A stretch of 64,000 bases of DNA, taken from contig QPGO01000013.1 in the NCBI GenBank assembly GCA_008632985.1, positions 682,001 to 746,000 on the forward strand. The letters run 5' to 3'. Below the pieces are notes generated by a model. It did no database searches. It had not been told where the DNA came from and saw nothing but the letters and a program-made list of their open reading frames with translations. This DNA comes from Psammoneis japonica. Taxonomy: Eukaryota. Positions within the stretch are counted from its first letter, which is position 1. Every line of letters starts with the position of its first letter. The position numbers and the translations under genes are program-made. Positions 1-64,000 of this stretch are shown here, in pieces.

Positions 1-1450
1 TGGTTGCGATGAACCACTCCGCTGTGAATTCACAACGCAGCATGCGTGCAGACAAAAGGTTGTTTTTGTCACGCCCTTTGTGACATTTAAAGGCTGCAAC
101 ACGTCACCGTGATACATCAACTCTTGTTGGCAGCTGTGCATTGCACTCAAGGTGAAGAGGGTCGGGCACTGACCACCGTCGTAGGATGCCAGGCTGCGAG
201 GAAGGTCGCCTGTCACAGCCTTTGCCTCATTCTCATTGAGCTCTGCCCTGGTGCCAAAGCAGGTGCAAATGATGCCACTGTTGGCCTTTTGCAGCCACAG
301 ATTCAAGTCGTGGTCCATTTCAACAGCAGGGCCATTGGGGGCACTCAAGGTGCCAATGCATCTTGTGGACGCCTTGAGGCAACACTCTTCTCATCCGAGA
401 ATGGGGCCACACCACCTGCGCACATGCAAGGATGCCGCCTTTGCCAGCCACAATGTCCATTTGTATTCGGTGCGAGACCATGTCGTGTTCGACATGCATT
501 TGCAATTCTGCCTGATTTTCTGCACTTGCAGGTGCTCACCAAACCGTCCAAGAACTGCCAAACGAGTTGGACCAGGCACCGAAAGACATTTTTGGGAAGA
601 CAGGTGGAGTGAGCACCAACGTGAGGGTGCGAGGTGAATGTCCGTGGCAGGAACCACGTCTTGAAGTCTCCACGGCAAGCACAAGGATCGTGCGGAAAAG
701 ATGAAAACACAACGATGGGAGCGTCGACATGATCTCCCAAGTCACTCACAGTGTTGCCTGCAGTGCCAGCCATCCCATGGAGGGGCGCCATTGCATCGTA
801 GTCACCTTTCTTGATGAGCTCCTTGATTGGCTCATGCATGCCTTCTTGTGACAACAGTGGGGTCTCTGGCACTGCATCTGCAAGTGGGAATGGGTTGAAC
901 AAATGCTGCTGCCAGAACGTTTTCCAAGAGTTGGGGTTTGTGACACCCACTTCATTGAGGCACTTGGTTGAGCTGCTTGCACCAACAATGATGCATTTGA
1001 TGTTTTTCACAGCTTGGGTTTCGTGAACAACAAGGTCGTGTGACTTTCCCGAGGCAGTCGTGAGAGCAACTTGGTGTCCCGCGGCGCCGCAAACACAAGC
1101 AAGCTTTGACACCGCACAGAGATGGCTGGTCATGTCATCAGAGACGATGAGAACTCGTGATGGATTTTGAGTTGAAGTGACAGTCATTTCAGCTTTTGCA
1201 CAATTCATTTTTGTTCTGTTGTCGAGGATTTTTTTGTCACCCTCCAATCCATCATGTGCAGCTTGTTGTCGTGCAGAACTGCGGGTTCGCTCACCACCCA
1301 CGCATTTTGTGAGGTTCACTTCCTGTCACAAAATGGACGCAATGCGACACTCAAGGAGTCTGAATGGCTCATAGAGAAGTGAACTTCACTCCGCGACACA
1401 CTGCACGGACGTCGCTGCCTGTGCGATTGCATTTTTCGTGTCTGGCGCCA
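1..1450. mobile_element. TpA-depleted degenerate repeat/TE block, family unassigned, truncated by window start
   Basis: Very few TA dinucleotides and Tyr-poor overlapping ORFs; ends abruptly near 1450, just before a TAGGGCCCTA/CTAG tract. CpG is partly retained. Confidence 0.55.
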
Positions 1451-1677
1451 TTACTGTAGGGCCCTACTCTAGCTAGCTAGTGTTTGTGAGAGGTTCACAC
1501 TTCACTCGGGACTGACTTTTGTACATTCATTGAAAAGATTCAGACATGAAGGATCTTTATTATCGCAATCAGAACTTCCCCCCAACCCCCCACCCGCATT
1601 CAATCAACTCACCCTTCACAAGACAAAGAACAAGAAACAAGAACTGCCAAAGATGATTCACCTTTCAGCATGACACC

Positions 1678-4600
1678 ATGATGGCTAAGAATCTCTTACG
1701 ACTGTTGTTTTCTTTAACATTGACAATTATTACTGTCTTGAATGTCTTGGCAACCGTGAATAATATCCCGGGAGACACGCCCTTGTATGAGGTCCCGTTT
1801 CTCATGTCTCATGCTTCCGCCACAGGATACCTTGGTCGAAATGACATTGATTTGTATACAAACCGACAACAAGATGATGAAACTCCCGAGGATATACTCA
1901 TAGCATGGTCCAAGACACAGATTGGCAATATAACGCAACAGTTGAATTGTGGAGCACGAGCCTTTGATTTGCACCCCCACTTGACACTGAATCTTGAATT
2001 GGCGATGCATCATGATGCCGTTGTGATTGAGTATCCCTTCAGGAGCGTTTTGGAGGAAATGAACGATTGGATGTCCCTTCGTTCTGACGAGTTAATATTT
2101 GCTCAAATCGGCCCTTGTAAGAGTGACTTGCGAGAGCTAGATGAGCTGTGCAATGAGCATGTCAAGCAAGTCTTGGAGGAAATGAACATACCGTACATTG
2201 ACGAAAATGCGTGTGTCACTCTAGAAACAATGTCTTTGGACGAGGCCAAACAAATGGGCTCTATTCTTGCCGTTTCAAAAGCATGTGTGGAACAAAACTA
2301 CAACCCAGACAATGTATGTTCGGGATACGAGTATCAATCGACCGGCGTGAGCCGCAAATTTTATTGTTGGGTCAATCTCACCAATCCTGCGTATCCCGTA
2401 AACCGATTGTTTGAGTACTTGGACACTACAGTCGAGCAACAACTTCATCATCAATTGTGGTTGGCGCAAGCCCATTGGCAGATTCAACCCGAAAGTGTCC
2501 TTGTAGGTGGCTCACACGGATCATCGATTCTCGCCGACACGCTCTACTCACGCATCAATCGATTTGTCTTTGGCAATCTGACGACACAACGGTGGAACGA
2601 CGGATTCAATTTCTTGGCTGTGGATTACGTTTGTGATCAAGGAAACAATATTGCTCTTGCACTGACAGACGATAGCATCGCTTTAGAGGATTATCCGGAC
2701 GACGTTGTCATTCATAACACAGGCATTCACGACAGCATTTTGAGGGGCGAAAGTGTCTTGTTCCCCGACGTGCCACCCAACTTTGTTGCCGAGGTTTTTC
2801 AAGACACTGTCGCTATTCGACGGCATCATGAGAATGTGAGATTTGGAAACACCAATGATATTTACGACTTGATCATGGCGGAAAACGAAGACAAGCGGCA
2901 AGAGTACCTTGTCGGAGTCTTGGGTTCCTTTATGGTCATGCCGGAGTGTTTGTCTTTTGGTAAGTACATGATTTGAGCAAAGAAAAGTTTTCTATTACTG
3001 TACGGTATATTCTAGCTAAAAGAGGAACGTTTCTCGTGCTCTCAGGGCGTGTTTGCTCTTGTACCTGAAACTGTCAAGGAGACTCGATTGGTTGGTCCCA
3101 AAGACACCTAACGATGAGCCAGAATGCATGCCAGAGGACGAGAGCTCCCGTGATGACTTTGGTGATCATACCACGGGTGTGAAGCCACGTTGCTTTCGAA
3201 AGATATGCATTGGAACAAATATGACGCGAATTCGTGTCGCTGTCTTGCTTGCTGGTGTCTTTCTTCTCGTATTTTCTGGATTGCTCATTGGTTCGGGATT
3301 CAAAGCCGTTGCCGACATGTTGGATTCAACCAGCCTTGCCGGTTAGTTGCAGATGTGACACATTTGTGGATCTGTCCTTGTGCGTACTCATGTTTGCTGT
3401 TTCCATTTGTATATATCAAGGAGATTCGTTCGCTGCTTGCGAACGCGAACCACGCGACGGACGACTTTTTAATCCAAGCGAACCAAACTGGAGAAGCAGC
3501 ACGCAACTGCTTCAATGCTGTTTTGAACAATTGTGTCTTCACTGACAACAGCCTTGGCAATGTGACTGGCATCAACGAAACGGAAATTGTAAAGAATGCA
3601 GAACGAATCTTGATCGAGCTATCCGAAGCCATACGTGGTCCTCCTCTACTAGTACCGGAAATAACCTTTATCAACCAATCCCTGACTGACGTGCAGGGGA
3701 TTCTTTTGGACGCTGAAGATCAGGTTGACAAGGTTGGCCATGCCTATCTATTTCCGATTGCGACTGCTTTTGTGCTACTGATTGATATCATGACAATTGT
3801 GTTCCAGGTTGGTGTCTTGCTCGCCTGGAAGAAGCAAATGCCTAGATTGTTTAACGACTGTACCAGCAAGGTTGCAGTTCCATTGTATATGCTTCTCATA
3901 TTTGTTGCTTATTTGCTCTCTGGCCTGGCAACTACTGGAGCGACGTTGACTGCGGATTTCTGTATTGATACTCCTGACAACCAGGTTCTCCGACTCATGC
4001 CGGTCGACCCGCCGTTTGACGAGTTTCTCGAATACTACATTAGGGTATGTACAACAATATTTGTGACGCACAGTGCTCAGACAATGCTTATCATTCGTTT
4101 GTTCTATCGTTTCTTTCGTCCCGATTCGTCAACAGGGATGCGGCAAAAGAGTCAGGCCCGAATTGCTCGTCGACGCTTTCAAGGCATCCGAAATTCTCAT
4201 TCTTTCGATCAATGATCTCTTGACAGACTTGTACAATCTCGACCGTAACTCCGTTCCGTGCAATAGTACGAGCTTTGTGTTTGCCACAATTGGTGATCTT
4301 CAGCAAGAATACAACGGCTACGTCGACATACTCTACCGTGTCTCTCAGGAAATGAATTGTGCGAAAATCAATCCAGTCTACACCTTGATCGCCTATCAAA
4401 GTAAGTTTTGACAGGATCCCGCCTGTTTTGGTTGTCAACACGTCAATGTTCTCACCTTCGAATTCCCCTTCGGCCCTTTACTTTTGCTTCACAGCAACTT
4501 GTATCAACGGATTTGATTCCTTCCGTTATATTTTTGGCTACTTTTTGGGACTGTCTCTTTGTGGCATGGCAATAGTAACGCTTCGTGTAGCATTTTATGA

Positions 4601-4784
4601 AGTGGACGACGGACAAGATGGCGCTCGTACGTGCAGTGTTCGCAGTCGTGAAGGAAAGGAGCACGCGCAGGAAGTGGACGAGGGCGTTGAAGAAATGGAG
4701 GAGGCTCACCCAGAATCAGTGTCAAAAGCGAGTTGCTCAGGGCATGGTCTTGTTGCAGTCAACATGCGGAATTCCTCTAGCTAG
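1678..4784 (+). CDS. Secreted PI-PLC X-domain-like phosphodiesterase fused to a multi-pass (Tweety/prominin-like) membrane domain; 5 exons (~1678-2959, 3046-3341, 3421-4044, 4136-4400, 4495-4784)
   Basis: Signal peptide; PLC-X-like motifs FLMSHASATGY, QLNCGARAFDLHP, MHH; GT-AG introns at 2960-3045, 3342-3420, 4045-4135, 4401-4494; several hydrophobic helices and DFC..PD / C..INP.Y / TCING motifs. Paralog at 24551. Confidence 0.75.
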
Positions 4785-5020
4785 AATAGAATAGGTCCTA
4801 CTAGTGAGGGAGGATGCGACAAAAGTGTGCCGTGCTCGCAAACCGCAAAAAGAAAATTCGTTGACTTGATCCCGTTGGAATTTTTGAGACATCACATTTG
4901 TCACACACTTCTAATACTATGGCTAGTTTCTCGAATCGAGTCTCTCTAGAGTAGAGAGCTACTCTAGCCTAGTAGCTAGAGACACATTGACTTGTCCTCT
5001 TGTCGTCTCGAGATGTGCAA

Positions 5021-5142
5021 TACTACAAATTGCAAAACAATTGCGCGATACACGTGCGCGAAGGTCGAATATCGTTGCCCGAAGCAACATTCTTCCTTCG
5101 CGCAGGCAATCACGTAGAACCACGTAGAATTTGTACCAAATG
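5021..5142 (+). repeat. Left arm of imperfect inverted repeat (partner 7367-7463)
   Basis: tactacaaattgcaaaacaattgcgcgatacacgtgc...aatcacgtagaaccacgtagaa matches the reverse complement of 7367-7463 (tactacgaattgctaaacaattgcgcgattcacgtgc...aatcacgtagaaatacgtagaa). Confidence 0.75.
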
Positions 5143-5754
5143 CCGTTGCACTTTCTTTTTTGCCTCCGACCCCAGTGCAAGTGGGGTATTGTATGAGTAA
5201 ATTGAGAAGCAACGATGGATCGGTGCAATAGCATGGAGATGAGATCAAAATGGGAATTTCAACCTTTGCTTCCAAGCAGTATGATGGATTCGTGGCGGTT
5301 TCCAAGGCACGGTATTCCGATTTTGAGGTATGATATTTATGGAAAAGTTAATGATGTGTGCATGTCATCCTTAGTTGACATTAACGGAAACATGGCTCGC
5401 CTTGATTCATTTGCAGTGTTGAGCGACGAGGAGAATGACCAGAAAGATGAGGGCAACAACACTGCCAAAGAGGATACTGAATTGAACCGAAAACGCAAAG
5501 TGAAGAGTGACGAGTCTTCTCAAACTAGTAGTCAAGACGATTTGAGCTCTACATTCATCCCATAACCGGCGCTACCCGAACTAACATTCAGGGAGGTATC
5601 AGTAACGGAGAGAATATTGTGATTCGAGTTGTGTTCAAACCGACATCCACTATTGGGCATGCATAGGTAAGAAGGATACGGCAAGAGCATATTTCTCTTG
5701 CGCACTGTATTCAATGAAGCTCGCGCTACTATTGCAATTCACTTGTCGTAACAG

Positions 5755-6011
5755 GAAACGGTCACACGAGATGGTCAGAAGGTGGAACTTTGAGGCAAGG
5801 GCGTGCTATCCCCATAGTAGAAGCCATGGTCGCGCTCACGCTGATGGATGCTCTCATGATGCAACAGGCGCAGTGTGAACTTTTTCCCAATGAGGCTGAT
5901 CAAGATGCTAAACCATACCCCAAGGGTGCAACTGCTCACCGCGATGGAGGACCTTGGGTGGTTGTCTCAGCCTCCGACGATCCGATCAGTCAACGTGTTG
6001 ACGAAGAGTAG
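5755..6011 (+). pseudogene. aroC: Chorismate synthase 3' fragment (orphan last exon)
   Basis: ETVTRDGQKVEL*GKG then RAIPIVEAMVALTLMDALMMQQAQCELFP matches the chorismate synthase C-terminus. In-frame TGA, loss of the RHDPCV motif, frameshift, no upstream part of the gene. Confidence 0.7.
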
Positions 6012-6088
6012 TGTCGATGCTATCATACGAATTATATAGACGGTAGATCCTGACTGTGCTTTTAAAGTGAAATGAATTTTGGTACTTC

Positions 6089-6445
6089 ATTAAGGTTAAC
6101 TCGGCTTCCTACGTATACGATCTAAGCCTCCTCAACTTCAAGTGATACCCTACCAGTGTTCATAGACAAGCACCATGTTATTTCTAATCGCTTAAGGCAA
6201 GGTTAGATCGGCTTTCCTATACGAACTAAGCCTCCTCAATCAACTTCAGGTGATACCCTACCATTTCATAAACAAGCTCCATGTTATTCTAATCATTTAA
6301 GGTTAACTCGGCTTTCCTATTATCTCAGCCTCCTCAATTTCAGGTGATACCCTACCCTACCAGTTCATAGACAAGCACCACATTATTTCTAATCGATAAC
6401 GCCCTGCTTAAGGTTACCTCGGCTTTCCTATGATCTTCGCCTCCA
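6089..6445 (+). repeat. Tandem repeat, ~105-bp unit, about 3.3 diverged copies
   Basis: Unit taaggttaactcggct(t)tccta...agcctcctcaa...gtgataccctacca...cata(g/a)acaagc..catgttatt(t)ctaatc recurs near 6090, 6195, 6297 and partially at 6407. Confidence 0.85.
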
Positions 6446-7366
6446 GAAGAGGCAATGAAGCACTTGGCGATGAATTCGGCCTCCTCCTGACGGGCAGCAA
6501 CAGCTTTCATCTTCTTCAATTGCTTCCTACGGCTCAAACCACGCCTACCACCAGCAGAGACTTCACGCATGCTTTCTCTGTTGCGCTTTATCTTTTCTTA
6601 CTTGGCATTGACAAGGCGTCAGTAAAGGGAGGTCGCCGTCCTGGTCACTCCAAATGATGCCATGGGAGCAAATGCCTGCGGAGAAACATCACAACGACAA
6701 AAAGTCGGAAGTTAGATTTCCTGATGATGAATGTTTTAGTAATGACAGATTGGTACACAATTGTAGGGAACAAGAGGAAGTAAAAACGACTGATGCTCGG
6801 TCAAGACCCTAGACAGTATCAAATGAACTCGACAGCGACGAACAGTGAATTGGACTGAACTGCCACATCGCAGTTGAATACTCTCCATTGAAACCACTTC
6901 CACACCATCGACAAGGGCCTAACTTACCTCGATGGAAAGAGCCATAAAGGCACCTCGGGACAGGGACCAAAAACGATGCTCCAGTGGTCCGGTGAGATTT
7001 CATCGTCGTTCGTCGTGCTTTGTTAAAGCAAAGAAGTCGTCGGCTAGCATTTAGCTCTCTGCTCTCTCTGCTGAAAATGTACATTACAAGTGTCGAGGAA
7101 ACACCTATCAAAAAAAGACTTTCTATCTTCGAGTCTGCTTCATTTTTTCGGTATCTCCGTACATTCAATCTTCTTTAGTTGCTCGATGATTTGTTGGCGA
7201 GTTGGCCCTGGAACTTCTATGATATAGTTCCTCTCGTCGTCTACTAGTAGTGTATCACCACCAGCAGCACCAGCAGCATCCTACCATAAGCGCTTCTGAG
7301 GCGAGCGCGTTGAACAGATCGCTCATGGTGACAGCGACTGCGAAAGCAGTGTGAGGTGAGATGAGT

Positions 7367-7463
7367 TTTGGTATGTTTTCTACGTATTTCTACGTGATTT
7401 GCGGCGCGAACGGTGAATGTTGCGGGCACGTGAATCGCGCAATTGTTTAGCAATTCGTAGTAG
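7367..7463 (-). repeat. Right arm of imperfect inverted repeat (partner 5021-5142)
   Basis: Reverse complement aligns with 5021-5142 apart from a ~25-bp indel. Confidence 0.75.
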
Positions 7464-7718
7464 TGACTGTACGACTTGAGGTAAATAGGCAAAATAAATA
7501 GGGCTAATAAAATACACAGTACAGTACACGGAATAAGAAAATAAAGAAGATAAGTAGGCCACGCACAGAATTTCAAAAAGCCGTCTGTCATCGGGGCCCA
7601 CATTCGAACACATATTATATAAAAATACATACATAACATGTATGTATAAGATGCAATCCAAGCATGCCATCGCATCATCATGCATCATGCATCATTCATC
7701 CATCATCCCTTGAAGCTC

Positions 7719-10661
7719 TTAAAAGCCTCGCTCCACTTGGCGTGTCCCACTCTTTGTTTGCAATAGCCACAACCTGGCCACAAGCGGCATTTTCTGCTCT
7801 TCCGGGCATGTTTCTGTTTGAACGAAACGCCCGCAATCGATTGATTCTTCAATGAATTGCTCGACCGACTCGAAGACGCCACTGGTGTCAAGTTCGGCAA
7901 AAAGTACCGTCGTGAATTCTGAATCATAGAAGACGGAGGTAGCCGTTGAATTCCATGATCCCAACATCAAAACGCGCGAGTCAATGAGGGCCATCTTGAA
8001 ATGAAGGCACAGCTCGCCCTCATTCCATGTCTTATCGCTGGACGCCGGAACGTAGATATCGACACCAATATTTAGAAGACTCATGAACGCCTTCCTGAAG
8101 AGGGAGTTGAAGAAGAACAAATCATTGGTGCTCGTAGAGTTCGTAACGAGACGGACCTTGACTCCTCTAGAGACTGCACCCGCGATGGCTCTTTCGACCG
8201 GCTCGAAAAGCTGAAAGTATCCAAAAACTAGATCGATGCTAGTCTCAGCGGTCTCGATAAGAAAGAGTAGCGTGGACAAAGTAATATCGTGGCCGTCGAT
8301 TCTCCCCGCTTTGTGATCAAGCTGAAAGATGGTAACATCACTCCCCAGATTTCTTGAAGATCTATTCGACACTTGGCGGAAAAACCTAGTTTCGCGTTCT
8401 CCGGAGTTTTGCTCCTCGTTGACATCAATGGATTGCAAGGCCACCGAATCGTCGTGATGAACAGCTTTCCCATTCTTGGCGTCATCCCTCAATGCATGGT
8501 TGATGCTTCTTCCTCCGTTCCATAATTTCTGAAGCAGCTCAACCGTTGATTCGGTGAAAGGTCCCTCGAGCGCGATATCAGCATCGTGAAATGAAAATCC
8601 TCTATTTTCTTCCATGAGAGAATAGGAATCGTCCGTATTTCTTCCACCTGTCAGCATCCAACGGTCGTCGATGAGCAAGATCTTACGGTGATTCCCAATC
8701 AAATATGCTGGAACCTTCTCCTCGTACAGGGTACTTAGCATTTTGATTTCAATGCCAGCCTCCAAAAGCCTCAAGGCAATTTCTCGGCAAACGGAAGTCT
8801 CCTGGTCGAGTTCACGCTTTGCTTCAAGGAACCTCAAGTTCACGGCATCCAGCATAACATGAACTCTCACACCTTTTCGGTGTTGCTTGATAAGTTCATC
8901 TGCGATTTGGTTTCCAATATTTCCATCGAGCGACCATGTTACCAGCCAAATATTGGACTCTGCCCTACGGATTAGCTCTATGCGCTTTTCGAAGGCAACG
9001 TCATTTTTCAGCAGGACGTTGCAGAGAGTTCCTTTGACTTCCCAATATTGCTCGTCGGTTCCAAGCTCGTCAAATACCTGAAGATAGGCTTGGAGATCAG
9101 ACGGAACTAGTCTTGAGGTATCTGCCGCCTTCGGTCCCTTCTGGATGATGCTGTTCTCCAGGTGGAACCCAAAGTAGCTGGTGCGCCAATCGCAAAACCT
9201 ACCAAAGAGAAATCCTTCATAGTGATTAGGCATAAAGATCTTGATGGCTCGGAATACTACTTTGTATCCCCAAGGATACGGGGGGGAGAACGGCCAGCCA
9301 AACTTGGCATCCTTGGGGTAAGCAATGCGTTTGACGACGATAAACGCCGCGGTGACCAGTACAATCAGGGGGCCAAAGAAGACCAAGGCTTGTACCGTAA
9401 TGGATGCACCCTTGCTTTTGGTGAAATCGATCAAGATTGTTTGAGCCTGGAAGATTCCTGCGACAATCGCTTGGACTCCAGCATTGTGGAAGACGTTGGA
9501 CCGTGCCACGAAACCGGGGGTGAAGTCCTTGAGCTTGTCCAACCAGAGCGCAAAGGCAGAGGAGAAGGTGTCACTGTAGAGGCCACCAAGAAGCAGTCCA
9601 TAAATGAAGAGACCTGCTTTTGCGGCTTTTTCTCGGTGTGCGGGTCCTTCTACGATGGCAGGGCTCACGCCAATCATTGCACAGAATACGACAGCCATAC
9701 TCGCGCATCCAGAAAGCACTCTTGTCTTGCTATCTCGGTCAGAGCCCACTTTTAGCGCAATAATGACGGATATTGTGCCACCAATGGGGAAACCAATGGC
9801 AGCAATCCAAAGGAAAGTTGGCTTGAGGCCAAAGTACTGCTCCGTAACAACGGACATGGTCCCGAATGCAAGGTTTGCAGCCGCCAACAGGATTGAGTCC
9901 AACGCGAAGTACTTGAAGACAGATGACTTGAAAAAGGACTTTACCGTCTGTATCACAGTCTCTTCTTGCCGAGCGATAGTATCGCGATCAATACGAGAAG
10001 CTGAAAGAAAGACCATGTCGGCACTGAAAAGGTAGAATCCGATTCCTGTCGCTCCGAGAATGGCTGCGCTGTACGCAGTAACAGAACCTGTGTTGGCACT
10101 AACCGAATTCACAATGGCCAAGCATATGCTTGGCAAAAGAAATCCGATACATTCAAAGGCTTGTCGAATCCTTGCAATTTGATCCAACTTGATGAAAAAT
10201 GTGTTTGTGAGGGTCTGGTAATTGACGAACCACATCGCCGTACCATAGCCACACAGACTGGCACATAGCGCCATTGACCTGAAATCTGTCGACAAGAAGA
10301 GACCAATGAAGCCCGAACTCATTGTCCCCACTGACAGACAAAAGAATCCGAGGGCTCGAAGTTTGCTACCAAAGCAGATGGTGGGAACCCAAAGAAAGCA
10401 GAGACCTGTGACGAAATCGGCAACGCTGTAAATGAGAAAGAGCATCCCAGCGGCGGCCACTCTGTATTCATTGGCCAGGACATGCTCTACCAAGAAGAGC
10501 TCTAGAGACAGACGAAATATCCTGTAGCCAGATATTGCAGCTGAAAACCTTGCTTTTTGCCACGACGAGATGCTGGTTGTCCCTGATTCTCCTCCAGTCT
10601 GCTGGCCGTGACAGGTGCCAGCAGTTGGGCTGTTGTTTGCTTGGTTCATCAATGGTTTCAC
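7719..10661 (-). CDS. MFS-like transporter fused to a phospholipase D / cardiolipin synthase-like domain (980 aa, intronless)
   Basis: The N-terminal ~440 aa hold about 12 hydrophobic helices. The C-terminal half has two HKD motifs (HRKILLIDD...TGGRN and HFKMALIDS...LGSWN) plus cls-like RIELIRRAESNI and GVKVRLVTNS. Confidence 0.85.
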   Translation of the reverse strand: MKPLMNQANNSPTAGTCHGQQTGGESGTTSISSWQKARFSAAISGYRIFRLSLELFLVEHVLANEYRVAAAGMLFLIYSVADFVTGLCFLWVPTICFGSKLRALGFFCLSVGTMSSGFIGLFLSTDFRSMALCASLCGYGTAMWFVNYQTLTNTFFIKLDQIARIRQAFECIGFLLPSICLAIVNSVSANTGSVTAYSAAILGATGIGFYLFSADMVFLSASRIDRDTIARQEETVIQTVKSFFKSSVFKYFALDSILLAAANLAFGTMSVVTEQYFGLKPTFLWIAAIGFPIGGTISVIIALKVGSDRDSKTRVLSGCASMAVVFCAMIGVSPAIVEGPAHREKAAKAGLFIYGLLLGGLYSDTFSSAFALWLDKLKDFTPGFVARSNVFHNAGVQAIVAGIFQAQTILIDFTKSKGASITVQALVFFGPLIVLVTAAFIVVKRIAYPKDAKFGWPFSPPYPWGYKVVFRAIKIFMPNHYEGFLFGRFCDWRTSYFGFHLENSIIQKGPKAADTSRLVPSDLQAYLQVFDELGTDEQYWEVKGTLCNVLLKNDVAFEKRIELIRRAESNIWLVTWSLDGNIGNQIADELIKQHRKGVRVHVMLDAVNLRFLEAKRELDQETSVCREIALRLLEAGIEIKMLSTLYEEKVPAYLIGNHRKILLIDDRWMLTGGRNTDDSYSLMEENRGFSFHDADIALEGPFTESTVELLQKLWNGGRSINHALRDDAKNGKAVHHDDSVALQSIDVNEEQNSGERETRFFRQVSNRSSRNLGSDVTIFQLDHKAGRIDGHDITLSTLLFLIETAETSIDLVFGYFQLFEPVERAIAGAVSRGVKVRLVTNSTSTNDLFFFNSLFRKAFMSLLNIGVDIYVPASSDKTWNEGELCLHFKMALIDSRVLMLGSWNSTATSVFYDSEFTTVLFAELDTSGVFESVEQFIEESIDCGRFVQTETCPEEQKMPLVARLWLLQTKSGTRQVERGF

Positions 10662-11549
10662 GTCTGGATCCAGAGAGAAAGAGGGTTGTTCGCGATTACT
10701 CTAGACTCTCCAGAGAAGGCCTTCTGCCTTGATTGTGGCGTGTCAAATCAAAAACATACAACAGCCGCAGTCGTACGGTGCCGTAAACAGATTGTGATCA
10801 CCATCTGATCTGATCTACTTGAAGTTCTGTACAATCGTACTAGGTGTATTGTACGTACGATTCTACAGCCTTTTTGTTCCGCGACAACCTTGTGTAGAAT
10901 CGTACCGCTATGGTTCGTAGGACCGAACGGAAAGAAGAATTGTACTAAACATTCGTACCATTCAAGTAGTAGTACGAACGCAAATAGTCGTGATGTACAG
11001 TGCAAGTACCCATTATTTATTTTATTTTACTCTTGATCCTCCAGGCGTCACATAATCAACCAATACTTATACGGTTACAATAAAATGTCAACTAAATGAA
11101 GCCGGCTCTTCTGCTAGTCTAATGCGCTGCTATCTCTCTCAACCTTACAGTTCATAGTACTAAATAGCTAGAGAGAGCCGGCCTAGAGGTAGGCAACAGG
11201 TACTTACATATTGTTCACTTGTCCTGTTAAGACCGGTTTGTCCCCCTCACTCATTTCTCCTCGCAGCGGATACCGTACTAATCGTGTATGCCGGGCTAAA
11301 GCCATTTTCACCGGTAACGAAGTTTTACTATCTAATTTTAGGACATTTCAGAAAGCGTTCTGTCCTGCCTCTCAAACCCGGCGCGCGAGATCTCTGCCAA
11401 ATAATGCGTGTGTGTAGAAATGCCGGCACGCACCATATGGATCACGCAGAAACTTTGTAACCGGCGGACTCAACCGGTCCCGCTGCCCGGCTCAACAGTC
11501 AACCGGTCCCATCGGCTGACTGCCGTAAGATGCTGAGCGACACACAATT

Positions 11550-12815
11550 GTGCCTGCCTCTAAAGAACAACAAAATGCCATGAGTCATTTTTAAAAATTG
11601 ATTGCCCAGCTTTTCATTCACCATCAGAGAGGTGAAAAAGAGTGCACCAGTCACAGGGCATCATTTGGTGCTTTGACCGAGCAAGTGTGCTCTCAGATTC
11701 GTTGCACCGGCACATCACTGGTTGAAGTGCACACTCACTTGTTGGCAGTTGACCTTTTTCATTTGTGCTCCACATTTTCATTTGGCCTGCACACGATCAT
11801 TGCCCACGGCCAAAACCACCCATTTTTCACATTCCCAACAATGTCCGTGCCACCAGCCTGGCATCGCTTTGTTGAAATCTTTGCAGTTGCATTTGATTGT
11901 TGCCCTGAACATTTCCGTTCAGCAATTTTTTGAAAATGTCATTGAAATTTTTGCATTCGATGTTTTCACGTTGGAATGCTGACATGCTCAGTTGTCAGGA
12001 CAGTGCAAAGAGCAAGGCGACCACAAATCCACTTGGCTCGCTGAGTGAAGCGACTTGCATTGTAATTTGTTTGTCCTCTCTGCAACACTTCCAAGTTTTG
12101 CTGCAAGTTTTGCTAGGGAGTTGTGATGTTGTGGATGGCCGTTGATCAAAAGGCTGGCGGAGACATCATCAAGGTAAGAGATCGCATCAAACGAGAAGCT
12201 TTTCTGAGTCGCACTTGTGCTTGGCACAAAACAACCAGACAAAACAGGCACACTGCACAAAAACAAGTTTTGCTGCAAGCTTCATTGGAGAATTGATGTT
12301 GAGCAAGATTCAAAACTCACACCAGCAGCATGGCCATTTCCAATGACACAGGGGCGGAACAAGACGAGGGAGTGATTCTCAGGTCTGATGGGTGTCATGA
12401 ACAAGCTTGAGAGCATCGCCAACAAGGGGCTCATGGAAAAGGAGGCCATTGCAAAGAAGAGAAAGTGTGCAAGGTTGCTCAAGCACTTTGTCCTGAGCAA
12501 CTTGAGCCCAGCAAAGGAGGGCACAGAGACGATGCAGGGCACCAACAAGGAAGAGCAAGGGATGGTGGCCGAGAGCCAAGAACAAGTCCTTTGAGGAGCT
12601 GGTCATGGAGATCAAATGCAACATCATGAGTGAATGACTTGGTTGATGGGAAAATTTTGTGCAGAACAATTTCAGCCAGCCGTGCAAAACAAGCGGGGGG
12701 AGGACTTGATGACTTGGGGCCTGCTCCAGCTTCAGGTGATGCGCTGGGATTCGATTCCCATCACCGGCCATTTTTGCATTTAGAAGGGCAAGTGCACACA
12801 AAACATTTGTTTTTT
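11550..12815. mobile_element. TpA-depleted degenerate element, left part (host of the Copia insertion)
   Basis: Nearly TA-free; similar sequence resumes after the Copia TSD at 19704-20085. No family motif recognised. Confidence 0.5.
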
Positions 12816-13127
12816 TGTTTTGACCTGAAGGTGACAAGGCAACCGTTGTCAACCGTTGTTTGACAAGTGCAAGGGTCCTGTTCACCTGAAATGAGTTTGA
12901 TTGGCTGGTTGATCTGCCAGACACAATGAAAGTGTCATCATCTTCAACTCACACTGTGTCCCACATGTGGCTGGCTCGGCACTGGAAAGTGAGACCATTG
13001 ATGAGGTCTTTGACATGTTGACAACATTGGTGCAACAATGAGAAGTCCACTCAAGGACCTTCTCACAATCTTGACAGTTTGCTGTTTTGTCAGTGAATTG
13101 TGCAGTTCTGTCGAGACACTTTTAGCA
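12816..13127 (+). repeat. 5' LTR
   Basis: tgttttgacctgaaggtgacaaggc...gacacttttagca; direct repeat of 19382-19698. Confidence 0.92.
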
Positions 13128-13142
13128 CTTTGTCAGAGCCGC
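13128..13142 (+). promoter_or_regulatory. Primer binding site (tRNA-Met-like, mutated)
   Basis: ctttgtcagagccgc directly follows the 5' LTR and resembles ..TATCAGAGCC with a TA->TG change. Confidence 0.6.
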
Positions 13143-13161
13143 ACCCCAACCAACTGAAACC

Positions 13162-14735
13162 ATGGCATTCACAGTGGCGCAAACCACTTCCTTCTTTGAG
13201 GATGATGACCAAATGGGTTTGCCCAATGCACTCAAGTTCAGTTGGCTGTTGAGGGTCTCGAGCACATCAACGACATAACGGACTTTGATGAGGACGGTCT
13301 CCAACAGTTGTTTGAGAACCTCAGGCATCCAGGAAGTGCAGCACAAGACCCAAACCCTGGCGCAGCTGCTGGTGCTGTCATCCAAACACCAGCATTTGTC
13401 ATTGGTGCCAAGAGTGTGATGCATCTCAAGGTCACTCACCAAGTGGCACTCTGCTGCACAACGGTTTGGCCGGGACCTGTCAGCTGCCAACATGCCTGGA
13501 ATTCTGTCCTTGAGAATTTCAGGAAGCTTGGAAGGCTCTCCAGGACAGGAAGCAGGAGGACAATCCTGATGTCCTAAAGATCTCCAAACCCCTGCCAATT
13601 GTGAAGTGGACCAAAGCCTTTCGTGGTCACCTCCAGCATGTGATCAGCAGTTGGGCTGCTCCACTTTTGCACGTGACACAGAAGGCGGTCGTGGTTCCGG
13701 CAGCTGTGCCCACACTTGCTGTGAGCCAACCGCTTCCCGATGATCATGGTTCCCTCAAGGATGAGCCAGTGGCATGTGCCAACCACACTCATCCATTGTT
13801 TTGAGAGGATGACTCCTTGGTGTGCCACTCACTTGAGGAGGCCACCTGCGGGACCTCACACACAGCCTTGATCAAGCCATTCCAGTGCAAGAAGGATGGG
13901 AGAGGGGCATGGACAGCACTGATGACACAGTGTGCCAGCAAAGACAAGTGGGCAGCTGAGCTCAAGAAACAAGAGGACTTCATCCACACGTGCAAGTGGA
14001 AAGCCCAATCGAGTTTCTCTCTTGACCGGTTTGTGTCCCAACACCGCAATGCCTTTGTCTTGATGCAACAGGAGTGCACGGAACATGTCACCTGCCAACT
14101 CCCGAACAAGTGCTTGAGGGTCACGTGCCTTTTGGATGCCATCAAGACTTCCAATGCACTGTTGCAAGCTGCAATGGCCTTGGCTCACAATGACAATGGA
14201 CAAAATGGACTTCAAGGTGGCAGCCACTCACTTGTTGCCCTGCAACCCTGTGGCAAAGAAGCGTGCTGCAAAGAGGCCTCATGCAGAAGAAGTGTCTGCA
14301 ATTGACTCCAGTGCCATCAAGTCAGGCATTGGAAACACTGGCGTAGAACTTCAGCTTCACACTCCATCCGAGCATTGCAAATTGAAGTCCAAACAGAAGG
14401 CTCAACTGAAAGAGTGGTGAGAGAGCCAGGGTTCTTCATCGCAGAAGAAGAAGAAGGATCCAAAATTGTCAGCAGCAGCATGTGGTCAACAGAAGAAAAT
14501 CAAAAAGATGATTTCAGAAGCCATGGCAACTGAGCCAGCTTCTTGTGATGAGAACGAGCAACCTGATTCTGAGGTCAACAATGCCAAGGCAGGCACTTGC
14601 CTGCTTTCCCTTGTTCAGGCGGCATTGTCAACGGCCCCAGTTGCCACTCAGGTGCTGCCTCCTCCACCACCCCCTGCTCAGGCACAGTCAGTTCAGTTCA
14701 AGCCACCCTCTGTCTCGTTGCAGCCCATGCTGTGA
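13162..14735 (+). pseudogene. Copia gag, disrupted
   Basis: ATG after the PBS; fragments EGLEHINDITDFDEDGL..LRHPG, KKDGRGAW.AL, KWKAQSSFSLDRFVSQHRNAF; multiple frameshifts and TGA stops. Confidence 0.75.
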
Positions 14736-14889
14736 CGTGCTGGTGCTCAGAAATGAAATGCAGGGACAGTGCTTTGTTCCCATGTCTCCTTGCTTGAGGG
14801 GAGAACATGCACCTTTTGTGCCATGGAATCGCAGTCACCAATTTCCAATCACTCTGCACTGCAATTCATTGCTCGTCATGTGATCTCCA

Positions 14890-17800
14890 ATGCCCAAACA
14901 AATTGAGACAACTGAAGAGACCCAAGATGAGAGCAAATCACACACCGAGCTGGACTCCCATGCCAATGTGGTTGTTGTTGGCAAGGGATTGCATGTCCCA
15001 AATGATGCCAGTTGCACAGCTCAAGTCAGCCCCTTCAATCCCGAGTGTGAATTGATGAAGGATGTCAGGATTGTGGAGGCGCTTCTTGCACACGATTGTC
15101 CACATTCCTTGAAGACATGCCTGCTGGTCCCACACAACACCTTGCACATTCCAGCGATGGACCACAACTTGCATCCACCCTTTGTTCTGTGGGAGGCAGG
15201 GGTGATCATCAATGATGCACCCAAGATTCAAGTGAGAGGGCAAAAGCCTGCAGAGTGTGACCACTCCCTGGTGTTCTCAGAGACAAAGATGAGGACTCCC
15301 TTGTCTCTCTGGGGCACATTCTCTTGCTTTCCGTCAAGATGTCCAACACTGCAGGAGAGGCAAGAAACAGAAGATGTTCTGATTCTCACTCCATTGGGAC
15401 ATTCTTGGAACCCTCCTTGCTCAGATTCCTTTGCTCGCAATGAGGAAAGCATGTTGGACTGGGGAGGAAATGTGGCTGACAAAAGGAGGGATCAGATTTG
15501 GATTCTGGCAGATGACTTGCCAGATGAGGATAAAGAACTGCGCCTCTCTTCTGTTGCATCAAGCATCAAATTGCATGTTGTTGATCACAACTTGTCTGTG
15601 ATTGACCATTTCAAAGCTCGTGATGACCTGAGCAGATGTTGGGGGGCCATTGGTGAAGCCGACAGCTCCCGCGCAGTGATGTGTGACATTTCTGCCACTC
15701 TTGACCCTGCCCCACTTGCTGAAAGCTTGCAGGACCAATGTGATGTTTTGGAGTCTTTGCCTCCTTGGCAGGCTCTGCGACAGTTGGAACTGAAAGTGAC
15801 TCAGGCTGAGATGACAATGTCAATTTTGACATTTTCAAGGATTCCCAACTTGAAGACATTGTTGAAGACCTCATGGAGTGCTTCAAATCTGACCCAAGGT
15901 GGATGTTGGAGGGACCATGGCATCCAAGCCCAAAAGTGCATCTGCCAAACACTTGTCCAAGATTTGGAGAATCAGCGCCAAGGATGCCAAGTGGACCACA
16001 AACAACACCACACAGGACCTGCAATGTTCTGAGGATCCTGCTCTCTTGCAGAACTTTCTGCAAATGACAGGATGTTTTGACATTGCCAAATCACCCAACA
16101 CTTCTTTGTGAACACCTTCTTTGCAAGTGAGAAGGCTGGAAAGTCTGCACGGGGTTGCTCGTGCATGCAATTGTTTGTCACGGACAAGGGCTTCATGTGC
16201 ATTGTGCCAATGCATGCTTGTTCAGAGTTTCCCCAGGCTCTCAAGATGTTTGCCAAAGAAATGGGTGCGCTGGAGGCAATCACATGTGACAGCGATTCTG
16301 CACAGAAATCAGACAACATTTGCCAATTCCTTCATTCCATTGGCACCAGTTTGAGGTTGCTGGAAGAAGGAGCACCATGGTTGAATTGTGCTGAGCTCCA
16401 CATCAGATTGCTGAAGGAAGCAGTTGGGAAGGATGAATCACTCTGCCCCTTGCCCTTCTGGGACTGCTGCTTTGAGCAACAAGCTTGCATCAACAACCTG
16501 ACGGCTTGCAACCTGTTCCAACTTGAGGTGAGAAACCCACCTTTCTCTGTGACAGGGGAGGAAGGCAACATTTCCAACCTTGCTCAATTTGGATGGTGTG
16601 AATGGTGTTGCTTTCATGAACACACCAATCCCTTTCCCTTTGACTGCAAAGTTCTTGGTCATGTCCTGGGCCCAGCGAAAGGGGGGGGGGAATGAGATGG
16701 CCCAATGGGTTCTCAAGGGCAACGGCAACATTGTCCCATGGCATTCTGTGTGATGCCTTGTGGTTGCTGAGTGGAACAGTGACACTGAGAAATGGAAGCG
16801 TGGCACATTTGACCAATGTGTTGAGTCATGCTGAGGATCTGTGGTGCATCCTGTGCCTTCCACAGGCAAACAATTTGTTCAACATGGTGATGAAGACAAG
16901 AAACTGCATGATCTCCCTGAGTTTGACAATCCGGTTGATGCTGAAGGGAATGGTCTTGACCCAGCTCCTTTGTGTGACAGGATGATCCATGCCAAGGTTG
17001 GGGAAAACAAGCTCCGACAAGCCAAAGTCATTGGCTGAGCTGTGGATCCTGAGGGGCATGCTGTGGGCACGTGCAATGACAACCCAATTGTGAACACCTT
17101 GATGTGCAAAGTCGAGTTTCCTGACAGGGAGACAAAGGAGTGTGCCGCCAACATGATCATGGAGAACATGCTCTCTCAAGTCAACTCAAAAGGATGCACT
17201 CTGAATGTGTTTGACAGCACACTTGATTTTGTCAAGGTTGACACCACACCAACCAAGGACAACATGCATGCCAAGGTTGGGAAGCAGTCTTGACTGTGCA
17301 AGACGACATGTGGATGGAAGTTTCTTGCACTGTGGAAGGACGGGACCAAGTCATGGGGGTTTCCCTCAAGGACATGAAGGAATCCCACCCCATTGAAATG
17401 GCTGGTTTGCCAAAGCAAGGGGTGCAGATGATGAGCCAACCTTCCGATGGTGGACACCACACACACTGTGCAAGCAAGATGCAATTGTGTCAGTGGTTGA
17501 GGCACGTGTGCGACGTGTTGCACACAAGTGTGGAGTCAAGCTCCCTGCCTCTGTTGGAGATGCACTTGAACTTGACCATCAAAATGGAAACAAGCTGTGG
17601 GAACAAGCCATTGCCAAGGAGATGCATGACGCCAGTGGTTGGTCCAAGCAGTCAGGCCACTTGATCTTTGATGTCAAGGTGACCATGGCCAGGAAGGCTC
17701 AATGGGTCCTCGACGGACACAAGACTTCCAACCCCAAAGGCTTGATGCATGCCGGCATCACATCTGGGGAGAGCACACGAATTGCTCTTGCACACACCGC

Positions 17801-19200
17801 TCTGAATGACATTGATGTCGTGGCGGCTGACATCCACAACATGCACCTGCAAGCCCCTTTGTCACAGAAGCACTGTGTCATGTGCGGCCCTGAATTTGAC
17901 CTTGACAATGTTGGCAAACATGCCCCAATTCATTGTGCTCTGCATGGTGGCAAGTCTGTGGGGTGCAACTTTCGGAATTGTCATCTTTGCGCATGCATGT
18001 CACATCTTGGGTTCAAGCCATGCAAAGCTGACCCTGATGTGTGGATGCATGAGGCTCTCAAGTCTGATGGGTCTGAGCATTGGGAACATGTGCTCCTGCA
18101 CACGGACGACGTCTCATGCATTTTGAACAATGCAGAGAGCATCCTGTGGAAGGAAACTGGCAAATGCTTTCTGCTGAAGGAGGCGTCAATCGGCCCTCCC
18201 AGTTTGCATCTCTGGGAGGCCACTTGCAAAAGGTGCCACTTGCAAATGGAGCAAAGGCATGGGCCTTCAGCTCTTCTCAGTGCACTCAAGGTGGCAGTCA
18301 AGAACATTGAGACCCACCTGGGAGAGAGAGGCATGAAGCTGCCCACCAAGGCCCCAACTCCTCTTGGCAGCTCGTGTTGTCCCGAGGTTGACAGCAGCCC
18401 AGAACTGTCACCATTGGAGGCTGCACACTGCCAGTTGCTCCCTGGCATTCTGCATTGGATGGTTGAGCTTGGGCATGTCAACATTTGTTTAGAAGTGTCC
18501 ATGATGTCTTTGCATTTGGCCCCACCTTGCAAAGGACACCTCGACCAAGTGTGCCATGTCTTTGCACACCTCAAGAAGCACCATGACACGGAGATGGCAT
18601 TTGATCCCAGCGACCCTGTCATTGATGAAGCTTTGTTTGCTCAACAGGACCAGACCACCTCCAAGTTTGGCTTTGCAACTTCTGAGGAAATGCCTGCTGA
18701 CATGCCCCAGGCAGGAGGAATGGGCATGTTGTTGTGTGCTTTTGTTGATGCAGATCATGCAGGTGACTTGATCACTTGCCAATCTTGCACTGGTTTCCTT
18801 GTGTGCCTGGCTGAACTCTGCACCTGTTCGCTGGATGTCTGAGAAACAGACAAGCACTGAGACAAGTTCATTTGGGTCTGAGTTTGCCAGCATGAAGCAA
18901 TGCACAGAGTGCATTCATGGGCTTCATTGCAAGCTCTGGATGATGGAGATCCGGCAGTTGGACCGGCACATGTGTGTGGTGACAACCAGTCTGTTCTGGC
19001 AAACACCTCTGTCCCTGACTCAATGTTGAAAAAGAAATGTCACAGTTTGGTGTGCCACTTTGTTTGTGAGGGTGTGTCCCGGGACAAGTGGTGACGGCGC
19101 ACGTCAACACACACTTGAATCCAGCAGATCTTCTCACCAAAGCACTCCCACCAGGAGAGAAGCACAATCAGTTTGTCAGAATGATCTTGCACTGCCTTGG
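14890..19200 (+). pseudogene. Copia pol (protease, integrase, RT, RNase H), disrupted
   Basis: PR TELDSHAN; IN QLFVTDKGF..ALKMFAKEMG; RT HLIFDVK..RKAQWVLDGH, DIHNMHLQAP, KADPDVW, HTDD; RH FVDADHAGD, ETSSFGSEF, GDNQSVL, NPADLLTK. Confidence 0.9.
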
Positions 19201-19366
19201 AGGGAAGGTGGAGGGTTTTGTTTGGACTTCCCGCCAACGAAGTGTTTTTTTTTTGTTTGGAGATCCCCACTTGATGGATGTTTGTGTGAAGAAATTCACC
19301 ATCGCATGTTGTTGTGCATCCCAATGTCACCAATCTAGCTTGATGACCCGACCAAGTCCAGAGATT

Positions 19367-19381
19367 GAGGATTGAGGGGAG
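19367..19381 (+). promoter_or_regulatory. Polypurine tract
   Basis: gaggattgaggggag immediately precedes the 3' LTR. Confidence 0.8.
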
Positions 19382-19698
19382 TGTTTTGACCTGAAGGTGA
19401 CAAGGCGAACCATTGCCAACCGTTGTTTCACAAGTGCAAGGGCCTTTGTTCACCTGAAACAAGTTTGATTGGCTGGTTGATCTGCCAGACACAATGAAAG
19501 TGTCATCTTCAACTCACACCATGTCCTGCATAAAAATGTGGTTGGTTTGGTTCTCGAAAAGTGGTGAGACCATTTGATGAGGTCTTTGACGTTTTGAGGA
19601 CACAAGTGTGACATCGAGAAGTCCACTCAAGGACCTTCTCACAATCTTGACAGTTTGCTGTTTCATCAGTGATTTGTTCTGTCAAGACACTTTTGGCA
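19382..19698 (+). repeat. 3' LTR
   Basis: tgttttgacctgaaggtgacaaggc...gacacttttggca followed by the TSD ttttt. Confidence 0.92.
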
Positions 19699-20539
19699 TT
19701 TTTGTGTGCACTCACCTTTCGATTTTTGAAATGATCAAATTTGAAGGAGTTTTTGTGCTAAACTGCACTGAAAATTGGCTTTTTGCATGATGGATTGCGC
19801 ATCACCTGGAGCTGGAACAGGCCTTGGGTGACAAGGGGGAGACCACTTGGCAAGCTGTGCCAAGGTCTGTGAGCTGGAGCTGATGGCAGTTTGGCAGATA
19901 AAAACCAATGAGCACAATGTGTTGCCCTCTGCAGATGGTCTCCATCTGCATGCACACACACACTTTCTCTTTGCTGTTGAGAAGAAATGGGGCATCTTCT
20001 GCTGCTGCAACCTGGTGGCTCGTTGTGTGTTCCAACCACCCCAGGACGTGTTCCAGTCCCAGGTGACGCACAAAACGACAATCGGATTTTGAATATAATT
20101 TATGTATATTTGAGTGTATATAGCATTTTAATAAAAATACTTAGACGGATTGACTTTTATAGGCTTCTAGAGTATGTACATTTAAATAGTTTTTTGAGGG
20201 GTATTCAAATCTTCATGGGATATGTATCATAAACTTCCTCAGTAGACTCAATACTGATTGTACGTCAGTAGATTTATACTGAGATTTTTTTGTAGGTAGA
20301 AAACCTACCAAGTAGCATCGTAGAAAGATATATTTAGTTAACATCATAATAACGGCAATATTTTCGCCGAAAATCATCCGTTGTGTTACGAATCTTTTAA
20401 TGCAATGAAAAACATAGATAGCACAATAACAATGATATTGCAACACTCACACGAGTCTTGTTAGTGTTGCAAAACAATTTATATTTGTATAAATCTATAC
20501 TTTTGGTGGTGAAAGTTCGATCGTAAGTTGTTAGGGACC

Positions 20540-23500
20540 GCGCAAAAATCGCGCAAATGTCGTTTTTGTGCACGATTTGGTTCACGTGCGGCTGGAACAC
20601 GTCCCAGGAGGCATTACAGACCTCCCAAGCCGGGAGTGCCCAGGAGGCAGAACTCCTCACTGGATTTGAGTGGGATTTTGGATGCAGCATGATTTGTCAT
20701 CTGCTGCACTTGGTTTGTTTCACACAGGTGTGTGTGTGTTCTTGGCTCAGTGTGCTGTTCTTGCACAATGCAGCTTTGCCAAAAGCCACATGGCTTCTCA
20801 AACAAACAAGAATGAGAAGGAACAGCAGTGTGCACTGATTTCACAATGCACATCTTTTGGATCCTGTGGTGGCCTCTGCATGGAGACTCATTTGCTGCTC
20901 AGATGGCAGCAAGCAGCCATTGTTCTTTCACACTGGACTCCTCTTCATTTTCTGTCAGACTGGTGGCCTTGGTCCATTGAGTGTTCAAGAGCATGTCAGT
21001 TTTTTTTTGTCAATGTGTGCTGGCATTTGCACAGTGGAAGCACACTCCTCAGGATGCTCTCATTGCCTGACACACCAATTGACCCAGACTCTCTCATTCC
21101 CAGATGCGCTAAAATTTGGCAACTGTGCTTTGTCTGACCTGTGCAAGGTTCCTCATTGCTGCGTGCATTGATGAAATCATCTGAATCCAATCTCCATTTT
21201 TGCCACTCCTGCTCAGGGTCACCAGATGTGCCAGCCTCTTCAACTAGGCTTTTGTGCTCTGTGCACACTTTTTGCACACACACACCAATTCTGGCCCTGC
21301 TGCATGCATGCCAAGTCCACTGCTCCACATCTGTGCCAGACTGCTGGTCCTCTGCAGCTCTGCAAGGCAATGTCTGCAAGGACATCTGTGAAAGGAAGCA
21401 GCCATGGTTGCAGCCCACCTCGAGTTTCAAGGTGTGCTTCCTGCATTTGTTCATTTGCTCTCAAGCATCTGCTTGGGTCACTCAACCAGTGCACAACAAC
21501 AAAGGTTTGGGGTTGTTGTCCACCTGCAAGTTTGCTTGCACAGGGTCTCCAAATGCTGCTCTCTGCTGCTGGCAACAAAACACCCAAAGAGCCACCACCA
21601 GCTGCAGGCCCAGCTGGACATCATGCCAGAACAACTCTGTGGGCCAGACAGGATGCTCAGCACTCAGCTGCAAGCAGGGCAGCAAAGCCCGGTGGCTTCT
21701 GGTTTGCAACATGGCTTAATTTTCAAGTTGCATCAGCCAAGTTCAGCTTCCAGCTGCCTCTGGCCCAAGTTTTGGCCATCCTTCTGCTTGCCACCATGGT
21801 TCTCACCAAACAGCAGCAAACTGAGCTTTGAGCACATTGAGGCACTGTGCCAGCTCAGAACACAGACAGCCCCCTTCACTCTGCCTTGCTGCCTTGTTGA
21901 TGGCTCTGACTTGCATCATGAGGAGTTGTCCATGTTCATGCCTGACCAGATTGATGCTCTCATTTGCAACAATGGTGCCACAACCAATGGTCATTGCGGC
22001 GCAGCTGCCAACACCTTCCAGTGGCTTTGACTGGCTTTTCAGCAATGTGAAGGGCGTGGTGGTGTGGCGCTGATGTTGGCAGCAACCCTCTTTGTCCACT
22101 CCTCAGAGCATGTGTCACTCCTTTCTTGAAGTGCAGCTCCTCCATCTGCTCCTGCACCTGACTCAATGCCACCTGCCCCATGCATGCACCAGGCGCTGAA
22201 AAAGAAGATGTGTTGCGACTTTGTCGTTGTGAAAATTACAAGCTGGTTTAGAGCAGAGAAAATGGGATTGTGCGAATGGGGAATCTTGCCAAATCCCTGT
22301 TCGTTCGCATTTGGATCGCATCAAATCGATCGTGTGTTCACATTGTGGATCGTGCGAATCAAGCCATCACGCGCCATGCACGAGTGATGTCATCGTGTGG
22401 AATCACGCTGCCATCGTGGGCCAGACGATGGGCCAGTGTGCTTCACACGGATGCTCTCTTAGCATCCTTCTGGAATTGCCTGAGACCTGGAGCCACGCCC
22501 TCCTGTGGTCGTGCTTCCCAGGTGCGCATCAACAACACTGCGTTGCCACGTGCAAGAGGCTTGTGCATGGTCTCGCCGTGTTGTCGAGAAAGAGTTGATT
22601 TTTGGTGGCCAACGACAAAGCACAATGAAAAAGCAATTGTGCATGACAACAAATGACAAACATTTGATCTGTGACCCCTGCAGAGAGTGGAGCACAACAC
22701 CTTGCAGACAAGTCTCCATGCAGAGACCATCGCAGGTGCCCCTGTGAATGATGGGGACATGTGTTCCAGGATCAGGAACAGTTTTTGGTCTGGCCAGGTG
22801 GAAGTGCTTGGTCTCATGCCTGTGATGGCATGCCCAGATGCACAGACACCCAGATGGCTGAGACACTCAGTTGGTGTGGCTCGAACCCAAGCCCACTTTG
22901 GCATTCTCACCAGAATGTGCCATTGTTGCCAACAGATTTCTGTTCCCTGACTGAGGAATGAAGTGATCTGTTGGCACCTGCTGTTGCTGTTCTCCATTGC
23001 ACTTTGTAACTTTTGTTTGAACATCAGTGCAAGTTGAGCTTGCATCTCTGACATGTCACATCAGCCTGTCTGGGTGCGCACGCATGTGTCAGAACAGCAC
23101 GACACCTGCCTTCCGGCAGGTGTGGACGAGTGCAAACTTTCATTCATGAAAACAACAAACACTGCATTTTCGTCAATTACAAAAGCAACATTGTTTTCAT
23201 TTGTCAGCAATGGAATTTTGCCAAAAACAATGTGAAAAACAACAAACATTGGAAGTGTGAGCTGGGACATTTCGATTGGATCCATGACGCCTGCAGCAGA
23301 GGTCTGGGGCAGAGAGTTCTGCTCACCACATCCACCTGACATCATCAACACTCAAGTGCAGAGTGGAGCAAGAGTGAGTCACTCTTGTTCAAATTCTGTC
23401 ACACCACCAACAACATCTGCCCCACACTCTTTTGTTCTCTCTGGCCCCAACACGCGGGGGCTGCTTGGCCACAAGTTGGTTGATGACAAGGAGCAGTGCG

Positions 23501-24240
23501 GTGCCAGGTTCAACTTCAGAATGACTCTGCCACCAACCTCTTTGACAAAGGAATGTGGGAACTGTTGCCACCATCATGCCACAATGAACAATGCCATGCT
23601 GAGGGTCACCTTCTCCTGATCATGTCAACTGCAAGTGCCCCCGCCCTTGGCTTGGCTTCACTCCAACGGGCACCATTTGCCATCCATGCCTTTGATTGCA
23701 TCATGCAGTGTGGTTGATTTGCTGTGCTTGGCTTCTCTTTGATTGTCAAGGGGGTGGGGTGGAGGGCAAGAAAAAGTTGACTGACACTCATGTTTTGCAG
23801 GCATCCATGCTTGGTGCTCTTTGCTGCACCTCTGCGTTCATTGGGCGCTGCTGAGTGAACAAGCTGGCTTGCAGACTGCAGCCAAACATTGGTTCAGTCA
23901 TGGGCCAGCTCTCTTTCAGCAGCTGGAGATTCTCAGATCTTTGTTGTTGAACATCATTCACACACATCTCTTTGCAACACTTTGAGTTGAGAATTGACGG
24001 GAGAGATTCTTTTGGACACTTCTGCGCTTTTTGGGCTCAGACAGGAACGGGCTTTCAGGACAAACACTTGTTGTGGTTCCCATCAGAATCCTGAACATTT
24101 GTCATCAGTTGTTGGGGTTCTGACAGATCATCTCGTTTTGCACTTGTTCTGATCCGCTTCTCCGAAACACTTGTCCGAGATCTTCTTGATTTTCGATGTG
24201 ATTCTGACATGGCACAGTGCACATGATGTACTGTGCCATA
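20540..24240. mobile_element. TpA-depleted degenerate repeat block, family unassigned
   Basis: TA nearly absent; Cys/His-rich, Tyr-free overlapping ORFs; hairpin at 24209-24239 near the right end. Confidence 0.55.
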
Positions 24241-24550
24241 CAGTGCTCGTCTCGTGAAAAGCTTCAGGACTTAAGGCTAGAATTTCAACTTCCTTTATTT
24301 CCAAATCCTCGTTTCTCTGATGAAGAATTATTTATTTCGATTTTTTTTTTGGAATTTTGACTCGGGCTGGCGCGACTGGTCGGTCGTCCGGTCGTGTGTT
24401 TTTCTTTTTTCTTCGCGTCCTCGCTCCTCGCCAAGGGCATCGTCGCGAAGCCAAGAGTTGAGTGTGGTTTACTACTGCTCAAGCCTTTGTTAAACCTTGA
24501 AGGAACTGGGTAATTGAAAACGGCGCTTTATATTTGCTTTAGAGGAAAAT

Positions 24551-27500
24551 ATGTTACGAGGTCTTTTGATAGCACCGTTGCTGTTTGTCAGCATGGCCAG
24601 CGGGCAACCGGTCCCGGGCGACACTATTTTGAACAAGGTGCCGTTTCTCATGACGCATGACACAGCCACGGGCTATCTCGGCAATGATGATTTGTATTTA
24701 AATCGAGAGGATCCAGATGATCTGATAATTTCATGGACAAAGACTCAGATCGGAACAGTGACGGATCAGATCAATTGCGGTGCTCGTGCGTTTGATATGC
24801 GTCCTTGGCTGACCGACGATGCGCTATTGATGCATCATGGAGGTGTGGTTGTTCCTCATCCGTTCAAGGACGCCATGGAAGAAATGGTACAATGGGCCGC
24901 TGACAATCCTGATGAGCTCTTGCTTGTTCTCGTAAATCAATGTTTTGGTGCTACACCCGAACTCAGACAAGAGTGTGACTCGAAAGCCATTGAGGCGCTG
25001 ACAGAGTTGAACATTTCCTATATCTATGATGATGTATGCAACACCACTGCACCTTTCCAGAACATGACACTCGATATGGCTAAGGAAAGTTTCAAGCTGC
25101 CCGGAGGTGGTTCTGTTTTGGTTGCTTGGAGGTATTGTTGGTTAACAAACTACATTCCCGCCAAATCCAACATTTGCTCCGGATACGAGTACGAAACGGC
25201 TGGAGTTAGCCGCAAGTATTATTGTTGGATGAATCGAACAAATCCTGACCAAGCCGTGAATCGTCTCTTTGACTACTTAGATGACATACATGAAGGAGGG
25301 GCTCCCGCAAACGGGAGTAAGTTTATCGCTTTGCTTTGACCAGACTACTGTACCGTTTTGCAATCGACTAACTTTGATTCGTGTTGCCTTCTTCTTTTAA
25401 AATAGCTCTTTGGATGACGCAAGCGATTTGGCAAGTCCAGCCAGAGAGTGCGATTGTCGGTGGATCTCATGGATCGTCCATTCTAGGAGACACGTTGATC
25501 TCTCGTGTGAATCGATTTGTCTTTGGAAACCTTACGCAGGGACGGTGGGGAACGAGGCCCGGCGTGGACGGCTTTAACATGTTGGAGGTAGACCATGTGT
25601 GTGATCAAGGCAACAACATTGCTATGGCGTTGGGAGACCCCAATATTAATCTGGCGGATTATCCCGACAATGTTGTTATTATTGATAATGGCACTGATAG
25701 GAGCATTTTGGTGGGTGACAATGTATTGTTTCCAGATGTTCCTGCCAATTTTACGCCCCGAATCTTCATCGATAACGTGTCTATTCGGAGATTTCACCGA
25801 AATGCAAGGTTTGGAAACACAAATGACATATACTTTTTAGTGGGATCAAACAACGAAGAGAAGCGCCGAGAATACATCGTTGGGATCCTTGGGGCGTTTA
25901 TATTAATGTCAGCCCTTTGTGTATTGTGGTGAGTGTTGTTTACGTATCTTGATGTTTTTTGCGCTACAGGTTCGAAAAGCTAATCTTTCGTCTACTCGTT
26001 AAGGGGGTGCTTTCTTATTTACATAAAGCTGTCGAATAGGTTCGATTGGTTGACTGGCGAGGTGCCGAGCCAGTCCAGAACAAGCCAGAAATCGTCTGAG
26101 GAAGAAGATGCTTCTAGCGCCAAGGAACATGAACAGAAAGTTGACTCCTCCCCGCCGGATGATACGCGAAATGTAACACGGTGCTTTCATTGCCCTTGCA
26201 TGGATGCTAGCAAAGAAAAAAAGTTGAAGTGGATTCGGTTTACAGTCCTGTTTTCTGGTCTTGTTATCCTGGTATGCTCTGGATTACTTATTGGTTTGGG
26301 ATTCAAGAGTGTCGTTGACATGTTGGAAACGACCCAGAGAAAGCTACCGGTGAGTTTATCTTGGTCAAAGTTATTTTATGGCCTTCTTCGGAGGAAGTAG
26401 GTGGGCGGCGTTAGTTCCGTTTCTCACCCACTCCTTGTGTGATACATGCTTTCTCTGAGTTCAGGACCTTCGAGGCCTACTTGCGACTGCGAATCGTGCT
26501 GCTGATACCTACCTTCTTCAGGTGAATAACACCAAGAAGGCAAGGACCGATTTCTTGGGCGCTTTGGCGCTCAATTGTAATCTCACAAAGGATGACCTTT
26601 CCGATGCGGCGGGCTTGAATGTGACTCAGATCGGAATTCAGAATGTGACAGAACTTCTGATCGCACTGAACGAGACTCTAAATAAACTTGAATTCCTGGA
26701 CCCAGAGGTATCCGCCATTAACAGATCCCTCGCTGGCCTACAGAGGGACATTATGAGCGTCGAGAATACGGTAGACGACATCAAAACATCGGTATTATTC
26801 CCAATCGCGGTCGCTTTTGTGTTGCTGGTGGATCTGATGACAATTTGGTTCATGGTTGGAGTCTACGTTGCATGGAAGAAGCAATCTCCTAGACTCTTCA
26901 ACGATTGCGGCACCAAGATTGCACTCCCCTTATATATTTCCGTTATCTTTATTGCATATTTGATGTCAGGGCTCGCAACTGCTGGAGCGGCTTTGTCCGC
27001 AGATTTCTGCGTAAGCGAGCGTGTTTCAATGCCCGAATAGTTTCAACGCGTAGCTTTGCTCATGTCTGGTCTTTGTTTACTGCTTACAGATTGAGACTCC
27101 AGATAACCAAGTGTTACGTATCATTGACGCCGAAGCACCGTTTGACGAGTTTTTCGAATACTACGTCCGGGTAAGTAACCGGAGCCCTGTTGAGTTCCGT
27201 TTTCTTTGTTTTAGCGGGTGTCTCACTTGTTTTCTTCTTTCATACACCAATCTGTGCAAGGGATGTGACCGAAATCTTAAACCTGAATTGCTTTTCGATG
27301 CATTCAAGGGGGTCGAGGTCGCCCTCCTCAAGATCCGCGAGGGTTTAACAGCCGTGTCGAATGCAGAGCCCGACACTCTACCATGCAAAAACGAATACTA
27401 TGTCCTTAGCACTGCTGGTGTCTTTGAAACGCAATACAACTTGTTTCTCAATGTCCTTTATCAACTTGGTGTGGAACTGAATTGTGACAAGGTCAACCCA

Positions 27501-27926
27501 ATCTATACAGGGATTGCCTACAGAGGTAAGCTAGTTTTGAAAATGTATTTGCAAGAGTCATTGCTGCGTTCAAACTAACATTTTTCTCCGTGCTTGCTGT
27601 GCAGCGACTTGTATCAATGGATTTGATTCCTTTTCTCTAATATTTTCATTCTTGCTTGTAATAGCGCTCTGCGCCATGGTAATAATAACACTTCGTGTTG
27701 CGTTTTACGACGTGGACATGGCGCAGGATGAATTGGATCGATTAAACAAGGAACAACAAAGGAGGTGGCCATGGAACAGGGCATTATAAAACAAGAGGAA
27801 CATGTTTCTTCAGAATCGTTTTTAAAAGAGGAGAGTAACGAATCATTTCAACAAGAGGAAAATGGAGATGCAGAGGATGTCACTGGTCAAGAGCATTATG
27901 AAATCAAAGAGCAAGAATCGCCTTGA
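24551..27926 (+). CDS. Paralog of the 1678-4784 gene: PLC-X-like phosphodiesterase plus multi-pass membrane domain; multi-exon
   Basis: PFLMTHDTATGYLG, QINCGARAFDMRP, CSGYEYETAGVSRKYYCW, ARFGNTNDIY shared with the first copy. Donors near 25317, 25929, 26350, 27011, 27171, 27526. Stop at 27789 as written, or 27926 if a 1-bp indel near 27760 is corrected. Confidence 0.75.
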
Positions 27927-27991
27927 TCGTGTCGAGTATGAGACTAAGTTAGAATACACAATCTCTCGTCGACAAAACGCAGTTCTCCGCA

Positions 27992-28791
27992 TTATAGTCT
28001 CATTCCTAACGCAGTCTTGGGAGCCGTGAGTTGAATCTCAAAACTCCAAACTGACGGCGGTTGCTTGGCAAGAGAAACATAAGCACTTGCAAGCTCGGCC
28101 GGGTCCATAATTTGTTTGGCGGGCCAGTTGCGGGTGTTTGGTGAATCAATGACACCATCGACAATGACATGCGCCACGTGAATGCCCTTTGGCGCGTAGG
28201 CTTGAAACATGGACTGCGAATAACTCCTGAGCGCCGCCTTGGCGGGTGCCACCGCTCCAAAATCGGCTCCTCCCCGCAAGGACATTGTTGCACCCGTCAC
28301 CAAAAGACACCACGGCCGCGTTCCAGCATGGGCGGAATGGCGCAATTGGCCACCCGAACGCAACCGGTTGCCCCAATATCAAAGGAACTTGTAAAATAGG
28401 TCGGATCGACTTCGTGTGGTAAGGGAAAATTGCCAAAGGTATCTCTTCCGGGAGGAAATCCGGATGCCGCGTTAAACACCACGCACTCAACCGCGCCAAT
28501 CGCAGCCGCCACATCAAACGCCTTGGCAACCGACTCGTCACTGGAAACATCACAAACTTGTGCCGTTGCCTTGTTTTCGCCTTGTGCGTCCGTTACCAAC
28601 TGTGCTACTGCATCCAGCACCGGTTTGCGACGTCCCAGCAAAACCACGTGGTCATATTCCTCCGCAAAGGCCAACGCTAGAGCTCCGCCCAATCCAAACC
28701 TGGCTGTGGGAGCAAAGTCAGTAGCTTCTCCGTCCTTGTCGTGCTTGGATCCAGCACCCACAATGACAGCAACACGGCTTGACGATGCCAT
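27992..28791 (-). CDS. Short-chain dehydrogenase/reductase (one apparent frameshift near 28310)
   Basis: VAVIVGAG...GLGGALA, VVFNA, LLVTGATMSLRG, AKAALRSYSQS, PKGIHVAHVIVDGVIDSP split across two ORFs. Confidence 0.8.
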
Positions 28792-29162
28792 GGTTGTGTT
28801 TTTTGTATGTCTACTGTATATCAAGAACTTGGAACTCTTTTGAGGTTCGCGACTTGACGTTTGACGTGACCCCCAAAATAAGATCGAGTGAAGATTTCCC
28901 TCCAACATGAAAGATACTTTTATATAAAACTTTAGCCATTAGTATGTTCATAATATATTGAATGTATTAGTTCATGAGGTAAAAGTATGAAAAATCGAAA
29001 ATTTGGATCTTGCGTCGTCTTCTCGTTCACCGCTGTTGTTGTGGTATCGAGAGTCTGTTGAAGAAGGCCAGATTTACTTTTTCTCTCTCTTGCGAACACA
29101 CGGTTGTTGAGTACACTTACTAGGGCCCTAAAACTAACCCCAGAGAGACCTGCACCACCACC

Positions 29163-31823
29163 ATGTTGGGGATTGGTAAAGACAAAAACAGCCACGGCGA
29201 TGATGACGACGAGGGCAAGATGGGAGACAGGCGCACGTTGGAACGTGGCCACTTGGTGAGTCAACGCACCATGGACTGGACCGCCCGCAAGACTCCTGGC
29301 AGTTCGGTGGGTGACGCGTTGCGGGCCAACGTCAAGCCCTCGTCTCCGCAGGTGCACAATGGAATCCATGTTCACAAGATTACAGCCTATGGCCAAGTGC
29401 GAAACCGTGTCTTGACCGTTTCCAACGACTATTACGCTGTGTTTGTAACACACGGCAAGGTGTCTGGCAAAAACAAGGGCGTCTTGTCCACCGTGGCTTG
29501 CACACTCAAGACGCCCCTGTTGACACGCAAGGGCTGGTCCAAGCGTGATCGTTATGTGCGGTACATTGATGTGGCAGATCTCGACTATGTTCAACCTGGT
29601 GTAGTGGGAACATCCAAGTTGGAATACACGAGACGATCCAAGGACCGCATGCAGGGCAAGGACGGGAGAGTCGATCGGGAAGCGGAGCACATTGTCAGTA
29701 TCATTCATCACGGTGATCAGACACTCGATGTCCTTGTCAGGGACAAGCAACAACGTGATGCTCTTGTACAGTGCATCAAGGACATGATTTCCACCTACCG
29801 CGAGGCGCAACATACGTGGGTAACGAAGAACTGTTGCTGCGTTATATTTGGTACGACATTGACGCCACCAACGACGGTTTGATTCAGCGGGATGAGTTTA
29901 TCAAAATGACCAGCCGCATCAATCTTCCTGTCAGGAACCCTACCAAGGTGTACAAAAAGTATCTGGAAGAACTCCAAGCCAAAGCGGCAAAGGCGTCGTC
30001 GTATGACGGAAAACCAAAGGACGGACTTTCCTATCACGAAAGCATGTGTTTGTTGCAGCGCATCAAGGCTGGGCAGTACACAAGCAAGGCGACAAGAAAA
30101 AGGGTGTGATTGACACTCTGCCGAGCATGGCGCTCTGGGATTCCATTTTTGGTGCCGACGCGACACATGCGACAAGTACAGACTTTCTCAACAAGTTCCT
30201 AAAAGACTATCAAGGCGAAATCGACGCAACCGAAGAAACCGTCAAGGACTTGTTGGATGTGGTCAATCACTGGGAACTGAATCGGGAAGGTGACGAGATT
30301 TGGCCCAACCACATGTGCAAGATTCGTTTCGAGGCCTATCTCAAGAGCTCCATGAACTCTGCGTACGACCCCCAAACGCAAGAGATCGACCTGAAATCGT
30401 TGGATGAGCCCATTTCGCATTATTGGATCGACACGTCGCATAATACTTATCTCTTGGGTGATCAGTTGCAGTCCACGTCGAGTGTTGGCATGTACATGGA
30501 ATCCTTGCGTCGGGGATGCAAATGTCTTGAACTCGATTGTTGGGACGGCGAAAAGACAATGTGGGGAGTGCCCGTACCCATTGTCTTTCACGGCCACACG
30601 CTCACAACCAAAATTATTTTTGCCGATATCATCAAGGGAGTCAAGAATTATGTCGATCACAATCCCAACACGGCTCCCATTATTCTGTCCCTGGAAAACC
30701 ATTGCTCTCATCCCTTCCAGGAAAGCATGGCCAAGATTCTTACCGACGTCTTGGGTGATTTGCTCTACATTCCCTTTGCGGACGGCAAAAAGCCGCACGA
30801 TCCCGAGCACGAGGTACTACCGTCACCCATGGCGCTGCGGGGTAAGATTGTCATCAAAGGAAAACGTCCACCAGAACTGGACGAAGGAGACGATGACGCC
30901 ACGACGGAAGCAGACGAAGTAGATCCGTACGACGAGGCGACTAACAACAATGACAAAAAGCCGGGCGACGCCTCCAAGGCCAAGCCGTCGCACAAGATTG
31001 TCAAGGAACTCGCCCGCATGACGCTGTTTCACGGGACAAAATTCAAGTCGTTTGAACAGTCGACAAAGCTCCTTCCGTCGCACATGCATTCGATTGGAGA
31101 AACAAAAATTACCAAAATCCTCAACAAGGACAAGAACAATGCTGACGCGTGGCGTCAATACAATGTCCGTCACATGACAAGGACTTATCCGGCTGGAACG
31201 CGTGTCGATTCTTCCAATTACAATCCAATCGTGGCGTGGTCCATGGGTTGTCAGCTTGTGGCGCTCAACTTTCAAACCAGTGACGATCCTCTTTTGCTCA
31301 ATGACGGAAGGTTCCGTCAAAACGGAGGCTGTGGATACGTACTCAAGCCACCTAGTGTCATGGGTACAGAAAAGGTGGATTGGACACAAACCACAGAAAT
31401 TACAATCAAGGTGCTGAGTGGTAGCTGTCTACCGAAACCACGCGGTGCCAAGGCTGGTGAAACGATTGACCCGTACGTCAAGGTGACGCTGCACGATACC
31501 AAACCCGACAGCGAAACGGGCATTGAAAAGTATTCCAGTGATTCGTTTCAAACGTCGGTGATTGACGACAATGGCTTTTGTCCCATTGGAATGAAGCGTC
31601 TGCCGAACCCAACCACAAATTTGAGGTTCGAAACAAGGACGTGGCCATGATTCAGTTTGCCTTGTGGGAGTCGGATTATGATTTGGACGACAAGGTGGCG
31701 GACGCTACAATTCCAATCTCGTGCCTTCGAAAGGGGGTGCGATCGGTACAGCTCTACGACCCCAAGGGCACAAGAACGGGACCTTTTGGCTTTGCAACAA
31801 TTCTTGTCGAGATTGGAATGTAA
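29163..31823 (+). CDS. Phosphoinositide-specific phospholipase C (PH-EF-X-Y-C2, PLC-delta-like); apparent frameshifts near 29820, 30100 and 31590
   Basis: X box YWIDTSHNTYLLGDQL, GCKCLELDCWDG, PIILSLENHCS; Y box RTYPAGTRVDSSNYNP, QLVALNFQT; C2 IDPYVKV, NGFCP, LRKGVRSVQLYD. Confidence 0.92.
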
Positions 31824-31954
31824 GATGAAAACGCATGGGGTTATTGAATGTTCAGTGTATGTGCGAAAAAGAGTGAATTGTATGAAGGAGTCGGTTTCGA
31901 GAAGTTCACATGGACCGGCTCTCCTCAAGAAATTGATGTTGTATGTTTCCATAT

Positions 31955-32947
31955 TTAAAAACGAGTATGCGTAAAGGAGGCATTATGCGTGGTGTGATGC
32001 GTTTTAATTCCATTATCAGTATACCCTTTCAGAGCCCCAATGGCCGAAAACAGCTCCTTCATTCCATTGCTACCATCGTCTTGAGCACAAGACCGCGGAG
32101 TATCCCCATCCATATCTTGTTGATCCGGATCTGCACCGTGTTCCAACAGCAGCTTGACCGCGTGAACATTCCCTCCAATCACAGCCGCTTGCAGTACACT
32201 GATACCCTCCTCGTCTGCGGCATTAACATTTGCACCCTTGTTCAACAAGAGTTTGAGACACTCCAACGATCCACGGTCCGCCGCAAAATGCAAGGCGGTT
32301 TGTCCCGAATCATCCGGATCGTTTGGGTCGGCACCTCTTGACAACAATGTCTCCACGTCACTTATGGATTGCTTATTCTTTTTCTTATCAGTCGAACTAC
32401 ACGAAGAGACGGCACTTCTCAATTGTTGTTCCAACGATGTCTCTCCATCGTCTTCGTCACTTTCGTCTTGGACCAGTGTACTGACTCGCGGTGCTCCCAT
32501 TCCTCCAGTTTCTTGATTGGCATCCCCAAGTTGTTGTACCATGTCTAGACCCTCTATATAATGAGTCATGGCAATTTCTCTAGACATTCCACGCAATTTT
32601 GATCGGGCCAAGTGTTTGTAATATCGTTCCATAAAGATACGGGATGGTGCGGGTTCATCACGTGGCAAATCTCCGACAGTTGCTTGCTTGTACAAGGCAT
32701 ACATGGCCAGCTTGTCTCCCGTCGAGGCATGTTCGAGAATCGTTGGTGCTCTTGCTACCGCTTTGCGAAACGCCTCGTTCAATGCCGGATTGGAACTCAG
32801 CGGGCCCAAGTCTTGTTGTTGTTCTTCTGCGTGTTTTCGAGTTTTTTCGGCTTCTCGAACATAGAGCGCAGCAGTCGCGGCGGCGACAATCACCAAGGAT
32901 GCTGTCACGACAACAAATGTAGTGCTACTACCTTGTCGTTTACTCAT
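31955..32947 (-). CDS. Acyl-CoA-binding protein with N-terminal TM and C-terminal ankyrin repeats
   Basis: ACB motif KLAMYALYKQATVGD...GMSREIAMTHYI; ankyrin repeats GQTALHFAADRG and GADPDQQDMDGDTP; likely start MSKRQG. Confidence 0.88.
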   Translation of the reverse strand: MSKRQGSSTTFVVVTASLVIVAAATAALYVREAEKTRKHAEEQQQDLGPLSSNPALNEAFRKAVARAPTILEHASTGDKLAMYALYKQATVGDLPRDEPAPSRIFMERYYKHLARSKLRGMSREIAMTHYIEGLDMVQQLGDANQETGGMGAPRVSTLVQDESDEDDGETSLEQQLRSAVSSCSSTDKKKNKQSISDVETLLSRGADPNDPDDSGQTALHFAADRGSLECLKLLLNKGANVNAADEEGISVLQAAVIGGNVHAVKLLLEHGADPDQQDMDGDTPRSCAQDDGSNGMKELFSAIGALKGYTDNGIKTHHTTHNASFTHTRF

Positions 32948-33320
32948 GGTCTTATTCTTTTCAATTATTTTAAACTGTGGAGCGTAGACAAACAACGGGC
33001 GACATGAACGGCGCAACTCTACCGGGACGTCATTGTGTGCGGCGTTGATTTGTTTTGACGGATGCTGATGCGTTGAATTCATTTTGCCTTCATGAATGAA
33101 GATGTTGAATACCCTTGGTTCATTGATGGTTTTTAGGCGACTCTTCTTCTGATTTTTGGACACACGGACGGACGACATCACAAAATCACGCGCGGCGTGC
33201 GAAAAAGAAAAGCGAAAAAAACACCCACATACTCAACACTTTCGACTTGCAAAGCACAACACAACACGGAGTCTGCGTTACTTTCCTTCTGTTCTACAAT
33301 ACTCTCCATAACTGATACAT

Positions 33321-34163
33321 ATGGTACTCGAAATGACGTTCCGAAGAAAGCATAGTTCATTTCTTGTGTTGGTTGCCCTTTGTTGCCTATCGATCCATCC
33401 AAGTGGCTTTTCTGCCATATCCGCTACTACTCCATCATCTAGAATACTTTCGTCGACACGGTTGTGTTTGAAACGCGGTGGCAAAAAGAAGAAAAAGGTC
33501 AAGGACGGTGTTGTTTGTGTCAATCGTGCTGCACGACGAAATTATGAAGTGGTCGATACGCTCGAAGCCGGCATTGCCCTCAAGGGTACCGAAGTCAAGT
33601 CGGTGCGTGATGGGAAAATGAATATACGTGATGGATACGTGAGACCGACCAAGGATGGGAGGGGATGTGTCTTGCACAATGTGCATATTGGAAAGGTGTG
33701 TGTTTTGAGATTATTTGGTAGAGTGTTGTTGTTGCTTTTAGGAAAGCACTTGTCTCACTCCTCTCGTCCTTTGTTCCAAATAATTAGCACTCCATGTCGA
33801 GTGAGTACTTTCAACACGAAGAGCGGCGACCAAGGGCCTTGCTGGTCCACAAGGAACAAGCTCGAAAATGGCAAAAGGAGACGGAACGAACAAGCATGAC
33901 TATTGTTCCTCTAAAGGCTTACTTTAATGACGACAATCGATTAAAGATTCAGGTAAGAGAACAATACTTGGTCGTTGTGTCTGCTGTGTTTGTACTTTTT
34001 CCCTTTTTGTGTTTGGTATTGACATCTACGTATGCTATGCCATGAATATGTTGTGTAGATTGCTCTTTGCCGTGGAAAAAATGTCAGAGACAAACGACAA
34101 GCCATCAAGGACCGTGAGGCAACACGAGAAGCCAACCGCATTATCAAAAACTTTCGTCTCTAG
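33321..34163 (+). CDS. smpB: SsrA-binding protein SmpB, probably plastid-targeted; exons 33321-33695, 33788-33952, 34059-34163
   Basis: [70 protein letters not shown] introns restore the frame; signal peptide ending at SGF. Confidence 0.92.
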
Positions 34164-34309
34164 AGTCAAGTCGAGGTTCGCGTGGTCAATTTTTTCATGT
34201 CGCAAGAAAACTACAAGTACAAATCGACACTATAAGCTACATTGGAAGACTATGTCACTTAGTCCTGCAATTATAAGTCAATCAGAGAATGCCAAGCATG
34301 AGGCATCTG

Positions 34310-34790
34310 GACCGGTAGCTAAGTAGGCCCTAGAGGGCTAGCAAGAAGTAGCTGTACTCTCTAGTCGTATGGTAGCTACCAGGTAGCTAGCTACTCGTAA
34401 GGTACTGGCTAGAGTAGAAGTAGCTTAGCTATGCAAGCTACTAGAGCTCTAGTAGTAGCTACTTCTCTAGTAGTAGCTACTACTCTCGACTACTCTCTAG
34501 AGCAGAGAGTACCGGAAGTAGCAGCTAGCTACAGTAGCTACTCTCTACTAGAGAGCTTAGCTACTACTCTAGCTAGCTAAAAGCTAGCTCATTCTACTCT
34601 CTAGAGAGTAGAGAGAGAGCTACTACTACTAGCTACTTCGTAGCTAGAGTAGAGAGTACCGGTAGAGCTACTAGCTAGCTAGAGTAGAGAGTAGAGAGAG
34701 TAGTAGAGACTCTAGGGTAGAGAGTAGCTACTACTACTACTAGCTAGAGTAGCTCTCTAGAGAGTAAAGCTACTCTAGCTAGGTCTAACT
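34310..34790. repeat. Low-complexity TAG/CTA/GAG tract (TpA-rich)
   Basis: About 480 bp built from tagc, ctac, tact, ctct and agag words, with many short palindromes (CTAG, TAGCTA). Confidence 0.85.
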
Positions 34791-34954
34791 ACCACGAAAT
34801 AGAGCACACCGTCTATGACTGATTGCGCTTTTCCTTTTCTCGCAGAAAAAGGGCAAGAGATTTTTGGCGAGCGGCTGCTCACTTTTTTCGAGAGCACCCT
34901 CGGGCCTTTACCGGTAGATAGTCGCAAAGACACTCATCACAATACTACTACACA

Positions 34955-35782
34955 ATGGGCGACTGTAATTCGACAGAAGCAGCAGCAGCAGCAGGAAAGA
35001 AGCCTCCTGTGAGACTCGTTTGCGTCAAGGAGGGAACTCTGACTGTTTTTGGTGAAGAGTATGTTGTGAAAAAGCCTCCTTTGGCAAAGGAAGCGGCGAA
35101 TGCTGAGAATCGTGACGAAAAGGATACAAAAACGGAAGAAAATAAAAAGACAATACCACAAAAAGCGCCTCAGCAAGTCAAACCAAAGAGTATCAACAAC
35201 AATACTCTCGTCATGAAACTCCGACCACATTTGCTCGATTTCAGCGGTGATTCCTTTGCAGTTGTCGATGTGTCGACCGATACAGAACTCTTTGAGGTTG
35301 GAGGCGACGCCTTGTCCTTTAATCAACGACGATATGTGGTGGATGCTAAAACCAAGAAACAGATATTTTACATGGACGAAGAATACTTTCAGCTGGGTGA
35401 CGATCAAACCATCTTTAAGGCAAGCAAAAAGAATGGCGGCAGCACTGAAGTCTGTCGTGTTTGTTCGGGGCTTGGAAATTACACACAATGGACCGAGGGA
35501 CTTCATAACAGCAATGGAAAGCCCATAAAGCTTGGCGGGAAAATGGGCATATTTCTCAAGGGACACATCTTTATAGACAAGGGACAAGAGGGTGACAGTC
35601 GCAAGGCGATTGCCAGAATCATGTCACCTTTGGATTGGTGCGACTTTTGGCCCAAGGGATGGGAACGAGACTCATATCTAGTAGAAGTTTCACCAGGCGT
35701 TGATTCGGCTCTTATACTAGCAATGGTGCTGGCCATTGAGAAAATGTTGCAAACCTACGACAATGATTCATCTTTCTTTTGA
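34955..35782 (+). CDS. LURP-one-related / Tubby-C-like protein
   Basis: DFSGDSFAVVD..LFEVGG and DSYLVEVSPGVDSALILAMVLAIE fit the LOR family; intact 275-aa ORF. Confidence 0.7.
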   Translation: MGDCNSTEAAAAAGKKPPVRLVCVKEGTLTVFGEEYVVKKPPLAKEAANAENRDEKDTKTEENKKTIPQKAPQQVKPKSINNNTLVMKLRPHLLDFSGDSFAVVDVSTDTELFEVGGDALSFNQRRYVVDAKTKKQIFYMDEEYFQLGDDQTIFKASKKNGGSTEVCRVCSGLGNYTQWTEGLHNSNGKPIKLGGKMGIFLKGHIFIDKGQEGDSRKAIARIMSPLDWCDFWPKGWERDSYLVEVSPGVDSALILAMVLAIEKMLQTYDNDSSFF

Positions 35783-36113
35783 TGATGTGGCGACAGAGCG
35801 CTCAACTGGAAATGGAACATTCTAGAGAGATACCCAGAAACTCTATTGCTATTTTTACTTTATCCCAAAGATTATGTCCTTTGCTTTGTGGCTCTAGCTA
35901 GCTAGTAGAGCTATTCATAGTAGGGCCCTAGAGCGAGAGAAGTTGTTGTCAATCTAGAGCTTCACAGCTCTCACCGTCCGTCGTCCGGACGCACGACCCG
36001 CAAAAGATGATCAGCGGCAAGACGGCGAAATCTGAAATTTGCGTTGCGTCGCTCCGCAATGACCGAAAGCCAATCTGAAAAGCCGTCGCAAAGCAAGTTA
36101 CACATCGACAACC

Positions 36114-38867
36114 ATGTCCAGCACTGATTCTGGTCCCGCCAATGTGGACGAGCGTCTGAACGCCATGCTCTCGTCCAGTAATTCTGCTGATTTCTCTGTA
36201 GCATCCTATCTGAATCTAGCTCTGAGCGAGAACACTAGTAGTAGCACACCAATACATTCCGAAGAGAAGAATGACGAGTTGCAGCAACGCATGGCTGAAT
36301 TGGCCTTGCAGCTTCAGCTTCAAACTCAGTCTTGTCACGAGGATATCGGACGTATCGGTGCTGAGCTTCAAGCAATCATGCCTCGTTGTGCCGCCGATGT
36401 CGGGCGTATCGGTGTTGGGCTGGACGGCATGAAGATTGATGCGGCATCGACTCTGGAAGCCTGCCGACAGTACGATAGCTCTCACGCTTCGTCTTCCATG
36501 GAAACACTCAGTACGCTTCACGCTTTACAAACTAACTTGCACAGACTAAAGAAATTCTAGAAGCAGCCGCAAGCTGGGATTCTACGCTGGCATCCATTCC
36601 TCCCATGCTGGCTCAATCGAATCTCGTGGAAGCGGTCGATGCCCTTGCAAAACTCGAATCGGGAGAATTGGCACTGAGAGGAATGGATCGCGGCAAAGAA
36701 GAGCGCCAAGAGAGTATTCAGAAAATTCGCAATCAGGTGCAAGTCATGCTTCAACCGCAGCTCTTGCATGCTTTGCAAAACATGCATTCTCGGCTCTCGC
36801 CACTCCAACAGTGTGTTGGCTTGTACACCAAGCTGGGTAAAATGGATTCGCTCGAAGACGAATACGTCAAGAACCGTCCAAAAGCTATTCACAAGTTGTG
36901 GTTTTCTTATATACCACCGAAACCAACAGGCACAATAGAACAGCAAGAGGACGATTCGGAAGATCAACAAGATCAATCACCCGATTTTGTTATGTGGCTC
37001 AACGGTTGGTACGATGCCGTCTTGGAGCTCTTACAGGAAGAACGCCGTCAGAGTTTGACCGTCTTTGGACCCAGTCTGGCACCCACCATGATTATCAAGG
37101 TGTTGGGAGAATGCTTTCGTCCCATTCTGGCCTCCTTTGAGAAACGACTCGAAGCTTGCAAGTCGTTTGAATCCGTCTGTGCCACTTACGAAGCTACTCT
37201 GCAATTCTTGTCCTTGGCGTACGAAGCGATTGCCGGCAGCTGGCTGGATGTGTCGGAAAAGACGTCTGGGACTGCCACATCTGCGATTGATTTGTATTCC
37301 AATACAACGGCGGTCTTTATGCAAATCGCATCACCCTTTTGTGACTATCAAGAGCGTTTTGCTGAATTGGAACGAACACATTCCAACGAGGCGAGTGGTT
37401 TGGTGGCCAAGGATTTACACCAGGTGGTCAAATCCGTATCAATGTCCTCCTTGGGCAGTCTACAGGATGCAACTGAACGTCTCAAGGGTTTGACGCCATT
37501 TATCTTTCCACTTGCACAAGGTGCGTGTAGGGGCGTCTTGCTCTGGTGTGTTGTGTTTCTTGTACTGTAAAATGCAGAATACTCATTATCGAGTCATTTC
37601 TTACTTAACTTTCACCCCGATAGGCTCCTTTGCTCGTTTTGAGCTGTTGAATGGAGGTCATCTTGCTTCCGAGGCTATTTCTACGATTGACGGTTTGCTT
37701 GCGGGTCATGCTGGAGAGTTGTCTGTCGCCATTCGGACCCTATCGGCATCTACCAATGATTTGGTTGATAACTTTGACGAGCAGCACGTGCATGTTGCTC
37801 TCGAAGTGCTCAAGGAAGTCGCTGGTCGATTGTTCCGTGGCCTTGCCGAATTTGAAACCAAGACAAAGGAACGACTCGGTGTCCTTTGTGAGCGTATGGC
37901 TGCTCACGAGGCTCACCAACTACAATTGCAGCAAGGCGCTGGTGGAGGTGGTTCCTTTACGCTTTCCGATTCGCTCTCTGTCGTGGAGATTGATTCGCTC
38001 TTGACGGCATCTGCTTGCAGTGCTGACTCGCAAAAGTCGCTTTCTGTTCTGCAAGGACTGGTGGATACAAGTGATTCTTTGTTCCCAAAGGCAAAAGACT
38101 CCACCAACCGCCTGATTGCCAGCTGTCAAGGCTTTGTCTTTGACGTTTGCTTTGCAGTGCCTCTTGACTGTCTTGGCCCCATGGCAACCATGGCGGCATG
38201 GAGAGAAGCCAAGGGGGCAGACGATTTTGAATCGTATGGAACGCTTCCGCAATCGTACATTACCATGGTGGGCGAAAACATGCTTGCTTTGGTTCAGGCG
38301 CTCGAACCATTTGCTTCCGACTCCGTTTCGCTTGAAGAAGCTAACCAAGTCATGGGAGGCTTGCAGAAGGTGGCCTTACAACCCTGGCGCGAGTTTGTTA
38401 CCGCAGCAGGTTGCTCGGCAGACGCCGACAACGTGGTGGAATCCCTCATGGTTGGAAAAGACGTGGGGGCGTTGGTATTGGGCGTGGAAGGTGGAGATAA
38501 CGACGAGATGGACGAAGAAGAGGAAGACGACTCACCCAGTACGGTCTTTTGTAACGCGTGGCTTGATGTGGTGGGCCTCGCCGTGACTGGACGGTTATTG
38601 GAACGCATCATGCGAATTTCCATTCTAACGGAAAAGGGATGCGAGCATTTGACTGCCGATTTGACTTATCTTACGAATGTCTTGGCCGCTCTAGGTGTCG
38701 CGGGTCACCCACACGCTCTTATTCACCACATTTGTGAATTAGTAACGTTGGATGCTCAAACTCTCAAAGAAACCATGAACTCTCGAGACAAGAAGGACCC
38801 CATTCAAGGCGTCCTGCACGCCGCCGAAGTTCGAATGGCGCTCATGCGAGGAATCTCAGAGACCTAA
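36114..38867 (+). CDS. COG7: Conserved oligomeric Golgi complex subunit 7; frameshift near 36550, intron 37521-37623
   Basis: N-terminal FSVASYLNLAL and coiled coil; C-terminal LPQSYITMVGENMLALVQALEPF and QL/HLTADLTYLTNVLAALG-type motif typical of COG7. Confidence 0.85.
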
Positions 38868-39000
38868 TCTTCAATTCCGTCCACGCGATGGAGTAATTAA
38901 AAAAATATATCTGTTCTTAAATTAGCATGAAGCCCTAGCCGATGCAAGTTAATTTAGTAATCACAAATATACGGTAGTCTTCGGTTTCTCTTCGCATTAC

Positions 39001-39642
39001 TTATGCCGCTGACGGGAACATTTCATAGGTTTGTGGAGGCGTTTCCTCAACCTTACTCTTTTGGAGAGATCGTGGCGATTCATCAACAGCAACCTCTTGC
39101 TGCAAGTCTTGTTGCTGCTGTGTTTCGTCGACGACTCGAGCCGCATGCGCATCAGCGATACCCATCATTGTCGCAAATTTTTTGGCATCCCTCGAAAAGA
39201 CTCGGGAGATACGTGCAAGCTGCTCCACCATTTCATGGTTACGATTGCCTTGATTCAACACTTTTTGCGCGTGCAAGACAGCCTGAGTCGCTCGCTGCCG
39301 AGCTCGTTTTCTCTGAAAACAGTGCTTCCTGCTGCACAGGCGCTCTAAACCTCGAGCCGATACGGCAGCCTGACTACTCCATTCATTGAACGACCGCTGT
39401 TGTGTCACACTGTATGGTCCTTCAAAACGATCTGGTAAAAGAACGAACAAACCTCGTCTTTGGGCATCCAGTGAAGCCAAGTATGCTTCGTTTCGAAACA
39501 AATAATAGTCGCCGTCGCAATACCACAGGATGTTGGGTGTCGCATTATCTTCTTTCCATTCCTTGTCACTAGGTTTTCCTCTCTCAACGACAAGCTCTAG
39601 AAAGCGTACCTTTTTCTTTTTCGCCGCTAACTTTTGCGCCAT
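39001..39642 (-). CDS. Hypothetical protein (diatom-type, RGLE-containing)
   Basis: KKVRF..., RGLER, AVL.AQ, LARISR..S..A..FA..MG.ADA pattern of a common diatom hypothetical family (recognised from memory). Confidence 0.55.
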   Translation of the reverse strand: MAQKLAAKKKKVRFLELVVERGKPSDKEWKEDNATPNILWYCDGDYYLFRNEAYLASLDAQRRGLFVLLPDRFEGPYSVTQQRSFNEWSSQAAVSARGLERLCSRKHCFQRKRARQRATQAVLHAQKVLNQGNRNHEMVEQLARISRVFSRDAKKFATMMGIADAHAARVVDETQQQQDLQQEVAVDESPRSLQKSKVEETPPQTYEMFPSAA

Positions 39643-40432
39643 TTTTGACACCGCGGTCCGTCACATTGCCAACTTTGTAATAGCTCAAGAGCGAGGTTGC
39701 GAGAGAAAACAGAGATCGATGACCCGAAGACGAAGTCATAGTGTTAGGGCTATAGAAATGTCCTTCGAACGATGTCTTTGATAAACATCTTTGTTAAATG
39801 ATTGAGACATTTAACGATCTTATTTATGGGTCATTTAGTTTGAAGTCATCAATCTTATTTGATAAAGACTCCAAAACGAGAAGCTCAACAAGAGGGTGCA
39901 TCTCAACGTAAAGGAACTGGGAACAAGCACGGCGGACACCTTGGGCTCGGGCGTACCGGTAGGGCACTACAGTACCTGTAAAATGTTTGAGGGTTCACCA
40001 GACACAACATGGTTCATTATCGGGCACTTCTCAAGTGTGTTGAACTCTTGCTGTTTCTCCTCTCGAGCAACACCACAACGCATTCTTCTAGCATGCAATG
40101 CACTCAAACAGGACTAAAACAAATTCCAGTTTCATTCCGAGATGCAAGAGAAGCGTACGAAAAAGCTCATTGGTTTCTGTTTCGCTAGAGTGACTGTCTG
40201 CTACACTGAACTCCGAGGAAGAGGCCGTCGAGTTTCGAGGACCAAACCCCGCGCGAATTGGAGAATCCCACGCGCGATCGCGCAGCCATGAGCAAGCACG
40301 CGACGACGCGAATGTCGAATGTCCACCCCCAGGAACCATGAACCATGAGCAAAAACCTTGATATTACGCGCTGCGTCCAACTGCGTCGACAAAGTTCCAG
40401 GTTTGTTCTCTGTCAACACTATACGTACCACA

Positions 40433-40850
40433 ATGAAAGAAGTAAACGTAAAACAAGACACTGTTGACGAGCACGAGGACGACGATGCAGCAATTGATCT
40501 CGACGACGACGAAGAAATCGAAATCGAAGAAACAGCCCCCGAAGCAGCAGCAGAATGCATCAGAAGTACCTGCCGCTCAGCAGCCGCCAGACAAGAAGCA
40601 GCAAATGCGTGAACGCCTGCGTAAATTAAAAATGAAAATGAATCAGGCACGACACCTTAACCGCCAAGACGTTATGCGAGAAGGAGAATGGAGTCACGAC
40701 GACGGTAGCAAGGAATGCAAACGTCAGGCAATGATGGATAAGAAGAAGCGACAGGCTGAATGGGAAGCGCGAAACGGAAAAGCAATGCAAGTGGCGAACG
40801 AAGCCAATGTGGATGGAAAGTACTTAGTGGAGCAAGCTGCAGATAGCGTG
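40433..40850 (+). pseudogene. SYF2: Truncated duplicate of the SYF2 first exon
   Basis: Close copy of 50525-50926 plus part of the intron; homology stops near 40905 and exon 2 is missing. Confidence 0.75.
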
Positions 40851-41031
40851 GTACGTCTATATAAAGTGCAACTTGTGATTCTCTGTGTTCTTCAGTTTTT
40901 CTGAATTTATGTGTGAGCTGTAAACGGGCTATGATCTACCGGCTATTGACCGTTTAGCGGATCTATTCTTGCTTCACATGAGGGGACTCGTAGTTTCTTC
41001 ATCTTTCTCCCTTAACAGCTCGATTTCTAGT

Positions 41032-41643
41032 TCATAAGCATAAGAACCTTGGATACGGTAAGCAAGCCGTGAGCAGGAGGAGCGATGGTCCAGGATTGGC
41101 GCCAGCTCCAGCAGCCGAAGTGAGCGGGTAGTTCTGGTCGAGACCACCACCTCCGGTGAAGGAGCTGGGACAGTCACCACCATTAAACGTGCAACTCTTA
41201 AACTCATAAGGACAAGTGTTGCCTGCCGAGCAAGCATCGCACCATGGAGCAGAGCTGCGATACTGCTTAGCTTCTCCACAATGGGGTGACGAAACCAAGT
41301 AGCATTGCGTTCCGTCATTCACCACGTAATGAGGCAGGGCATTGCCTGCTTCATAGTTGACCGTGTCAGCATTACCAAAGCATGCATCAAGTATATTCTT
41401 GCCAGACTCCGGTTCAGGACCAAGAGGCGTACCCAAATCACCACTGGCTTCGCCGACGCCACTACAACCCTGACCCAGAATGTCTGCGGTGACCATGTAG
41501 AAGGAGTCGCTGACTCCAAGCTCACCTAGAGCTAGGTTGGCACAAGCATACATCTCCATGATGTCTAGATCTTCTCCGATGAAGTCACCCTCCACGTCGC
41601 AATGGAGCTCAATGCGCGTGCGTGAGTTGGTGGGGCAGGACAT
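41032..41643 (-). CDS. Cys-containing hypothetical protein, possibly 5'-truncated
   Basis: 203-aa ORF with protein-like composition and a hydrophobic tail; no family recognised. Confidence 0.4.
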   Translation of the reverse strand: MSCPTNSRTRIELHCDVEGDFIGEDLDIMEMYACANLALGELGVSDSFYMVTADILGQGCSGVGEASGDLGTPLGPEPESGKNILDACFGNADTVNYEAGNALPHYVVNDGTQCYLVSSPHCGEAKQYRSSAPWCDACSAGNTCPYEFKSCTFNGGDCPSSFTGGGGLDQNYPLTSAAGAGANPGPSLLLLTACLPYPRFLCL

Positions 41644-41714
41644 GGTCTTGAAAGTACGTGGTGGAGGCTCGGGAAAATCACAAGATTCTGGAATTTTGAG
41701 AACAGAATGAACTC

Positions 41715-42200
41715 AGAATGGATGTGGCCAACTATTTCGTGCCGGAAGTCAAGATACAGTCGAGGATACAACTAGACTACGAGCTTCTGAGAATTCTAAA
41801 GTATGCACGATTCGAGAATTCTGAAGTATGCACGATTCGAGACAGGGGAACTCGACGATTACGAAGGATACTGTACGGCTACAACTGCAGAGTGCCGGTA
41901 GCTACTCTCTCTCTAGAGAGTACAGTAGTAGACTACCGGTACGAGCTTCTGAGAATTAAGAATGCACGATTCGAGACAGCGCAACTCGACCCCCAGAAGT
42001 CAAGGATCCAGTCAAGGATGCAACTACTACTAGACTACCAGCTTCTGAGAATTCTAAAGCATGCACGATTCAAGTCGAGGATGCAAGCGAGCTTCTGAGA
42101 ATCACGTTCTAGACGGGGATGTGCCCAGCTATTTCATGCCGTAAGTCAAGCTGAGAATTTTTTTAAGTACAGTATGCATGCACGATTCGAGATTCGAGTC
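41715..42200 (+). repeat. Irregular tandem repeat (gagcttctgagaatt..aagtatgcacgattcgag)
   Basis: Motif recurs at ~41780, 41815, 41943, 42040, 42090 and 42150. Confidence 0.8.
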
Positions 42201-42331
42201 TTCAAACAGACAAGAGTACCATTTTGTACGAGGATACGTCGATACATGACTCGAAACCAAAAAAGCAAAGAATAGAAACGCTTCATAAGCTGCGATACAA
42301 GACCTTACTTTTTTCCCAAGCGCCTCAAAAT

Positions 42332-42963
42332 ATGATGTTGAAACAAGCTGTAATGGCCAGTGCTTTCATTCTCGCCAGCGCTTCACAGCCAATGGCACAG
42401 AAGGAGGTCACCGATGAAGAACGCCAACAAGTCGAAAAATTGAAGAAGGCCTTCTCCATCAAGGAACTACCAGAAGAAGACTCTGCCACGAATGGAGAAC
42501 TTTCTTTAGAAGATACCATGTTCTTTCGCAGCTACGCCAAGCAACTCTTGGAACAGAGTGAGAATGGCGATGGTGGCCGCCGCCTTCAAGGTTGCGCTGG
42601 AGTTGGTTGTTCCGATGATGGTCGAGTCTGTGCAGCCCTCAACTGCTGCTCTGGGACTTGTGTCTGTGAGGGCATGTTTTTCGATGGTGAGCGGTGCCGT
42701 TCTTGCCGTGTGTGCAGTGGCGACAGTGTTTCTTTCGACTGTAGCGACGAGGCTTGTGGAAGATGCTCTGAAGTCGACTGCTCTGGTGACTGTGAAGGGA
42801 GTCCTTGCCCCACCCTCCTCCTCCTCCTCGTCCCAGCCCTACGCCTCCCAGCCCTGCGCCTCCCAGCCCGAGCTCCCGCAGTGGCGTTTCGAAGCACCCT
42901 ATGATCCACTTTGCCACTGTCACAGTGATGGCTGTTGGTGCATCTCATCTCTTCTTGCAGTAG
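42332..42963 (+). CDS. Secreted Cys-rich protein with RRLQ propeptide site, Pro/Ser stalk and hydrophobic tail (1-bp frameshift near 42815)
   Basis: Signal peptide MMLKQAVMASAFILASA; GRRLQ; many Cys. Adding one C gives PPPPRPSPTPPSPAPPSPSSRSG...FATVTVMAVGASHLFLQ*. Confidence 0.6.
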
Positions 42964-43149
42964 ATTTCATGGTTTCTGAGGAATAAGTGCATCCAAACAA
43001 CGAGGCGTCAAGTTGATACGATAAGCACTGAATTACAAGTTTTCACAAAAACCGAAGTTGTATAATTCTCTCTACTACTCTAGCTCTCTACTCTAGAGTG
43101 GGCACGTTTCGGCACAAAGTGATGCATTCGACGGAGTCAAACAGCAACG

Positions 43150-46100
43150 AATTCGATCGAAGGTGTCGCGAAACGTACGCTAAACGAAGAATTAGACAGC
43201 TAAAAGGATCAAGACTGGGTCTGCCACATGGCACACCCACTCCGCTCTTCTCTCACAGCTGTGGATGACAAAGCACCTCAACTGCCACAAAATGACAACA
43301 AAAGCTGCAATGGCTGGTGCTGGCCCAGCAGGCCCAGCAGCCGCAGGCTCAACAGCAGCCGCAGCCTGCCCAGCAGCAACCAGCACAGCAGCCAGCTCAA
43401 CAGCCACTGTCCCACTGTTGTGGTGCCTCCACTCTCCAGCTGGGTCATGGCCCAGCCAGCAGAGCGCAGATGTCAAAGATTTGGTGAGCTTGCATCCTTG
43501 CAGATTTCAAGAAATGTTGATCTCATTGATGAACATGTTTGTGCTGAGCATGCAAACAAAAAATGGGCAAGCTCCATGTTGGAAACAGAGTGCAAAAGCA
43601 CAACATGACATTGTGCCATTTGAACATCTGGCAAATCCACTGAAATGCCATCCTCTGACTCCAACTCCACATCAGCGTCTGAATCAACACATTCTAAATC
43701 ACAACATTTTGCATTGACAAGGTGCTCTTTACTTCTTTGAGCCATTTTGTTGCAAGCTTCACAAAAAAAGAATTCACCAATGCCAGCTCATGTTGGTGTG
43801 GCCAATGTGTTTCCACTTCCCACACTGCAGCTTCTTGCTGTCTCTCAAAACTGCTGGAATCCTCTCATTGTGTCATCAGCACAGTGCCAAATTGCACCAC
43901 CAATGACTTCAACACCATCATTTCAAAATGAGAGCAAATGCATTGATCATTTTTCTTCAACTTGAAAAAACTTGACATGACAAATTCACCAGGTGGAAGA
44001 CCCAAATTAGATTAACAGTTGCAGCAGCTTCATCTCCAACAAGCACTTGCATTGCATGCACCAGACACACTGACTGCAAATGACTCCTCACAAGTTTTGT
44101 CCTTGGCTTCTTCTTTTGCATCATCAACCCACAATGTTGATCACTTGGAGGTTCCTGCCCCACTCAAAAAATTGTGTCTTGTGGCCAACAAATCCACTGT
44201 CTCATGAAACAAAGTGCAAACAATGGCACAAGGAAAAGGAAGCACAGGTTGCCATGCTCAATCAGCCATGCAATGTGCAGCCAGCAATGCCCTTGTGTGT
44301 GCTTTGTCAATCTTCATCAAATCTTTCCATTTCCAGTGATCAATTGCCAGGCTCAGCTTGGCATCGCAAGCAATGGAATCAGCCACATCTTCAAACCCCA
44401 GCAACTGCTTGCAGCAGAGGAAAACCCCTCATAGAAAGCACATTGCCTGTGCCAACCCAATCAACAAAGGACACAACCTGCAATGTTTGAAGGAGTTTTT
44501 AACATTTGGGCAGTTGGCAGTGGTGCCAACATCAGTGAAGCAACAGTGCAACACACTGTCAAACTCTTTTGCATCAGATGCTTTTGAAGCACAAATCATC
44601 AACAAGTGAGCACACTTGTCCTTGAGTTTTTTTAGTGACTTTTTGATTGTCTTGTCAAATGATTGCAAAAAAAGTTGGTGAGGTCTTGAAAAAAACCTTC
44701 TTGTTGGAAAGTTGACTGGCAGCACCCAGAACTGTTGCTGTGATGAGCTGAATGAAACATTTGCCATTTGCCATTTGTTGTCCCTTTGTGCTGTGTTTTG
44801 GCAATTTAACAATTGTGGACAACAGTTGATGAAGCCACAGATTGCAAGAGGAGTCTTTGTTTTGGTGAAACTCTTGCTCAGTGCAACACACAGTTGCACT
44901 CTTGGTGGAACAAAATTGTCACAACCAACCTCCCGATTGCAGGTTGAGATGTGTTGATGATGCCTTCTTCTTCCTCTGAAGACAGTGCAGCACCAGGCAC
45001 TCTTGCAACATTGCTGTGCCAGGCATCCCTGCAACTGTGGCTGTTGTTGATGGTTTGCAGCTAGAGCCACCAGATCGCAGTGCCATCTCTTGCTCTCTCC
45101 ACGGATGTTGTTGAAGAGGCACCAGATGAAGCCACTGCTTCTTAAGAAGACTTTCTTTTCCCTTTTTGTTGACAACAGCTAAAACCAATGCATCCACAGA
45201 CAACTTTGTGCAAACAGACAACAGCAGTTAAAGCCAGCAAATTTGCTGGATGCTTGTGCTTCACAATGAGCACACCCCAAAAGACTGCCAAATCTGGGTC
45301 CAAATGTTGCAACAGTCTGTTGGCAGAGTCTGTTGGCAGGAAATCTTGGCATCCTTTGTTGGCAGCTCTGCATTGTCAGTGACAAACACTTGGCAGGAAC
45401 AAAAAAGCAATCAACCAATGTTGTTGCAAATGCATGGAATCAAGCACAGAAATGGTGTTGGTCAATGACACGCATTTTTTTTTTTTGCTTGCACTTTCAC
45501 AAGAAGTGCATCCCAAAAAGGCTGCCGAGTGTGGGTCCAAACATGACAACAGTCCATCAACAGAAGATCAAGGCATGTTTTTGTTGGCAGCTTTGATTGG
45601 TCAGAGATGAGTGCAAGCAACAACAAAAATGCAATCAACTGATGTTTTTGTGTGCAAAGATGACACAGATGACACAGCAAATCACAGTCAACAATTTGGG
45701 TCAGCTGACAAACAAGAGTCAAACCATTTGTCAGTTCGTGACAAAAAGTTGGCAGAAAAGAGGACAAAACACAAGTGCAAGCAATGGTGGCAACAGTCAA
45801 GTTGCTGCAACAGCATGTTGCTGTTTTGTTGAGCATTCTGCTGTGGTGGTGTCATCGTCATCACATTTGCATGGGACGTGCAGCATCTGGCAATGAACAT
45901 GCACTTTTTTGTCAATTTGTTTGTTTGACCAAAACCATTTGGTTAAAGAAAGAACACAAAAGAGGTGCAAGCTCCAGAATCTGTTGCAGATTCAGCCAGT
46001 TGCACACCAGACAACTTCAATGAGCTGTTTGTGATTGAGCAACATTCCACACATTTGCAACTGAATGCCACAAAAAGCATTTGATGTGCTTTCATTAAAA

Positions 46101-49100
46101 ATGGCATTTAGAATGTTTGATGATGTTTGCAAGACATTTGCAAAAATCCTGCTCTCCTCAAGGAGGGCCAGTTGCTTGTTTTCAGCCAGATTTTCCAGGT
46201 CAGTTGCTTGGCAAAAAGTTTCCAACTCAACTGTGCTTTGCTGCACTTGCAGCACAATCACAAGAGTGACAGTCAATGAAAAGGTGAGTGACATGGTTGA
46301 CAAAGAAAGAGTGGGAAAACAACAGAGATCAATGAATCAAAGCCAAAGTCACATTGTCAGGGACACAGAAATGCCCTGCAATTGACATTTTTGAAAAATC
46401 TTGCCATCAAATGTGTGAGATGTTCACCCACAAAAAGGGCCACTTTGTTTGAATTCATCAATCTGATTTTCATTGTCACATCCTGTGAGCCACAAAGAAT
46501 TTGACAACATGAGCTTGGGCCAAAAGACTCCAAAGTGTGAGAAGCCAAACAAGATGGTGCCAATCAATGCAACAGAGTGCCGGCAAAATGTTTTGGAGCT
46601 CACCAAACACATGGATTGTTGTTGAGAACTTCTCAAAGTGACTGTGTTGAGCTCTTGCTGTCTCTCTCCTTGCAGCAGCTCTTCTTGAGCAACACCCACA
46701 GTGCACATTGCAGGCTTTGTCTTGTGTGCTTGTGGCTCAGAGCAGACCTGTGCATGGCACAGCAGAGAGCCAGGAGTGCAGCACAGTGGCTGATTCAACT
46801 GACATCCTGTGTTGTCCATGCTGCAAATGACACATTTTGGCCAAACATGCCATCAATGTGGCGCTCTCCCATCCCAAATGCCACCACTGTTTTTCCAACA
46901 ATTTCCAGCTGTTTTTCCTTTGAAAGCAAAGCACTGAACACTGCAGGGCATGGGGACACATGGATTCCACAAGAGAGAATCAATTGGAAGTGACACTTGA
47001 AGGCTCTGAGTTGGGCTGCAAGAAGTCATTTGCTGGCATGCATTTCATCCCACAAAAACATGCAATTTCAAGCTGTCAAGCAAGTGAGAAACAGTGTGTT
47101 CTGCCAGCGGCATCCTGTTGACACATGGCTGCACCACAGCAGCTTAACAGCTCTTCCCAGATGGACAATGGACCACAATGATGCATCTGATGGGGTGTTG
47201 CATTGTGTTGTTGTTGCAAACAAAAGATTGGCAGCAGTCCAATGTTCATGTGTGTCAATGATCAGGTGCAAAAAATTGTGAGATGTGGCATTTGATGCAC
47301 AAATCTGCTGGTTTGGAAGTGTGCATGCACTCAAATGGGACAAAATGTGCTCCAGTTTGTTTGGAGATTGTGCACGAGAAGGAAAAAGCTCACAAACAAG
47401 TTCATGGTTTTCTTTGTCTGGGCTGTTTTGACAGAACTCACCATGTGGCAGTGCTCATCTGCCACACTTTGAATTCCACCAAGAAGTGTTTGGCTTCAAC
47501 ATGGTGTGTGGGCCGGAACTTTGGCCACATTTTTCTTGAGCAGAACTTGGTGCATTTTCTGCACAAAAATGACCGAAGTCATCTCACCCACTTTGCCAGA
47601 GGATGGAAACTTGGAAACTCACATGACACAGTGTTCAGAAACCACTTGTTTAGAGTCCCCTTCACTTGTTTGTGGAGACTTGCTGCACATTTTTGGTCAC
47701 ATGTCATTTGCTGCAACTCTTGAAAACAGAGTGTCATGACTTGGGTGACTTCCTGATTTGGTGCAGTGTTTGTCATCAAAAACATCATAAAATGTTGATG
47801 TGCCATTTCATGTGCCATTGTGCAGAGTCAGCACCAGGTTCTGTGCAGCCAGAAACAGCATGGGCCATCATGCTGTTTGTGCAGACAACCATTGGATGGG
47901 CTAAAAAGCATGAGCAAACAATGTGTGAATCTGTGAACACTGCTCACTTGTCAGAACAAACAACTGTCAAGCCAGCGAGACACAGTGTGATCCACAAGCA
48001 CCTCATTGACACATGGCTGCAACACAGCAGCTTGACAGTTCTTCCCAGATGGATGATGGACCCCAACAATGCATCTGACTGGAGGTGTTTTGTCATGGTG
48101 TTGTTGCAGATGAAAGATCAGTGGCTGTCCAATCACTTGCATGTGTCAGCAATTGGGTGCAAAAGTTGCAAGTTGGCGTGGCATTCAATGTGCAAATCTG
48201 CTGGGGTCAGAAGTGCATGAGACAAGCTTGCAGCATGCAATGCACTCAAACAGAACAACAGTGCTCAAGCTTCATTTGGACATGCAAGAAAAGCCCACAA
48301 ACAAGTTCATGGTTGTTTTTGTCTCTTTTGCAGTGCCGCTCAAATGATTGTGTGGGTGCGCATGTGCACAAGACTTTTTTGCATGCACCCAAGCATGCAA
48401 TTTTCCACTTTGAGTTGGTGAAAATGGTGCTGCAAGTTGGGGCATGTGTTTCATGAAAAAAGGGGCATCATTTTGTGTGCACATGTTTGCAGTTGTCTGC
48501 CCAGAGCTTTTTGCCTCCACTTCTTCACCCCCCCCCCCCCCCCNCCTGCATCAGGGGACACTCTTGTGCCTCCATGTGCCTGCCATCATGTTGCATTGGC
48601 TGAGATCTCCAACCCCACAGCTTGTGTGTGACCACATGGGAATGTGATGTGTGGGGGTTGAAGAGCCAGCACAGACTTCCCAGTGGGATTGTCAGAGATT
48701 GTGGTGCTCCTCCACTTTCTTTGTGTGCTTGCACGTCAATGCCGCCAAACAGTGTGGACGCCACAGTCATTGTGGGCTGCATTGCAAAGTTGCCTGCAAG
48801 AGCAGATTGGCAATCAAACCACAATCTTGATGGCTCAAAATGCTCAGGCAAAAAAAAAACAGATCAAATTTTCAAGTGCTGTCACTCCTTTGTGAGCTGT
48901 GCTGGCACCGGCTGACCCACACTTGCAGCCAGCACACTGCATTGGTGTGACAGAAGGGGACAAGAACCATCACCGGACAGTGACGCCCTGCCAAAATGAC
49001 TGGTGATGGAGAGAGTGCCTCGAAGTTGCCTCTTTGATGCTGGCTTTGAGGTGCAGTTTGATCATGGCAATCCAGCTCACAGAGTCATCCAATGAATCTG

Positions 49101-50430
49101 CAAGAGAGCAGAGCCCTGTCCCTTGCAAGATGTTCTGGCATTTGTCAAAGATGGCAGCAAATTCAGCCTCGGTGCGTGGCATGCCATTGTGAAGATTTCA
49201 GTGTGTCCGCGTCATGTCCATGGACACTCTTGTCATGTTTTTCGCTCCCAAAGTTCCCACCACAAAAAATGCTCAGGCACAGACCTCTGCACCTTGTTTT
49301 GTGTTGCTGGATTGGCAAAGTGTCAAACTCATTTTCAGTGTGGCTGGTGTGGCCACCCTGCAGCAAGCACCTGCAGCGATGATTTGTTGATGCTGCCATC
49401 ATTCATCTGTTGGCTTTTCAAAGAGGCAGCTGATGACTCACAAGTGTGCATTGAAAGTGCAACTCCTGACAAGCCTGTGGTTGGCCATGGAAGTTTCACA
49501 CAACAAGATGAGCAAAATGATGCAACTGGCCATCGCACAAAAGACGCATCATGTGTGAAGGGTCTGTGCAGGATTCACACAGTGCTGAGTGTGGTCAACT
49601 GTTGCAAAGGGACCCAAGCTCCACAAGACTGCCATCATGCGCACATGCACTCTGCATGAAACAGTCTCATGATTTCCACAACACTTTGCTTGTTACACCC
49701 AAGTGCTCTTGGAAACCCCCCATTCTTCCTCTGCACAGAGGTCAATGACAGGCCTTTGCACACTGTGGCTGACATTGTGAGAAAAGATGCCAACCACCCC
49801 TTTTCCACTCCACTCACCTGGGATGTCACAAGACACCATGGTGCTCATGCTTTTGTGCAGGAGAAAAATTGCAGGCAGAAAATTACAAGCCATTTGTCCA
49901 AATTTGAGCCATGATGAAAACAAGAGGTTTGCAACCTGGAGGATGGATCGTCAGTTTGGTGGGTGGACATCTGCAAACACAATGCCTCTGAGCACCCCCC
50001 AAACACTTGTGATTGTGTCCAGCCCCTATCAGGGCTGTCAGACCTGCATGTGAACTGCACTTGTCAACCTTCAAATGCCAGCTGTCGACGCTCAAAAAAG
50101 AACAAACAACCAGTTTTTGCAAAGTCTTGCTGCTTGCTGCCTGTGGCAGACAATCCACAGTTTTCCAGGAAAGGCCAATGAATGGTGTTTGACTGGCTGT
50201 TGACATGCCTGCAGTTGCTGAGCTAGAGATCCCGAACCCTCACATGAATCCTGGTGGCATCCGATGTCATCTTCCATTGCCAGCACACATTTGGGCCAAC
50301 GCATCGCCCCTGTGCTGCTGTTCCTCGCTTTGTTTGCGCGCTGCCGCAGCGCACGATCCAGCCACACGACCAAACACGCGCGACAGTCTTCGCTCTCGCT
50401 CTCGCCGCTCTCGCTCTGCGGCGCTCGACT
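43150..50430. mobile_element. Large TpA/CpG-depleted degenerate repeat block, family unassigned
   Basis: About 7.3 kb with only occasional TA; internal ~330-bp direct repeat (47090-47420 and 47990-48330); sharp borders with normal DNA. Confidence 0.6.
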
Positions 50431-50524
50431 ATGCTGATGCTATCTGAGCAAATAAGGAACTAATAACACCGACGCTGTCGACAAACTTCCAGGTTAGTTC
50501 TCTAACAACATTGTACGTACCACA

Positions 50525-51412
50525 ATGAAAGAAGTAAACGTAAAACAAGACACTGTTGACGAGCACGAGGACGACGATGCAGCAATTGATCTCGACGACG
50601 ACGAAGAAGAAGAAATCGAAGAAGCAGCCCCCGAAGCAGAAGCAGAAGTACCCTCAGCAGCCGCACGACAAGAAGCAGCAAATGCGTGAACGGCTGCGTA
50701 AATTAAAAATGAAAATGAATCAGGCACGACAATTGAATCGTCAAGAAGTTATGCGAGAAGGAGAGCGGAGTCACGACGATGGTAGCAAGGAACGCAAGCG
50801 TCAGGCAATGTTGGATAAGAAGAAGCGACAGGCTGAATGGGAAGCGCGAAACGGAAAAGCCATGCAAGTGGCGACGAAGCCAACGTGGATGGAAAGTACT
50901 TAGTAGAACAAGCTGCAGATAGCGTGGTACGTCTACACAAAGTGCAACTTGTGATTCTCTGTTTTCTTCAGTTCTTCTGATAACCGTCATTCTATTCTAC
51001 CTCAACAGCGAACAGCCATGAAAAAGGCAGACAAGTCTGAAAAGGCACGTTACGGCATGAAAGACTATTACAATCCCGAAGGTCAATACCGTAATTATGA
51101 ACGAAACTTGAAAAGCTTACCGTCATCTTCAGCCGCAGCCGCAAGCAGTGACAGCACGTACAACCCTCTCAATCAGAATAGTAGTAGCAGTGGAGACAAG
51201 GACGAACGCAGGGGTGCCCATGTGCTGGCCTTGGAATTGAAGCGGCGCAGTGAAAAGGCATCTAAGAAGAGGCGCAGTCGAATGGAGTTTGAAGGAACAG
51301 ATGTGACATCCATTAACGAAAGAAACAAGCGCTTTAACCAAAGATTAGTCGCAACTTTGACAAGGATACAGCAGAAATTCGACAAAATTTGGAGCGGGGT
51401 ACGGCGCTCTGA
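50525..51412 (+). CDS. SYF2: Pre-mRNA splicing factor SYF2; intron ~50927-51008; apparent 1-bp indels near 50652, 50875 and 51340
   Basis: RLRKLKMKMNQARQLNRQEV, YRNYER, DVTSINERNKRFNQ.. and ..FDKDTAEIRQNLERGTAL* (the SYF2 C-terminal signature). Confidence 0.88.
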
Positions 51413-51619
51413 TGGGGACACACGAAATGCTACAGCGGGGGAATCGTGGTTGAAAACCTGGCGGAGGAAAAGAGAATGTTGAAGAATCTATTATTGATCC
51501 TGCAGGCTTTCTTGAATTTTCAGAAGCATGATTTGCATTCAAGTAGATAGGCCCTAGTTTTCGTTTCTTCAGTATTTTTGTTGTGCCTTGAGTAATGGTG
51601 TTCGCATCACCTTAAAGTC

Positions 51620-52445
51620 GCTTTTTAATTTTAAACAAGCACCTTCAATGAGACTTGCGCAAACTCCACGGAACCCACAAGGGTGACACGGCTGCTGGAT
51701 TGTTAAAGGACACAAATTTCCACGTTTCAATCTCCTGTCCCAAATCACTGTATCGCCGTAGCTTATGCCACGCATGGCATTCTAGAGTCATGAGTTCCAC
51801 CGTTTCTTGCTTTTGAATCAGCAAATCATTATTGGCCTCTTCCGCGGTGCCTTCCATTAAACTAGCATAAAGAGCCGCATGAGGCGAAGTTAATTTGCAA
51901 AACATCGCCCCACGCACGTCTCTCCACCTAGGTTCTGAGTTTCTACAAGCCATGTTGATTCTCGGGGAGTGGCGGTGGTCGGAATAAGGGCTGTTGCATC
52001 AAGTTTGATGTAAGATAGGATGGACCCGATAAGAAGGAGTCCGCCAAGGCGTCCAGCGAAGTGGTGGATGGTCGAGCCTTGAGGGGAGGAGGCGTTAGCG
52101 GCGGTGGAGGTGTGTTTATCGATGCGGTTGCATCGCGCGGAGGAGTCGCAGGAAGAGCTGCACCGGACCCAGCTGAAGCCGAAGCGACCGTAGGAACGAC
52201 TACAGTACATCGGGTCTCCTTGTCAATGGATCCTCCACTTGCGGCGGAACCTCCAACGGATGCGTTGCTGCGGCAGTTGTTGTAGTGTTGCCGGAGGTTG
52301 GAGGGGTCACTCGAGTCAACCCCACCGGTGCGGCTGGACGCATGCCGGCTCCATGAACAGCAGACGGCTGTACAGTCACAAGAGGAGTAGATTGCCCAAG
52401 CCCAGTTGATGGAGCATGGGGGATGCCATTGTCAGCGGCAGCATG
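51620..52445 (-). pseudogene. TRAPPC12: Degenerate duplicate of the TRAPPC12 5' exon
   Basis: Aligns to 56110-56985 with deletions and frameshifts; downstream exons absent. Confidence 0.8.
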
Positions 52446-54962
52446 GTAGATTTCTTATATTCTGCCGCGTAGAGCGACAACACATTGTTGACGGGTATGT
52501 CTCCATCACCCTCGAGTGAATTACTCGTCAGTGAATACGGTCTGGACAGTCAATAGTCGTGGTGTTGTTGGCATTTCCATAATAGTCCAGCAAATCCAGC
52601 GCCAGACCATTGTTAAGGTGCCGACCCAGGACGACTTGATTGAGTACGTACGACGCCCACAGCAATGGAGTATCACGAGCAAAATCAACAAGATGACTTG
52701 AATCCGAAAAGACTGCAAGTTCTTTTTGATTATTTGGAATAGGGCTTGTTATGCAGTCATTCCAAGTCTCGACGATATGCAGTTGGCCAGAGGTAGGTTG
52801 AGAAAGCAAATCGAGAAAAAAGCGGAAATGCTTCCCGAAAAGTGAATACCGGGACATCAATACCCGACATGGTACACCACAAACCGATACGAGTCGATGG
52901 ATTGGAGGTATGATTAAAAACAGGTAAAAGTAGAAGTAGAAGCATGCGTCAGAGCAAAGCATACTTTGCTGCAATCAAATGCTTTTTCTGTGAAGCTCAA
53001 CAATCAACAGCACTCAACGTACCACGGTAAAGGTCCTTTTCACTTTCTTTGTCCGGAATACAATATCAATCGACAAAACAACACGCCAACGCATCCTGTC
53101 GACTACTGTGATCTGTGATGATCTCAATCCGGAGCTTTGTCATCGTCATGCTGAATGCCGTGCTTGTGGCATCATGGCATCATGGCTCATGGCCATCATG
53201 GCAGAGATCAGAGATATCAGTGTTGTGCTATCTGCTAATTCTGGAGCTCGGACCTCGTCACCGCGGCGGCAGTTTCTTTTCTACAGTACATACGGTACGG
53301 TTACACCGTACGTAAAGTTTACGCAGGAATAAGTAATAATTTTGACAGCACCAAGTTCCTACGAATGTTTTACATACGAAAACATGGTATTAGTTCTACA
53401 AAGATACACAAAAATGATAGTGATTGAGAAATTTAGCAACGGTCACGACACAAGAAATCTCTCGAAAGCGCTTCGTCTTCTCGCGCTCGTCGTTTTTTCG
53501 TTCACAACTCGACGTCTCGCACGATGTTGTTGTTTGCCAAGCAGGAATGCAGCGATCGCCGAGGATGGCTTACCCTTCCTCCGGAAAAATAGAAAGTCTT
53601 CTCTTGTTTGGCAGCTATACAACTCATTTGCTTGCACGAAGTGTTGTCTCTAGGTGGCGTAGGTGTTGCCAGTCAAGTCCGGAGGTCGGGGCAAATCGAA
53701 TGCGTGTCTCCGGCCTGGAGTCCATGTTATTCCTGTCCATCAGCTTTCCCGATTTTACCAACCAGCAAGTCCCGTTGACTGACCCTTCCACTCGGCAGCT
53801 GATGTGACGACCAACCCTTCGACGGAGCCCTCGGCACTTCCCTCTGCAATGCCAAGTGCAGCTCAAGTGACGTGCCATCAAAAGCACCATCAGCAGAACC
53901 AAGCGATGTTTGGAAGCACTTCGTGCTGTGACGATGAACGTGAACGATGTATCGTAAGATGTACAAGGAAAGAAAAATGGAATCAAACCAAAGATGCACT
54001 TCGATGGGATGCACCATTGCTAGGAGCCACTGGACCGATCCATTTCTTTCCTATCATTTTGCGACATCTGTTCTCGTAAGTTGTTTTCCGGCTGCACTTT
54101 TCCCACTCCATCCCCGTCACCTGAAGATATGTAAAAGCTCGAGCTCCATCTTCTGATGGCGCTTTTTAGGCAAATGTTGTCCTACGCGACCGATCTCTAT
54201 CAACTTTTGATATTGGCGTGTTTCAAATATTTGAAACACGCTTTGAACAAAACAATAGAATTAGAAATACTAAAAGTACAGCATAGCAATCTTTATTGGC
54301 GTGTTATGCATCCCGTACGTACGTCAATGGACGACGATGACGGTCGTAGCGCTTGCGATGTTGTTGCATACTTCTACTTTGATGTCATGGTTTCTGTTTT
54401 CGTACCACACTGCTCTTTTTCTATCAGGGGGGGGGGTCCACGGTGGGGTATTCGTTACGGTATTCCCCAAGGCTTGTCAAAGATGTGTGGACTATTTGGG
54501 TGCTGATCACCTGCATATTTTGTGGATTCGTTACGTTCACTTGTTGTTAGGGAGTTTCAAGTGTTCTGCCGAAATAGCGGAGCACTAGAGTAGAAGAACG
54601 CGGACGACAAGGCCTCTGGGGGTTTATCCGAGCCATCTCAATTCTAAAGTATGGTAGCTAGCTACAATGCCTCTAGAGAGAAACGAAAGATTCGAATTCC
54701 GTGAGTTTTTTATTTCTCTGACGGTACCAAGCTCCGTTTATCCTCTTTCTGAGGTGAATTTATAAGGAGTGACTACGACAGATGTACTTTTATACAGGTG
54801 TTGCTCGAAGACGGGGTTCGGATGAAATACGAAGCCCACCGAGTAAGACGACAAAGTGATGTTTATCTAGGGGGCAAGTTTAAGTACACTTTCCTGTAAA
54901 GGTAACGATTGGCTGCTGCGGTACAATGAATGCATTCCAACAAGGCTGTCGATTCCTGAGAA

Positions 54963-56965
54963 CTATGTCAACCGGAAGCTCTCTGGTCCGACATCATGCA
55001 AATAGAAGCGTTTGGCAATCAGCTGCAAGACACGTTTCTTTCGTGTACAGCCAGGTTGATCAGCACCGAGTTCGTATAGTGTCGAGAGGTTGCTTGCCAG
55101 TCCCTCTGTAAAAAAGTTTGTTGGGTCTTCTCGAATCAGCGATTCAATCATGCGGACTGCCTCATGCATACGACACGTGTACAAGGCGCAGAGAGCCATA
55201 TTGTTGCAAGCGTCCGTCATGATGCTTTGGTTTGAGTCTCTTCCAATTGCAAGGAGACCTCCCATCCAATCTTCTGGGCGATAGGAATTCTGTATAAATC
55301 GTTGGTTGGATCGAAGTTGATCGACAACACGGCTCAGTAAAGCCATACTCTTGTCATAGTCACCGTGAGCAAAGCACAGCAGCCCGTCATTGAGAAGAAT
55401 CTGTGCTTCAACGTCTCGATTGCCCACACACTCGTCAAATTTTCGACGGGTCTCGATCGAAACATTGAGAGAGTTCCATTCGGATCGACCTTGTTCAAAG
55501 AGCACAGAAGCTGCACCAAGGGCGCCGGCTTGCAACATGATGCGAGCCTGCCTTGACCAAACCTCGCACCGAAAGGACGCAAGCAAAATCGAGACAAGTT
55601 CGCTGTGTGCGATCCCGTCCTTGGATACAAGACAAGATGGAACAAGGAAGGATGGTTAAGATATGTTTGGCTCCTCTTTAAAACAGAAAGTTAACTGTGA
55701 ATACTCACTTGCGCAAATCTCGACTCAACCAAATATTTGGTTGCCTCGGGTAATGACTCCAGCACATCGTCCAAGGAGGAGAGTGCCAGCCGGTATTCAT
55801 CCATTCTCAAAAAAGCATTGGCCAAGGCATGATCAATGGATGCTAGCCATACCTCCTTGTCCGGTTCGTTCTTTTCGGTAATCACCCTTCTCATTGTGTT
55901 GAGCACATCGATACATCGTTTCGAGTTCGGGTCTGTATATTGCTGTATAGCAAGGCAGTAAAAGCTCATGTGAGACGCGAGTATCTACCATAGCATTATG
56001 AATGGCGAAACTAAAGTATGCTTACCAGAGTCTCGGCAGCTAGAATATCTAAAGAAAGACGTTTGCAAGAAAAACGACGAGAAACAACATTAGCTTGCGC
56101 CCGAGTAAGCCTTATGATTAAACAAGTACCTTCAATGAGACTTACGCAAACTCCATGGAACCCACAAGGGTGACACGGCTGCTGGATTGTTAAAGGACAC
56201 AAATTTCCACGTTTCGATCTCCTGTCCCAAATCACTGTATCGCCGTAGCTTATGCCACGCATGGCATTCTAGAGTCATGAGTTCCACCGTTTCTTGCTTT
56301 TGAATCAGCAAATCATTATTGGCCTCTTCGGCTGTGCCTTCCATTAGACTAGCATAAAGAGCCGCATGAGGCGAAGACGGGGTACGCAGCATGGCACTTG
56401 TAATTTGCAAAACATCGCCCCACGCACGTCTCTCCACCAAGGTTCTGAGTTTCTGCAAGCCATGTTGATTCTCAGGGAGTGGCGGTGGTCGGAATAGGGG
56501 AGATTGCTTTAAGTTTGATGTACGATAGGATGGACCCGATAAGAAGGAATCCGCCAATGCATCCAGCGAAGTGGTGGACGGTGGAGCCTTGAGCGGAGGA
56601 GGCGTAAGCGGTGGTGGAGGTGTGTGCACCGAGGCGGTTGTATCCCGAGGAGGAGTTGTAGGAAGAGCTGCACCGGAACTCGCTGAAGCTGAAGCTGAAG
56701 CGACCGTAGGGACGACCGCAGTGGCTCTGCTTGGCAATGGATCCTCCACTTGCGGCGGAACCTCCAACGGATGCGTTGCTGCGGCAGTTGTTGTACTAGT
56801 GTTGCCGGAGGTTGGAGGGGTCACTCGAGTCAACCCCACCGGCGCGGCTGGACGAATACCGGCTCCATGAACAGCAGACGGCTGTACAGTCACAAGAGGA
56901 GTAGATTGCCCAAGCCCAGTTGATGGAGCACTGTTCTCTTCTTGATCGGTCATGGGGGATGCCAT
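54963..56965 (-). CDS. TRAPPC12: Trafficking protein particle complex subunit 12 (TPR); multi-exon
   Basis: LRTLVERRAWGDV, WVPWSL, RIMLQAG, NNMALCALYTCRMHEAVRMIESLIREDP, NLSTLYEL; gtaag donors at 56145 and 56025. Confidence 0.82.
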
Positions 56966-57139
56966 TGTGAGCGGCAGCATGCTACTGTAGCATGGTGGAG
57001 CAGTTGTCGATGTCGAAAGGAGAATAAGTGCGAATTTGAGCTGAATTTGTGCAAATCGCTGTTTCGTTATTTTGTGCTTTTTTGCGCTTTTCTTTTCTTT
57101 TTTTCGGATGACCATCGTCCGCATCGTAGTCATGGCGGC

Positions 57140-60100
57140 TAACATGTGTGCCGAGTGAACGTCCTAAACTGCATCACAAACAGTGCAATGTAGGAGATGG
57201 AAAGAAAGCTGTGGTTGGGAGAAATGCGAAAGCCGCTCTTTTGTCCCTTCAGTTTTCACCCTTTCCAAGGCGGCTTGCAAGAGAGTGGGAGAAAGGCACG
57301 TGTGCGAGAGAACAAATCCACTCGCTCTGAGCATGGGGCGTGCATCATTGGCCACAATGGCACCTGATTCCAAGCTCAAGCATTGAGGGTCAACAGAGCA
57401 TTGTTGCTCTGGTGGTCATCAAGGGAGGCACCAACATTGGAGACAATCGTGCCCGCAGCTGAAGGAAAGGCGCTGGTGGCTCTCAATCAGCTCACATGGA
57501 CGCTTCATCCAAATTGGGAGGATGTCAAATAGAATCATCTTGAGGGCCGCATGTCCATCACCACAGCATTGTCAAACAACATCAGGAGTGCTTGGAGTCA
57601 GCTGGAAAAATTCCAACCTTCAGGATGTGCTGGATGGAAGACAGTCAACTTCATCCCATCAAGTGGTGCTCGCATGCAAAGTGGTGGGTCATCTGCAGGA
57701 TCATTGCCACTTGTGAAGCCCCAATTTCCATCATCCTTGACAAAACACCACAGAGGATGCATGCACACACCACAAGCAGAGGCTTGTTGGGTTGCAGCAG
57801 TGTGCCATGCACGGATTCCTTGAGGAGAGATGTCGTCACAAGTGAGAGGATCACGAAGAAATGACTTGGCATTCCAATCGGTGCAATGGACAAAGAGAGA
57901 ACCATCAGCAAGCATGAGACATTCTGCGCCATCTTCACAACAAAGATTTCCAGACTTGCAGGGCATTGGTGATTTCCCTGACACTGTTTTCCCTGCTTCC
58001 TTGTGTTGATGGTGAGCCAGTGCATCCATGCAAAGTCCTTTTGGATTGAAGTTGCATGTGGCACTGGCTGCAGTTGAGGCAGAAGCCACAGCAGCAGTGG
58101 TCATGGCAGAAGGTGCAGAAGATGGTGCAGGAGCAGCAGTCTTTTTCAGTGCATCAGCCATGGCCTGCTCATGCTCTTTTGGACCGGGCAAATGAGTGGC
58201 CAAGGCCTTGGCAAGATCTTCAGGGGTGGCACTTGTGGCAGCAGCCAGTGGAGGTGCAGAACTTGAGGCATGAGATGACTTTGGACAGGGGGCATCAGGA
58301 ACAAAGAAGAGACAGATGGATGCAACATGCATCATGAGAGTGTCCTGACCATCCGAGATTGCCTTGATCATGGCCTTCTGAAGGTTGGTGTGGTTCAGAT
58401 GAACCGGAGAACCTTGAGGAGGAGCCACAAAAAGAGGAGCCTTGTCAATGATTGTTCCAATCCATGCAAGATCTTTGGTCAGTGCAGCTTGGGGGGTGAC
58501 AAGGTCCTGAACAATCTTGTGATGGAGAGTTGTGACAGCGTCACTCTTGAGGCCTTGGGGAGCAAATCCAGCATCCAGAAGATCTTCAGGAGCAGGGATC
58601 TTATCCAAACAAAGGGCATTCAGGTGAACATGGGCATCAGGCAAGAGGTGATGCAGCTTGAATTTGACCAGCATTGACATGATCTTGGTCAAATTGATGG
58701 CGTTTGTGTTCTTGTTGACCATGGTTGTGTGGGAAAAAATTAAATTCCTGCACAGAGCTCTGGCATGTGTTCTGTGGTGGTCGTTTGATCACAAATCGAG
58801 AGGTGAAAAACAGCTGTGACAATGACGATGATTTCAATGGAGGAAAGTCACCAAACCACACAATGGCCATTGCAGCACGGCTGCATGGAGGAAGACAAAC
58901 AGTGCACTGTTGCTCATGACCTCACAGACTGCTGGCATCGGGATGATCTAACGGATGTCTGGACAGATGAGACAATCGTGTGCCAGATGAGTGAGAAAGA
59001 AAGCAAGCAAAAGAGAGATTGTCAGATCTCTCCATGCTGTCTGTGGCAGTCTGTCTGACACAAGAGAGTGCACTCCCCATCTCCGATGTCTGTCACTGCA
59101 TGAGATGTTGAGTCTTGAGCTGCTGCTCTCCTCCTGACTGAGGCTCAGTGCCACACACGGAGCACAAGAGCGAAGCTGCTGATGACCCAGAAGCTTGCCA
59201 CTCTGTCATTGATTGTCTCTCAAACTTGAAGAGAAGGGAGCACTGCTTTCCCCATTGCTTTAGCCACTGCTGGGTGTGAGACTTTTGCCGAGGGGGGCAC
59301 ACAAACACAAACCTCACATGAGTGGCTTGACAAAGAGCACATGCAGCACACAACAGCTGGAAAGCTCTTTTGTCTCTCAGTCAAAAAGACAACCACTTCT
59401 GAGATGGTTCTTGGAACAACCACTTCATCTGCTCATTGGGCTGGGATTTGAAAAACATCAAAAATCTTTCCTGGAAAGTTCCAGCATGATGTTCTGATGG
59501 GTGTCAGAGTCAACAGCCACTTTGGAAAGTGGCGGGGCTGGCTGCCCCCTTCTTCTTGCTCATTTCTCTCTTGCTGCTCTTTCGCCTCACCAGTCTCATC
59601 TTTTTGCCCCTTGTTTTCATCCCCAACGGTGGCTCCCGAGGTTGCATCATCTTCAGCACCATTTCCCTTTCAACCCCCCTGTCAAATTCCTCAACAACAG
59701 ACTCGCTGTTGGGGGTCTCCTCCGCCACCTTCCATTTTGTGCTCCAGCACACCCCTGCAATGGCTCAGGTCATTGGCTGGGGTGTTGTGATCCATGTTCA
59801 CAATCTGGTCTCAAAACTCAATGACAACAATCCTTGCAGTGGCTTGGTGAGGTGACTGGCTGGGGCAACAAGAAGAAGCATCGCTGGTGTGGTTGGAGAC
59901 ACAGCACCCGCGGCTGTCAAGTTGTGGCACCGTTCAAAGTGAGGTTGGTTCTTGCAAAGAAATGTCACACGATCTGACCATGGGACAGTGCTTTCATTGC
60001 CTTGTTGCAGCACCATTCTCACTGAGCTGGGGCCAAATTGGAGAATCGGATCAATCAATCAATCACACACTACCGGTACAGCAACAACGGACAGACAGAC

Positions 60101-60240
60101 AAAATGATTTCAGCACGCACGAACAACACGTCATCATGGATCGGAAGAGAGGCGCAGCGCAGGCAGGTAGGTGGTGCTTTCGTTCGCCATGTTCGACATT
60201 CGATGAGAATCGGTGACAAGGCAGAGGCAAAGATTCTGTT
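57140..60240 (-). mobile_element. TpA-depleted block with a probable LTR-retrotransposon gag-like ORF remnant (57598-58722)
   Basis: Tyr-free 374-aa ORF; IRAWH...QQASACGVCMHPLWCF...WGFTSG.D.DD resembles diatom Copia gag once His/Cys are back-converted to Tyr (from memory, unverified). Confidence 0.5.
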
Positions 60241-60335
60241 GTGACTTTTGTACTTATTCTTAGCTCTATCTCGACTGAACGAAACTCGATATAGATTGCA
60301 ACTTCCTAGATATCTTCGAAAGAGGGAAGTCGGAA

Positions 60336-63300
60336 ATGGCTTTTTTAGCTATTGCTACTGCCGCTGCAACGCTAGTACTTGGACAGCATGTTTCTGGCTT
60401 TGCTTCGTCAGCGAGCCCTAGTAGTAGAGTTTGGGGGAGAGGAGATGATTGGTTACTGAAAACTCCTCCTCGGGGTGGTGATGCTGCTTCGTCGTCCTTG
60501 TATGCCCATTCTCTGCAAGAACAAGAAACAACAGCTACGCTGATTGAAAATCCAGAGAGCTCCTCAGGGGACTTGATAATCGGAGATCAAGGCACAGTAC
60601 TGTTGGCATCCCACGACGAATTTATTGTTTCAAAGCCAGACAATCGCAAGTACCGAGCGCTGAGACTGGCAAACAATCTAGAGGTATTGCTAGTGTCGTC
60701 ACCGGAAAGCGATGTAGAGGCGGCGGCTGTTCACGTCCAAGCTGGACACATGGATGACCCCGCTCATCGACCCGGGCTGGCACACTTTCACGAGCACATG
60801 TTGTTCTTGGGATGCGAGAAATATCCGTCGGAGAATGAGTACGAAGCATTCCTGTCCAGTCACGGCGGATCATCCAATGCTTATACCGATATGGAGGACA
60901 CAAACTATTATTTCAGCGTCACTCCGCATGCCGATGATGACGAGGAAGACGAGGATAGTAACGGTGACAAGACATCATCTGCATTGTTTGGCGGATTGGA
61001 TCGTCTAGCGCAATTCTTTATTTCTCCTTTGTTTGATGAATCAATGGTGGAGCGAGAGATGCGAGCCATTGATTCTGAGTACCGAAACGGTCTCACCTCT
61101 GACAGTTGGAGAAACTTTCAGCTGTTGAAAAGCTCTGCCAGTCCGGATCACCCCTTTGCCAAGTTTGGTTGTGGAAACTATGCCACCTTGACTAATGAGG
61201 CGGGTGTTGATGGAAGTGAGGCAAATTCTCTCCCTCACCACGACTTGCTAGAGTTTTGGAAGTCGTACTATCAGACCTACAACATGCGACTCGCGGTAGT
61301 TGGCAGATCTAGTTTGGACGCCCTACAAAAGACAGTAGAGGAAACCTTTGGGACTGTTCCCTTTTCTACCGGAGATCCTCGTCGAAAAAAGCTGTTGGAT
61401 ACAATCTCGACTATCTTTCCTGCGGAGAATGCACATTATGGGGTTGAAGCCTTTGGGACCGAGCAACTCAACAAGATGAGAGAGGTAGTACCGCTGACGG
61501 AAAGCCGCGCCATCAAGATTCATTTTGCTGTGCCACCAATGCAGGACCCAGTACTCAAAGAATCCAGACCCCACCGAGCAATTTCGCACTTGCTGGGGCA
61601 CGAGTCCCCGGGGTCTCTACATGCTCTGTTGAATGAAGAAGGACTTTTGATGGGGCTGTCCTCAGGCGTGGGGATTGATACTTCGGACTTTGCTCTCTTT
61701 ACCTTGACACTGAGCTTGACGCCAAAGGGTATGGCCCAAAAGGATTATGTGCTTGATCTTGTCTTTCAGTGGATTTCACTAATTCAAAGCACATCCCCTG
61801 AGATTATGAAATCCTATCACGATGAGCTACGTCAAATATCAGATACAAACTTCATGTTTCGCGAGAATGGGGACCCCACAGACTTTTGCTCGAAAGCTGC
61901 AGAACTCCTCTTTCAGTACAAGCCGTCGGAAATTCTGGTGGGCTCGGCAAAGACTGGCGACTTTGATCCTCAAGTTTCCAAGGCGTTCATGGAGCGACTG
62001 AAGCCCGAAAATGCGCTCATTGTGATTATCGATTCCGATTTGGACAAAGAGGATGAAAACGGAGAGGGCGAATGGCAGTCGGAGAAATGGTACAAAGCTA
62101 AATACCGAGAAAAGAAGATCCCTGAGGCCTTGGCGAACAAGTGGAGATCTCAACAAGTAGACAACAGGTTGCAACTGCCCGCGCTCAACGCGTACATTCC
62201 CACCGATTTTTCCCTTCGCTGCGATGACGAAGAAGAGGCTGCAAAGGCAACGCAGCAAGCATCTGGAAACGGTGAACGGGTACCGCCCAACTTGTTAGAG
62301 ACGCGTCCCGATCTTCGATTGTGGCATAAGCTCGACCGAACGTGGAAAGTTCCGAAAACGGCGATTCGTCTCAGCCTTGCTTCGCCGAACGTTTATCGAT
62401 CACCACGAACCATTACGTTGAATCGGATATACCAACGAGTACTCAACGACGACCTCAACTCCTTTGTTTATGACGCTAGCGTGGCCGGTTGCAACTACGG
62501 GTAAGTGATTCACCGTCATTCAGAATGACGCCACAAAAACTTCCATCTGACTGCTCACAAATTTCTAATTTTTCTTCCAAAACCCACCAGTGTGACTTGT
62601 ACTCCAAATGGATACCGCGTGTCTGTGACAGGTTATTCGGAGAAGCTGCCTTTCCTTCTCGATACTCTCACTTCACGGATGCTAAGCCTTATCCAAGAAA
62701 TGAAAGAAGGGCGTGTCGCTCATCCAGGCATCGCATCCAAATTCGACAAGGCTTGTGAAAATCTGCTGAGAGAGACACAGAACTACAGATTGGATTCGCC
62801 TTACGAAGTGGCAAGCTACAATTCGCGCCTCCTAATGGAAGAGCGTGTGTGGTATCTTGACAATTACATGGCTGAAATGGAAGGCGAGTACGCCGAGCGA
62901 GACCCTCTTACAATGGAGGAATGCGCTTGCGTTGCCGAAGAGAGTCTTCTAGGAAGAGTTCACGTAAGTGCGTCTCATTTCGTCTTTTGGTGCGTTCTGA
63001 TTCGCGAAAACTGAATGTTTCTTATTCTGATCTTTCATGAAAGGCCGATGTGCTATGCATCGGCAATATCAACGAAAAGGGCGCCCGAGAGGTTGCAGAA
63101 GTTGTGGATAGTCACTTCCTACGTCCCTCAAGGCCGCTCCTGGAAGTGGAAACGCCGTACTTTAGGTCTCTAATGCTTCCAACTAAAGCAGAAGCGGCGA
63201 GAATATTTGGACCAGATGTAGCCGACTCCACTATCCCCACAATACAGCAGGAGCTAGCATTCAACGGCTCTGAAGAAAATAACGCGGTAGAAGTCATCAT

Positions 63301-64000
63301 GCAAGTTGGAAGTGATTTAGATCTGGGCTACGAAGGAGTAGCAATTCTGGATCTTATTGCCCACATTGCATACAACTCTGCATTCAATCAGCTTCGCACA
63401 AAAGAACAGCTCGGCTACTTGGTTAGCGTTTTTGCACGAAAGACTGTTGGTTCGTCTTGGGGTTTGAGTGTAGTCGTTCAAAGCAGTGTTGCACTCCCGG
63501 ACAAGCTCGAGGAAAGGATAGAGGCATGGCTCGAAAGTTTTCGCAAGGAACTTGAGGAAACAAGCCCGGAAAGAATTGCCATGGAGGCGGGTGCAGTTGT
63601 TGCTCAGTTAATGGAGCGCGACACGAAACTGTCGCAGGAAATTTCACGAGTATGGGGCGCTATCTTGATGACTGGGTCGATGTCAGGAACCATGAGAGAT
63701 CCTTCATTTGATCGACTCGAACGCTTGTCTGCAGAGTTGACGGTGGACACCAACGGTGCAGGGAGTTCTGTAACCGCAGAGGCATTGAAACAGAAATTGC
63801 TTGATTTCTTTGACAAGCACCTTGCCGCAGATTCGGAGCACCGACGGGCCATGTCCGCCCGAGTTTACAACTCCAAAGCGAAGAAGGAGTTCGAAGCGAA
63901 CTCGGGAAAGCCAGGTGTTCTCTCCAACTACGACGAAATTAGAAATGTCAAGCAATTTTTCCCATCCTGGCCAACCGCACCTTATTGGCGTGGCGACCAG
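60336..64000 (+). CDS. M16A insulinase-family metallopeptidase, probably plastid-targeted; exons 60336-62500, 62591-62963, 63044->64000 (runs off window)
   Basis: GLAHFHEHMLFLG (HxxEH), GGSSNAYT, HPFAKFGCGN, HLLGHESPGSL, FNQLRTKEQLGY; signal peptide ending at SGF; GT-AG introns. Confidence 0.92.

Follow-up and report, generated by a model that had tools for sequence, protein, structure and literature searches.

The signature described here has its closest counterpart in the chlorarachniophyte Bigelowiella natans, whose mutation-accumulation lines gave a de novo spectrum of TpA→TpG/CpA changes (Mettrop et al., bioRxiv 10.64898/2026.01.13.699255). In those lines, two viral insertions took up 231 mutations; with a single exception, these were A→G or T→C, and those were all on TpA. 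The same source reports 324 TpA-depleted coding sequences enriched for RT and DDE domains (bioRxiv 10.64898/2026.01.13.699255). ADARs, which according to the preprint prefer U on the 5′ side and hyperedit double-stranded RNA that comes from repeats (bioRxiv 10.64898/2026.01.13.699255), and APOBECs are deaminase-type editors of selfish elements. However, their substrates are RNA or single-stranded cDNA, and the tracts they leave are clustered and biased to one strand, whereas the changes reported below are strand symmetric, unclustered, and postintegration. Fungal RIP resembles the present case in being dense, transition only, and dinucleotide specific and in killing transposons in place within sharp domains, but it changes C:G to T:A at CpA and so creates TpA, whereas the process in the diatom destroys TpA.

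We found this loss of TpA in a 64-kb stretch of the genome of the diatom Psammoneis japonica (the window), from which all counts of TpA loss below are taken. Region 12816-19698 is a frameshifted Ty1/Copia element with long terminal repeats (LTRs) of 312 and 317 bp and a TTTTT target duplication (Table 1). It is a pseudogene with several broken frames, and its 31-mer depth in contigs of sequencing run X1 is that of a single copy. Self-BLAST paired the LTRs (12816-13131 versus 19382-19702) at 83% identity. The element has 460 homologues, with PF07727 (RVT_2) in 120/120 of those listed, and the tblastn matches of these 120 are confined to ~16000-19200 of the window. N-terminal parts of the longer homologues align 5′ of the RT, at 16498-17356; no integrase domain was recognized in those homologues or in the window. 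When the element's ORFs were searched with Pfam, its own copy fell under the threshold, and intact homologues score just 46 to 61 bits. We think it probable that this is a dead element nested in a degraded repeat, hypermutated from TpA to TpG or CpA after integration by a host process that acts on silenced DNA and is likely a TA-context adenine deaminase.

Table 1. Coordinates of the features of the window, with strand and evidence
Feature	Position	Strand	Evidence
TA-free block A, runs off window edge	1..1371	.	TA positions, composition
TA-free stretch including Copia and host repeat	11593-20075	.	TA positions
TA-free host repeat, Copia insertion target	11593..12815, resumes 19699-20075	.	TA positions; X1 contigs
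Target-site duplication TTTTT, 5 bp	12811..12815, second copy 19699-19703	.	read in sequence
5′ LTR of Copia, TG...CA, 312 bp	12816..13127	+	self-BLAST, alignment, ends read in sequence
Copia internal region, several broken frames	13128..19381	+	ORFs, tblastn, frame changes
ORF within Copia internal region	14884-16029	+	ORF list
Pre-RT region of Copia	16498-17356	+	tblastn with homologues
RT of Copia	17397-18839	+	tblastn with homologues
Tyr→His/Cys motifs	HKCG 17523; DIHNMHL 17829; ALHG 17937; HWEHVLLHTDD 18078	+	sequence
Tyr→His/Cys motifs	AHCQ 18423; LHCKL 18922; CGDN 18975; CHFVCE 19053	+	sequence
C-terminal pol part of Copia, three frames	18796-19204	+	frame changes
Purine-rich tract immediately 5′ of 3′ LTR; polypurine-tract-like (putative function)	19366..19381	+	sequence
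3′ LTR of Copia	19382..19698	+	LTR alignment, ends read in sequence
TA-rich insert, 486 bp, >50 TA, very high copy, not hypermutated	20076..20561	.	sequence, TA list, depth
TA-free block C, family unassigned	20562..24228	.	composition, TA positions
TA-free block D, CG O/E 0.04-0.39	43202..~50000	.	composition, self-BLAST, TA positions
TA-free block E	57192..60070	-	TA positions, ORF homologues

A first-pass annotation of the window had noted a near-absence of TA over 6.9 kb of the Copia, and the counts bear this out. The 6,883 bp of 12816-19698 hold 8 TA where base composition predicts 427 (observed/expected [O/E], 0.02; Poisson p, ~1e-170, and still ~1e-88 if the expectation is lowered to 0.55, the genic level in the window), and the longest run without TA covers 2,959 bp, from 15531 to 18490. 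TG (792; O/E, 1.82) and CA (726; O/E, 1.71) are in excess, and AT, AA, and TT (O/E, 0.87, 1.11, and 1.18) are the same as in the entire window. Both ORFs said to lack Tyr, of 380 and 451 amino acids, were found and have zero Tyr, and the eight quoted motifs in which Tyr had become His or Cys are all present in the element (8/8). The annotation was also right to see CpG decay laid over the TpA loss: CG is at 110 (O/E, 0.25), and conserved Arg columns read Cys, His, Gln, or Trp.

To place these changes in their sequence context, we compared conserved columns of the Copia with 60 of its 120 listed homologues. All 17 conserved Tyr columns of the Copia RT have lost Tyr (11 His, 5 Cys, 1 Ala, 0 Tyr), as have the six of the block E ORF (3 Cys, 3 His); together, these 23 columns comprise 14 His, 8 Cys, 1 Ala, and 0 Tyr. 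Tyr thus became His or Cys at 22/23 positions, i.e., nearly all by A→G or T→C, and the His:Cys ratio of 14:8 does not depart from equality (p, 0.29). Other conserved residues were retained at 251/326 positions. Since TpA is a palindrome, A→G on one strand is indistinguishable from T→C opposite it. In the Copia, 22 columns have conserved Arg, and here the element has 6 Arg, 7 Cys, 3 His, 2 Gln, 2 Gly, 1 Trp, and 1 Lys; conserved Ser reads Leu at 7/16. As the annotation had predicted, A→G is enriched at TpA over other contexts. At codon position 2, it occurred at 8/23 TpA versus 1/92 ApA, GpA, and CpA (Fisher p, 7e-6), with ApA contributing 1/26 conserved positions, while T→C at codon position 1 occurred at 14/23 TpA versus 1/54 TpT, TpG, and TpC (Fisher p, 1e-8). 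Deamination of 5-methylcytosine (5mC) explains the CG deficit and the Arg→Cys/His/Gln/Trp and Ser→Leu changes, but it cannot remove TpA.

The loss extends beyond the Copia. Five TA-free blocks make up 23.2 kb (23,189 bp), or 36% of the window, with a TA O/E of 0.036 and a CG O/E of 0.25. They are mutually dissimilar by self-BLAST, and each boundary is abrupt, on a scale of tens of bases. TA O/E is below 0.1 in 41/128 windows of 500 bp, and the distribution is bimodal; where it is below 0.2, mean CG O/E is 0.25 versus 0.97 elsewhere, and a gain of TG and CA accompanies the loss in every case (Spearman, -0.84). The two products are balanced across the five blocks (2,618 TG versus 2,626 CA in 23,189 bp), and no strand-coordinated runs were seen within them (runs-test z, 0 to +2.9). 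GC-biased gene conversion was rejected as a source of this composition: TA alone is lost, with AT, AA, and TT unaltered, and the GC content of the blocks (0.44 to 0.52) is ordinary. By origin, one block holds the Copia, one has a Gag-like lead, and three are unassigned. X1 contigs without the Copia join 12804, 12816, or 12818 to 19699 or 19711. Block E carries a 396-amino-acid ORF on the minus strand (57601-58788) of an unnamed family with 107 homologues. Judged by its Atlas matches to zf-CCHC/Retrotrans_gag clusters (score, 0.88 to 0.92), which serve as a lead only, this family is possibly retroelement Gag-like; Pfam had no match in seven block E homologues. The 326-amino-acid ORF of block A had zero homologues in a near-length search, Pfam gave no match in block C, the best score of the block D ORF in the protein Atlas was ≤0.78, and Rfam found nothing at gathering score over the entire window.

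Relatives of the Copia do not already lack TpA or Tyr, which argues against the possibility, raised with the annotation, that the family was built this way. Tyr content is at least 3.5% in 120/120 listed homologues, and TA O/E is 0.46 to 0.81 in all 80 environmental relatives, these being the best-scoring 80 of 571, a choice that favors intact copies. Six of these 80 have a CG O/E of 0.19 to 0.35 and nevertheless keep a TA O/E of 0.48 to 0.81. Thus, the process is not general to methylated diatom transposons. The converse was seen for block E: Tyr-free relatives of its protein, with His and Cys substituted, occur in unrelated metagenome assemblies and keep conserved Arg at 18/18 positions. TpA loss can therefore occur without CpG decay. 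No DNA was found for these relatives (P0348 had no relative in metagenome contigs, P0287 none in genome contigs, and P0242 none in viral contigs), so their TA loss is deduced from protein only. A single dual enzyme for CpG and TpA was rejected as unnecessary, as the two losses are separable in these environmental and metagenomic relatives.

The two LTRs date the changes. They differ at 34 aligned columns, of which 16 are changes from one pyrimidine-purine step to another, including 5 TG/CA swaps; a separate tally has 5 TG/CA swaps plus 6 other such changes. LTRs are identical at insertion; thus, the changes postdate integration. An internal repeat of block D (47073-47419 versus 47964-48324) has 18 such swaps. 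In contrast to duplication-triggered RIP, two duplications in the window, 51631-52448/56118-56984 at 88% identity and 40385-40904/50477-50980 at 90%, retain ordinary levels of TA and CG and lack TG/CA swaps. The 486-bp insert, flanked by 23-nt inverted arms (20044-20066 and 20582-20604), is also untouched, at a summed contig depth of ~15,000 versus 57 in the flank; one X1 contig, at depth 64, lacks it (20075→20562). With both duplications and a high-copy insert spared and a single-copy Copia converted, the description of the process as repeat targeted in the RIP sense is not supported. Targeting tracks the CpG-depleted state rather than copy number, and TpA loss is independent of the present-day repetition of a sequence. 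The CpG-depleted blocks are presumably methylated, silenced DNA.

Under the reading we favor, the Copia inserted into another degraded repeat, and a host process on double-stranded genomic DNA turned ~97 to 98% of TpA into TpG or CpA. These are A:T→G:C transitions at a palindromic site, made at single sites separately and with either strand equally likely, and parallel CpG decay has left nearly all pyrimidine-purine steps as TG or CA. The process is restricted to CpG-depleted, putatively 5mC-methylated and silenced DNA. The sequence itself shows the signature with its direction, strand symmetry, context specificity, postintegration timing, and sharp domains, whereas a tie to methylation or silencing, a defense role, and the enzyme are proposals. 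The likeliest chemistry would be conversion of adenine to hypoxanthine in 5′-TA-3′ by a deaminase of the CDA fold (ADAT2/TadA-like) that is brought to silenced chromatin, possibly in a defense role. Among natural enzymes that deaminate adenine in DNA, none specific for TpA is known to have been characterized. Of the interpretation in the first-pass annotation, the evidence supports a context-specific A:T→G:C process that erased TpA from both strands of the integrated element, overlaid by CpG decay. It does not support the absence of a description or the RIP-like targeting of repeats, and it disfavors the Pol-eta candidate.

Several other processes could be proposed for the same footprint. A TET/JBP-type dioxygenase or other modifier might mark the T of TpA in silenced DNA, and an oxidized product such as 5-formyluracil would mispair with G to give T→C, read as A→G opposite. 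Because TpA is palindromic, the context and strand counts fit this chemistry equally well. 5-Hydroxymethyluracil is enriched at TpA in dinoflagellates, and 5-formyluracil induces T→C mutations; both count in its favor. However, near-exclusive transitions and ~97% completion demand a very clean miscoding lesion, and we consider thymine-directed chemistry unlikely. Pol-eta-type error-prone patch repair at WA hotspots, set off by the frequent T:G mismatches that 5mC deamination leaves in methylated repeats, had been a candidate in the annotation. Errors of Pol eta at WA motifs include A→G, and the losses of TA and CpG overlap spatially. WA includes ApA, though, where A→G occurred at 1/26 positions against 8/23 at TpA (and 14/23 on the other strand) and AA O/E is an unaltered 1.11. 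The CpG-decayed environmental Copia relatives that keep TA and the metagenomic block E relatives that lost Tyr but kept Arg also argue against it, making this route very unlikely. Native composition or selection, e.g., escape of the elements from a TA-targeting nuclease or transposon, has the depletion itself in its favor and nothing further; given a pseudogene broken across several frames, conserved Tyr positions that now read His or Cys, LTR copies with different outcomes at the same site, and relatives with normal TA, we give it practically no weight.

Editing of the retrotransposon transcript by an ADAR-like A-to-I activity before reverse transcription, fixed by integration, would draw on the 5′ U preference and hyperediting of repeat double-stranded RNA noted above (bioRxiv 10.64898/2026.01.13.699255). 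It changes the sense strand only, though, whereas the antisense-type Tyr→His is the commoner outcome (14/22) and TG equals CA. The ApA context is untouched, the LTRs gained their TG/CA swaps postintegration, and the host repeat around the element and the unrelated blocks show the same degree of change, so that such editing is scarcely credible. Finally, true TA (and CG) carrying a modified base might have been misread as TG or CA. Even over 1,763 bp of unique flank, the assembly and X1 contigs are set apart by small indels (5 gaps), which is suggestive of a long-read assembly, and part of the differences between the two fall at CG versus TG/CA. Yet X1 contigs at a 31-mer depth of 51 to 61 (unique flank, 57.5) match the Copia in pieces of 703 to 1,523 bp with 0 to 9 differences and give the same TA-free sequence, where the annotation had asked whether reads would show TA; X1 is a public run, possibly of the same sample as the assembly, whose independence we judge solely from contig depth and accuracy. 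Strand-specific miscalls at a palindrome should produce a consensus with a mix of TA, CG, TG, and CA rather than a TA O/E of 0.036, Tyr-free block E relatives are also present in unrelated metagenome assemblies, and the TA-rich insert inside the zone was read normally. An artefact is therefore highly improbable.

The annotation knew of no description of such a process, but the preprint measured the same spectrum in B. natans (bioRxiv 10.64898/2026.01.13.699255). As far as we searched the literature for a diatom case, the signature was found only in this 2026 preprint. Its de novo measurement there means that the process is real but already described. According to the preprint, the two cases share changes that are nearly all A→G or T→C, at TpA only, on both strands, and within discrete foreign-derived regions, and long-term TpA loss with gain of CpA and TpG, including in RT- or DDE-bearing sequences. 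The hosts differ (a rhizarian there, a stramenopile here), as do the targets (giant-virus or virophage insertions versus an LTR retrotransposon along with further degraded repeats) and the extent (TA O/E of 0.45 in the NCLDV region versus near saturation, 0.02 to 0.04). CpG decay coincides with TpA loss here, while the main text of the preprint has 0 occurrences of "CpG"; the de novo rate was measured there, while the diatom process is known from its sequence footprint. What appears to be new is the diatom host, the near-saturated retrotransposons, and the co-location with CpG decay. A tentative and rather doubtful extension is that diatoms and chlorarachniophytes share a chromatin-targeted 5′-TA-3′ DNA adenine deaminase, which would amount to a natural adenine base editor and to an "inverse RIP" defense that saturates silenced transposons and viral insertions.

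If enzymatic, the process would stand next to RIP and APOBEC-type editing as a second kind of eukaryotic transposon-killing hypermutation whose chemistry runs the other way (A:T→G:C), and a TpA-specific DNA adenine deaminase would be of interest for base editing. Occurrence in a diatom and a chlorarachniophyte would mean that it is widespread among SAR algae and not a one-strain curiosity. Domain searches overlook such elements (Pfam matched none of the 65 block ORFs of at least 110 amino acids), and copies converted independently cease to resemble repeats. TAA and TAG cannot occur in converted DNA, so gene prediction programs will report long spurious ORFs. The window also offers a natural experiment, as old saturated elements adjoin an unmutated, very recent, high-copy insert.

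The few TA that remain were examined in X1 and by context. X1 reads TG or CA at 5/23 residual TA sites in the compared blocks (40 of the 82 differing places are listed). Overall, X1 and the assembly differ at 82 places in 15,001 bp, with an odds ratio for residual TA of ~24 (p, 5e-6), and the TpA process is possibly still active. Haplotype differences or assembly errors could alternatively account for these sites. The 54 surviving TA in the blocks have a 3′ purine in 45 cases and a 5′ pyrimidine in 39, versus 42% and 47% in control DNA. This bias hints that RTAY may be the preferred target of the putative deaminase, a motif that resembles the U33-A34-C35 context of TadA.

We found 8 TA dinucleotides in the 6,883 bp of the Ty1/Copia element (12816-19698), against 427 predicted from base composition (observed/expected, O/E, 0.02), and the longest stretch without TA was 2,959 bp. 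This agrees with the near-absence of TA that the first-pass annotation had described across the 6.9-kb element; the two long ORFs and all eight peptide motifs quoted there were also found. CG was scarce as well (110, O/E 0.25), TG (792, O/E 1.82) and CA (726, O/E 1.71) were abundant, and AT, AA, and TT were at the levels usual for the window. The sliding TpA and CpG profile that the annotation had called for, run within the 64-kb window, revealed that the TA-free class reaches beyond the Copia, to five blocks in all. Pooled, these blocks (23,189 bp) contain 54 TA, 351 CG, 2,618 TG, and 2,626 CA (TA O/E 0.036, CG O/E 0.25). TA O/E is below 0.1 in 41 of 128 500-bp windows and mostly 0.4-0.8 in the remainder; across windows it follows CG O/E (Spearman 0.68) and runs opposite to TG/CA (-0.84). 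The borders are sharp: TA is dense up to 11592, 43201, and 57191 and from 1372, 24229, and 60071, and inside these borders there are hundreds of bases without TA. Self-comparison detected no similarity among the five blocks.

Features of the window discussed in the text
Feature	Position	Description
TA-free block A	1-1371	
TA-free block holding the Copia	11593-20075	
TA-free block C	20562-24228	
TA-free block D	43202-about 50000	
TA-free block E	57192-60070	
Copia LTRs	12816-13127 and 19382-19698	TG...CA ends; sequence read directly
Copia reverse transcriptase frame	17397-18839	481 aa
Block E ORF	57601-58788, minus strand	396 aa; 107 homologues; family without a name
AT-rich MITE-like element	20076-20561	486 bp; more than 50 TA kept; within the mutated zone
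Inverted arms around that element	20044-20066 and 20582-20604	23 nt
Duplication	51631-52448 and 56118-56984	88% identity; normal TA and CG
Duplication	40385-40904 and 50477-50980	90% identity; normal TA and CG
Paralogous ORF pairs	1657-4215 and 24518-27717	two adjacent ORFs each, no Pfam match
CpG-rich stretch in block C	22280-22460	short
Intergenic patch	34300-34790	500 bp
Flanking genes		phospholipase D, PI-PLC, ACBP-ankyrin protein, COG7, M16 peptidase; eukaryotic, intron-poor

The Copia was recognized by direct repeats at 12816-13131 and 19382-19702 (83% identity by self-comparison), by the TTTTT target duplication on either side of it, and by a purine-rich tract that precedes its 3' LTR. 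Its reverse transcriptase frame has 460 homologues, all 120 of those listed carrying PF07727 (RVT_2), and the best among the matches listed is 54% identical. A Pfam search of the window copy itself gave no match, which is understandable because even intact homologues score only 46-61 bits. The pol region contains several frame changes, and the element is therefore dead. It is nested in another TA-free repeat, and contigs of X1, a public sequencing run, connect 12804-12818 directly to 19699-19711 with the Copia absent. For block E, a protein Atlas cluster match hints that the family might be Gag-like; for blocks A, C, and D, no family assignment was obtained (Pfam on ORFs, a homologue search for A, and Atlas for D). 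The named relatives of the flanking M16 peptidase are all from diatoms, led by Asterionellopsis (67%) and Fragilaria crotonensis (62%), which places the host among the diatoms. The paralogous ORF pairs, about 23 kb apart with 66-75% DNA identity, directly adjoin blocks A and C.

To establish direction, we pooled conserved positions from 60 of the 120 listed reverse transcriptase homologues and, for block E, from the first 41 of its 107 homologues. At 23 conserved Tyr positions the window copies have 14 His, 8 Cys, 1 Ala, and no Tyr. Thus, the earlier claim that Tyr became His or Cys through A:T->G:C change at TpA holds at 22 of 23 positions. The substitution table by context separates TpA from other dinucleotides: A->G at codon position 2 occurred at 8/23 TpA versus 1/92 ApA, GpA, or CpA, and T->C at codon position 1 at 14/23 TpA versus 1/54 TpT, TpG, or TpC. 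Conserved residues other than Tyr, Arg, and Ser were retained at 251 of 326 positions. The CpG decay said to be superimposed was also evident, separately from TpA loss: conserved Arg was kept at 6 of 22 positions and was otherwise mostly Cys, His, Gln, or Trp, and conserved Ser read as Leu at 7 of 16.

The timing of the changes was apparent from repeated copies. The LTR pair is mismatched at 34 columns, of which 16 exchange one YpR for another, including 5 with TG in one copy and CA in the other. Such TG/CA swaps number 18 in the repeat within block D and 0 in two TA-normal duplications (872 and 520 columns). The opposite outcomes in the LTR and block D copies indicate that an ancestral TA or CG was resolved independently in each copy. 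LTRs are identical at integration; therefore, the conversion happened after integration and on DNA. TG and CA outcomes are strand-symmetric, and no strand-coordinated runs were seen when we looked for them in the blocks. The core of the earlier proposal, that silenced mobile DNA is subject to a TpA-specific A:T->G:C mutator, is supported.

As controls for artefact and native composition, we compared the window with X1 and the Copia with its relatives. X1 contains 83% of sampled window words, and its contigs, although X1 may be the source sample, repeat the TA-free Copia sequence piecewise, each piece being 703-1,523 bp long and differing from the window at 0-9 places. Their 31-mer depth over the Copia is 51-61, and that of unique flank is 57.5; this depth and accuracy would imply accurate reads. 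TA-poor, Tyr-poor coding is not native to the family: Tyr is at least 3.5% in 120 of 120 listed reverse transcriptase homologues, and TA O/E is 0.46-0.81 at 80 of 80 environmental loci of Copia relatives, these being the best-scoring 80 of 571 and so a choice biased towards intact copies. In unique flank (9500-11262), the window and the X1 contig differ by five small indels and one substitution in 1,763 bp, which suggests leftover long-read assembly indel errors or a second haplotype.

Over 15,001 bp, X1 and the window differ at 82 places: 21 A>G, 17 T>C, 15 G>A, 10 C>T, and 19 of other kinds. Forty of these places were examined at site level. At least 5 of the 23 residual TA sites in the parts of the blocks covered by X1 contigs (12115, 13575, 14345, 18491, and 23007) read TG or CA in X1, the reverse was seen at one clean site (22970), and two sites were TG/CA swaps. 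Differences are thus enriched about 24-fold at residual TA (P = 5e-6, counting all unlisted differences as elsewhere). Conversion that is recent or still under way, between haplotypes or strains, would give such an enrichment, and assembly error may also account for differences at these sites. The 54 surviving TA are most often preceded by T (28) or C (11) and followed by A (26) or G (19); in TA-normal window DNA, T and A are the rarest 5' and 3' neighbors. Either the process acts poorly on YTAR, or C->T at CAR regenerates such sites.

We then considered what is targeted. The first-pass annotation had called the process repeat-targeted, and this stood only in part: the duplications of 88-90% are untouched and the Copia is single-copy by X1 depth, so duplication as such is not the trigger, and the target is better described as silenced or foreign DNA. 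Those duplications are dispersed and adjoin blocks D and E, and one overlaps a 343-aa ORF without a Pfam match. Mean CG O/E is 0.25 in TA-free windows and 0.97 in others. Diatom transposons carry CpG methylation, and the CpG depletion common to the blocks suggests methylated, silenced DNA. In other sequences, the two losses appear separable. Six environmental Copia relatives have CG O/E of 0.19-0.35 yet TA O/E of 0.48-0.81. Conversely, two metagenomic relatives of the block E ORF, P0242 and P0348, read Cys or His at 13/14 and 14/14 conserved Tyr columns and retain 18/18 conserved Arg, as would be expected of the same TpA loss elsewhere, in other organisms or copies, without CpG decay; judged from the proteins, their source DNA probably lost TpA. 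The AT-rich element also speaks against duplication as the trigger, for it keeps its TA at a summed X1 contig depth of about 15,000, versus 57 for unique DNA. It is absent from one X1 contig (depth 64) and so has the look of a high-copy, MITE-like element that was inserted very recently. The CpG-rich stretch in block C is also very high-copy (summed depth about 47,000), and there are similar loose-end consensus sequences close by.

Several known processes invite comparison. Fungal RIP runs in the opposite direction to the TpA loss here, which proceeds without a duplication trigger. ADAR or APOBEC editing differs from a strand-symmetric, unclustered, postintegrative process, and Pol-eta WA mutagenesis differs because ApA is spared here. 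The closest counterpart is in Bigelowiella natans, and the first-pass suggestion that the process might be undescribed is not supported: according to the preprint's main text, mutation-accumulation lines of that alga carry the same signature (bioRxiv 10.64898/2026.01.13.699255). There, two integrated viral regions accounted for 231 of the 302 single-nucleotide mutations in the nuclear genome. With one exception, these 231 were A->G or T->C, and every such change lay at TpA, with a TpA rate about 1,000 times background. The preprint further describes 324 CDS that are depleted of TpA and in which RT and DDE domains are overrepresented, together with 124 TpA-poor, CpA+TpG-rich clusters; its authors propose an ADAT2-like adenine deaminase. 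"CpG," "diatom," and "retrotransposon" do not occur in that main text. Judged by titles and abstracts, we found no description of the signature in diatoms or elsewhere apart from this preprint. The process is thus very recently described, and the window is the first diatom case that we could find. The diatom case is marked by retrotransposons being hit, near-saturation, and coincidence with CpG decay; its enzyme and the link to methylation are putative.

The intergenic patch consists almost wholly of CTAG, GTAGCTAC, and TCTAGAG words (TA O/E 1.5). In TA content it contrasts most strongly with the TA-free blocks, and the process left no mark on it. Tandem Repeats Finder reported no tandem array there. 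In public metagenomes, six proteins belonging to the block E family (P0242, P0348, P0249, P0349, P0287, and P0291) have almost no Tyr; their conserved Tyr columns read Cys or His, and Arg is intact. A Saprospiraceae MAG includes one of the six, on a contig of 1,181 bp. Public data thus hold hypermutated eukaryotic transposon relics that have been called as proteins and apparently mis-binned.

Follow-up and report, generated by a model that had tools for sequence, protein, structure and literature searches.

A close described counterpart of the pattern reported here is fungal RIP, which, in the excerpted text of PMC2621366, changes C:G to T:A pairs, mainly CpA to TpA, and enriches TpA. Some diatoms possess DNMT4 enzymes related to the fungal RID, their function being given as unknown in the available text of PMC9998398, and a cytosine methyltransferase would not explain changes from A:T to G:C. 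As to a hypermutation of transposons from TpA to TpG or CpA, no description was found in the full-text literature, a scope that leaves papers in subscription journals outside, and an erasure of TpA is likewise undescribed in the accessible portions of PMC9998398, PMC5889660, PMC2806351, and PMC9258296. PMC2806351, which describes the copia elements of diatoms, makes no mention in that portion of dinucleotides, deamination, hypermutation, or point mutation.

The window considered here, a 64,000-bp stretch of DNA from the diatom Psammoneis japonica, presents five domains, amounting to 23,734 bp, in which the observed/expected ratio (o/e) of TA is 0.03–0.05 and that of CG 0.17–0.62. One of these, at 114–1451, combines TpA erasure (4 TA, o/e 0.05) with only mild CpG loss (CG o/e 0.62), and another, at 11562–20093, consists of a copia element and the older repeat that it entered (15 TA, o/e 0.03; CG 0.28, TG 1.76, CA 1.73). 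The domain at 20533–24238 retains 10 TA (o/e 0.04; CG o/e 0.30), the domain at 43194–50440, with 25 TA (o/e 0.05), shows the strongest CpG loss (CG o/e 0.17), and that at 57166–60076 has 7 TA (o/e 0.04; CG o/e 0.26). In pooled domain DNA (22,154 bp), o/e values are 0.04 for TA, 0.25 for CG, 1.80 for TG, and 1.82 for CA, versus 0.61, 0.98, 1.16, and 1.13, respectively, in the normal DNA of the window (39,104 bp), and the remaining 12 dinucleotides are represented essentially as in normal DNA. Against normal composition, the domains are short of 828 TA and 959 CG, 1787 sites in all, and have gained 1845 TG and CA. In all five domains TpA has been lost more completely than CpG, and G+C stays at 0.47–0.52. 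The changes are restricted to these domains, whose edges are sharp in 500-bp bins and are separated from ordinary genes by no more than a few hundred bases. The ORF of 741 aa at 60279–62504 encodes a peptidase M16 (best named matches in the diatoms Asterionellopsis, 67%, and Fragilaria crotonensis, 62%), and ordinary genes with long ORFs elsewhere in the window encode phospholipase D, PI-PLC, COG7, and an ankyrin/ACBP protein.

Direct repeats running TGTTTT...GCA are found on the forward strand at 12816–13127 (5′ LTR, 312 bp, TG...CA ends; 1 TA, 4 CG, 41 TG, 32 CA) and at 19382–19698 (3′ LTR, 317 bp, TG...CA ends; 1 TA, 5 CG, 37 TG, 31 CA), and are flanked by 5-bp copies of TTTTT at 12811–12815 and 19699–19703, a target site duplication (TSD) of low complexity that is weak evidence on its own. 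The 5′ LTR is followed by CTTTGTCAGAGCC, which we take to resemble a primer-binding site of the initiator-tRNA-Met type, apart from a TA-to-TG change, and the 3′ LTR is directly preceded, on the same strand, by a purine-rich tract ending in …GAGATTGAGGATTGAGGGGAG (19352–19381), in the position of a putative polypurine tract. The internal region (13128–19381; TA o/e 0.02, CG o/e 0.25) carries, at 14905–19174 on the forward strand, the remains of a copia polyprotein, distributed over several frames and collinear with residues 37–1397 of a relative of 1422 aa (P0005). In an exhaustive HMMER search, the ORF at 17397–18842 recovers, at E≤0.001, 6738 relatives, with a lowest E-value of 4.9e-115, and such relatives are abundant in aquatic metagenomes. 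RVT_2 scores above the cut-off in three of three full-length relatives scanned with Pfam, and the sole rve match, to residues 398–451 of relative P0008, stays below it (E 0.12); the respective segment of P0008 aligns to 16081–16677, upstream of the reverse transcriptase (RT) at 17430–19031. Among the 25 stop-to-stop ORFs of the element itself, Pfam returns a single match at chance level and does not detect the RT, whose catalytic-motif position now reads LLHTDDV. As is usual in dead copies, the reading frame is broken and ordinary substitutions have accumulated, and the stretch 12816–19698 is a dead, degenerate Ty1/copia element. With its LTRs, 5-bp TSD, TG...CA ends, and RVT_2-type polyprotein it is like the CoDi-type Ty1/copia elements of diatoms. 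Contigs from other copies of the flank, assembled from a public sequencing run (X1, below), pass from 12816 straight into 19699, like an empty site, and so the flank is itself a repeat, other copies of which are without the copia insertion.

Pfam finds nothing in the other erased domains (25 ORFs and three more), searches for homologues with the ORFs at 57598–58788 and 345–1325 give no match, and three of the five domains thus have no content recognizable by Pfam or homologue searches; these three are presumably transposons. Rfam gives no matches over 11000–24500, there are no tandem repeats in 19400–23400, and a scan of viral contigs with an RT alignment produced 52 pattern matches, none of them a relative.

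The two LTRs, identical at insertion, now differ in a characteristic way. Their identity is 83.4% over 325 columns with gaps counted (blastn) and 89.1% over the 304 aligned ungapped columns, 33 of which are mismatched. An earlier note on this DNA had quoted a number of differences between 5′ and 3′ copies, and all are found: aaaTGagt/aaaCAagt, cacTGtgt/cacCAtgt, tccCAcat/tccTGcat, tttTGtca/tttCAtca, ttTAgca/ttTGgca, tCGagac/tCAagac, and aacCGttg/aacCAttg, with gtgCAaca/gtgTGaca as a further discordant site. When 12816–13127 is aligned with 19382–19698 by MAFFT and the mismatches are classified by dinucleotide context, as had been suggested, interconversions among TA, CG, TG, and CA make up 16 of the 33. 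Double mismatches of TG versus CA number four with a global aligner and five with MAFFT, and there are six single-step YR differences (three CG/CA, two CG/TG, and one TA/TG). In a chance model that scatters 33 substitutions at random over the 5′ LTR, with 20,000 trials per setting, the mean number of TG/CA doubles is 0.39 when 70% of the substitutions are transitions and 0.79 when all are, and the probability of at least four is 0.00035 and 0.0049, respectively. The doubles are not due to chance. Two other repeat pairs, located in compositionally normal DNA of the window and differing by 34 and 49 mismatches, have no TG/CA double among their 8 adjacent double mismatches. The window holds a single LTR pair of the TpA-erased kind, and among the metagenomic copia relatives an LTR pair was found in only 3 of 80 loci, with no doubles in 0, 38, and 16 mismatches.

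One insertion, marked by one TSD, with two LTRs in discordant TG/CA states, thus bears out the proposal that the changes arose after integration. The related warning, that dating by LTRs would overestimate the age of the element, also holds, as divergence is 10.9% over all sites and 4.5% outside any YR dinucleotide (7 of 154 columns), overstating insertion age about 2.4-fold. The proposed palindromic ancestor of each TG/CA pair, TA or CG, fares in part. The half-decayed sites (five CG/YR and one TA/YR) show that palindromes were present after insertion, but the assertion that such a pair needs a palindromic ancestor was too strict, as an ordinary transition may turn TG into CG or TA, and the latter then becomes TG or CA, flipping the state of one LTR. 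The number of discordant sites is also of interest. Had the LTRs possessed normal TA and CG at insertion (about 31 sites, scaled), we estimate that about 10 should be discordant, versus the five observed, and part of the erasure of TA and CG may therefore predate the insertion, or the LTR may have started poor in these dinucleotides.

The polarity of both changes follows from codons that are conserved in relatives. Among 373 codons for which at least 60% of 45 homologues of at least 1000 aa agree, none of the 16 conserved tyrosine codons still specifies tyrosine; nine now specify histidine (CAY), three cysteine (TGY), two tryptophan, one phenylalanine, and one valine. The 18 conserved arginine codons now read arginine in four cases, glutamine in four (CAA), histidine in three (CAT), cysteine in three (TGY), and a stop (TGA), tryptophan, leucine, and alanine in one each. 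Other conserved codons are retained (lysine 14/14, tryptophan 11/11, phenylalanine 14/15, asparagine 10/11). A second test, with 29 relatives aligned by MAFFT, gave a similar outcome, with histidine in eight, cysteine in two, and tyrosine in none of 15 tyrosine columns, and with cysteine in five and glutamine, histidine, and arginine in three each of 16 arginine columns. Overall, the ORF of the element contains 0% tyrosine versus 4.0% in relatives, 12.5% versus 4.3% histidine plus cysteine, and 2.3% versus 6.5% arginine. These replacements establish that TA has changed to CA or TG and CG to TG or CA, both after the sequence last coded for a working protein. That TpA was a source, for which the earlier note relied on a single TA/TG site, is thus attested better by the conserved tyrosine codons (0/16 kept, 12 now CAY or TGY), and CpG was a source too, 12 of 18 conserved arginine codons having become TGN or CAN.

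Low TA is not a trait of the copia family, since in all 80 related metagenomic loci, which were found by a scan with an alignment of six sequences, TA o/e is between 0.48 and 0.88. Loss of CpG alone is seen in 10 of these 80 (CG o/e ≤0.36 with TA ≥0.50). Of 150 public relatives, six, from JGI/IMG, Logan, and ENA, contain less than 1% tyrosine. At the conserved tyrosine columns these six have histidine or cysteine in 45 of 54 cells and tyrosine in two of 54, and they retain arginine in 35 of 49, whereas six ordinary controls retain tyrosine in 61 of 72. TpA erasure and CpG loss are thus separable, as demonstrated by these six relatives that keep arginine, by the domain at 114–1451, in which TA is erased with CG at 0.62, and by a high-copy segment at 22180–22620, in which only three TA remain (o/e 0.12) and CpG is intact (28 CG, o/e 0.95). 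Among the TAs that survive, 44 of 56 have TTA or TAA flanks, as against 585 of the 1623 TAs of normal DNA (Fisher p 2.9e-10), which suggests that the erasure prefers a VTAB context.

As to the mode of change, the process is symmetric with respect to strand. In the erased domains, TG and CA occur at equal frequency (2669 and 2677, respectively), their order is random (runs-test z from -0.46 to +1.94, autocorrelation about 0), and the strand-coherent runs that RIP or a processive deaminase would leave are absent, indicating that palindromic sites were resolved one by one, independently of each other and on either strand. Along with the discordance of the LTRs, this rules out editing of the RNA or cDNA as well as RT error, in agreement with the earlier view that the changes took place in DNA.

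Is the assembled sequence real? This could be addressed with contigs of X1, the one public DNA sequencing run containing the locus, for which no RNA run is listed. Contigs of X1 (depth 51–61) match the TA-free stretches 15434–16141 and 16229–16931 with no differences and 16933–19025 with two. Among the alignment rows listed, there are also at least four adjacent CA-to-TG differences between the window and X1 (12396/7, 13727/8, 22239/40, and 24042/3) and several indels, and this run lacks 16% of the words sampled from the element. These discrepancies are what favors an artefact, in the form of errors of base calling or polishing at modified CG or TA sites, or of polishing with paralogous reads. 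The near-perfect agreement over TA-free stretches of 700 to 2100 bp, the frame breaks and ordinary substitutions expected of a dead copy, and the occurrence of tyrosine-free relatives in three other public sources all speak against it, and we regard an artefact as very improbable; the TA-free sequence appears to be real.

Four other explanations merit consideration. One is that decay of methylated CpG produced all of the TG/CA discordance, the absence of TA being an inherited compositional trait. CpG is clearly depleted (o/e 0.25), the LTRs display five CG-versus-TG/CA sites and only one TA-versus-TG, and the occurrence of CpG loss alone in 10 of 80 related loci implies that such decay is common in the lineage of the element. 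However, none of the 16 conserved tyrosines is kept, and 12 of their codons are one TA-to-CA/TG transition away; TA o/e is at least 0.48 in every one of the 80 related loci; the gain of 1845 TG and CA is balanced only when the loss of 828 TA is added to that of 959 CG; and the erasure of TA extends to a segment with intact CpG (22180–22620). For the erased domain as a whole this explanation, which we consider improbable, is already contradicted. A model with more to recommend it, although we still rate it as unlikely, is that the discordant LTR sites were not palindromic at insertion but already TG or CA, that an ordinary transition in one LTR turned them into CG or TA, and that hypermutation then produced the other form. 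With 59 to 73 TG/CA dinucleotides per LTR and transitions at five of 154 non-YR columns, about two such flips are predicted by our own arithmetic, versus the five discordant sites seen (Poisson P about 0.04–0.08, likewise our arithmetic), and the half-decayed sites (five CG/YR, one TA/YR) point to palindromes that were present after insertion. A two-step flip, too, relies on the hypermutability of CG and TA.

Changes before integration, through ADAR-type RNA editing, APOBEC-type cDNA editing, or RT error, would fit the fact that retroelements are known targets of editing (see also the excerpted text of PMC4866542). Such changes should agree between the LTRs, which share one template, and they do not; editing is strand-specific and clustered, and here TG and CA are about equal and randomly ordered; and flanks and other domains that are not retroelements are affected as well. 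This origin is already contradicted by the discordance of the LTRs and the strand symmetry, and we judge it extremely improbable. Many RNA viruses show suppression of two dinucleotides, CpG and UpA, and this coincidence of the pair speaks for selection, by which the lineage of the element would avoid both dinucleotides in its RNA, as RNA viruses do. Conserved tyrosine and arginine codons have, however, been destroyed, including one in the RT motif (LLHTDDV), and the losses are strand-symmetric and extend to noncoding LTRs and flanks. The lost coding capacity already contradicts selection, to which we give hardly any credence.

The explanation that we favor, and hold to be probable, is that bounded domains underwent strand-symmetric transitions at TpA and CpG after insertion. 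A Ty1/copia retrotransposon would have entered older repeat DNA of a diatom chromosome, at what is now 12816–19698, and this stretch, along with four other bounded stretches, would then have been struck, as double-stranded chromosomal DNA, by two dinucleotide-specific transition processes. One would turn nearly every TpA into TpG or CpA, by an A:T-to-G:C transition on either strand, and the other would turn most CpG into TpG or CpA, the classical outcome of the deamination of 5-methylcytosine, to which the CpG half of the pattern is probably due. Each palindromic site, TA or CG, would be resolved independently, with a strand choice of about 50:50, and the LTRs, identical at the start, would for this reason differ at some sites as TG versus CA. 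The erased domains presumably represent silenced transposon chromatin, and the TpA process may involve a symmetric miscoding modification of TpA (oxidized thymine, or modified or deaminated adenine, for example) or an enzyme that edits TpA directly. In the erased DNA, CpG decay appears to be much slower than the TpA process, and a loss of at least 95% of TA, provided that the element started with TA like that of intact relatives, would imply a rate about two orders of magnitude above background.

As to what is targeted, the part of the window at 11.5–24.1 kb is multi-copy, with a summed contig depth of 135–780, far higher in parts, versus about 55 for single-copy DNA. Within it, however, a TA-rich insertion of 486 bp at 20076–20561 is unmutated (56 TA, o/e 0.99; CG o/e 1.41). 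It is bracketed by inverted repeats of 23 nt at 20044–20066 and 20582–20604, its read depth is very high, and one contig joins 20075 to 20562, representing the empty site. When an organellar or coding origin was checked, the insertion showed no match to an RNA family and no ORF longer than 99 aa. An untouched insertion of high depth inside a domain means that neither copy number nor location alone explains targeting; either the insertion is recent, or targeting follows the identity of the sequence or chromatin and not position or copy number. Two local duplications, of 520 bp and of 818/867 bp, at 93–94% identity, are also not hypermutated.

Beyond the favored explanation, a dedicated, chromatin-targeted system may exist for the marking or editing of TpA within transposons, as double-stranded DNA, in this diatom and in the sources of the six tyrosine-free relatives, a proposal that we advance tentatively and place slightly short of an even chance. 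If correct, this system would be the A:T-to-G:C counterpart of fungal RIP and a type of genome defense that has gone unrecognized. Candidate effectors would be a symmetric miscoding modification of adenine or thymine or a TpA-directed DNA adenine deaminase, and essentially all TpA in silenced elements would be converted, faster than methylated CpG decays, removing tyrosine codons, TATA-type and AATAAA-type signals, and TAA and TAG stops without altering G+C. The base-editing field, too, would take an interest in a natural enzyme strictly specific for TpA in double-stranded DNA. If the phenomenon proves to be genome-wide, then a second, mechanistically different transposon-directed hypermutation, acting on A:T at TpA, exists beside the fungal one, and in a major group of marine primary producers, and a base modification or DNA-editing activity at TpA that awaits discovery is predicted. 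There are practical consequences as well. Affected elements are missed by profile searches, Pfam being blank on the RT, and with TAA and TAG gone, long spurious ORFs arise in dead DNA, which can mislead both gene prediction and repeat annotation in diatom genomes.

Like the decay of methylated CpG, the process seen in the erased domains removes a palindromic dinucleotide strand-symmetrically, to TG and CA, in transposons; unlike that decay, which is unable to eliminate TpA, it brings TpA down from 0.61 to 0.04, TA making up 828 of the 1787 palindromic sites lost. Like hyperediting by ADAR or APOBEC, it leaves clusters of A-to-G or G-to-A transitions fixed in copies of retroelements, but ADAR and APOBEC act on one strand and prior to integration, and here both strands are affected equally, at independent sites, after insertion, and in DNA other than retroelements too. 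The RIP signature of fungi (TpA up, CpA and TpG down) was considered as a candidate and rejected, with TA o/e at 0.04 and tyrosine codons changed from TA to CA or TG. The likeness to RIP lies in dinucleotide-specific transitions within sharp-edged blocks of transposons beside normal genes, with coding capacity destroyed, and in family members becoming hard to recognize, as Pfam no longer detects the RT of the diatom element. The differences lie in the direction of change, the diatom domains having TpA o/e of 0.04, TG of 1.80, and CA of 1.82, through A:T to G:C; in the lack of strand-coherent runs in these domains; and in a G+C near 0.50, and thus no AT-rich isochore. As to duplication, the trigger of RIP, two duplications of 93–94% identity and the 486-bp insertion remain unaffected, and the multi-copy DNA at 11.5–24.1 kb is affected.

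One consequence of the near disappearance of TpA, converted to TG/CA, from the sharp-edged TA-erased domains is the presence of long open frames in dead DNA, up to 481 aa and on either strand (14884-16032, 17397-18842, and 57598-58788, for example), because both TAA and TAG have been lost, leaving TGA as the sole remaining stop; gene prediction can be trapped by such frames. Comparison of the window with contigs of X1, a public sequencing run matching this locus, reveals at least four places, among the differences listed, beyond which there are 1183 more, at which the window has CA and all or almost all of the X1 contigs have TG (12396-12397, 13727-13728, 22239-22240, and 24042-24043), and thus the TG/CA discordance recurs between the assembly and other copies, alleles, or read set.

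The highest depth in the stretch compared with the X1 contigs, a summed contig depth of 20,000-41,000, is found at 22025-22866, the core of which (22180-22620) is devoid of TA and rich in CpG. This segment represents a family of very high copy number, whose copies are TA-less but have retained CpG. Another example of elevated depth is a 486-bp AT-rich insertion (G+C approximately 0.34, 56 TA) within 20044-20604, with a summed contig depth of 3,000-22,000 versus approximately 55 in single-copy DNA, from which hypermutation is absent. Its empty site is crossed by one contig, and it is enclosed by 23-nt inverted repeats, 87% complementary. The insertion could be a MITE-like element or a fragment of organelle origin.

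TA-erased domains are flanked or adjoined by two direct-repeat pairs, 40385-40904/50477-50980 and 51631-52448/56118-56984, both of 93-94% identity, normal in TA and CpG content, and possessing neither TG...CA ends nor transposon domains. A SYF2-like ORF is located at 50955-51479. The erased domain at 43194-50440 contains one N, at 48544. A more diverged duplication (66-74% identity) involves a gene region, 2317-4607/25175-27717, weakly matching PI-PLC-X, near a full PI-PLC gene (30007-31650). A short tandem array (6090-6444; period of approximately 105 bp, approximately 76% identity) sits in TA-rich DNA, with 44 TA in 6001-6500. The extreme opposite to the erased domains is presented by a TA-rich local patch at 34001-35000, adjoining a LURP-one-related ORF (34922-35782), with 51 and 62 TA per 500 bp and an observed/expected TA ratio of approximately 1.05.

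Follow-up and report, generated by a model that had tools for sequence, protein, structure and literature searches.

The window, i.e. the whole stretch of 64,000 nucleotides of Psammoneis japonica DNA that was analysed, contains blocks that are nearly devoid of TpA. With a probability of about 80%, these blocks reflect two transition processes that share their targets, silenced domains of mostly transposon origin, and have TG/CA as their common product. The fast process sets in after insertion and turns A:T into G:C at genomic TpA steps, on either strand alike; it favours TAY over TAR and ends once the site is altered. The slow process is CpG>TpG/CpA decay, presumably reflecting 5mC, and the fast one runs at about 5-20 times its rate (10-20 times in our model). 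Due to this rate gap lightly altered copies would be TA-free and CG-rich, and old cores would be without both. Silenced chromatin would guide both processes, their intensity tapering over 100-200 bp at the edges, and the switch would work locus by locus and not as a clock.

Segmentation on TA occurrence delimited five TA-poor blocks: block 1 (1-1451), block 2 (11593-20093), block 3 (20533-24228), the focal block 4 (43202-50429) and block 5 (57192-60070), the left part of which is high-copy. Their existence, claimed in a first-pass annotation, is confirmed by a TpA o/e of 0.03-0.07 inside and 0.61 outside, with 0.54-0.63 in the four long inter-block stretches. The G+C content is unchanged (0.47-0.52 in blocks vs 0.46-0.49 between them), and the o/e of CA and TG is raised within the blocks, to 1.80. 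Block 1 (TpA o/e 0.07, CpG o/e 0.65, CG thus kept) has its start about 1.3 kb before position 1 of the window. Blocks 2 and 3 form a single block interrupted by a young TA-intact MITE (20045-20603), which has terminal inverted repeats, is flanked by a 4-bp target duplication and belongs to the dated family described below. The focal block had been placed to begin at 43080; this start is wrong, as 43080-43201 contains 6 TA against 4.8 expected, and the block begins at about 43202. Its core (43202-50232) has a TpA o/e of 0.045 and a CpG o/e of 0.11. Cores had been described as lacking both dinucleotides; for CG they are poor (o/e 0.09-0.41), not free. Dispersed repeats could be identified in four blocks, and the host genes are normal in TA. 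The blocks are mostly transposon nests in which strand-symmetric transitions from TpA to TpG/CpA followed insertion. TA-poor DNA covers 31% of a blind 200-kb sample of the genome.

The direction of change was read from 62 copies of the 559-bp MITE, in which transitions were polarised by intact copies. These copies were chosen as best matches to one intact and one eroded query, and sampling therefore contributes to the gap that separates low-load from high-load copies. Identical 4-bp target duplications flank 54 of the 62 copies. Transitions have changed 1,419 of 3,279 TA sites, 153 of 1,524 CG sites and 665 of 24,574 other sites. Changes at TA are almost exclusively A:T>G:C (1,419 transitions vs 85 other changes), and both strands are affected, since 688 sites became TG and 711 CA (p 0.56), with 20 further sites now CG. 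Neither strand bias nor strand runs occur within copies (chi2 p 0.84; z -0.6), and 19 partly altered copies show weak spatial clustering, significant at lag 1 (p 0.009) and not at four other lags. Copies agree in outcome at only 0.557 of 17,956 shared sites; the corresponding expected concordance was calculated such that it must equal the observed one, and is no test. With erosion the G+C content of the MITE rises from 0.346 to 0.447.

The change is confined to a narrow context. Across the 34 copies with high load, A>G per A amounts to 0.386 in TA vs 0.018-0.030 in AA, CA and GA. TA followed by C or T was altered at 0.49 and 0.46, compared with 0.24 and 0.30 when followed by A or G, and YTAR makes up 151 of 251 surviving TAs vs 1,365 of 7,456 in host DNA. 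TACG sites are not the fastest ones, as at two of them 10/34 and 12/34 survive. In the same copies C>T reaches 0.089 in CG vs 0.010-0.015 in other contexts, so that the CG>TG/CA excess expected of 5mC-driven CpG decay is present in these repeats.

The TpA process is indeed faster than CpG decay, as had been proposed, the TA/CG hazard ratio being 5.5-19.5 for the MITE and 15, 10 and 17 for three other repeat sets. The two profiles do not coincide: 22 of 179 TA-poor 500-bp windows keep CG, and 10 of 23 TA-poor segments are without a CG-poor part. In the opposite direction, all 120 CG-poor 500-bp windows are TA-poor and all 16 CG-poor segments overlap a TA-poor one. The nested losses indicate that the TA and CG processes differ in rate and share targets. 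The proposed separability therefore stands in so far as some copies have lost at least half of their TA and no CG; independence does not, because the loads are nested and correlated across copies (Spearman 0.82).

This correlation and the constant TA-poverty of CG-poor DNA would also be expected if TA loss were a by-product of CpG methylation, with T:G mismatches from 5mC deamination recruiting a Y-family polymerase that inserts G opposite T at TpA. Polymerase eta acts that way at WA in antibody genes, and high-load copies show slightly more A>G outside TA (AA 0.030 vs 0.011). However, three MITE copies (L055, L078 and L076) have lost 26, 28 and 38 of 53 TA without any CG transition, the change at TA is about 13 times that at AA even without correction for saturation, TA sites show no excess of transversions and strand runs are missing. 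We regard error-prone repair as unlikely.

The TA load per MITE copy spans 0 to 96%, and 28 of the 62 copies retain more than 90% of their TA, nearly all of them in TA-poor flanks. TpA o/e, put forward in the first-pass annotation as a possible map of heterochromatin, is a record of past editing. Private transversions do not follow TA load (55/11,105 vs 47/13,469 sites; rho 0.09, p 0.51). All private substitutions (rho 0.41) and total other-site divergence (rho 0.42) increase with it, which indicates that age plays some part.

A TA>TG/CA conversion that is near-total and faster than CG loss points to a targeted adenine-to-guanine mutator. The chemistry could be that of a TadA/ADAT2-type deaminase converting dA to inosine, which is read as G at replication; we give this slightly less than an even chance. 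An ADAT2-like gene is present in the genome. ADAT2 is a housekeeping gene, and its presence is therefore weak evidence. No fusion of a deaminase with a chromatin reader was found among nine PF00383 and four PF02137 matches in the part of the frames that was scanned.

TAY on one strand is RTA on the other, so the motif cannot separate A chemistry from T chemistry. Thymine might thus be modified at TpA by TET/JBP-type oxidation, yielding a G-pairing uracil derivative, or by a deviant methyltransferase, or adenine might be methylated, each followed by conversion; the spectrum does not depend on which base is modified. The genome contains 27 PF00145 matches, unsorted by class, and encodes a fusion of a deaminase with a 2OG-Fe(II) oxygenase. 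On the other hand a Tet_JBP search of the genome was blank, with the controls silent too, and to our knowledge no such thymine modifier is known in algae. Such a modification seems less probable still than error-prone repair.

A wider footprint of the TpA process had also been suggested. It exists and is small, with a median of 114 bp vs 10 bp in common-boundary chimeras, and would be explained by a shared taper together with the rate ratio. The edge profile comprises 304 kb and 23 edges, and with these pooled the CG-keeping rim holds against the chimera control. Within 100 and 200 bp of the TA boundaries, on their inner side, CG o/e is 0.79 and 0.58, vs 0.54 and 0.38 in the chimeras, of which 0/200 and 1/200, respectively, reach the observed value. 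A near-intact 1.8-kb copy has lost TA, and no CG, only at the end that touches an old block. One could suppose that both rates are similar and that the CG-keeping parts simply lie outside the methylated zone, which would agree with the rim and with the TA-poor segments that have no CG-poor part. But within the same copies TA and CG sites are intermingled from end to end and TA loss is still 5-20-fold ahead, which makes a difference in footprint alone improbable.

Four places had been named that keep CG while lacking TA. Two of them are strong, namely 1-1440 (6 TA vs 51.7 expected; CG o/e 0.64) and 22270-22620 (1 TA vs 11.2 expected; CG o/e 0.96). The first begins with the end of a dispersed repeat (1-146), the window copy of which retains 3/27 TA-type and 18/24 CG-type sites. 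The second corresponds to an internal island (22174-22588), which is a less decayed copy, 415 bp long, of a dispersed repeat that is probably LTR-like: 21/24 TA-type sites are altered and 26/31 CG are retained. The other two are marginal when taken alone. For 50260-50425 (G+C 63%) 0 TA vs 3.4 expected were counted (P 0.035), and at most one TA occurs in 5/232 host windows of that size. It lies in the CG-keeping right edge of the focal block (50233-50429; G+C 62%, 0 TA, CG o/e 1.25), directly upstream of a SYF2-like gene and probably its promoter region. The CG-rich stretch 60080-60230, upstream of an M16 peptidase gene, falls outside the segmented block 5; its 1 TA vs 4.7 expected (P 0.051) is matched by 10/255 host windows.

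Block 2 harbours a decayed LTR retrotransposon (12816-19702, forward strand), with LTRs at 12816-13131 and 19382-19702 that are 83% alike. Its reverse-transcriptase frame (17397-18839, forward strand; 481 aa) contains no tyrosine and is as much as 54% identical to PF07727 proteins (RVT_2-type); LTR pair and reverse transcriptase together assign the element to the Ty1/copia type. All 17 conserved tyrosine columns of this frame are now His (12) or Cys (5). Pfam revealed no family in any tested frame within the blocks, the reverse-transcriptase frame included. Block 5 encodes a second tyrosine-free frame (57601-58788, reverse strand; 396 aa) with no family assigned, and an Atlas search with the frame 57601-58725 gave no usable match. 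Several public sequence sources contain copia fragments without tyrosine and with the same His/Cys pattern; when the tyrosine-free frame was used to scan metagenomes, one distant locus was found. Retroelements are among the targets, as RNA-level editing or reverse-transcription errors fixed at insertion would predict, but such an origin is very improbable, since the non-coding DNA-type MITE is affected equally, TG and CA are equal and interleaved per copy, and copies agree so little in outcome. A one-strand A>G change confined to retroelements is ruled out by the MITE, by the effect on both strands and by Tyr turning into both His and Cys.

Equally little weight is given to a compositional effect, selection against TA or an assembly artefact: short GC-rich edges can be TA-free by chance, as the host windows illustrate, the MITE ends are natively TA-free and CG-rich, and composition may account for 50260-50425 and 60080-60230, but polarity from intact copies and protein conservation refutes these causes for the cores and the two large islands. 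Against an artefact, contigs of a public run match the block DNA with 0-1 differences over 1,049-1,679 bp, an agreement that tests assembly only, because this run may be the source sample. Its contigs mix repeat copies, and their variants are uninformative on ongoing mutation. One public run labelled DNA contains GT..AG joints and has almost no cover over 42984-50287 or 56928-58900, a gap to which no weight is given.

As a DNA query the whole focal block matched short dispersed repeats only. One of them, a 250-bp repeat (49982-50236), retains hardly any TA-type and only a minority of the CG-type sites in the window copy. The block also contains an internal duplication (47055-47483 and 47953-48393, forward strand) and eroded pieces (45891-48325, reverse strand) homologous to an intact gene region at 39.3-40.2 kb, of whose 19 TA and 18 CG none are kept. 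The TA-normal homologue (39004-40200, reverse strand) comprises a 219-aa frame, for which no Pfam family was found above the cut-off and which has four other genome matches with 33-35% identity. By homology the focal block may therefore hold a relative of a possible host gene, and 'transposon-only' targeting would be too narrow. The neighbouring SYF2-like host gene (50477-51482, forward strand) is normal in TA and CG, and its 5' part is duplicated at 40385-40904. A single duplication event of focal block and SYF2-like duplicate was considered and dropped as unproven (mismatches 84/377 vs 30/397 in non-TA, non-CG columns).

This kind of mutator is so far reported in one unrelated alga, the rhizarian Bigelowiella natans, in which integrated viral DNA undergoes TpA hypermutation (Mettrop et al., bioRxiv 10.64898/2026.01.13.699255). 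That study describes two viral regions in mutation-accumulation lines, with a per-generation rate raised about 1000-fold in some lines only and a modest long-term depletion (rho 0.45); the targets are integrated giant-virus or virophage DNA, ADAT2 is proposed as the enzyme, and the words CpG, diatom and trinucleotide are absent from the main text (10.64898/2026.01.13.699255). In both algae A:T>G:C is confined to TpA and gives TpG/CpA on both strands. Locality to foreign or repeated DNA and activity that is not everywhere at once may likewise be common to them, although the focal block holds a homologue of a possibly host gene. In contrast to Bigelowiella as reported, the diatom process affects transposons and a possible gene copy, is near saturation, is layered on CpG decay and prefers TAY. 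Literature searches brought up no report of TpA erasure in diatoms.

RIP in ascomycetes turns C into T, mainly at CpA, generating TpA and reducing G+C. Like RIP, the diatom process is a hypermutation by transitions that is inherited, affects both strands alike, kills repeats and can spill over to neighbours; unlike RIP it destroys TpA and raises G+C. A RIP signature is absent (C>T in CA 0.011 in high-load vs 0.014 in low-load copies). Two duplications with 88-90% identity (40385-40904/50477-50980, 520 bp; 51631-52448/56118-56984, 870 bp) are normal in TA without one-sided loss and hence not RIP-like, although selection on the genes could mask an effect. Diatom transposons carry DNMT5-dependent CG methylation in isolated islands of an otherwise unmethylated genome (PMC9998398). 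Such methylation would give the slow CG>TG/CA component and would leave the TA loss unexplained. TadA/ADAT2 deaminases and engineered adenine base editors likewise convert A to G, and in the natural substrate a U/T precedes the A and a C follows it (PMC10586758). Natural TadA reads U-A-C-G and acts on tRNA, whereas the diatom process acts on both strands of genomic DNA and TACG is not its best site.

Taken jointly, the observations might tentatively be read as a natural genomic-DNA adenine base editor in this diatom lineage, perhaps in SAR algae more widely. Such an editor would be switched locus by locus, would read a silencing mark before CpG decay is visible, would spread about one nucleosome length into neighbours and would erase trapped host gene copies; the tyrosine-free copia fragments in public sources would be its trace in other samples. 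For annotation, lost TAA/TAG stops leave long pseudo-frames without tyrosine, and repeat ages based on identity come out too high. The repeats offer a two-step clock, TA first and CG later, and predict an enzyme with TAY preference that acts on both strands without processive runs. About a third of the sampled DNA is rewritten, and rate order, context and edge behaviour can be read from the sequences of repeat families alone. A genome defence by A:T -> G:C runs opposite to RIP and APOBEC and has one precedent; a natural DNA adenine deaminase, if true, would be of interest to the base-editing field.

The TA-free blocks proposed for the window in the first-pass annotation are real, and five of them could be delimited (1-1451, 11593-20093, 20533-24228, 43202-50429 and 57192-60070). 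The pooled observed/expected ratio (o/e) of TA is 0.04 inside these blocks versus 0.62 outside, that of CG 0.26 versus 0.98 and that of CA/TG 1.80 versus 1.15, at nearly equal G+C. The focal block, previously placed at 43080-50460, was recovered with its left edge near 43202 instead. All Pfam-matching host genes of the window lie within TA-normal DNA; the closest named homologues of the host M16 peptidase are from diatoms, araphid pennates first (67% and 62%).

Dispersed repeats make up the ends of block 1 and block 4, the CG-keeping island in block 3, and block 5 in its left part. Block 2 contains a decayed copia element (12816-19702) with a reverse-transcriptase frame of 481 aa, which comprises no tyrosine, whereas its homologues carry 15-27 in the aligned part (all 120 listed, of 459). 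All 17 conserved tyrosine columns are replaced, 12 by His and five by Cys. TA o/e is at most 0.31 in 28 of 30 copia loci sampled from the 91.4-Mb assembly, and CG o/e is 0.6-0.9 in many. Pieces of the focal block are homologous to an intact gene at 39.0-40.2 kb, assigned to no family, possibly a gene of the host, possibly one carried along by a transposon. Relative to that copy they keep 0/19 TA and 0/18 CG sites, 13 of the lost sites in each of these two classes now being TG or CA; the gene has four other matches in the genome, with normal TA in all three profiled. In the public sequencing run X1 contig depth is 35-40 at 46011-47689 and 48528-49576, compared to 52-62 in the unique flanks, and the two haplotypes may carry different versions of the block.

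A young copy of a 559-bp MITE family (20045-20603) has retained its TA. After removal of seven duplicates of the same place from 69 loci, 62 distinct full-length copies, which over-sample the low and high extremes, were scored against the column-majority state. Among 3,279 TA observations 688 had changed to TG, 711 to CA, 20 to CG and 85 otherwise; 153 transitions were found in 1,524 CG observations and 665 changes at 24,574 other sites. The fraction of TA sites changed per copy (TA load) ranges from 0 to 96%. Identical 4-bp target duplications flank 54 of the 62 copies and outcomes agree between copy pairs at only 0.557 of 17,956 shared sites; most hits therefore occurred after insertion.

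The earlier proposal that the TpA process is faster than CpG decay is borne out in every repeat set. In MITE bins with TA loads of 0.49, 0.72, 0.86 and 0.93, CG loss is 0.034, 0.091, 0.30 and 0.195, and the TA/CG hazard ratios are 19.5, 13.3, 5.5 and 12.3. The island family (20 copies) keeps 103/480 TA-type and 558/620 CG-type sites (ratio 15), and the block-1 repeat (15 copies) gives a ratio of 10, the TA-type sites of both being deduced from column patterns. Five copies compared to the near-intact repeat copy L173, the single reference common to all, have lost 325/386 TA and 34/332 CG (ratio 17).

The two losses are separable in one direction only. The survey covered 304 kb of contiguous sequence, made up of 104 kb surrounding the window and 200 kb of contig C1 (chosen blind; 31% TA-poor), and was run in 607 windows of 500 bp. 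CG o/e above 0.6 is retained in 22 of the 179 windows with TA below 0.15, but all 120 windows with CG below 0.3 also have TA below 0.15. Likewise, 10 of 23 TA-poor segments lack any CG-poor part, and each of the 16 CG-poor segments coincides at least in part with a TA-poor segment. Across MITE copies TA and CG loads correlate (0.82), and in low-load copies CG is not hypermutable (0.008 versus 0.014-0.017 for other C). The two processes are switched on in the same copies.

At 23 boundaries TA o/e falls abruptly from 0.66 to 0.05, whereas CG declines gradually (1.08, 0.79, 0.58, 0.41) over 300 bp. In chimera controls with a common boundary CG is 0.54, 0.38 and 0.33, and the first two real edge values (0.79, 0.58) were reached by 0 and 1 of 200 chimeras. 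Since the chimeras also show a CG rim, the rim is partly boundary overshoot; further in, CG is still above the chimeras (0.40 versus 0.30), so that decay is in general weaker at the margins of blocks than deep inside them. The profiles do not coincide: with four segments lacking a CG-poor part excluded, 21 of 26 edges have their CG boundary further inside the block than their TA boundary (four outside, one tie), with a median offset of 114 bp versus 10 bp in chimeras (p 0.009). The wider TpA footprint suspected at first thus exists, but as a small secondary effect. A taper common to both processes, combined with the rate ratio, would leave a CG-keeping rim. Of four places thought to keep CG without TA, 1-1440 and 22270-22620 are strong, and 50260-50425 (P 0.035) and 60080-60230 (P 0.051) only marginal. 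Among the TA-type sites of L173, the 18 closest to an old block include 13 changed ones and the six that follow include none, with 31/31 CG kept, which suggests spread out of the old block; locus L177 shows the opposite, a spared patch amid eroded DNA. Intergenic TA-rich low-complexity CTAG/TAG tracts occur at 34350-34800, 35890-35935, 41770-42070, 43070-43100 and 1454-1480; two of the five adjoin block edges, and few contexts resist the TA process as strongly as CTAG.

Private transversions hardly follow TA load (rho 0.09; 47/13,469 sites in 34 high-load MITE copies versus 55/11,105 in 28 low-load copies), and L075 differs from L029 at only three other sites, yet has lost 66% of its TA. Against a load independent of age count all private changes (rho 0.41) and total divergence (rho 0.42), which rise with TA load; some low-load copies may be inflated by assembly errors. 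Homology by itself is not the trigger, as two local duplications of host-like DNA show no TA erosion. Three such duplications were seen, 40385-40904/50477-50980 (~90%, an incomplete SYF2-like gene copy), 51631-52448/56118-56984 (~88%) and 1766-4607/24612-27717 (~66-75% identical). A high-copy repeat at 52944-54935 (summed contig depth 625-2011 versus ~55 in unique DNA) has normal TA and CG and is probably a young or active element. TA is also normal in an element at 5018-7465 that has terminal inverted repeats of ~120 bp and, internally, repeats of ~105 bp.

In MITE copies A is hit more often before a pyrimidine (0.49 and 0.46) than before a purine (0.24 and 0.30), A>G outside TA is in small excess, and neither strand bias nor strand runs were found. 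Surviving core TA sites are YTAR in 151/251 cases (host 1,365/7,456) and RTAY in 11/251 (host 2,238/7,456); TTAA is the most resistant 4-mer. At two CGTAR sites of the family the outcome was TG in 0/34 and CA in 9 and 19 cases, and hits on the TG-yielding strand may be prevented by a 5' CpG. Surviving sites in eroded but CG-rich DNA show an excess of CGTAGA, to which the same MITE copies contribute in part. Judged from these patterns, the 3' pyrimidine preference without strand bias would fit a TadA-type adenine deaminase; the natural TadA site is described as U-A-C-G (PMC10586758), but in the present data other sites are faster than TACG. The same data would be expected from A or T chemistry. 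The genome encodes an ADAT2-like gene, a TadA-like gene, two ADAT1/ADAR-type loci and 27 methyltransferase matches without assigned class, none of which is singled out as the enzyme; a profile search of the genome gave no Tet_JBP match, control profiles being likewise silent. Four C5-methyltransferase-like frames (L134, L135, L136, L140), related to the TA-normal L130, lie in TA-erased DNA (TA o/e 0.07-0.11, CG 0.66-0.74) and are possibly repeat-borne or amplified copies struck by the same process. A fusion of a zinc deaminase domain with a 2OG-Fe(II) oxygenase (L124:313-1785, minus strand) more likely serves nucleotide metabolism than DNA editing.

Among the best 150 of 6,738 public copia homologues six have less than 1% tyrosine (median 4.2%), and in the nine lowest fragments conserved Tyr columns are mostly His or Cys. 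Tyrosine-free or nearly free reverse-transcriptase fragments with such replacements are P0287, P0294, P0361, P0316, P0382 and P0368. The low-tyrosine fragments lie on contigs from Logan, JGI/IMG and ENA; they share 45-63% identity with the closest of the compared loci of this genome and may stem from the same species or from further diatoms. Transposons of diatoms have been reported to form isolated islands of CG methylation (PMC9998398). A term search of PMC12344493 and bioRxiv 10.1101/2025.10.24.684338 gave zero occurrences of TpA, and a full-text search, with most subscription papers outside its scope, found no report of TpA hypermutation in diatoms. TpA>TpG/CpA hypermutation was described on integrated viral DNA of Bigelowiella natans (Mettrop et al., bioRxiv 10.64898/2026.01.13.699255); the process seen here is of that same recently described kind, and its diatom variant is new. 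Heterochromatin may be marked by TpA o/e, as earlier proposed; what the ratio records is past editing, with young or unswitched repeats escaping it.
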